From positions 1-32,660 of IMG/VR virus record IMGVR_UViG_3300038974_000315: a stretch of 32,660 bases of DNA. One strand, written 5' to 3'. Numbering within the stretch: position 1 is the stretch's first letter; each line of letters starts with the position of its first letter. This DNA comes from a virus (taxonomy: Duplodnaviria; Caudoviricetes). The notes under the pieces are model-generated. The model was not told where the DNA came from and made no database searches. It was given only the letters and a program-made list of their open reading frames with translations. Below, in pieces: positions 1 through 32,660 of the stretch. The position numbers were made by a program, and so were the translations under genes.

Positions 1-2
1 TC

Positions 3-233
3 AAGAATCGAATCATAGAACGTCTCAAGAAAGATGCAACTAAAACATATGGAATACGAGACGCAAAAGGATTTGTTCCTGAACCCGAAACTGTCGAAGA
101 GAAGATGAAAGCACAGCGTCTGATAGAATCAAAGTACATCAGTCTTATAAACGATTATTGTCTGAATAATAACATCATCGATACATCGAATCTTTCAAAG
201 AAACAAGTTGCAGAACTAATCGCAACGTATTGA
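3..233 (+). CDS. Partial CDS, C-terminus of a probable nucleotide (dNMP-type) kinase
   Basis: Frame 3 is open from the window edge to TGA at 231-233. It ends IIDTSNLSKKQVAELIATY, resembling P-loop NMP kinase C-termini. Not in the ORF track. Confidence 0.5.
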   Translation, partial: KNRIIERLKKDATKTYGIRDAKGFVPEPETVEEKMKAQRLIESKYISLINDYCLNNNIIDTSNLSKKQVAELIATY

Positions 234-241
234 GGTATAAA

Positions 242-766
242 ATGAATGACAGAACACCATGGATTGGCGTAGACTTAGATGGAACTCTAGCGTACTATAA
301 AGAATGGGGCTCAGGTAAAATTGGCGAACCTATTCCTAAAATGGTTGACCGAATAAAGCAATGGCTCAGCGAAGGGCGCAAAGTAAAAATCTTTACAGCT
401 AGAGTGGGTTACGATAACTCACAGCTTCCCGAAATCCACGAGTGGCTTGAAAAAGTCGGTTTGCCTAAGCTAGAAGTTACCGCGACTAAAGACTGGAACA
501 TGGTGGAACTATGGGACGACCGCTGCAAGCAAGTTGTTCCGAATACTGGAGAAACCGTAGAAGAACTAAATGACAAACTTCTTCTCAGACTATCGAGTCA
601 AGGGCTAGAAGACACTATTTACATAAAGAAAACAGAATACAAAAGACTCGAAGATAGAGAATACTGGCTTCAATGTCTTGAAGAAGCAGGCGTAGACAAC
701 TGGTGTGGGTATGATGAAGCCGGTAGAATCTATAGAGAAGCAATGGGAGACGAAGATGAAATGTAA
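242..766 (+). CDS. HAD-superfamily phosphatase (PNK-phosphatase-like) with an extra C-terminal phage domain
   Basis: DLDGT motif I, FTAR, K and WDD motifs. C-terminal WLQCLEEAGVDNWCGYDEA segment. ATG at 242 follows GAGG. Confidence 0.75.
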   Translation: MNDRTPWIGVDLDGTLAYYKEWGSGKIGEPIPKMVDRIKQWLSEGRKVKIFTARVGYDNSQLPEIHEWLEKVGLPKLEVTATKDWNMVELWDDRCKQVVPNTGETVEELNDKLLLRLSSQGLEDTIYIKKTEYKRLEDREYWLQCLEEAGVDNWCGYDEAGRIYREAMGDEDEM

Positions 767-1880
767 AGATTGCAATTGCGAAGGTGGGCACGTAGTTGGA
801 TGCATGCGGGAAAGTTATAAGTCTGAAATAGATAACATGCGCGAAGCAATGGGGACTCTTCCTTCTCAAGCACCCCAAAAGACATACGGCTATAAAAACT
901 CTCTAGATTCTCTTTATGTGAAGATGGTAGAGTATCCTAAAAATCCATACAAAGCTATAGTTTCTATGGCGGCAGCAACATGGGGCGACAATGAAACAGG
1001 ATCAACTGGAAAATGGGACAAGCTTACTCCCGAAAACAGATACAGAATCGTCCTTGCAGTCCTCACAGGAAACACACTGCCTCAAGCTGCGGAAGCTGTA
1101 CAATTCACTTTTGAAGTCAATGGCTCACCACGTCACACTTTTGACCAGCATGCTAGAGTGCGACTCGGAACAGCGTTCGCGTCAATTGGAACAAGAGATA
1201 ACAACAAGCTTGACGCAGATTTCCTATTCTATCCAGATGTACGTAAACGAATGGACGAGGATACACAATACAGAGAAAGAGTAGAGCAATGGATAAAAAT
1301 GACGAAAGACCTGTACGAAGAGACAATCTCGACTGGCCAGGGATCTTGGCAAAGTGGGAGAGTCTTCCTTCCGATGAGCGTGAATCATTCTTACGTATTT
1401 ACTCAAAACTATCTCGCACTGAGAGGCCAGTGTGCACGTCGGCTGATGGCGTGCGAAGAATCCTCAATTGTGGCCCTTCACATTGCATTGAGAGCACTCG
1501 TTGGGCGCAAATTCCCATTACTTTCAAACTACTTACGACCTGCTTGCGATGGAGCGAAAAGATGTATTTATCACGAGGGTCCCGAGGGTATGACGAAATA
1601 CTTCAGTTCGTTGTTCGCATGCTGTGGAAGGTGGCCGACTAAAGAAGCCTATTCTGAGTTTAACACGACATGCTCAGACTACGCAGAGCTTGCTAAACAT
1701 GGATTCGTGCTTCCGAATCCCGATGAGTGGATAAAGTATGGAGAAAACGATTTCGATAAGCTTTCTTCTTATGATAAAGCACTTTTTGATGAAGAAAACT
1801 CTTATAGCGGAGCGTATTTTACAACTAAAAAATCGATAGAAGAAGATAAATCTATAGACATTTTTGACGCGAGGAAATAA
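756..1880 (+). CDS. thyX: ThyX-like flavin-dependent thymidylate synthase (divergent)
   Basis: FTFEVNGSPRHTFDQHARVR...SIGTR, GRVFLP and NYLALRGQCARR match the ThyX pattern, but the RHR-x7-S motif is altered. Start probably 756 (MKCKDC). Confidence 0.7.
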   Translation: MKCKDCNCEGGHVVGCMRESYKSEIDNMREAMGTLPSQAPQKTYGYKNSLDSLYVKMVEYPKNPYKAIVSMAAATWGDNETGSTGKWDKLTPENRYRIVLAVLTGNTLPQAAEAVQFTFEVNGSPRHTFDQHARVRLGTAFASIGTRDNNKLDADFLFYPDVRKRMDEDTQYRERVEQWIKMTKDLYEETISTGQGSWQSGRVFLPMSVNHSYVFTQNYLALRGQCARRLMACEESSIVALHIALRALVGRKFPLLSNYLRPACDGAKRCIYHEGPEGMTKYFSSLFACCGRWPTKEAYSEFNTTCSDYAELAKHGFVLPNPDEWIKYGENDFDKLSSYDKALFDEENSYSGAYFTTKKSIEEDKSIDIFDARK

Positions 1881-2857
1881 TGGGAAAGAATAACCCAAAC
1901 TACGACAACATTATCATCGGTGGAGGAATCGCGGGATTGACAATTTTGTATTATCTCATGGAAAATACAAAAACCAGAAACCTCCTGATAACAAAAAGCT
2001 TCAACAGCCAGACCAACATTTCATTTCCAGCTGGCCCAAGGTATTTACATCAAAGTAAAGACACAGAAGCTCTTCTCCGCAGATTGGGATTATCCACAAA
2101 GACCGAAGAAATCTTTATAGGCTTCAAGTCAGGCGATGAAATCAGAAACTACGCTTCCGATGAGTTTAGAGAAAAGTATGCAATGAAATCAAGAAAGACG
2201 AACAAAGTTGAAGGTTCATTCTTATCAGGAGGAAAAACAAACTTTACGGCGTATGCTGTCACGCAAAATCAGCTTTCACTTCGACTCCTAAACAAGTGTA
2301 GCGAATCTAGTCATGTAGTAACTGCAAAATCAGATAGAAATCGAATGCTGGTTTCTGGAATAAAGAACATTGATTTCAAAAAAGTTACAACCGATTTTGA
2401 TGGTTCGTTCTATTCAAGCAACATCATCTCGACGATTCCTTTTCCATCACTATTGAAAGTAGTTTCTAGTTCCTCCGTCACCTTCCGCTTGTCGCAAAAT
2501 CCTATGTCAAAAGTTTATTATTATCTTCTCAACGAGAGCGGAAAGGATGTTTTCAACTATGTCTATAGTATCAGTGATTCGTGGTACCGTAAATCTTATG
2601 ATAAAGATCTCGATAAATGGGTGTTTGAGACTCATGAACCTCGACTTTTCGAAAGGGAGCATAAAGAAAAGATTCTCGACAGCTATAGCCTCGATTCGCA
2701 AATAGTAAATAGCCTAAACATGAAAGAGATTGGCAACATAAAACTAGTGGGACGATACGCTCAGCTCAACCATTCCATCAAGACAGAAGATGTGATAAAA
2801 TGGGCTCACAACTATACAAGAAGATTCCAGGATAAAAACAATGAAAAGTCTGTATGA
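1880..2857 (+). CDS. FAD-dependent oxidoreductase, UDP-galactopyranose-mutase/protoporphyrinogen-oxidase-like
   Basis: IIIGGGIAG dinucleotide motif, GPRYLH, IISTIP and C-terminal LVGRYAQ. Confidence 0.65.
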   Translation: MGKNNPNYDNIIIGGGIAGLTILYYLMENTKTRNLLITKSFNSQTNISFPAGPRYLHQSKDTEALLRRLGLSTKTEEIFIGFKSGDEIRNYASDEFREKYAMKSRKTNKVEGSFLSGGKTNFTAYAVTQNQLSLRLLNKCSESSHVVTAKSDRNRMLVSGIKNIDFKKVTTDFDGSFYSSNIISTIPFPSLLKVVSSSSVTFRLSQNPMSKVYYYLLNESGKDVFNYVYSISDSWYRKSYDKDLDKWVFETHEPRLFEREHKEKILDSYSLDSQIVNSLNMKEIGNIKLVGRYAQLNHSIKTEDVIKWAHNYTRRFQDKNNEKSV

Positions 2858-3773
2858 CGACCAGAAACGTTTCTTCGATAAGATAAATAAAGTAGAATAT
2901 GTAAATAAGACTCACATTGATAGAATAAAAGATTATTGTATTGGAATAAATAAAAATGTTGTCGATGTTTTCAATACTTTAGACTGGGATCCGTCTAAAG
3001 AGCATAAAACAAACTCTATTTTACACCAAAAAATCGAAGCTTCTGATGCTGTTGTGGACATTATAAAGTATGCAATGAACATTTGTCATGAATATGACAT
3101 CGATTATGACGAACTTTATCAAAAGATTCAGATGAAGAACCGTACAATCGACCAGAAGTTTAATCAGAGATTGTTCATGAGCGGCGATAAGTTCAAGAAC
3201 TCTCGTTATGTGTTCATCGTTGACATAGATGGAGTACTAGCTGACATCTCATTAGCATACAGAAACTGGTTTGCCGAGAAAACAGGCGTAGGTTTTGCAA
3301 CATTTTCAGAATGGGTAAGATGGAAGCAGAAAAACATTGATGAGTACCAGGTTCTAAAAGAAGAGTACAGATTATCTGGATACAAAATGATCATCCCTGC
3401 TATGGATAACGCTAGAGATCTATTACAAGAATGCCATAGTAGAGGAATAGTTTCTCTCCTGAGCAATCGACCAGTAAAACGCTATCCCATCATCTACATG
3501 TACACAGTTGAATGGTTGTTCAACCGCGGAATGATTCAATGGGTCGACATGATTCATTTCACTGATCTGGGTGAAAAGAAGTACTTTTTCGATAGATTCA
3601 ATGGAAAAACAGTCTATTTTATCGAAGATAATACCGCGAATCTTATTAATACAGAAGAACGGCCAAATGTATGCAACATTTATGTAAAAAATGATGTGAA
3701 TGCTTCTACGCCAGATCCTTCAAATGCCATTGTAGTCAATAGTCTAAAAGAAGCATTAGCGAAGATAAAATGA
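2841..3773 (+). CDS. Fusion of a MazG/dimeric dUTPase-like domain and a HAD 5'-nucleotidase
   Basis: Helical N-domain (EASDAVVDIIKY...KN) followed by DIDGVLAD, SNRP and IEDN HAD motifs. Confidence 0.65.
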   Translation: MKSLYDDQKRFFDKINKVEYVNKTHIDRIKDYCIGINKNVVDVFNTLDWDPSKEHKTNSILHQKIEASDAVVDIIKYAMNICHEYDIDYDELYQKIQMKNRTIDQKFNQRLFMSGDKFKNSRYVFIVDIDGVLADISLAYRNWFAEKTGVGFATFSEWVRWKQKNIDEYQVLKEEYRLSGYKMIIPAMDNARDLLQECHSRGIVSLLSNRPVKRYPIIYMYTVEWLFNRGMIQWVDMIHFTDLGEKKYFFDRFNGKTVYFIEDNTANLINTEERPNVCNIYVKNDVNASTPDPSNAIVVNSLKEALAKIK

Positions 3774-4432
3774 ATAGCGGAATCTATAAAATAACAAATC
3801 AAATAAACAATAAGTTTTATATCGGAAGCGCTATAGACTTTAATAAAAGATTTAGTGACCATGTATGTTCGTTAAACAGAAGAGATCATTATAATAAAAA
3901 GCTTCAAAATGCTTGGAACAAACACGGAAAAGAAAACTTCACTTTCGAAATCATAGAAGAAGTTCTCGACAAATCAAAGCTAATTGAAAGAGAACAACAT
4001 TATCTAGACACATTGAATCCGTGGTATAATGTATGCAAATCTGCAGGAAACACTTTGGGCGCCGATTTTTATAACAGCAAATCATTCAAACAAAAAATGA
4101 GAAAATCTAAAATAGAAAGCGCTTATTATAAAGATGTGCTTTGTAAGCCTCGTTCTGATGAAACAAAAAGAAAAATGAGTGAAGCGCAAAAGGGTCGAAC
4201 TTTAAGTAAAAATCATAAAGCCGCATTAAAAAATGCGTGGAAAAATCGAAACTACTCAGGAGAAAATCATCCATTATACGGTAAACCTAGAACAGACGAC
4301 GTGAAGAAAAAGATAAGTACCACAAAAAAGCTTAGAAAATGCAAGCCTGTAGACAACCTACAGGAAGCGATCTCCTTTATAAAGGAAGTAACAAATGACG
4401 AAAACAATAACGATAGCGGGAAAACAGCATAG
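3770..4432 (+). CDS. GIY-YIG homing endonuclease with NUMOD3 repeats
   Basis: SGIYKITN...FYIGSA, REQHYLD, and SDETKRKMSEA / NHPLYGKPRTDD repeats. Confidence 0.92.
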   Translation: MNSGIYKITNQINNKFYIGSAIDFNKRFSDHVCSLNRRDHYNKKLQNAWNKHGKENFTFEIIEEVLDKSKLIEREQHYLDTLNPWYNVCKSAGNTLGADFYNSKSFKQKMRKSKIESAYYKDVLCKPRSDETKRKMSEAQKGRTLSKNHKAALKNAWKNRNYSGENHPLYGKPRTDDVKKKISTTKKLRKCKPVDNLQEAISFIKEVTNDENNNDSGKTA

Positions 4433-7400
4433 TTTCGAACCGATTGAAGTAGAAAGCAACTTTGCTGATCTTGTAGATTCAATCGCCGACATGTCATGCA
4501 GTTCTTGTCAGAACTGCCCTCTCTCAAAACTAGACGTAAATAAAGATTTCGTTAAACCTTCGGGCTATCCAAGAGCTCGTATCATGTTTGTCGGAATGAA
4601 TCCTTCGAATGATAGATGCTCCACAACTGTTTTCGGAGGAGAGAAAGACAGGCACAAGAAAATAATCGACGAAATGCTTTCTGCAGTAAATCTTACTAGA
4701 GACAATACCTATTTCACCAACATTTTGAAATGTAGTACTGAAAACAACAAGTTCGATCCTATCATGGCTCAGAACTGCATGGGTAAGTTTATAGATGAAC
4801 TAGCCATAGTCGATCCCGATCTAGTTGTTTGTCTTGGTGGTGAAGTTGCAAAAATGTTCGGAATCACTAGTTCATCACAGAAAGCTGCGGTCAATGGTGA
4901 TTATTTAGTTGCAAGTGCATACCATCCATCGTATTTCATTAGAAGTGGAGAATCTTCTAAAGAAAATCTTGTTCATCTCAAAGAAACCATAGACGAAATA
5001 AATCTAAAGTCCTTCGTGAACTTCCATGTTCATAACGAGTTTTCTATCCGAGACGGCATTGGAACCGCAGAAGAACATGTCATGTGGGCGATAAAGCACA
5101 AGCAACCTGCTGTTTCCATCACTAACCACGGAAACATCTCGGTTTTCTTCCGCCAATACGAAGCATGCAAAAAAGTCGGCGTCAAGCCTGTCTTTGGTGC
5201 AGAATTGTACATCATTCCCAGCAGAGAAAAGCTCATTCCTTGGATCAAGAACGATGAAGAAGGTGCGGTCGAAAAACGTAAAGAGTTTGGAGGCAGTCGC
5301 CATCACATACTTCTCCTTGCCAAGAACTACACGGGTCTCAAGAACCTCTTCAAGATAACGTCACTAGCTTACATCGAATCGTTCTACAAGTTCCCTCTCA
5401 TTGACTTCGACCTAATCGCAAAGAACAAAGAGGGCTTGATTGTCTCCACTGCTTGTGCTAGTGGCGAACTCAACCGATACATCACAAACAAGCAGGTCGT
5501 CGAAGCAAATGACTACATCAAAAAGTACAAGAAAGAATTCGGTGATGACTTCTATCTTGAAATGATGTCGATGGATTATTCTCATCAATGGTTCCTAAAC
5601 AACGAGCTTCTCAAGCTTGCGAAAAAGCATGGAGTCAAAACAATCGTTACGACCGATGCTCACTATCTGTATCCCGAAGATCAAAAAGTCCACGAAGCCA
5701 TCTTGCTTCTTCAGACCAAAAAGTCCTACAAGGATGCCGAAGACACTGAAGCCGAAGAGATCCAAGAAGAAGAAACCCTTGAGAATGAAAACGAAAAACT
5801 TTGGGAGTTTACGGTAAAAGATCTTCATCTGAAGACATTCCAGCATCTCTATAGAGACCTCGAAAGTGGAAAATGGTTCGGTCTCACAAACAATGGTGGC
5901 GTAAAAATCGACTATGATGCTTTCAAAGAAACAATGAATAACACATACGAACTCTTTACTAAGATTGAAAAATTCGATCTCGACCAGACCATAAAGATTC
6001 CAAAACTTTATGATGATGGAGAAAAGGTTCTATACAACAAAATCGCAGAAGGATTGAAAACAAGAAACATTCCCAAAGACAGATTGAAAGAATACAAAGA
6101 GCGCTGTCGTAAAGAGTATGATACTATCGTAAAGATGGGATTTGTCGATTACTTTCTAATCCTTGAAGACATGATTAGATGGACAAAAGAAACCTTCGGA
6201 CGGTATTCCGTAGGACCTGCGAGAGGTTCTGCTGGAGGTTCCCTGATAAACTATCTAACTGGAATCACTGACATCGATCCTATAAAACATCACTTGCTGT
6301 TTGAACGATTCCTTGATGAAGGTAGAAAAGACCTCCCCGATGTTGACATTGATTTCCAGCCAGATGTTAGAGATGAAGTCAAGAAATACCTTGTGGACAA
6401 GTACGGAAACGATAAAGTGGCGACAATCTGCAACTATCAGGTCGCAAAAGTAAAATCGTCGATAAAGGACGCCGCACGAATCTATAATCTTGATTTCGCC
6501 GAAGTCAACAAAGTGACGAACGCTATTCCGTTCTTTATCTATGTTGATGGTAACAAAGACAACATCGACAACATGACGTATCAATACATCATAGATCACT
6601 ACGCTGAAGTAAATAGTTTTCTTGAAAAGAATCCTGATGTAGATAATCTTTTCAGACGCTTACGAAATTCAATCAAAGCCATAGGTCGTCATGCAGCTGG
6701 AGTTGTTGTTTCATCTGTTACGCTTTATGATTGGATTCCTCTCGTAAGAGCAAGAGACAACATTGTTACGGCAAATACCGAAGGGGGAGACTTTCATGAG
6801 CTTACTGGACAAGGTTTTGTTAAGTTTGACATTCTTGGGCTTAATAATCTTGCAGTTGTTAATGATTCTATGCGTCTTATTCGCGATCGTCATTCTGTCA
6901 CCATTGATTGGGATTCTATTCCTCTGGAATCACCCGAAGCTTATGCACTAGCCAGGAGGGGCGACCTCTTAGGAGTATTTCAGTTTGAATCAAGCTTGGC
7001 AAATCGAGTGACGTTAGACGTCCAGCCAACATGTTTCGACGACCTCTCGGCTATCAACGCAATCATTCGACCTGGTCCTCTCGACATGGGAATGGAAAAA
7101 GAATTCGCTAAACGAAAAAGAAATGGAGACTGGGAACATCATGTTCACCCATCATACGCAAATCTTCTCAAATCGACGTATGGTATCATTGTTTATCAAG
7201 AAGACTTCATGCGCATTTTCAAGGAAATAGGAAAGTTCAACGCAGTTGAAATCAACAGATCTAGAAAAGATCTTGTAAAGTATGAACGTTCGGCTCGTTC
7301 TGAAAACGCCAGATTGAAAAGAGTCGATGGATGGCACGACAAGTTCGTCAACGAAGCTGAAAAAGTCATGGGAATGGAAGAAGCCGAAAAACTCTGGGAA

Positions 7401-8372
7401 CTCATCCGAGCATTCGCGCGGTACGGATTCAACAAGTCTCACGCAGACGCATACACTTACACATCGTTCAGAGAGCTCTGGCTGAAGGCCCACTATGGAT
7501 TAGAGTTTTACACTGCGCTGTTGAACAACACCTTCAGAGCGAAAGAAGACAAGTATGGGACCTCTACTATTGCTAAGTACATCAGTCACATTCAAACTAA
7601 TCCTGTCTTTTATGAAAAAGATGGCAAGTTTCATAAGAGAAAATCAGTTAGAGTACTACCAGCTGATGTCAACAAGTCGGGAAAAGAGTTTGAGATTGAA
7701 GGAGAAAACATTCGATTCGGTCTCACATTCATAAAAGGAGTAACTCCTGATGCCGCAGAAGAAATCATCAAAAACAGGCCCTTCAACGATCTCGGAGATT
7801 TTATCAACTCAGATAACAAAGCTCTCAAAAATAAGAGACTCATTGTCGCACTTATCCAGTCTGGAGCTCTGGATTCGATTGCAGGAGGTAAAACAAGATC
7901 TGAGATGTATAACCGATTTATTGGAGAAAGAAAGTATAAAGAAGAACCCGTAGCATGGGATCTGACTGAAATCATACAAAACGAAGTCGAGTACACAAAC
8001 ATTAGCTTTACTGAAATCGACTATTTTACAAAACTTAGAACTGAGATTCAGGAAAAGTATGAAGGAAAACTAAACGTCAAAGCCCTTGAAGAAGCCGTTG
8101 ACATGTCGAACGGCGACCAGGTAAGCTGTTTCTTCAGAATAAACAGAATAGATAGGAAGAAGACCAAGACAGGTAAAAAATACTTCATTCTCAACATCTC
8201 AGACGGTATTTCTGTTCTCGGCAGGATCTATTACTGGGCACATAAAGAAGAGGGTCCTATAAACTGCGAAGATAAGAGCACTATAAATAACGTCTATGCA
8301 GGGACCATACATCGCCAGAACAACTTTTATAACATAAAGAAAATAAAACTAGTCAAATCTATGATAGGATAA
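4395..8372 (+). CDS. dnaE: DNA polymerase III alpha (DnaE) with an N-terminal Fe-S uracil-DNA-glycosylase-like domain
   Basis: N-terminal ~200 aa: CSSCQNC, VGMNP, TNILKC, VCLG, YHPSY. Then PHP domain (HVHNEFS, TTDAHY), RGSAGGS, LPDVDIDF, HAAGVV, KFDILGL, GIIVYQE and YGFNKSH. Confidence 0.93.
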   Translation: MTKTITIAGKQHSFEPIEVESNFADLVDSIADMSCSSCQNCPLSKLDVNKDFVKPSGYPRARIMFVGMNPSNDRCSTTVFGGEKDRHKKIIDEMLSAVNLTRDNTYFTNILKCSTENNKFDPIMAQNCMGKFIDELAIVDPDLVVCLGGEVAKMFGITSSSQKAAVNGDYLVASAYHPSYFIRSGESSKENLVHLKETIDEINLKSFVNFHVHNEFSIRDGIGTAEEHVMWAIKHKQPAVSITNHGNISVFFRQYEACKKVGVKPVFGAELYIIPSREKLIPWIKNDEEGAVEKRKEFGGSRHHILLLAKNYTGLKNLFKITSLAYIESFYKFPLIDFDLIAKNKEGLIVSTACASGELNRYITNKQVVEANDYIKKYKKEFGDDFYLEMMSMDYSHQWFLNNELLKLAKKHGVKTIVTTDAHYLYPEDQKVHEAILLLQTKKSYKDAEDTEAEEIQEEETLENENEKLWEFTVKDLHLKTFQHLYRDLESGKWFGLTNNGGVKIDYDAFKETMNNTYELFTKIEKFDLDQTIKIPKLYDDGEKVLYNKIAEGLKTRNIPKDRLKEYKERCRKEYDTIVKMGFVDYFLILEDMIRWTKETFGRYSVGPARGSAGGSLINYLTGITDIDPIKHHLLFERFLDEGRKDLPDVDIDFQPDVRDEVKKYLVDKYGNDKVATICNYQVAKVKSSIKDAARIYNLDFAEVNKVTNAIPFFIYVDGNKDNIDNMTYQYIIDHYAEVNSFLEKNPDVDNLFRRLRNSIKAIGRHAAGVVVSSVTLYDWIPLVRARDNIVTANTEGGDFHELTGQGFVKFDILGLNNLAVVNDSMRLIRDRHSVTIDWDSIPLESPEAYALARRGDLLGVFQFESSLANRVTLDVQPTCFDDLSAINAIIRPGPLDMGMEKEFAKRKRNGDWEHHVHPSYANLLKSTYGIIVYQEDFMRIFKEIGKFNAVEINRSRKDLVKYERSARSENARLKRVDGWHDKFVNEAEKVMGMEEAEKLWELIRAFARYGFNKSHADAYTYTSFRELWLKAHYGLEFYTALLNNTFRAKEDKYGTSTIAKYISHIQTNPVFYEKDGKFHKRKSVRVLPADVNKSGKEFEIEGENIRFGLTFIKGVTPDAAEEIIKNRPFNDLGDFINSDNKALKNKRLIVALIQSGALDSIAGGKTRSEMYNRFIGERKYKEEPVAWDLTEIIQNEVEYTNISFTEIDYFTKLRTEIQEKYEGKLNVKALEEAVDMSNGDQVSCFFRINRIDRKKTKTGKKYFILNISDGISVLGRIYYWAHKEEGPINCEDKSTINNVYAGTIHRQNNFYNIKKIKLVKSMIG

Positions 8373-8376
8373 TACT

Positions 8377-8838
8377 ATGCTGAAACGACCTGTATACATA
8401 GACCTAGAAGGTTCTGACCTGACGGGGAAGTCGACACTGCTTCACACGACGTTCCACGAATCAGACTACAGCAAAGAAATGTGTTTTCATGATCGAGGAA
8501 TACTGACTCAATATCTTTACAATACTCTATTCGGACGATACGAAGAAGACAACGAGATATGGGCAACTGAACTCTACAGGTTCATCCAAAATAATGGAAT
8601 CTTGATACTGGTTGCGAACTCAAAAACATTAGAAAAAAGATTTTCAGATAGAAGCGATGACATCTTCAAATTCGATTCTATAAGAAGAATAAACGATGAA
8701 TATAATGCGTTCTATGAAAATCTTCTTTATGCATATCCAACAGTAGCTAGAATCTTCATTGAAGACAAAACGCCTAAAGAAATATTTGAAGAAGCCAAAC
8801 CGTTTTATGAATACATGCTAAAAAGGGGACGTCAATGA
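8377..8838 (+). CDS. Thymidylate/dNMP kinase
   Basis: LEGSDLTGKST P-loop and HDRG motif. Confidence 0.8.
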   Translation: MLKRPVYIDLEGSDLTGKSTLLHTTFHESDYSKEMCFHDRGILTQYLYNTLFGRYEEDNEIWATELYRFIQNNGILILVANSKTLEKRFSDRSDDIFKFDSIRRINDEYNAFYENLLYAYPTVARIFIEDKTPKEIFEEAKPFYEYMLKRGRQ

Positions 8839-9845
8839 GAGCATTCCTGACAGGAGAAGAAGGATTTATTGCAAGAAACCTCATTCGTGTAGCCGGAGAT
8901 CGGCTTGATTTTATCAATGATGAGCTGAAAGAGAGTCTGTCGTTTTCTTGCATGCCCAGAAATGAAAAAGGTGAAATAGATTTTATCAATCTTCATAGTA
9001 TCGATGCTCTCAAGCGATATATGAAATGTGACGTTATCATTCATAATGGAGCTGTTGTTGGAACCGATGTATGTGGTCTTCATCCAAGACAAGCGATTGC
9101 GAACAATGTTCTTGGAACGTATTACATCGCAACATTGGCGAAACAGCTTAATGTTCCCGTAGTATACATTGGAACCACAGTTATTTACGACACTCAAAAG
9201 ATTCAACATGACTGTATAACCGAGCAGTCCCCTATTTTTCCAAGAACGTTATATGCAACTACAAAGTATGAGGGCGAACTAATCATAAGAGCGTATTGTC
9301 AAGATTCAAAATATTGCATTCTTCGTCCTCTATTCTGCTATGGTGGAGAAGGAGATATGAACTCTCTTATAGCAAAAACAATGTATAATCACCTAACAAA
9401 AAGAAATAAACCATTCAAGATCTTTTTAGACAGTTCGAAATCAAAAGATTATATGCATGTTGATGATTTCTGTGAATCGATTGTTATTGCTGCAACATCG
9501 CAGTATATTCTAAACTTTAACACTGATTTCAATATTTCAGCTGGAGAGCCCGTTGAGACAAACAAGATTGTCGACGAAATAGAAAATCTTGGAATAGATA
9601 CGTCGTATATTCAATGGAGACCCGATACAGATTATCTTGGTAATCATATCGTTAGCAATAGCAAGTTTAAAATCGCAACATATAATAAATGGGAACCGAA
9701 AGTATCACTAGTTGAAGGGCTGAAAAGAGTGAGAAGTGAGATTCTCTCGCTTCCATTGAACACAGAATATAATCCGTTTAAGCATCTAGACGAAATAGAA
9801 GAAAAAGACATTGACATCGAAACCCATTACAACTTCAAAGGATAA
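8835..9845 (+). CDS. NAD-dependent nucleotide-sugar epimerase/dehydratase
   Basis: FLTGEEGFIA Rossmann motif, YATTK catalytic motif and KDYMHVDD. Confidence 0.85.
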   Translation: MRAFLTGEEGFIARNLIRVAGDRLDFINDELKESLSFSCMPRNEKGEIDFINLHSIDALKRYMKCDVIIHNGAVVGTDVCGLHPRQAIANNVLGTYYIATLAKQLNVPVVYIGTTVIYDTQKIQHDCITEQSPIFPRTLYATTKYEGELIIRAYCQDSKYCILRPLFCYGGEGDMNSLIAKTMYNHLTKRNKPFKIFLDSSKSKDYMHVDDFCESIVIAATSQYILNFNTDFNISAGEPVETNKIVDEIENLGIDTSYIQWRPDTDYLGNHIVSNSKFKIATYNKWEPKVSLVEGLKRVRSEILSLPLNTEYNPFKHLDEIEEKDIDIETHYNFKG

Positions 9846-9848
9846 GTC

Positions 9849-10391
9849 ATGCGAGTATATGAGCAATACACTACGTTAATCAGACTTATTGAATCGAAAG
9901 ATATCGGAATCCGTGCGGAATCGGGAAAGACACTGATTCAACTTCAGGACGATTTTATATTTTCTTTTGAATATAAAGGATTGAGCAGCTTTATCAATCT
10001 TTACAAGCCTCAAGCAAAAAGACTTTCAGACCAGAGACCAGAAATATACAAAAAAGAGCAGTATGAGCGTGAAATGATCTTGAATGATCTAAAGTTTTCG
10101 ACTCACATCTTTATGGATAAATACAAAGAGTCGATATATTCACGAAGATTCGTCGCTGTAAATGATTCGTGCATGTCATTCACGCAAGTCAAGGTCGAAG
10201 ACGAATACTATCGATGGTTGTTCGTCAGTAGAAGCACAGAAGTGAAAGAAATGTTACCAGCAGACCTCTATACAATCTTCAACATCGTATGGGAATGGAC
10301 AAACTGGTTTATTGAATACACAAAAACATCAGGAGCAGAAAGAGGAATAAAAATAAAGTTCATCTTGAATAATCCTCATTATTACGTATGA
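9849..10391 (+). CDS. Short thymidylate-synthase-fold protein (dCMP-modifying type)
   Basis: SRR...SCMSFTQ...SRSTE...LPADL...NPHYY aligns by eye to the TS motifs SRR, PC..Q, RSxD, PFN and HxY. Confidence 0.6.
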   Translation: MRVYEQYTTLIRLIESKDIGIRAESGKTLIQLQDDFIFSFEYKGLSSFINLYKPQAKRLSDQRPEIYKKEQYEREMILNDLKFSTHIFMDKYKESIYSRRFVAVNDSCMSFTQVKVEDEYYRWLFVSRSTEVKEMLPADLYTIFNIVWEWTNWFIEYTKTSGAERGIKIKFILNNPHYYV

Positions 10392-12577
10392 TTACTATAA
10401 TAACAGAACCTGCAAATAATCCTTCAAATCAGGAAAAGCTCGTTGAAATCTTCAAGAACCTGAAGAGCCAAAACAAAAACCTTGAGATAAATCTTAGAAT
10501 AGCAAAGCGCTCTGATGCAATGAGAGGTTATCAGCCCAAGAACGAAGAAGTCCTTATTATTTTTGGAAGCAGGCTTTATCAGCATGTTCTGAGAGACATC
10601 AATGAGTTTGATAAGATAGCAGGAAATCCAATGAGAGAGGTGCATAAGTTCTCCTATTTCGTTAGAAGAGGAGATAAGCACTACTTCATCGCGTTCATGC
10701 CTCCAATCGACTTTGCTATGTCGAAGCCAGATACGTTCCTCGCATTCGAGTCATTTATGAAGAGTCTCATTACAACTACTCAGAACTTCAATCTATCGCT
10801 AAAAGAGTCGTATCTTAGCAAATCGTTGGAAACTAGACAGAACTGGCCTATAGATGTTGTTGAAAATGGCTTTTCGCCTAAAATCAAAATGCACATGAGA
10901 TACGATGAAGCAAAGTCTTATCTATACAGCCTGTTTGACCTTCCAGATTGGCACTACATAGCAATAGACTATGAAACAACAAGTTTGAGGTTCTGGGATA
11001 AAGATTTCCACGAAATAAAAGTGTTTTCAGCTTCAACTGAAGACAACCTCGGACATGGTATAAATCTAAGTCTTCCTGGATTAGTGGGATGCTATCAGAA
11101 CGGTCAAACAAAAGAAATCGTTGAACTTCTTGGTAAATACCTCTTTGAAAAGCCAAAAACATTTATTGCGTGGAACATTGGATTTGAGGTCTTCAGTACG
11201 TGTACGTTCTATGGAAAAACATACCGAGATTTCCTAAGGTGCAATCGTCTTCTAGACGGCATGCATCTACTTCACATTCTGTGCGAAAACAGAAAAGTCG
11301 AAGGGTATAATCTAAAAGCAGCGTCAAGAGACCTCTTGAACTTCGCGCAGTATGCATTTGTTCAAAAGTATTTAGATTACATACAAAACTGGAAATCTTA
11401 CACTCCAGAACAGATTATAGAAGCTGCCACTGGTTCGTTGAAATACGCCGCTGAAGATGCCGCAGGTGAGTATTCGCTGACAACTCGTCTAAAAAGAGAA
11501 ATAGAAGACAATCCTATTTCTAAACAGCACTTGATTCGTATAGCACCGAAAGTGATGGCGGTAAAGCTTGAAACAGAATGGAACGGACTTACGGTCGACT
11601 GCGATGGAATGGCAAAAGGTTCTATTGCATGTTCGGGATGGGAGCTAGATAACATCGTCAAGCCCACTCTGAAGAAATGTGAAGAATCTTCAGATAAACG
11701 TCTTCATGCCGACATGTTTATTTTCTCAACCGTAACAGGTAGAATGCTATACGGAAAGCCGTATCTAAACGGAATGAAGATAGGAACAAAAGCATCACAG
11801 TATTTTCTAGCCGATCCGGGTCATAAGCTCCTGTACATTGACCTGAACTCTGCTGATCTACGATGTGCAGCTCTTCTATCACAAGATGAAAATCTCATCA
11901 ACGATCTAAATGAAGAGGGAGATTACTACGAGAGGTTCGCAAAACAACTATTCGCAGGATTAGGGATCGGCGAAAAAGAACGAAACATTGCAAAGGCATT
12001 CGTCTTGGCAATGCTAAATCTTTCAGGCAATGAAACAATCGCAAAAGAAACGGGAGTGAGCGTTGCAGACGTCAAAGCGTACAAATCTATTTTCTATGAT
12101 AGATACGCCGGAATGAAAGATTACAGATACAAACTCGAGAACTTCCTAAAGATGAATCACATGATTTTCTCTGCTAGCTGGAGAATGAGAAGATTTTCTG
12201 ACGATGACATGACGGAAGGTAAAGATGGAAACTTCTTCAAATCATTCTTGAGCGCTCACAACTTCCCATTCCAATCAACAACCGCAGACTTCATGGTAGT
12301 AAACTGTTTCGACTTCATAGGAGAAACTAGAGATCTTGGAGTAAAACAGTGCATGCTAAACATCGACGCCGCTGTATTCAATGTTCCAACAGAAAATCTT
12401 GAAACAGTGAAAGAAAAACTTAAGATGTTCGAACTAGTGCATTTCGATCTGGTCAATGGTGCAAAGCACTTCAATCGACTAGTTCTTCAAAAAGATGGCG
12501 AAATAAAAATGAAACTTCCTAAGTTTACGTATAAAGCATTTGTCGGAAACAATCTAAACGAAATGGAGAGATTATAA
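10388..12577 (+). CDS. Family A DNA polymerase-like protein (3'-5' exonuclease plus degenerate polymerase domain)
   Basis: Exo motifs IDYETT, WNIGFE and YAAED. Pol motifs TVTGRM, IDLNSADLR, RNIAKAF, NFPFQSTTAD and NIDAAVF. Confidence 0.8.
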   Translation: MITIITEPANNPSNQEKLVEIFKNLKSQNKNLEINLRIAKRSDAMRGYQPKNEEVLIIFGSRLYQHVLRDINEFDKIAGNPMREVHKFSYFVRRGDKHYFIAFMPPIDFAMSKPDTFLAFESFMKSLITTTQNFNLSLKESYLSKSLETRQNWPIDVVENGFSPKIKMHMRYDEAKSYLYSLFDLPDWHYIAIDYETTSLRFWDKDFHEIKVFSASTEDNLGHGINLSLPGLVGCYQNGQTKEIVELLGKYLFEKPKTFIAWNIGFEVFSTCTFYGKTYRDFLRCNRLLDGMHLLHILCENRKVEGYNLKAASRDLLNFAQYAFVQKYLDYIQNWKSYTPEQIIEAATGSLKYAAEDAAGEYSLTTRLKREIEDNPISKQHLIRIAPKVMAVKLETEWNGLTVDCDGMAKGSIACSGWELDNIVKPTLKKCEESSDKRLHADMFIFSTVTGRMLYGKPYLNGMKIGTKASQYFLADPGHKLLYIDLNSADLRCAALLSQDENLINDLNEEGDYYERFAKQLFAGLGIGEKERNIAKAFVLAMLNLSGNETIAKETGVSVADVKAYKSIFYDRYAGMKDYRYKLENFLKMNHMIFSASWRMRRFSDDDMTEGKDGNFFKSFLSAHNFPFQSTTADFMVVNCFDFIGETRDLGVKQCMLNIDAAVFNVPTENLETVKEKLKMFELVHFDLVNGAKHFNRLVLQKDGEIKMKLPKFTYKAFVGNNLNEMERL

Positions 12578-12852
12578 TGATTTACGCATTCCAATGCCCG
12601 TCGTGCGGCTCAGTAAAAGAAATCCACTTGAGTCTTGCCGACTATGAAAGCTTTACTAAAACTACGTGTGACAATAAGCTTTGTTCTAGACGCAGTCTAA
12701 CAAAAAAAGAACAGATAATCAACTTTCAAGGTGAAATAAACATGAACTCTAGTTCTGTCGGTGTTGCCCATAGGAAGTATTCTAATAAAGCCGGCGGACC
12801 TAAACCTGTCATCGACGGAAAGGTTAGAAACGACCTCAAAATAAAATCATGA
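12577..12852 (+). CDS. FmdB-like zinc-ribbon protein
   Basis: MIYAFQCPSCG...CxxxxC. Confidence 0.7.
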   Translation: MIYAFQCPSCGSVKEIHLSLADYESFTKTTCDNKLCSRRSLTKKEQIINFQGEINMNSSSVGVAHRKYSNKAGGPKPVIDGKVRNDLKIKS

Positions 12853-13685
12853 TCAATCTCACGAGTCTGCTGCATACATTTTCTATTTACGCAAATCGGT
12901 ACGGAGGACCGAGGTATCGAACTGAAGAACTTGCGAAGTTCCTCAATAAACATCTGTATAACGTTCAAGAACAACAGCTTAGAATGGGCGAAAAAGTAAA
13001 CGCCAGCCTCGTAAACTCTGCATTTCTGAGCTCTCGTCACACTCCTCTTTATCTGTCATCAATCCAAATGACGAACAGTAGAGTCTGGATTGTTGAAGAT
13101 GAACTGGGGTTTGAAGCCATGTTTTCAGAAGGCACAAAAATACTTATCGAAAAAGATGGAAAGATTCAGTTTGAGAAAATAGAAAATCTAAAACCAGGAA
13201 ATAAACGAATAATAAACTTTGAAAAAGTCGATGCTCTAAAGAATGACAAGCTCAATCATGACAATAAAAGAGGATCATTTACAGAAAACTTCATAAGAAT
13301 CGAAAACATCGACGAGTATTCCGGTCAAATCATGCTATGCGACGCTCTAACTTCTATGATGTTGCTGAAACAAAAAGGCACATCATTAGAAAGAATCGAT
13401 AAGTTCAATAACGAAAACATTCAAGAAGTCTATTTCATAGATCTCGTCAGAGTAGACTGTGTTGACGTTCTATACCAGTCGTACAATCTAGAGTTTTCAC
13501 CATTCAGCTATGTGCTAAAGAAGAATACAAAGCTTAGCGATGATTCAAAAAATCGGTACTACGAGTATAGAAAGAAAACCGCAGGAAAACGATTTCTAGA
13601 AAAAATGAGATCAAAAGCGTTTGAAATCAAGAAGGACAAGATCGCCATAGAAATGGAACTAAAACGTGAAGAAAATACAGATTAA
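12849..13685 (+). CDS. Hypothetical protein with a Hint-like segment
   Basis: 278-aa ORF with ATGA overlap. The segment FSEGTKILIEKDGKIQFEKIENLKPG resembles the Hint N-terminal block. Confidence 0.6.
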   Translation: MINLTSLLHTFSIYANRYGGPRYRTEELAKFLNKHLYNVQEQQLRMGEKVNASLVNSAFLSSRHTPLYLSSIQMTNSRVWIVEDELGFEAMFSEGTKILIEKDGKIQFEKIENLKPGNKRIINFEKVDALKNDKLNHDNKRGSFTENFIRIENIDEYSGQIMLCDALTSMMLLKQKGTSLERIDKFNNENIQEVYFIDLVRVDCVDVLYQSYNLEFSPFSYVLKKNTKLSDDSKNRYYEYRKKTAGKRFLEKMRSKAFEIKKDKIAIEMELKREENTD

Positions 13686-13829
13686 AAACAATGAAAATAA
13701 AATAGAGATTCCAATGGGAATCTACGTCAACGGATTCATTATTAACGCACCTATGAGCAAAAAACAAGAATCCGTGGTAAAATTAAATCATAATACAACG
13801 TCTACACCGACTATAAAGGAGAAATAACA

Positions 13830-14525
13830 ATGGCAACACCAAAGACAATCGTATCAGAGCAGTTCTATCACAAGACGTCAGTTATCAGATTCGAACTCGG
13901 ATCGTTTAAAGACGTCGCAAAGTTCAAGATCGAAATAGCACCTCAGCTTCATGAAAATGGTCAGCCAGTCGAAAAGAGATTCGACTATGACAAGAAGATC
14001 ACCATGGTCTTCGGATTCACTGAACTTCTTCGAGTAAAGAGAATGGTTGAAAACGTTCTCAACCCTCAGCGGCAGGTCCCTAAAGACGGCTATGCAATCG
14101 AGCACTTCTTTGAAGTCTCGGGTGAAAAGAAAAAGTCCTGCCTCTTTGTAAAGAGAACAGAAAATCTCGGGAAGAATGACGCTGCCAAGTGGGAAAAAGA
14201 CCCCTATCAGTTTCCATTCTCTGCGGTTCTAACTCTTTATTCGTCTGTTTCCAACACATCTAACTCTTTCGTTCTTTCCGCCGAAGAAGCTTATTGGGTT
14301 ATGAACGAAATGCCGTTCTTCGCATGGTCTTTCATGGAAGAAAATGCAAGAATCATCGCCGAAAATAGAGCAATCAAAGCTTCAGGCGGACAAGTCCCCG
14401 ATCAGTCTGCTGGAAGAAGCCAGCATAGAACCCCTGCTGCTGGTGCTGATTTTTCAGGTGAAGGTGCACCATCTCAAGGAACTCCTGCTTTCCAAGACCA
14501 GAGCTTCGACGACATTCTGTTCTAA
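13830..14525 (+). CDS. Putative single-stranded DNA-binding protein
   Basis: Strong RBS (AAGGAG), G/S/A/P-rich linker and acidic tip QSFDDILF similar to SSB DFDDDIPF. Lies directly before the helicase. Confidence 0.55.
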   Translation: MATPKTIVSEQFYHKTSVIRFELGSFKDVAKFKIEIAPQLHENGQPVEKRFDYDKKITMVFGFTELLRVKRMVENVLNPQRQVPKDGYAIEHFFEVSGEKKKSCLFVKRTENLGKNDAAKWEKDPYQFPFSAVLTLYSSVSNTSNSFVLSAEEAYWVMNEMPFFAWSFMEENARIIAENRAIKASGGQVPDQSAGRSQHRTPAAGADFSGEGAPSQGTPAFQDQSFDDILF

Positions 14526-14608
14526 ATCAAACAAGATGTGGGTTACGCTGAGTATTAAATGCAAGTTGCAGCTTGCTGCCCACTCTTCTATTCTTCTGAG
14601 GTAAAAGA

Positions 14609-16012
14609 ATGATCACTAAATACATTAGTATAAGCAATGAGATGGTCGTCAATCTTCTAAATGTTTTGTTAGAATCTATTGATGAGCATCATTTGTTTAT
14701 CTTCGAGCGAGCTCTAAAGTTCCGTTATTTCGATGAGCCTGTCATACAAGATCCAGAAATACAAGATCAGTTTGTAGAAACCATAAAAGACAGACTGGCA
14801 AATAACGATAAGTTCTACATTATTGAAAAGTTCAAAGGAAAGAAGCTTGAGAAAATAATAGAAAAAGGAATGGCTCGTAGAGAAGCAAACGACATAAACG
14901 AAGGCTCATGTATAAAGTATTTCACCGAAAAAATAGAGAGTTTCGTCCTGCTCAAGAATGCACAGCAAATCGTTGCATCAGTAAAGAACGCCGACTCAAA
15001 CATGAGTCTCGGAATAATGGATGAAAAAGATCTAGCTCTAATAAAATCAAACATCTATAGCCTTCTAAACGATCTTACATTCGAAGCCGACTTTGGCGAA
15101 ATGGAACTAGATGATGTAGCAAAAAGAGAACGAGATAAATCAATAATCAACACTGCAAAGATTATTCCTACTTTTTCTGACCGACTAAACGAATACCTTG
15201 TAGGCGGAGCGTATCCTAACAAGCTGTATTTTATTGCAGCTCCTCCAGGATTTGGAAAATCGCTGTTCCTCGTAAACATCGGTTATCAAGCTCTTCTAAA
15301 AGAAAAGACAGTGTTTCATTTTTCATTAGAAATGTCAACATCAGAAGTCATGACAAGATACGACTGTCTTATCGCTAACAAGCCGATTCTCGACATTATC
15401 AATAGTCCGACCTCTGTAATAGATGAATACGTAAATAAGTTTACAGATGAGCATCCAAAAGGCTATTTGCTGCTGAAAGAGTTTCCTCCTGAAGTTCTAA
15501 CAAAAGAGATGTTGTCTCTTTACATCAAAAGAAAGATCATGTCGAGTGGAAAGAAACCCGACTTGATTATAGTAGACTATGCCGACTTGATGAAATCATC
15601 AGTGAAGAATACAGAACGAAGATCAGACCTTGGATTGATCTATAGACAACTGAAGGCTCTTTCATCGGAGTTTCAGTGCCCCGTCTGGACCGCTTCTCAG
15701 ATCAATAGAGCTGGTTACGATAGAGCTGAATCTGACATTTCTAACTTGTCAGAATCGTGGGAGAAGGCAATGATAGCAGATTTGGTTCTCGTCGCTCGTC
15801 AAACAAAGGAAGAGTTTGTCGCTAATAAGCTCAGATTATACATTGGAAAGAACCGCAGTGGTCAGGCAAGAATGGAAATACCCTGTAAAATCAACTATCG
15901 GTACATGAGAATCGAAGAAAGCGATGAAGTAGATCTCGTCGATCTAGATGAAGTCAGCTTTGGAGGTAAAAAATCTCGTCAAAATGATGATGAAGATGAA
16001 ATTTTTGGATAA
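14609..16012 (+). CDS. dnaB: DnaB-like replicative helicase
   Basis: AAPPGFGKS, FSLEM, IIVDY, ASQINR and KNRSG motifs. Confidence 0.9.
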   Translation: MITKYISISNEMVVNLLNVLLESIDEHHLFIFERALKFRYFDEPVIQDPEIQDQFVETIKDRLANNDKFYIIEKFKGKKLEKIIEKGMARREANDINEGSCIKYFTEKIESFVLLKNAQQIVASVKNADSNMSLGIMDEKDLALIKSNIYSLLNDLTFEADFGEMELDDVAKRERDKSIINTAKIIPTFSDRLNEYLVGGAYPNKLYFIAAPPGFGKSLFLVNIGYQALLKEKTVFHFSLEMSTSEVMTRYDCLIANKPILDIINSPTSVIDEYVNKFTDEHPKGYLLLKEFPPEVLTKEMLSLYIKRKIMSSGKKPDLIIVDYADLMKSSVKNTERRSDLGLIYRQLKALSSEFQCPVWTASQINRAGYDRAESDISNLSESWEKAMIADLVLVARQTKEEFVANKLRLYIGKNRSGQARMEIPCKINYRYMRIEESDEVDLVDLDEVSFGGKKSRQNDDEDEIFG

Positions 16013-16026
16013 TCTTTTTTCAACTG

Positions 16027-16056
16027 TGCGCATTTTTACTAAAAATATGTTAATAT
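16027..16056 (+). promoter_or_regulatory. Putative sigma70-type promoter of the RNA array
   Basis: TGCGCA-N18-TAATAT with extended -10 TG. Predicted start about 16063-16065 coincides with the first RNA unit. Confidence 0.5.
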
Positions 16057-16064
16057 AAATAATG

Positions 16065-16552
16065 AAGGCACTAACAGCAAAACACTTATAAACCTCAGAC
16101 CTCTAATCTGAACTGTTATAAAGTGCCTTGATTGTAGATTCTTTATAAGATGCATACAGCAAACATACTTATTGTGACCATACTCAGGGCGTGTTGGCTT
16201 TCACTCGATAAAGCTCGTAGTACCGCGTTAAGGGCTGCATCTTGAGTTTATCGTTCTTTGACTTTGTAGGCGCATACAGCAATCATACTCTTATGAGCAG
16301 AAGCTCCACGGGGCTTCACCAAGGGTGGTTCCTCTAAAGACCCGTAAAATCCTGCGTTATGGATGGCGCCTAGAGATTATTTATTTTAGACACTCACAGC
16401 AATACTACACTCGTTGCCTTGTTAGCAATACAATCGGTTCGATTCCGATGTTGGCGATGGTCCGCCTGTTACAGTGTCTAGTTTATTTTTGTATTGACCC
16501 TAACAGCAACTCACAAACTTTCTTCTAATGAAAAAGAAAAAAATGGGTCTAG
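16065..16552 (+). ncRNA. Array of five stem-closed RNA units sharing ACAGCAA (candidate Ro60/TROVE partner RNAs)
   Basis: Units 16065-16130, 16147-16244, 16267-16373, 16387-16481 and 16496-16552. Each has a different self-complementary terminal stem, then ACAGCAA-N3-7-ACTY, and ends CTTG or CTAG. Confidence 0.75.
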
Positions 16553-16576
16553 TCCCCTCACACAAAGGAGAAAAGC

Positions 16577-18064
16577 ATGTCTGAAAAACTTCTTCGAGCT
16601 CTTGAAAACGAAACCAACTTCACTCTCACTGAAAATGACGCAGTAGCCAGAAAGACGACAGGTTCAGACCTTCTGAACTTCTTCTCTCTTGCAGGTGCAT
16701 TGCGCGAAAGGTCGGAAGCTGACATCGTCAATCTCTTCGACATCGCATTCTGTGAAAATCCTCGTTTCGCAATGAAAGCTCTGTTCTATTTCAGAGACAT
16801 CCGTGGCGGTCAGGGTGAAAGACGAACCTTCAGAGTAATCCTGAAGCACCTCGCAAACGACTCTTCAACCCGAAACTGGCTGAAGAAGAATCTCAGCCTC
16901 ATCCCTGAGTACGGTAGGTGGGACGATCTGTTCGTCCTGTTCAATACAGATCTCGAAAGAAACGTAGTCGACCTCATCGTCAATCAGCTCAACAAAGACA
17001 TGAGAACTCCAAATCCTTCGATTCTAGCAAAGTGGCTTCCTTCAGAAAACGCTTCTTCAAAGGAAAGCAAGTACCAGGCTTTGAAGCTCATCAGCTATCT
17101 CGGCACTTCTCCTCGTTCATACAGAAAGACTCTTTCATCTCTCCGTAGAAAGATCGACATCGTAGAGAGCAAGCTTTCTGCAGGTGAGTGGAGCGATATC
17201 AACTACGAACGCGTTCCTTCACAGGCTAACGTTCTTTATCGTAAGGCATTCCACCGTCACGATGGAGACCGCTATCGTTCGTTCCTCGAAGCCGTAAAGA
17301 AGGGTGAAAAGACCATCAAGGCGGGAGTGTTGTATCCATACGACATCGTCCGCAAGTGCTTCGATCACGACTGCACTAGGGATAGCCTTGATGCGCTGTG
17401 GAACGCTCTTCCTGACTACCTTGAAGGAACTCAGGAAAACGCCATCGTAGTTACAGATACGTCGGGATCTATGTGCAGCAACAACTATCTCCCACTTTCG
17501 ATCTCTGTTTCGCTCGCGATCTACGCAGCCGAAAGAAACAAGGGAGTATTCCATAACAAGTTCATCACATTCTCGGGTTCTCCTGAACTCCAGACTGTAA
17601 AGGGCCGCACGATCGCCGACAAAGTTCGTAATCTGTCGAAAGCCGACTGGGGTATGAACACCAACGTTGAAGCAGTGTTCGATCTGATCCTAAACACCGC
17701 TATCAAGAATCACCTTCGTAAAGACGAAATGGTAAAGAAGATCTATGTCGTTTCTGACATGGAATTCGATTCTTGCGCAGCTTCAAATAGTGCAAGTAGA
17801 GGGTTGAAAGAAACTCTATTCCAGTCTATCAGAAGGAAGTATCGAAACGCCGGATACGACATGCCTCTTCTCGTGTTCTGGTGTGTAAACGGAAGAAACA
17901 ATCAACACCCAATGTCGATGGATGACAGAGGATTCCTTAACGTTTCTGGAGCTAGCGCAAGCATCTTCACGAAACTCATCAAGAACGAGTTTGCCGACGC
18001 CTATTCGTTCATGATCGATGTCCTTAGTTCTCCACGATACGAAAAGGTAGAGTATAATGGCTAA
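16577..18064 (+). CDS. TROVE-like/vWA protein (DUF2828 family, Ro60-related)
   Basis: TENDA, RDIRGGQGER, YGRWDDL and AKWLP motifs, plus vWA MIDAS DTSGSM, SDMEFD and VFWCV. RBS AAGGAG. Confidence 0.85.
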   Translation: MSEKLLRALENETNFTLTENDAVARKTTGSDLLNFFSLAGALRERSEADIVNLFDIAFCENPRFAMKALFYFRDIRGGQGERRTFRVILKHLANDSSTRNWLKKNLSLIPEYGRWDDLFVLFNTDLERNVVDLIVNQLNKDMRTPNPSILAKWLPSENASSKESKYQALKLISYLGTSPRSYRKTLSSLRRKIDIVESKLSAGEWSDINYERVPSQANVLYRKAFHRHDGDRYRSFLEAVKKGEKTIKAGVLYPYDIVRKCFDHDCTRDSLDALWNALPDYLEGTQENAIVVTDTSGSMCSNNYLPLSISVSLAIYAAERNKGVFHNKFITFSGSPELQTVKGRTIADKVRNLSKADWGMNTNVEAVFDLILNTAIKNHLRKDEMVKKIYVVSDMEFDSCAASNSASRGLKETLFQSIRRKYRNAGYDMPLLVFWCVNGRNNQHPMSMDDRGFLNVSGASASIFTKLIKNEFADAYSFMIDVLSSPRYEKVEYNG

Positions 18065-18614
18065 GAGATCTCTTATTAGACCCGACTTAGTAGAAATAAT
18101 CCGACAGCACGCTGGGAAGCTCGAACTTCCCAGTGTGTTCGTCGTCGATGGCACCTATCAGCCAGTAGACAAAGAAATCATGTTAGGAGCATTCAGTATC
18201 TGTGAATCATCTGGAGGTTATAATAAACCGCCAAGATTTGAGCCGGCTTATGGACCCGGAGGACGATACTACAAGGTGTCCGAACTACAGCGAAATCTGT
18301 ATGAAAAATACGGTAAAGACGCATCAAGTTCGTGGAGCTCGTTTCAAGTCATGTTCCTTGTGTATCATGAACTTGGATTTACTGGTGCGACTCCGACGAA
18401 AGCAGACGATGATAACTATTCTCTGCCCGTTGCCATAAAGCTCTTCAATCGAAGAATCCTCCGCCTTGGCCCTAAGTTCCTCAGTCAGGCAGGCGACGCA
18501 TACAACTCAGGAAACTTCAAAGACGCTAATGTCCCAGTCGACTACATAAAGAAACTATTGAATAACTATAAGCTAGTACAAAACTCGGGCTTGTTCACAA
18601 AACAAGACGTATAA
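18057..18614 (+). CDS. Lysozyme-fold muramidase/transglycosylase (candidate endolysin)
   Basis: CESSGG...RFEP, SSWSSFQVM and AYNSG motifs. Confidence 0.6.
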   Translation: MAKRSLIRPDLVEIIRQHAGKLELPSVFVVDGTYQPVDKEIMLGAFSICESSGGYNKPPRFEPAYGPGGRYYKVSELQRNLYEKYGKDASSSWSSFQVMFLVYHELGFTGATPTKADDDNYSLPVAIKLFNRRILRLGPKFLSQAGDAYNSGNFKDANVPVDYIKKLLNNYKLVQNSGLFTKQDV

Positions 18615-18625
18615 AGGAAAAATAA

Positions 18626-18811
18626 ATGTCTTACAAAGAATTAAAAATTATTTATGATGAAAAAGATGGAAATTACTATTTTGACAATCCTGGATATGAT
18701 CTTCTCGGACCATTTTCTTCTAGAAACGAAGCTATAAAAAAGGGATCAGAGCACTATGGATTCGACGAAAAAATCCAGCTGCATTTACAGAATAACAAAT
18801 GTTATAAATAA
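18626..18811 (+). CDS. Small hypothetical protein
   Basis: RBS AAGGA. The YYFD...GPFSSRNEA motif is shared with ORF 32461-32601. Confidence 0.6.
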   Translation: MSYKELKIIYDEKDGNYYFDNPGYDLLGPFSSRNEAIKKGSEHYGFDEKIQLHLQNNKCYK

Positions 18812-19397
18812 CAAGATTTACATTGGAAGCACTATAAATGCATCGAAAAGATGGATAGAGCATAAAAGAGATCTAAATAAGCAAAATCATCATAATGCAT
18901 TACTTCAAAATGCCTGGAATAAATACGGAGAAGAAAACTTTGTATTTGAAATCATAGAAGAAGTTCTAGATAAATCAAAGCTTTTAGAACGTGAGCAGTA
19001 TCATCTAGACACATTGAATCCTGTGTATAACATTTGTAAAACGACAAATAAAGGATTTAATAGAAATGGATTGATTAATTCTATTGAACATCGAGAAAAA
19101 CTTAAACTAGCATGGATTGAAAGGCGAAAAAGAAAAGAAAAACGGCGAGCTCATAAAAAACGAACAAAAAAATCTGAAGAAACGAAACAGAAAATAAGAA
19201 ATGCTCTTCTTGGCAGATTTCATTCGGAAGAAACAAAAGAAAAAATAAGACAAAAAGCAATTGGTCGAAAAATTTCCGAAGAAACAAGAATAAAATTAAG
19301 TCTTATCAAAAAAGGCAAGAAACCAAACAATTGCATAAATAACCAATCTACTTTAAAAATTAAGATGTTAGTAGATCATCTTGGGAGGTTATCATGA
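18756..19397 (+). CDS. GIY-YIG homing endonuclease with NUMOD3 repeats
   Basis: CIYRITN...IYIGST and HSEETKEKI repeats. Paralog of 3770-4432. Confidence 0.92.
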   Translation: MDSTKKSSCIYRITNVINNKIYIGSTINASKRWIEHKRDLNKQNHHNALLQNAWNKYGEENFVFEIIEEVLDKSKLLEREQYHLDTLNPVYNICKTTNKGFNRNGLINSIEHREKLKLAWIERRKRKEKRRAHKKRTKKSEETKQKIRNALLGRFHSEETKEKIRQKAIGRKISEETRIKLSLIKKGKKPNNCINNQSTLKIKMLVDHLGRLS

Positions 19398-20206
19398 TGG
19401 CGTATAGTAATAAACTCGTCTGCTCAGTAAAAGTCAACAACAAGATCCTCAGAGAGAAAGTAGAATCGGGTATCTCTACAGTTTGGATTCCATTCGGTAG
19501 TGAGTACTCTATTCTCGTAAAGAATCTCGCAGGAAGAAACGCTGTAGTTCATCTAGAAATAGATGGTAAAAGTATCACTACCGATAAGTCTGGAATACTG
19601 CTCTCAGCAGGAAGAGAAACAGAACTGAAGGGCTTCATCGAAGGAGTCAAAACCAATCGACGCTTCAAGTTCATCGAGAAGACCGAAGAGATCTCCGACT
19701 ATAGAGGCGATCGAATCGACGATGGAATGATTCGAGTTACATGGCAGTTTGAGAAACCTGCTCAGGTGTACACTCCAGTACGCCAATGGATTTTTTGCAA
19801 TGTATGTCGTGCGTGGCATTACGATGATGAGCCATGCAGAAGCGTGTGGACGTATGAGCCTCACATAGTGTGGACAAAATCAGCGTCGACAGACACCTAT
19901 GGGGGATTAGTGACTTCTTGTTACTACTCGTCGGTAGACACATCAATGCGCTCAATCGGCACTTCCGCAAATAATGACGGCATAACCGTAGAAGGTTCAA
20001 AAACACATCAGTCTTTTTACACCACTAGTTTGGGAGATCTAGAAACCGAAGTTCATTCAATGGTTATTGTAATGAAGGGATACAAAGGTTCTATCAAGGT
20101 AGAAAAGCCTATCTTGGTCAACACCAAGAAAAGATGTCCATCTTGTGGTAGAATGTATTCATCAAAGTTCGAATTCTGCCCTAACGACGGAACCGCATTG
20201 AAATAA
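19394..20206 (+). CDS. Hypothetical phage protein with C-terminal zinc ribbon
   Basis: 270-aa ORF with RBS GGAGG and CPSCG...FCPNDG. Confidence 0.75.
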   Translation: MMAYSNKLVCSVKVNNKILREKVESGISTVWIPFGSEYSILVKNLAGRNAVVHLEIDGKSITTDKSGILLSAGRETELKGFIEGVKTNRRFKFIEKTEEISDYRGDRIDDGMIRVTWQFEKPAQVYTPVRQWIFCNVCRAWHYDDEPCRSVWTYEPHIVWTKSASTDTYGGLVTSCYYSSVDTSMRSIGTSANNDGITVEGSKTHQSFYTTSLGDLETEVHSMVIVMKGYKGSIKVEKPILVNTKKRCPSCGRMYSSKFEFCPNDGTALK

Positions 20207-20284
20207 TAAGTGGGGCGCTACGGAACCGGTAGCCGTACTGTCTGTTTTATGTCAGGCCGCCCATTTTATTTTGAAAGGTATGTT

Positions 20285-20986
20285 ATGATTGAAGTAATAA
20301 TGCCCGTATTCAACACTCCCGCCCATTTACTGAACAAATCAATAAAATCTGTAATAAATCAAACCTATAAAGACTTCAAGCTATGGATAATAGATGACGG
20401 TTCGACCGATGAATACGTTAGCATGCTATTATTTACAATGAAGAAACACCGAGATGCTTTCACAAGAGACGTCAATGTTATTTGTAAGCCAAACGGTGGA
20501 GTTAGCTCTGCCAGAAACGCAGCAATAGAGCAAGTCGAGCCAGATTCTATTATCGCTTATTGCGACTCAGATGATGTATGGGAACCGAATCACCTTGAAG
20601 ATTCTGTAAGATTTCTAGAGATAGGATACGATGTAGTGTATTCAACTCCTAAACTAGAAGACGAACATGGTAATAGAATGATTCCTTTCGGCATTCCATT
20701 ATACGAATCTTTTCAGGGATACAGACTCAGAATAGGAAACTTTATTCACATTTCATCTGTTTTGCACAAACAGAAGGGCGAAAAAGAATACTTTGATTCT
20801 GCTGTTGATTCTTTAGAAGACTACGACATGTGGATGAGATTGTTTCAAAAGGGCTACAGGTTCATGCAGAAACCCGACACAACTGTTACCTATCTATGCC
20901 GACAAAACTCTGGTGCAGCAGGTGGCAGAAACGTAATCGATAAAGTAAGAGAAAAACATAAAGAGTTTTTGGAGAGTATAAAATGA
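20285..20986 (+). CDS. GT2 family glycosyltransferase
   Basis: VIMPVFN, IIDDGSTD, NGGVSSARN, YCDSDD and EDYDMW. Start reassigned to ATG 20285. Confidence 0.9.
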   Translation: MIEVIMPVFNTPAHLLNKSIKSVINQTYKDFKLWIIDDGSTDEYVSMLLFTMKKHRDAFTRDVNVICKPNGGVSSARNAAIEQVEPDSIIAYCDSDDVWEPNHLEDSVRFLEIGYDVVYSTPKLEDEHGNRMIPFGIPLYESFQGYRLRIGNFIHISSVLHKQKGEKEYFDSAVDSLEDYDMWMRLFQKGYRFMQKPDTTVTYLCRQNSGAAGGRNVIDKVREKHKEFLESIK

Positions 20987-21501
20987 GCGAACCTATTAGA
21001 CTAAATCTCGGTGCTGGAGATGAAGTTATTCCAGGATTTCTAGCATGCGACTTATTCAATGAAAAAGCCGACATGAAGTTCGACTGCGCTAAAATACCAT
21101 TTGAAGACAATCACATCGATGAAATCAGAGCGTATCATCTCATAGAGCATTTTGATTTCATGCAGATACAAGAGGTTCTAAAAGAGTGGTATCGAGCTCT
21201 AAAACCAGGCGGGAGGCTTCATCTAGAAACTCCTGATTTCATGGGTTCTTGCGAAGAGTTTATAAAGGGACCCGAAGAGTGGCGAATCGTACTCTATGGT
21301 CACTTCTTTGCGTGGCCCTGGATAGAGGGTCAGTGCCACAAGTTTTTGTTTACTGAACAGCAACTCAAGTTCATGCTTTCATCTGCAGGATTCAAAGACA
21401 TTAGACGAATTGAAGCCGACTCTATTTATGCTAAAGCTAAAGGGCCAGGCGGCAGAGAAAATCCCAAAAAACTATACTTGAATGTAGAGGCTTTCAAATG
21501 A
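20983..21501 (+). CDS. Class I SAM-dependent methyltransferase
   Basis: LNLGAG, HLIEHF and LKPGG motifs. Confidence 0.85.
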   Translation: MSEPIRLNLGAGDEVIPGFLACDLFNEKADMKFDCAKIPFEDNHIDEIRAYHLIEHFDFMQIQEVLKEWYRALKPGGRLHLETPDFMGSCEEFIKGPEEWRIVLYGHFFAWPWIEGQCHKFLFTEQQLKFMLSSAGFKDIRRIEADSIYAKAKGPGGRENPKKLYLNVEAFK

Positions 21502-22169
21502 GAAAATTCCACGAAGCGTATGTGAAGTACTTCAATGAATCACCAAAGACTATTCTAGAAATCGGATCAAGAGACGGAGATTCTGCTGAAGACCTAAGAG
21601 CTTTGAGTAATGCGAAAGCCGAGGATGTCTATGTTGTAGAACCTCACCCGGAGTCGTTCAGACGAATCATTCAAAAGTATCCAGGTTTTCATGTGTTTGA
21701 GTTAGCTGTATCGAATGAACCCGGCGTAGTCAGCTTCAACGCGATTCCCTATACGTACAGCCATGGAACCGTTGGAACAAGCTCTCTTCTAAGAAAAAAC
21801 ATGGATTTCATTACGAAAATCGTTCCAAATGCTACTAGTCCAGAGCGCTGGGTCAAAGTCTTAGCTGTCTCGGGTAGAACTATTCTTCAGCTAATAGACC
21901 GTCCAGGAATAGACGCCGTAAAGATTGACGTTGAAGGATTTACCTACGAAGTTCTGAAAAGCTTTGGAGACGATGTGAGATTGCTCAAAGCACTTCATGT
22001 CGAAGTAGAAAAGATTCCTATCTGGGAAAACCAGAAGTACTACGACGATGTAAAAAGACTTCTAGCGTGGTATAACTTCGAAGAGACTTATTATGAAGGA
22101 ATGTTCTGGGTAAACTACTCAACTGGAGAAAAGGGTCAGGGCGATTCAGTCTGGATGAGGAAAGACTAA
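21498..22169 (+). CDS. FkbM-family methyltransferase
   Basis: LEIGSRDG, VEPHP and KIDVEG motifs. Confidence 0.85.
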   Translation: MRKFHEAYVKYFNESPKTILEIGSRDGDSAEDLRALSNAKAEDVYVVEPHPESFRRIIQKYPGFHVFELAVSNEPGVVSFNAIPYTYSHGTVGTSSLLRKNMDFITKIVPNATSPERWVKVLAVSGRTILQLIDRPGIDAVKIDVEGFTYEVLKSFGDDVRLLKALHVEVEKIPIWENQKYYDDVKRLLAWYNFEETYYEGMFWVNYSTGEKGQGDSVWMRKD

Positions 22170-22501
22170 TGGGACAAAAGCTTTTCGTCATAAGAAACGA
22201 TAAATACAGACTCGACATAACTTCCTTTGATGAAAACTATGAGTCTATCAAACAGGGAGAATCTAAGTATAGCTATAGGTTCTCAATCAAGGAAAAGCTG
22301 TCTCAAAAGAAGCCTCTAGAATCCTATGATGCAAACGCTAAAGAAGGGAAGATAGGATTTGATCTTAAACCCCAGCTTCCCTTCGGAGTGTATCTTTATG
22401 CTATAGAACTGATTAGCATAGTCAATGGTAAGAAGATAGACGAGCTAGCTTATGGTTTTATTGAGATTATTCCTGACATCATTGAATCTAATCATCGATA
22501 A
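22169..22501 (+). CDS. Hypothetical protein
   Basis: TAATG coupling to the upstream gene; 110 aa. Confidence 0.6.
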   Translation: MGQKLFVIRNDKYRLDITSFDENYESIKQGESKYSYRFSIKEKLSQKKPLESYDANAKEGKIGFDLKPQLPFGVYLYAIELISIVNGKKIDELAYGFIEIIPDIIESNHR

Positions 22502-22939
22502 AGGCTCCATAGCATACAACTCTATGTCACATTGCAACGCGACAGATTGACCCTCCTCTATTATTCCCTTCTCAATGATTGATTTTATGATGCTGCTATC
22601 ATCGGCGCCCAGAAACGAAAATACGACGTCTTCAGCATTTTTCGTATAATTCGCGACATCTTTCTTTTTTAGTTTCAAATACTTAGAACTCTTCGTCAGC
22701 CATCGGTCGTAGGCGACATAATGTACGGTTGTATAGTAATAAAGCGGATGGTCTGCTAGATAGTTCTTCAAATGAAGATAGTTCAGAGCAAGATACTCTT
22801 GAACTTTATTCTTAGCAGATCTATAGTTCCCTGAATAGACTAGTCTTCGTCCGTGCTTAGACGGAATCAGTAGATTATTTACGCTGCCCTTTAGTTCGTC
22901 TAGCTTAATCAATAAGCTCACTGTCTTGATTGGTTTCAT
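22445..22939 (-). CDS. RusA-like Holliday junction resolvase
   Basis: SVNN near the N-terminus and DVANYTKNAEDVVF...DDSSI catalytic pattern. Confidence 0.7.
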   Translation of the reverse strand: MKPIKTVSLLIKLDELKGSVNNLLIPSKHGRRLVYSGNYRSAKNKVQEYLALNYLHLKNYLADHPLYYYTTVHYVAYDRWLTKSSKYLKLKKKDVANYTKNAEDVVFSFLGADDSSIIKSIIEKGIIEEGQSVALQCDIELYAMEPLSMIRFNDVRNNLNKTIS

Positions 22940-23279
22940 CCTCTTGCAAAAGCTCCTCTACGTTGAATAATCCTGAAAGAAATAAAGCGTTTGCAATAGT
23001 TTGAATGGAGATGTGCGGAAGTTCCGTCAGACACTCCTGATCGAGAGCCTCCACGATTTCATGCATGAGAGTTTTCCTCTTCTTGTTTTCAGGTATGTCT
23101 CGGTTGATGTAAATCGTTTGAGTCAGTGCATCGCAGAGCCCCGAGAAGTTCTGCAAGTTCTCGCCAAAAAGATTTTTCACATCGTCGAGATGTGAAGTTC
23201 CTTCATAAGTCTTGAAAAGCTCGCCAACAGAGATCTGCTTTACTTCGTAAGTAATACCCATGATCGGAACTGTTTTCAT
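22905..23279 (-). CDS. Zincin-like (ImmA/IrrE-like) protein with HExxE variant motif
   Basis: GLC...IYIN...TLMHEIVEAL. Confidence 0.55.
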   Translation of the reverse strand: MKTVPIMGITYEVKQISVGELFKTYEGTSHLDDVKNLFGENLQNFSGLCDALTQTIYINRDIPENKKRKTLMHEIVEALDQECLTELPHISIQTIANALFLSGLFNVEELLQEDETNQDSELID

Positions 23280-23311
23280 GATTGACTCTCCCTGAACGAT
23301 TTGATAAAACT

Positions 23312-23340
23312 ATTCTATAACATTAGCGAAAGATTGTAAA
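23312..23340 (-). promoter_or_regulatory. Sigma70-type promoter
   Basis: TTTACA(ATC)-N17-TAGAAT. Confidence 0.65.
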
Positions 23341-23343
23341 CAC

Positions 23344-23373
23344 AAAAAAGAGACGGCATTTTCACACCGTCTC
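23344..23373 (-). terminator. Intrinsic terminator
   Basis: GAGACGG/CCGTCTC stem followed by T6 on the minus strand. Confidence 0.75.
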
Positions 23374-23390
23374 CTCTTTGTGAAATCTCG

Positions 23391-23585
23391 TTACTTCTTT
23401 GTACGACCGTTACGAACCTCAAGGATGTTCTTCTTCTCGGAACGAACTACATCCGCAATAGCCTTGAGCTTCTTGCGAAGTCTTCCACCCGCTGAGTTGA
23501 CTTCCTTGTCGTAGAACTTGGGAACATCTTCATTCAGTGCTTCTTGCGCGATCCTAATGATTTCTTCGTATGCTTCTTTGCCCAT
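23391..23585 (-). CDS. Histone H1-like (Hc1-type) small basic protein
   Basis: KFYDKEVNSAGGRLRKKL resembles the KFxxKGNKAAGTRARK family. RBS AGGAGG. Confidence 0.6.
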   Translation of the reverse strand: MGKEAYEEIIRIAQEALNEDVPKFYDKEVNSAGGRLRKKLKAIADVVRSEKKNILEVRNGRTKK

Positions 23586-23600
23586 ACTTTCCTCCTGTGA

Positions 23601-24014
23601 TTAATCTTCCTTTAAGAAGATTTGAATAACCGACGATGGCGTTGCAATAACATCTTTGAACTTGTAATCGACTAACCCGATACTATACAGCACTGCAAAA
23701 GCACGATACGCCGAACTTCGCGTCAAAGACTCATCTGCGATTGTTTCGAATAGTCTTTCTACTTCTCTAAGCAAAATGGGTCTATCTGCGATTCGGAGAA
23801 CCTGATAGAGAGTTGTCGTAGGTCCCTTTACATCGAAAATAAGATTTTCATCTTTATCGCATGACATTTTTAGAAAATCACTGAACGAACCTTCGCCGTC
23901 TCTAATGAAAGCCATAAAATCTGACATGATTGCATCTTCATTTGTTTTGAAATGAGAAATCATGCTCTTTCTAAATGCTTCAAACCTTTTAGATGCTTTC
24001 TTTTTTCCTCGCAC
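23601..24014 (-). CDS. Hypothetical protein (possible winged-helix C-terminus)
   Basis: ORF with GTG at 24014 preferred by its spacing from AGGAGG. Confidence 0.6.
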   Translation of the reverse strand: MRGKKKASKRFEAFRKSMISHFKTNEDAIMSDFMAFIRDGEGSFSDFLKMSCDKDENLIFDVKGPTTTLYQVLRIADRPILLREVERLFETIADESLTRSSAYRAFAVLYSIGLVDYKFKDVIATPSSVIQIFLKED

Positions 24015-24023
24015 AGACACCTC

Positions 24024-24737
24024 CTAGAAATGCTCGAATGCAAATGTTGGTTGAATGTATTCAGAAACTAGTCGTTTCTTCGATTCTGCAATAAGTTTTT
24101 CAATGGCCGAGAACTTCTTTTCAAGCGATCCTCTGCCTTTAGTGGTCTTTTTGGTAATCACAACTTCGCCACTTATATCTTCTAGTTTCGGGAAACCAAG
24201 CTCTTGTCTTATTTTGTTAGGTGTAATGTCGGTATTATAATAATTCGACGAAAATCTGTCCATTGAGATAGTAGCTGTTGTAAATGAATTGGATGATAAA
24301 GTAGAATCAGGATCGATCCAGCATGTGTTTCTAGCGACCATAGGTTTATCCTTTACAAAGTCTTCTATTTGACGCCTAAGAGTTTTTGAAAGATGATTGA
24401 TTGCCATTACAAATCGTGTGTTTATAAAATGGCTATCCAGCGACATTGAAAATCGAAATTCGTTTTCGAATTCAACACGAGAAACATGTTCTGAACACTG
24501 TAGAAACTCTTTAGTGGGAAGATGAACTACTTCTATTCCAAAACGAAATCCATAGTCGTAGTCATCATGATCTACAACAACTCGAGTTATCCTGAATCCG
24601 TACATTTGAAACACATCTTCTAGCTCTTTTTCTACTGAAATCTGAAGACACTGTTTCAGGATGTGACGAGGATCGTTTGAGGACGTATCGATCTTTTCTC
24701 CAAGAAATGTTGTTATCTTGGGATAATCATGAGCCAT
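24024..24737 (-). CDS. Hypothetical protein
   Basis: 237-aa ORF with TAATG coupling; ends in TAG. Confidence 0.7.
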   Translation of the reverse strand: MAHDYPKITTFLGEKIDTSSNDPRHILKQCLQISVEKELEDVFQMYGFRITRVVVDHDDYDYGFRFGIEVVHLPTKEFLQCSEHVSRVEFENEFRFSMSLDSHFINTRFVMAINHLSKTLRRQIEDFVKDKPMVARNTCWIDPDSTLSSNSFTTATISMDRFSSNYYNTDITPNKIRQELGFPKLEDISGEVVITKKTTKGRGSLEKKFSAIEKLIAESKKRLVSEYIQPTFAFEHF

Positions 24738-25249
24738 TACTTACTCGATTTAGATGGAATGTTTCCTACAGTGACAGTAGGAAGTCTCTTCATGATTTCG
24801 AGCATGGTGTCTTTCAGGTCAGCCATGTGAGCATTGAGAAGCTTCTGGTTCTCGGCATCTCTCTTTTCAATGAGATCGCGAACTTGTTCATTGTACTTCT
24901 TAGAAAGCTCGTTTTCCTTTTCTTTAACCTGAACATCGACCATTCTCTTCTCATGTTCGCGAAGCTGTTCCGCCTTCTCTTTGTCGAGAGCGATAAGGTG
25001 ATTGATGTCGATCTTCTCACGATTGAACTGAGCATCCATTTCCTTACGCTTGAGCTCATTTTCAGTCTGAATCTTCTTTAGATCGATTTCAAGATCGCGC
25101 TTCTCTTCCTTGAGCTGATCAATGATTTCCTGTAGATTTGAGATTTTATCCTGGAGGGATTCTTGGCGTTCTTCTTCGTCGCCGATTGAAGAGTCTAGAT
25201 GATTGATAACACGTTCGAGTTTAGTTCCAAGTTCTTTGTTAATCCACAT
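24737..25249 (-). CDS. Coiled-coil hypothetical protein
   Basis: E/K/L heptad-rich; RBS AGGAGG; extended -10 TGGTATAAT at 25280-25288. Confidence 0.75.
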   Translation of the reverse strand: MWINKELGTKLERVINHLDSSIGDEEERQESLQDKISNLQEIIDQLKEEKRDLEIDLKKIQTENELKRKEMDAQFNREKIDINHLIALDKEKAEQLREHEKRMVDVQVKEKENELSKKYNEQVRDLIEKRDAENQKLLNAHMADLKDTMLEIMKRLPTVTVGNIPSKSSK

Positions 25250-25309
25250 AAATGCATCCTCCTAAGGGATATTAGTTACATTATACCACATGCAGAACGT
25301 TTTATACTG

Positions 25310-25382
25310 TGTCCGGAGAGAGATTCGAACTCTCACTTTCTGCGTTCTAAGCGCAGTGACTCTGCCGTTGGCCTACCCGGAC
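25310..25382 (-). tRNA. tRNA-Leu(TAG), short variable loop
   Basis: Cloverleaf; anticodon arm CTGCG-CTTAGAA-CGCAG; T loop TTCGAAT. Confidence 0.85.
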
Positions 25383-25383
25383 G

Positions 25384-25460
25384 TGGTGTTCCTGGTCAGA
25401 TTCGAACCGACACTTTTCCGCTCTTGAGGCGGATGACTCTACCAATTGGCCTACAGGAAC
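25384..25460 (-). tRNA. tRNA-Leu(CAA), short variable loop, CCA encoded
   Basis: Anticodon arm TCCGC-CTCAAGA-GCGGA. Confidence 0.85.
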
Positions 25461-25463
25461 ATG

Positions 25464-25544
25464 CCTCGCTGGCAGGATTCGAACCTGCAGTTTCAGTTTC
25501 CATTACGATTCCGACGCTTAGAAGGCGTGGTCGTCTACAGCGAG
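25464..25544 (-). ncRNA. D-armless tRNA-like RNA with TCT (Arg) anticodon loop
   Basis: Acceptor CTCGCTG/CAGCGAG, perfect T arm and ACGC-CTTCTAA-GCGT. No D arm; long 3' connector. Confidence 0.65.
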
Positions 25545-25568
25545 ATTAAACTAATGCGAAAGTTCTAT

Positions 25569-26045
25569 TTATTTTCGTTTCTTAAATCTATTCTCTTCTA
25601 TTCTCTTTTTAAAAGCTTCTGCTTTTATCTTGCGTTCTTCTTTTTCTCTAGAAGCTTTGAGAATCTTCACTTCTTTTTCAGCATTTTCATTTTCTAAACG
25701 TAAGCGTTCTTGATACTGAGATTCTTGATCGGCTCTCAACTGACGAGCGAACTCAAGTTCTCTTTCGCGTCGAAGCTTTTCTTTTCGCTCGATTTGCTCG
25801 TTTTCTTTTATGATGTTTCTATTGATTGTGTCGAGCTCTACTTCTAGAATCTCTTTTGCATTTTTGGCGCGAACAAGAGCTTCTATGCTTGACTTTAACC
25901 AATTTTCCCATCCTTCTTGGAGAGATGCATCATCTTTAATCGAAATCAAATAATCTTTTAACTCGCGTTCTTTTTTAGAGATTCCACGTTCTAAGATTTT
26001 TAGTTCCGACTGTCGATTGTATTTTCTCTCAAGAGATTCTCTCAT
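25569..26045 (-). CDS. Coiled-coil hypothetical protein
   Basis: 158-aa E/K/R-rich ORF. Confidence 0.7.
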   Translation of the reverse strand: MRESLERKYNRQSELKILERGISKKERELKDYLISIKDDASLQEGWENWLKSSIEALVRAKNAKEILEVELDTINRNIIKENEQIERKEKLRRERELEFARQLRADQESQYQERLRLENENAEKEVKILKASREKEERKIKAEAFKKRIEENRFKKRK

Positions 26046-26048
26046 TGA

Positions 26049-26249
26049 TTATTTACGGAGATCTGATTCTCCACCCTTTCCGATTACGTCGCTGTCTGCA
26101 ACTTTAGAAAGATCATCTGAGAGTCTCCCAGCGCCGACAGGAATGTTCATCGCCCGACTTCTATTGAGATACTCTTTTTCTTGCTGTTTCAAGCCCTGAA
26201 TGAGCTCCTGTATTGACTTACTCACGTCGTTTTTCCCTTCGTACTTCAT
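26049..26249 (-). CDS. Small hypothetical protein
   Basis: ORF in a tightly packed minus-strand operon; ATG at 26249 (MKYEGK). Confidence 0.55.
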   Translation of the reverse strand: MKYEGKNDVSKSIQELIQGLKQQEKEYLNRSRAMNIPVGAGRLSDDLSKVADSDVIGKGGESDLRK

Positions 26250-26439
26250 TATCACTACCTTCTTCTACTTCAAACCCTTGAAGTCTTGAATTGCACCCGT
26301 ACGCGTCATTGTATTCATACTCTGATGCTGCTACGGGATCCGCGATTGCTGTGTTATACTTACAAACCTTGCCACAACCCATGCAACCTGGAAGATAAAC
26401 CAAGCTAACCTGATTCTTGTGCTTCAACACTTGTCCCAT
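26218..26439 (-). CDS. Small Cys-containing hypothetical protein
   Basis: RBS AAGGAG; CMGCGKVC motif. Confidence 0.6.
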   Translation of the reverse strand: MGQVLKHKNQVSLVYLPGCMGCGKVCKYNTAIADPVAASEYEYNDAYGCNSRLQGFEVEEGSDNEVRREKRRE

Positions 26440-26453
26440 GCAAATCTCCTTTA

Positions 26454-26624
26454 TTACTTCTTGATTTTATCTATTACTTTTTCTACAAGGTCTTTCGCTT
26501 CTTCTAGCTTTTCTTTTCCTTCTTGAATGAGCGGCTCTGTCTTGTTGGCATTTCTACGCATGTAGAGAATACCCCATACAAAGCAAGCCGCTAAGAGAAT
26601 GATTCCAAAAATAACCCATTTCAT
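26454..26624 (-). CDS. Small membrane protein (56 aa)
   Basis: MKWVIFGIILLAACFVWGILYMRRN...KIKK; RBS GAGGTG. Below the ORF-track cutoff. Confidence 0.7.
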   Translation of the reverse strand: MKWVIFGIILLAACFVWGILYMRRNANKTEPLIQEGKEKLEEAKDLVEKVIDKIKK

Positions 26625-26661
26625 AAAACACCTCTAAGAGAAGTATTTTTGCAATTTTATG

Positions 26662-26732
26662 AGCCCACTCCCGGAATCGAACCGAGATCAACTGATTACA
26701 GGTCAGTCGCACTACCATTGTGCTAAGCAGGC
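26662..26732 (-). tRNA. tRNA-Thr(TGT) with C33
   Basis: Anticodon arm ACTGA-CCTGTAA-TCAGT; GCC acceptor start. Confidence 0.8.
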
Positions 26733-26849
26733 ATGTACTACTAAATTACGAAGATTTGCGCGGTTTTTATGAAAAGCTGGAAACTCTTGATTTCTATGTA
26801 GCCCAAGGGTTTTACGGTGTTTACCCACCAACCAGCTACCATCAAAAAC

Positions 26850-26878
26850 ATTATACCATAACAGAAGATGATTGTACA
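26850..26878 (-). promoter_or_regulatory. Sigma70-type promoter
   Basis: TGTACA(ATC)-N17-TATAAT with extended TG. Confidence 0.75.
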
Positions 26879-26886
26879 ATGTTATG

Positions 26887-26959
26887 AGCAACCAGTGAGA
26901 ATCGAACTCACGTAAGACTGTTTTGCAGACAGCCGGCTAAGCCATTCACCCATGGTTGC
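26887..26959 (-). tRNA. tRNA-Cys(GCA)
   Basis: Loop CTGCAAA; U73. Confidence 0.9.
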
Positions 26960-26962
26960 ATG

Positions 26963-27033
26963 AGCCAGATCCGGGAATCGAACCCGAATTTTCTCCTTAC
27001 CAAAGAGACGGTCTACCATTGAACTAATCCGGC
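26963..27033 (-). tRNA. tRNA-Thr(GGT)
   Basis: Loop TTGGTAA. Confidence 0.9.
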
Positions 27034-27036
27034 ATG

Positions 27037-27108
27037 CGCCCTTGAGAGGATTCGAACCTCCAATGAATGGTTCGTAGCCATTTAGTTTATCCATTAGCTT
27101 ACAAGGGC
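27037..27108 (-). tRNA. tRNA-Arg(ACG)
   Basis: Loop CTACGAA. Confidence 0.9.
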
Positions 27109-27111
27109 ATG

Positions 27112-27198
27112 CGGAAGGTAGAGGATTCGAACCTCTGCAGGTGTTACCCTGGCCAGAGTTTAGCAAACTCGCACCATTCCAGACTCGGTCAACCTTCC
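27112..27198 (-). tRNA. tRNA-Ser(GCT)
   Basis: Loop TTGCTAA, long variable arm, G73. Confidence 0.9.
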
Positions 27199-27204
27199 AT
27201 TGAT

Positions 27205-27713
27205 AGACTGAGCTAGTCTATAATTTATTTATAATTTACTTTAATTCAATCGTCTTGGTTTTTGAAGCCATGTTTCTGTTCATTGTCACTTTGACAATTC
27301 CGTCTTCAAAAGAAGCAGAAATAGTATTCTCATCAACATCGTTCGGCAGCATATATTTTACAGAAAAGTCTCTATAAGCAATTTGCTTAGAAATCCAACG
27401 ACGGTTTTCTTCTGATTTCTCTTCTTTCTTACCTGATACTGTTAGAACATTATCATTTACAAAAATTTCAATGTCTTCTTTTGAATATCCTGCAAGAGCA
27501 AATTCAAATTCCAACTTTCCATCTTTCGTAGTTGAGATATTTGTGAACGGATATTTGTCCAAGTGAAATATAGATCTAGAAAAATTGAAGAAGTTGTCAA
27601 AGAAGTCATCATCAATAAATTTCTCAACAAGATCATTAGCCTTTACTAGTTGAACCATAATAGCATTCTCCTTTCAATGAGACCCGAAGCATCTCGTTAG
27701 ACTAGCTCAGTCT
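27205..27713. repeat. Perfect 16-bp inverted repeat flanking the hsp20 gene
   Basis: AGACTGAGCTAGTCTA at 27205-27220 and TAGACTAGCTCAGTCT at 27698-27713. Confidence 0.85.
27236..27658 (-). CDS. Small heat-shock protein (Hsp20/IbpA family)
   Basis: YPFTNI...FALAGYSKEDI...LTVSG...IAYRDF...ASFEDGIV. Confidence 0.92.
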   Translation of the reverse strand: MVQLVKANDLVEKFIDDDFFDNFFNFSRSIFHLDKYPFTNISTTKDGKLEFEFALAGYSKEDIEIFVNDNVLTVSGKKEEKSEENRRWISKQIAYRDFSVKYMLPNDVDENTISASFEDGIVKVTMNRNMASKTKTIELK

Positions 27714-27714
27714 G

Positions 27715-27797
27715 CGGTAGGAGTGAGACTCGAACTCACAAAGCTTTTACGCCTACTAGCTTTCGAAACTAGCCCCTCATCCAGCCGGATCCCTACC
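27715..27797 (-). tRNA. tRNA-Ser(CGA)
   Basis: Loop TTCGAAA, long variable arm, atypical D region ATCCGGCTGGATGAGG. Confidence 0.85.
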
Positions 27798-27798
27798 A

Positions 27799-27978
27799 TT
27801 ATGGTGCTATTCCGTCTTCCCATTCTTCTAAGCTCTTGAGCGAGTCGAACATTGTTTTTCCAATAAGAAAAAAGAGGACTTGTTCTAAATACCACTGCTT
27901 ATGATGTCCTTCATCGTTTACTAAACCTCTAACTAAAAGATCGGTCAGATGTTCTTGCTCATACTCTTCAATGCGCAT
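27799..27978 (-). CDS. Small phage protein (59 aa)
   Basis: MRIEEYEQ...DEGHHKQWYLEQ...WEDGIAP; RBS AAGGAG. Not in the ORF track. Confidence 0.7.
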   Translation of the reverse strand: MRIEEYEQEHLTDLLVRGLVNDEGHHKQWYLEQVLFFLIGKTMFDSLKSLEEWEDGIAP

Positions 27979-27998
27979 GCTATTTTCTCCTTTTTATG

Positions 27999-28085
27999 CG
28001 GTAAGTGTAGGATTCGAACCTACGTAACCCGAAGGTGTACACGACCTTTCCAGGATCGCCTCTTACCAGACTAGAGTAACTTACC
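27999..28085 (-). tRNA. tRNA-Ser(GGA)
   Basis: Loop CTGGAAA, long variable arm. Confidence 0.9.
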
Positions 28086-28090
28086 AAATG

Positions 28091-28173
28091 CGGAAGGAGA
28101 GGGACTCGAACCCCCAAGCCTGTCACAGCCAGCCGCTTTCAAGGCGGTGTCCTCATCCAGCCGGATTCCTTCC
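28091..28173 (-). tRNA. tRNA-Ser(TGA)
   Basis: Loop CTTGAAA, long variable arm, same atypical D region as Ser(CGA). Confidence 0.85.
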
Positions 28174-28281
28174 ATGTGACAGATAACAGCTTTTAGAGTG
28201 CTATTTACTGTCGTATTTCATCTCGCCCTGATAACCCCTTGAAAGGGTTAAAGCACCTGCTTTTTAACTAGAAACAGGAAA

Positions 28282-28575
28282 CTAAGACCACATCTTGAAT
28301 CTCTTGCAAACTTCTCTGTCTTCACCTGATAATGGTTCTGTCGCGATTGACGTATAACCCATATCATAATCGGGTTCGTAAAACATATATGTTTTTAAAC
28401 CATGACTCTTTAAATATTCATTCGTTTTTACAAGATGTTCTTCGTTCTTGACTTCAAAGAGCACGATACTGTTAATACTCTTAGGTTTATCAGACTGCAA
28501 ACACGCATGGGCTGTTTGAATGATCTGAGCATGCAGTGGAATATCCTTACGGATAAAACAGTAGGTGTATTCCAT
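28282..28575 (-). CDS. Pth2-like peptidyl-tRNA hydrolase domain protein
   Basis: YCFIRKDI...QTAHAC...IVLFEVKNEEHL...FYEPD...TSIATEP pattern of the PTH2 fold. Start reassigned to 28575 (TAATG coupling). Ends in TAG. Confidence 0.7.
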   Translation of the reverse strand: MEYTYCFIRKDIPLHAQIIQTAHACLQSDKPKSINSIVLFEVKNEEHLVKTNEYLKSHGLKTYMFYEPDYDMGYTSIATEPLSGEDREVCKRFKMWS

Positions 28576-28907
28576 TACTTTAACCTTGCGTCTGTTTTTA
28601 TTTGTTCCCATGCTATTTTTATTTCCTTTGAAGCTACAAGCTCGCCAAAAGGTTCGAGCAATTCGCACTCATAAGATTTATATCCTATTTTCCATGATGC
28701 GTCCTTCAAACATTGCCACGGATTTGCGCCATTATCGATTTTAATCTGTTTCGTGACAGGAGAAAATCCTCTATCGAATGGCTTTGATCTCAAAATGTTG
28801 TACAACATCATGTGAGACGAAGTAGGTTTTCCGCCATTCTTTAAATAGTTCTTCCAGCTTTCAATGATCTTTAAATAATCTTCTTTATTCTCAATAAAAT
28901 AACTCAT
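28575..28907 (-). CDS. Hypothetical phage protein
   Basis: 110 aa (HMMLYNILRSKPFDRGFSP); its RBS AAGGAG lies inside a hairpin. Confidence 0.75.
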   Translation of the reverse strand: MSYFIENKEDYLKIIESWKNYLKNGGKPTSSHMMLYNILRSKPFDRGFSPVTKQIKIDNGANPWQCLKDASWKIGYKSYECELLEPFGELVASKEIKIAWEQIKTDARLK

Positions 28908-28910
28908 TTT

Positions 28911-28961
28911 ATTCTCCTTATTCTAGAGGTTAGCAACCAATCCTTTAGCAATAAAGAGAAT
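28911..28961 (-). promoter_or_regulatory. RBS-sequestering hairpin
   Basis: ATTCTCTTTATT pairs with AATAAGGAGAAT (12 bp, one G-U), plus inner CTAAAGG/CCTCTAG. Confidence 0.7.
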
Positions 28962-28962
28962 T

Positions 28963-29007
28963 TTATGGCGGTCTAATCTATGAAAAGCCCTAGATCTTGT
29001 ATTCCAT
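28963..29007 (-). other. Putative leader peptide with two in-frame amber codons: MEYKI*GFS*IRPP-ochre
   Basis: AAGGAG-N8-ATG GAA TAC AAG ATC TAG GGC TTT TCA TAG ATT AGA CCG CCA TAA. Confidence 0.65.
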
Positions 29008-29164
29008 GTTTATTGCTCCTTTGATTTATGATAATCTCAATGTCATACTTTCGTGAAAGTTCTCTTAAATCTTCAAATATTTTTTTATCTTTCTCATATC
29101 GATTGTAGTTATAATCTAGCCCTAATATTGTAGGATCGTAATCAATATAATCAATAAACTTCAT
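28973..29164 (-). CDS. Small hypothetical protein
   Basis: RBS AAGGAG; 63 aa; ends in TAG inside the leader region. Confidence 0.6.
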   Translation of the reverse strand: MKFIDYIDYDPTILGLDYNYNRYEKDKKIFEDLRELSRKYDIEIIINQRSNKHGIQDLGLFID

Positions 29165-29180
29165 GCTATCTCCTTAAAAT

Positions 29181-29255
29181 TGGTGCCCATGGTGAGATTC
29201 GAACCCACTCAAAATCGTTTTAGAGACAATCGCTCTACCACTGAGCTACATGGGC
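29181..29255 (-). tRNA. Amber suppressor tRNA (anticodon CTA), CCA encoded
   Basis: GCCCATG acceptor, canonical D and T arms, anticodon arm ATTGT-CTCTAAA-ACGAT. Confidence 0.9.
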
Positions 29256-29258
29256 ATG

Positions 29259-29329
29259 CTGGCGGACTAGGATTCGAACCTAGAATAGCTGAGTCAGAGT
29301 CAGCTGTGATGCCGTTTCACTATTCGCCA
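29259..29329 (-). tRNA. tRNA-Gln(CTG)
   Basis: Loop CTCTGAC; U1-A72. Confidence 0.9.
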
Positions 29330-29334
29330 ATCTG

Positions 29335-29405
29335 TTGAGATACCAGGATTCGAACCTGGATTAGAAGAGTCAAAGTCTTCTGACCTGCCGTTGGTCGATA
29401 TCTCA
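29335..29405 (-). tRNA. tRNA-Gln(TTG)
   Basis: Loop CTTTGAC. Confidence 0.9.
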
Positions 29406-29409
29406 ATAA

Positions 29410-29458
29410 TGGCGGTTTTTAATCAGGATCCGCCAACCTGTAAGACAGCGGTTTACCA
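29410..29458 (-). ncRNA. Small pseudoknot-forming RNA ending in CCA
   Basis: CAGG-T-TGGCGG-AT-CCTG-ATTAAAAA-CCGCCA, between the promoter and the first tRNA. Confidence 0.45.
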
Positions 29459-29468
29459 AACAAGTACT

Positions 29469-29497
29469 ATATTAACAAAAAATGAGTCGATTGTACA
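29469..29497 (-). promoter_or_regulatory. Sigma70-type promoter of the tRNA operon
   Basis: TGTACA(ATC)-N17-TAATAT with extended TG. Confidence 0.7.
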
Positions 29498-29502
29498 TCG
29501 AT

Positions 29503-29811
29503 TTAATCGCTATTTGTCAAAGAAGATCCAGCAACAACAATCCCGTTTATTCCTGATCCTTGAACGAGATCTCCCAGTAGTGCTATCTTCTTGCCCTCAA
29601 CGTTTGTAAGTATTGAAGAAGCCATTAGAATCCCAGTATGACCACAACTAGAAGGACATGGCGTCCCTATGACTGCCGCCAGTCTTCCTTCATCAAACAC
29701 TAGAGTCTGAGGAGGATTTCCAACTACTCCCGAAACAGGTCTAGGAGGGCCCTGATGATTTGAACATGTACCTACCCAAGAATCTCCTATTCTGACAATA
29801 GGTTTAGGCAT
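29503..29811 (-). CDS. PAAR-like spike tip protein
   Basis: PIVRIGD...C..H, RLAAVIG, CGHTG and KIALLGD repeats. Confidence 0.8.
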   Translation of the reverse strand: MPKPIVRIGDSWVGTCSNHQGPPRPVSGVVGNPPQTLVFDEGRLAAVIGTPCPSSCGHTGILMASSILTNVEGKKIALLGDLVQGSGINGIVVAGSSLTNSD

Positions 29812-30698
29812 TATAGAATACTTCCGTTGATGTCATCCCAACCAAAATAATCCATTACTTCCTGACCACCATGAGCTAACATCCAGTCTTTAGGCTTATT
29901 TGTTACTGTAACTTCATTGCCAGCAGTGATGTAGTTCATGATCTTTATTCCAGCTTGATAACGAGGGACAGTAGGATGACCATTATTGAATCCGCCGCCG
30001 GCATTTATGAAATCATGAAGACGGTCTAGCAAACCTCTTCCTTCCCAATGAGCGCCGCTACCCTGATGATAATGAATACAAAACTTATCTTCATCATGAA
30101 GAGAGGTTGTGTCGACGATGCTCAAGATTTCATCTGCATCTTCTGTTCCCATGAGATATGACGTCGTATTTGAATAGCGCTGAGAATAATACGGATAACG
30201 ATTAGAAAAAGCAGTTACCATCATGTCAATTTCAGGAGCAGCAACATCAGGAGCGTTCTTTTTTACAATCGTTGTTCCAGAAAACTGGAAAAATGGATCA
30301 GATGTCGTTCCATTTCCTGGCCATGTGTATCTCCAGGCGGTCGAGATAGACCGTAAATCGCCTAAGCTGATGTCATCACCCGTTGTCAACGGCATAATAA
30401 ACCATGGAACATCTGGAAGTCCTGCAGAAGCAGGAAAAGTCATACAATGCCTATAAAGAACCGCCAGAGTTAGAAATCCAAAGTTCCTAGACCATCTGTA
30501 TCGTAGGCCGGCATTTTGCCATAGATTCTGCCATGTTTTATACGTTTCTTCTGCTGTCGTAACTTGATCTAGTTCTGTATCGACTAAAGTGTGCGCTGTG
30601 GTTTTCTGACCAGAAGTCCACGATTGAGCTTCTATTTGGGCGTCCCAATAAGCCTGTATAGTTGATTTCATTGTAGAGAAGTCTTTTAGGTAGGGCAT
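29811..30698 (-). CDS. Hypothetical (possibly virion) protein
   Basis: 295-aa ORF with RBS GGAGG, coupled to the PAAR gene. Confidence 0.75.
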   Translation of the reverse strand: MPYLKDFSTMKSTIQAYWDAQIEAQSWTSGQKTTAHTLVDTELDQVTTAEETYKTWQNLWQNAGLRYRWSRNFGFLTLAVLYRHCMTFPASAGLPDVPWFIMPLTTGDDISLGDLRSISTAWRYTWPGNGTTSDPFFQFSGTTIVKKNAPDVAAPEIDMMVTAFSNRYPYYSQRYSNTTSYLMGTEDADEILSIVDTTSLHDEDKFCIHYHQGSGAHWEGRGLLDRLHDFINAGGGFNNGHPTVPRYQAGIKIMNYITAGNEVTVTNKPKDWMLAHGGQEVMDYFGWDDINGSIL

Positions 30699-30712
30699 GT
30701 TTTTACCTCCAT

Positions 30713-30781
30713 TGGCTTACCTCAGTACCGCCCTGAGCAAACCGCAGTTATGAGCCGCAGCTGTGCACTTGCACGTAAGCC
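30713..30781 (-). ncRNA. Non-canonical tRNA-like RNA with CAT anticodon
   Basis: GGCTTAC/GTAAGCC acceptor, GTGC-AAGT-GCAC arm, TGCGG-CTCATAA-CTGCG, and CTCAG-GGCGGTA-CTGAG T-like arm. Confidence 0.65.
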
Positions 30782-30785
30782 GTAT

Positions 30786-30860
30786 TAGCGGGCCACAGAG
30801 TTGAACTGTGCTATTCCAACTTATGAGGATGGCATCTGCTCTCCGGCCGATTCACCCGCT
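30786..30860 (-). tRNA. Atypical tRNA-Met(CAT)
   Basis: AGCGGGT/GCCCGCT acceptor, loop CTCATAA, T arm CACAG-TTCAACT-CTGTG. Confidence 0.65.
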
Positions 30861-30868
30861 ATAAACTA

Positions 30869-31144
30869 TTACCAACGCTTAATGTGCGCTTTGTCCATCA
30901 TAGACATCGCCACGTTGTCATTTCCATTTACTGCTTTATGTGTAAACAGATTGATAAACGATTCGCCAAGATGACAGTCATTGCAGTTTCTATCAACCAT
31001 CATTACAACCTTGATGTGCTGCTTTGATTTTGCAAGTTCGTTATTTGCGATTCGACCATCATCAATAAAACGAACAACAACGTTCAACATGAAACCCAAT
31101 GCAAATCCAATCATAATGAGTGGAATCTTATCTTTATTCAACAT
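30869..31144 (-). CDS. Membrane-anchored protein with CxxCH motif
   Basis: N-terminal hydrophobic helix; RNCNDCHLG; RBS GGAGG. Confidence 0.7.
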   Translation of the reverse strand: MLNKDKIPLIMIGFALGFMLNVVVRFIDDGRIANNELAKSKQHIKVVMMVDRNCNDCHLGESFINLFTHKAVNGNDNVAMSMMDKAHIKRW

Positions 31145-31145
31145 G

Positions 31146-31685
31146 CTACATCCTCCCGAGGACGTTTTTTAGTTTTCCAGAATAGATGTCTCTATACTCT
31201 GGAGTAAAAGAATGATACGACGCGATGTTTTTTGAATACCTTTTATTTATGTTGATAATCTTACACGCAACTTCGACATTCTTGTACACACTAAATAAAT
31301 CTTGTTTGTTTTTAGTAAATCTATTTTTCCATGTCGGCCAGTTGATTTGCATCAAACCAACATCGTCGCATTGCTTATTATGAGCTTTAGGGTCGAACCT
31401 TGATTCGACATAAGCGATTGCAACAAGCTTTTCTGGTTGAATCTTGTAATACCTTGCATTTTCTGCAATAGCAAGAGCAATCTTTTTCTTAGTCGTCGGA
31501 TTTACTCTTGCGCCAGTGCTGTCTATCATTTCTTCTACTGCGAGAACCTCCGGGTGATTCAACGGACTCCCAAGCGAGAACGATTTGTCCTCTTTCATGA
31601 TAAACATGTATGTGAGTAAACCGATACATGCTATAATCACTAGTTTTCTCATTTCGGTGGGTTCCTCCCATCGTTTACTTTTCAT
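31146..31685 (-). CDS. Lytic transglycosylase (SLT domain) with N-terminal membrane anchor
   Basis: AIAYVESRFDPKA, GLMQIN and SYHS motifs. Confidence 0.88.
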   Translation of the reverse strand: MKSKRWEEPTEMRKLVIIACIGLLTYMFIMKEDKSFSLGSPLNHPEVLAVEEMIDSTGARVNPTTKKKIALAIAENARYYKIQPEKLVAIAYVESRFDPKAHNKQCDDVGLMQINWPTWKNRFTKNKQDLFSVYKNVEVACKIININKRYSKNIASYHSFTPEYRDIYSGKLKNVLGRM

Positions 31686-31694
31686 TCTCCTCTC

Positions 31695-31723
31695 ATAGTA
31701 TCATAAATCAATAAGATTGTAAA
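31695..31723 (-). promoter_or_regulatory. Sigma70-type promoter
   Basis: TTTACA(ATC)-N17-TACTAT with extended TG. Confidence 0.6.
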
Positions 31724-31731
31724 CCAAAATG

Positions 31732-31804
31732 AGCGGGTAGAGGGAATCGAACCCTCATCCATTGGTTGGAAGCCAATGATAATAAGCCATTATACGATAC
31801 CCGC
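31732..31804 (-). tRNA. tRNA-Gly(TCC)
   Basis: GCG acceptor start, loop CTTCCAA, U73. Confidence 0.92.
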
Positions 31805-32464
31805 GTTTAAATCCTCTAATGTCGATTTTATTCCATTGGGCGTTCTATAGAACAGCGAGAACTTCAAATCTCTAGCCATTGGAAAAACTTCGTACAGTTG
31901 TTTTGCAGCATCCTCTGGATTAAGAATGGGTTCCCATTTGGTATTTCTTGCACCTGGGCGTCTGAATCGACCTGACAGAAGAAGCCTGAAAAACAATACA
32001 TCACAAACTGTGCCTTCAAGAAACGGAGTCCACCGAGAAAATCCTGCAACCCATTTAAGAGGCGACATGTCATTCAAAAACGATTCAGCAGTTTTTCTAT
32101 TCAAAAAATCACAGGTGCCAAAATATAATCCATCGAAATTCGATGTGTTTATCAGGATGTTCTTTAGCTTCACACGACTTATGTCTTTTAAGGCTTGTAT
32201 TCTATCTTGCTGACCATGCACTGCGAAGTATCCTATTTTTAGTCGACCATCTGCGCCCTGATCAATCCCATAGTTCAATGTCGCAGCTAATCCATCTGCT
32301 GTTCCAAAAACATAGTACGAAAACAGCGGATCATGCCCAGACTCAACTCTATCTAGCTCTATCTTTAGTTCATCAAAAAATGGTTTTACAGACTCCCAAT
32401 GCCACTTATCCCACTGAGCCTCGTAGATTTTAATGATGTATTTTTTATCGGTTCTATCTTTCAT
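31790..32464 (-). CDS. CHAT/caspase-fold-like protein
   Basis: GYFAVHG...GLYFGTC His-Cys dyad spacing; WVAGF. Confidence 0.55.
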   Translation of the reverse strand: MKDRTDKKYIIKIYEAQWDKWHWESVKPFFDELKIELDRVESGHDPLFSYYVFGTADGLAATLNYGIDQGADGRLKIGYFAVHGQQDRIQALKDISRVKLKNILINTSNFDGLYFGTCDFLNRKTAESFLNDMSPLKWVAGFSRWTPFLEGTVCDVLFFRLLLSGRFRRPGARNTKWEPILNPEDAAKQLYEVFPMARDLKFSLFYRTPNGIKSTLEDLNAGIV

Positions 32465-32601
32465 AACGACATGGCATAACTATTGCATGCTATTCTGGCA
32501 GCTTCTTCTGTGTCATAAGGACCATAGACGTTTGACCATGTTTCATCATAAAAATACCATTTATTGTCTCTAACATCAAAGAAAACAGGATCCTTGTACA
32601 T
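32461..32601 (-). CDS. Small hypothetical protein (46 aa)
   Basis: MYKDPVFF...WYFYDETWSNVYGPYDTEEAA; RBS AAGGAG; ATGA overlap with the next gene. Confidence 0.65.
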   Translation of the reverse strand: MYKDPVFFDVRDNKWYFYDETWSNVYGPYDTEEAARIACNSYAMSL

Positions 32602-32638
32602 CGAAATCGTCTCCTTTGTAACGTTCGACTGTGAGAGG

Positions 32639-32660
32639 AGATCGGAAGAGCGTCGTGTAG
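32639..32660 (+). other. Illumina TruSeq adapter (assembly artefact)
   Basis: AGATCGGAAGAGCGTCGTGTAG at the contig end. Confidence 0.97.

Follow-up and report, generated by a model that had tools for sequence, protein, structure and literature searches.

Why should a phage that uses the standard genetic code carry a nonsense suppressor tRNA? The question is raised by a locus in which a tRNA with anticodon CUA lies upstream of a short open reading frame (ORF) with two in-frame TAG codons, followed by a hairpin over the ribosome-binding site of a two-gene operon. The locus is part of a 32,660-base virus record, which was analysed as a whole and is called the window below. We find that the amber-gated leader is real, conserved and widespread, and that it is probably a case of leader-controlled translation with nonsense suppression as the input. 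The fuller reading, to which we give a probability of roughly 0.7 from sequence comparisons, is that the leader acts as a read-through switch for the helical and Pth2-fold genes behind it, with tRNA clean-up as the output.

The locus and its genetic code

The window holds 13 tRNAs (ARAGORN) and genes for DnaE, Pol A, DnaB, homing endonucleases, a PAAR protein and a transglycosylase. All 45 called genes, the last two included, are read whole with translation table 11, and they end in TAA (30), TGA (9) or TAG (6). Amber-recoded (code 15) phages would show many TAG-broken genes; within this 32.7-kb part of the phage genome there are none of that kind, and the phage uses the standard code. Reading TAG as Gln gave no convincing gene extension in the window, and we rejected a product fused through the TAG at 24026-24024, which no test supported. 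No second amber gate and no HD gene of the gated family described below was found in the window. Promoter and terminator predictions were uninformative (10 promoter-like sites against 8.3 expected; 0 terminators), and an Rfam search over 22000-32660 matched tRNAs alone.

Several features of the window stand apart from the gate. DnaE (4395-8372, plus strand) has an N-terminal uracil-DNA-glycosylase-like domain, and a separate 729-aa Pol A lies beside it. A 565-nt gap (16013-16577, plus strand) precedes a TROVE-like RNA-binding gene (phrog_850, DUF2828/DUF7788) and contains five ACAGCAA-centred repeats, three of them exactly 120 nt apart (16144, 16264, 16384), with hairpins between. These may be copies of one RNA element, or else tRNA-like molecules that partner the TROVE protein. 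Two serine-type tRNA-like sequences (about 28185-28095 and 27797-27710, minus strand), in whose anticodon loops we read UGA and CGA by eye, were called by neither ARAGORN nor Rfam; relatives carry tRNA-Ser at those places.

An assembly error is excluded because contig X2, which comes from another study, covers the whole stretch and shows no difference in tRNA, leader or hairpin; its seven differences all lie within the Pth2-like gene. The source of the independent near-identical sequence is a biogas fermenter metagenome. No RNA-derived dataset carrying the stretch was found, and the RNA-labelled run X10 is probably DNA.

A preliminary description of this DNA, made from its letters alone, had listed a series of minus-strand elements, and every one of them lies where it had been placed. 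With the flanking tRNAs, they are:

29334..29405, minus strand: tRNA-Gln(UUG), first of the upstream tRNA run (ARAGORN, Rfam RF00005)
29258..29329, minus strand: tRNA-Gln(CUG), immediately before the CUA tRNA in 11/11 close loci
29181..29255, minus strand: amber suppressor-type tRNA, anticodon CUA; 75-nt canonical cloverleaf with encoded CCA
28973..29164, minus strand: 63-aa ORF ending in TAG; an accessory insertion, no Pfam or PHROG match
29016..29021, minus strand: leader Shine-Dalgarno (SD) sequence AAGGAG
28963..29007, minus strand: leader ORF, MEYKI-TAG-GFS-TAG-IRPP-TAA
Within the leader, minus strand: ambers 28992-28990 and 28980-28978; Pro-Pro 28971-28966; TAA 28965-28963
28911..28961, minus strand: anti-SD hairpin, 1 nt past the leader, burying AAGGAG at 28919-28914
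28575..28907, minus strand: gene for a 110-aa all-helical protein (phrog_22448)
28282..28575, minus strand: gene for a 97-aa Pth2-fold protein, in TAATG overlap with the 110-aa gene and ending in TAG

The hairpin (28961-28911) has 12 uninterrupted pairs and three more beyond a bulge, with a predicted energy of -18.8 kcal/mol (z -4.52; none of 200 shuffles was equally stable). ARAGORN labels the CUA tRNA 'Pyl' from its anticodon alone. A tRNA-Pyl has a shortened D loop and variable loop and a non-canonical T loop; the tRNA here is a canonical cloverleaf that scores 65.1 bits against RF00005, and a pyrrolysine system was rejected. The leader and the Pth2-like gene share their first 10 nt (29007-28998 and 28575-28566, minus strand), probably by chance; the identity is lost in relatives.

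Leader conservation and gate designs in relatives

The close set is made up of the 15 sequences whose Pth2-like protein shows about 80% identity or higher; four of them are too short upstream. The preliminary description had proposed to search upstream of homologues for in-frame TAGs, a PP-stop and an anti-SD hairpin, and the pattern is present in all 11 testable close loci. Each keeps the SD, the ATG, TAG-G-[FY]-[TS]-TAG, the prolines and a stop, with a tail after the second amber of IRPP, ACRPP, VCRPP, VCIPP or RCRPP and then TAA or TGA. The hairpin over the next ribosome-binding site begins 1-2 nt past the leader in all 11 (-14.1 to -21.8 kcal/mol), and a CUA tRNA lies upstream of the leader, after tRNA-Gln(CUG), in all 11. 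A chance origin was rejected, as 0 of 183 control ORFs show such a leader.

The variation among these loci is of a coding type. Third positions change (GGC/GGA, ACA/ACG, CCG/CCA, CCA/CCT/CCC, AGA/AGG, TAA/TGA), and length varies by whole codons, with 2, 4, 5 or 6 before the first amber and 4 or 5 after the second. Such wobble changes, and indels that preserve the frame, point to translation of the leader. In all 11 loci it is a short upstream ORF with its own SD, conserved as coding, as sought in an attenuator.

Two further elements of the preliminary description were not borne out as parts of the switch. It had noted that the 63-aa ORF, if its TAG were suppressed, would also run through the hairpin; the frame does lead to the TGA at 28906-28904, but of the 10 other close loci L002 alone carries a homologue, which stops at the first amber in the leader frame, and the ORF was rejected as an important part. 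The TAG that ends the Pth2-like gene is likewise not conserved (TAG in 7 and TAA in 6 of 13 close loci) and was set aside. By this comparison both are incidental, and read-through of the 63-aa ORF is a possible one-amber bypass in the window genome.

The spacing between leader and stem fits a ribosome at the end of the leader. Counted from the A-site start of the final stop, the first base of the anti-SD strand lies 4-5 nt further on in each of the 11 close loci; counted from the post-Pro-Pro position, it lies between -3 and +8 nt in 29 of 36 leader loci. A stable stem that buries the SD is thus predicted within the ribosome footprint of the pause site. In a footprint model that masks RNA to +13, and by that construction partly favours the downstream ribosome position, the cost of freeing the SD was lower at the downstream position in 36/36 leader loci. 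For the window it was 8.4 kcal/mol with free RNA, 12.5 with a ribosome at the second amber and 4.8 with one at the final TAA, the last being the part of the stem that the model leaves in place.

At 30-50% identity the same gate logic recurs in several forms, which we sorted as follows:

Class A, a leader with TAG...PP-stop before the hairpin: L004, L006, L008, L012, L016, L034, L040, L043, L046, L047
Class B, TAG and then a RAPP/RGPP/RDPP/RSPP/GPP leader running into the hairpin: L005, L009, L011, L015, L041, L042, L051, L072, L116
Class C, TAG a few codons past the SD-ATG of the Pth2-like gene itself: L014, L017, L018, L019, L053, L056, and (TAG at codon 3-4) RsoM2USA, ME3, BF, Arash, pT24, XacN1, Xoo-sp13, RAS14, GAP32, Kaldavass and LR756511
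Class D, M-TAG-...-SS-TAA leaders without prolines: L054, L059, L062

A leader and an in-gene amber occur together in L005, L012, L040 and L041. The carriers of the gate include jumbo phages in culture, XacN1 among them. In several class C records the gated gene is unannotated or its start was called late. Many class C loci have an HD-like family fused or adjacent with an amber of its own, near the start in L053, L056, L058 and L064 and at codon 47 in BF, GAP32 and Kaldavass; in ME3 and Arash the HD gene is ungated and follows the gated gene. In pEa_SNUABM_50, whose Pth2-like match is 100% identical to that of BF, 21 kb separate the helical and Pth2-like genes, and the helical gene is preceded by a TAG leader and hairpin of its own. 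In L010 the leader carries TGA and a UCA tRNA comes right before it, where the related L006, L008 and L043 combine TAG leaders with CUA tRNAs; on the sequences, this co-switch of stop and anticodon is one event. A tmRNA lies within 3 kb of six class C loci (L017-L021, L056).

Other observations were made at these loci. In L017, an SD-Met-Thr-amber start (L017:4784, plus strand) flanked by the gated Pth2-like gene and by two CUA tRNAs opens a 150-codon frame without NCBIfam match, possibly a fourth gated family. In L049 the frame before the helical gene (about 60-217, plus strand) ends in RSPP at the hairpin with no in-frame TAG, and the Pth2-like gene has its own amber. XacN1 ORF365 (L070:2820-3491, plus strand) and its RAS14 counterpart (L107:2054-2665, plus strand) match the helical family weakly in their C-terminal half and adjoin an HD-Pth2 fusion; L046 fuses helical and HD domains. 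The XacN1 domain fused N-terminally to the Pth2-like domain was tried as a member of the helical family and rejected, as it is HD-like instead (weak E-values). In L072 and L073 the gated module sits in assemblies labelled Chloroflexia and Armatimonadota, perhaps as a prophage or a binned phage.

An automated gate test was applied to 62 gene-family loci, left after removal of 14 duplicates and seven loci with short upstream sequence. It found a TAG gate in 43, a TGA gate in one and a TAA gate in none, counts that overstate independence since the loci are related and the test was written after the patterns had been seen. Applied to 183 other ORFs from these loci, the direct test scored one TAG, one TGA and one TAA, and the leader test scored none. 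Of the 18 loci that failed, 12 are gated by eye, one is truncated and five are ungated: RaK2, Hallingskeid, Myrna, ScoobyDoobyDoo and a frameshifted copy in L074. Myrna and ScoobyDoobyDoo have a CUA tRNA beside the gene yet no credible gate; RaK2 and Hallingskeid have neither a gate nor a match to the CUA tRNA pattern. The pattern did match in 11 of 13 gated whole genomes searched, the exceptions being G006 and LR756511, and it also missed the annotated tRNA of ME3, which makes a missing match soft evidence. A 3' purine, which favours suppression of a stop codon, is present at 80 of the 83 gate ambers, taken from 57 loci picked by eye, compared with 6 of 15 terminal TAGs.

The two-amber gate proposed in the preliminary description thus finds strong support in the conserved leader, its coding-type variation, the fixed spacing from PP-stop to stem and the linked suppressor tRNA, and is further backed by the TGA/UCA co-switch and the convergent placement of in-gene TAGs in other phages. 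The stall motif stands in part. The PP-stop is present in the window and the close loci, and the RAPP-type motif is not (IRPP in the window; CRPP, CIPP or IRPP in the close set); RxPP does occur in the distant L011, L015, L016 and L041.

Gated proteins, mechanism and rival readings

The 97-aa protein is confidently modelled (pLDDT 95.8) with a Pth2 fold (TM 0.73-0.81), and the top 12 Foldseek rows are Pth2 structures. Across the family, 29 of 40 members touch PF01981; the window protein scores 16.3 bits against a cut-off of 23 and has no NCBIfam match. Invariant in the family are R9, D11, Q20, H23, F65-E-P-D69, G73 and R87. Alignment to 2zv3, 1rlk and 24bt shows that the Lys of the GK motif is replaced and that the Asp/Thr region lies beyond the aligned stretch; we take this Lys to be a catalytic Pth2 residue, in a presumed catalytic set of Lys, Asp and Thr. 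An FxEPDxDxG motif presumably stands in place of the Pth2 DAG motif, and the proteins of RaK2 and Hallingskeid have lost FxEPD. The available text of three papers (PMC11202043, PMC3488237, PMC13023423) holds no usable statement on Pth2 catalytic residues or PTRHD1 activity. The peptidyl-tRNA recycling named in the preliminary description as the output is thus matched by the modelled fold and not by the GK Lys, and a peptidyl-tRNA hydrolase role, read from the fold, is putative.

The 110-aa protein is all-helical in its model (pLDDT 92.2), matches phrog_22448 (unknown function) and has 479 relatives among 50%-identity cluster representatives. Its model had no fold match among 48,161 chains (best Z 3.4), only uncharacterised phage proteins in BFVD and no usable match in the Atlas; a single-sequence locus search with the protein gave no match. 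The HD family matches HD and CCA-enzyme models weakly and has no solved relative.

We propose the following mechanism. Ribosomes would initiate at the leader SD-ATG, between the CUA tRNA and the hairpin-blocked operon. Termination at either UAG would leave the ribosome short of the hairpin, and the stem would stay shut. If the suppressor tRNA reads both UAGs, the ribosome would pause at Pro-Pro-UAA, where termination is slow, and hold the 5' strand of the stem. The hairpin would be opened and the SD freed, the helical protein would be made, and the Pth2-fold protein would follow through TAATG coupling. The input would be the contest of charged suppressor tRNA with release factor 1 (RF1), and two ambers would sharpen the threshold. 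Other phages would use the same ON-upon-read-through logic with one-amber PP-stop or RxPP leaders, or with a TAG inside the Pth2-fold or HD-domain gene; the in-gene ambers of class C fix the sign, since their product would be made only upon read-through. That leader translation, suppression, pausing and hairpin opening act jointly in this way seems to us highly probable from the conservation described above.

We read the tRNA as the reporter and the gated genes as the output because we see no further targets for the suppressor: across all loci, direct TAG starts number 34 and belong nearly all to the Pth2-like or HD families, and no recoded programme is seen. The output would most likely be a tRNA 3'-end clean-up kit, with ester hydrolysis by the Pth2 fold and end healing by the HD domain, deployed once phage tRNAs work or termination fails. 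For the enzyme activity and purpose of this output, the least certain part, we would put the odds just short of even.

An unlikely alternative keeps the same gate and turns its output on its input, the gated proteins damping the suppressor so that read-through stays at a fixed level, much as RF2 is kept steady by prfB frameshifting. The Pth2 fold would deacylate the suppressor, or the HD or helical protein would disable or bind it. This would agree with the physical linkage of module and suppressor over great distance, with the loss of FxEPD in two phages that have neither gate nor detected suppressor, and with an active-site region that differs from that of peptidyl-tRNA hydrolases. However, with dampers as the sole gated genes the circuit would have no other output, and the 46 distinct suppressor tRNAs, with widely varying acceptor stems and discriminator bases, offer no obvious shared handle.

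Less probable again, and compatible with the proposed mechanism, is that the signal is a loss of RF1 activity, caused by a phage inhibitor, an antibiotic or a host defence; the suppressor would be a constant probe, and the output would rescue the peptidyl-tRNA that failed termination leaves behind. The tmRNA genes near L017-L021 and L056, the two gated genomes without a suppressor match and the report that read-through yields non-stop complexes (PMC8012679, partial text) would suit it. But a ribosome merely stalled at an amber would neither reach the hairpin nor make the directly gated proteins, and the TGA/UCA co-switch binds the gate to the tRNA.

The preliminary description had called the locus a genetic-code-state switch. 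This stands for the level of read-through and fails for recoding, given that 45/45 called genes of the 32.7-kb window are whole in table 11. The same count weighs against a positive-feedback code switch, in which the gated proteins would promote suppression (for example by blocking RF1) and unlock a recoded late programme, as do the near restriction of the direct TAG starts to two gated families and XacN1, where two CUA tRNAs and no suppressor targets among 18 amber stops were reported (PMC5852040, partial text). XacN1 ORF364 starts SD-Met-Lys-amber. Code-change modules and stop-gated late genes have been proposed for recoded phages (10.1101/2021.08.26.457843, partial text); here we hold such a switch to be improbable.

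Most improbable is an untranslated leader acting as RNA structure alone: an outer stem of UAGGG at the first amber with CCNUA at the stop does form with 5/5 pairs in 10/11 close loci (4/5 in the window) and a small inner 4-pair stem is whole in 6/11, but the SD, ATG, whole-codon indels and wobble variation go unexplained, the inner stem is broken in 5/11, distant loci keep TAG and PP without UAGGG, and direct in-gene ambers require translation. RNA pairing may share in the conservation of the leader, and a leader-internal stem may exist as well; it leaves the SD, the reading frame and the designs of distant loci unaccounted for.

Beyond this locus, many standard-code phages might run a dedicated stop-codon regulon, with the suppressor tRNA as signal and three protein families, of the Pth2 fold, the HD domain and a new helical fold, acting back on tRNAs or termination, a suggestion to which we lend tentative support at somewhat less than even odds. 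Read-through of placed UAG or UGA codons would then switch these families on and form a code-state circuit without a described counterpart, an equally tentative point. The gate gives a possible reason for the nonsense suppressor tRNAs of phages with the standard code, and it would be a natural case, in two architectures, of a stop codon serving as a regulatory input. It also draws attention to genes of well-studied jumbo phages that are unannotated or have a wrong start, brings three uncharacterised tRNA-related protein families to light and would supply genetic-code engineering with a small natural sensor of amber suppression.

Comparison with known systems

In secM-secA and ermCL-ermC, stalled leader ribosomes open RBS hairpins. 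Together with the RAPP-like ApdA, ApdP and ApcA (PMC12992588, partial text), these attenuators resemble the phage leader, a short upstream ORF on which a ribosome, once paused, would be in position to melt the anti-SD stem. RAPP-like arrest peptides have a C-terminal R-x-P-P with an irreplaceable Arg, and our distant loci end in RAPP, RGPP, RSPP, RDPP or RPPP, motifs that support arrest according to the available part of the same paper, in which 'phage' and 'stop codon' do not occur. Unlike these systems, the phage leader takes as its input an in-frame stop that would decide arrival at the pause site, and the window motif is IRPP-stop, not RxPP. Our full-text literature search, which covered few subscription papers, returned no description of an amber-gated leader.

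The prfB gene is autoregulated through an in-frame UGA that is escaped by +1 frameshift. As there, expression would report poor termination at an internal stop; the phage escape differs in using a cognate suppressor tRNA encoded next door, its gate is a leader or N-terminal amber in several families, and its product is not a release factor.

The gated 97-aa protein is similar to the Pth2 family (PF01981; AF2095, MJ0051, Bit1) in fold and in an RxD..Q..HA N-terminal motif; unlike it, the phage protein is shorter, has the GK Lys replaced and scores below curated cut-offs. A jumbo-phage PTH2 was noted as a rescue enzyme in PMC7824862, the available text of which does not mention amber gating or contain the word 'suppressor'.

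In recoded phages (code 15 or 4), too, a suppressor tRNA has been proposed to time genes with in-frame stops (10.1101/2021.08.26.457843, partial text). Their in-frame stops are scattered through structural and lysis genes. The phages described here differ in using the standard code, with single placed ambers that would act as gates in three small tRNA-related families.
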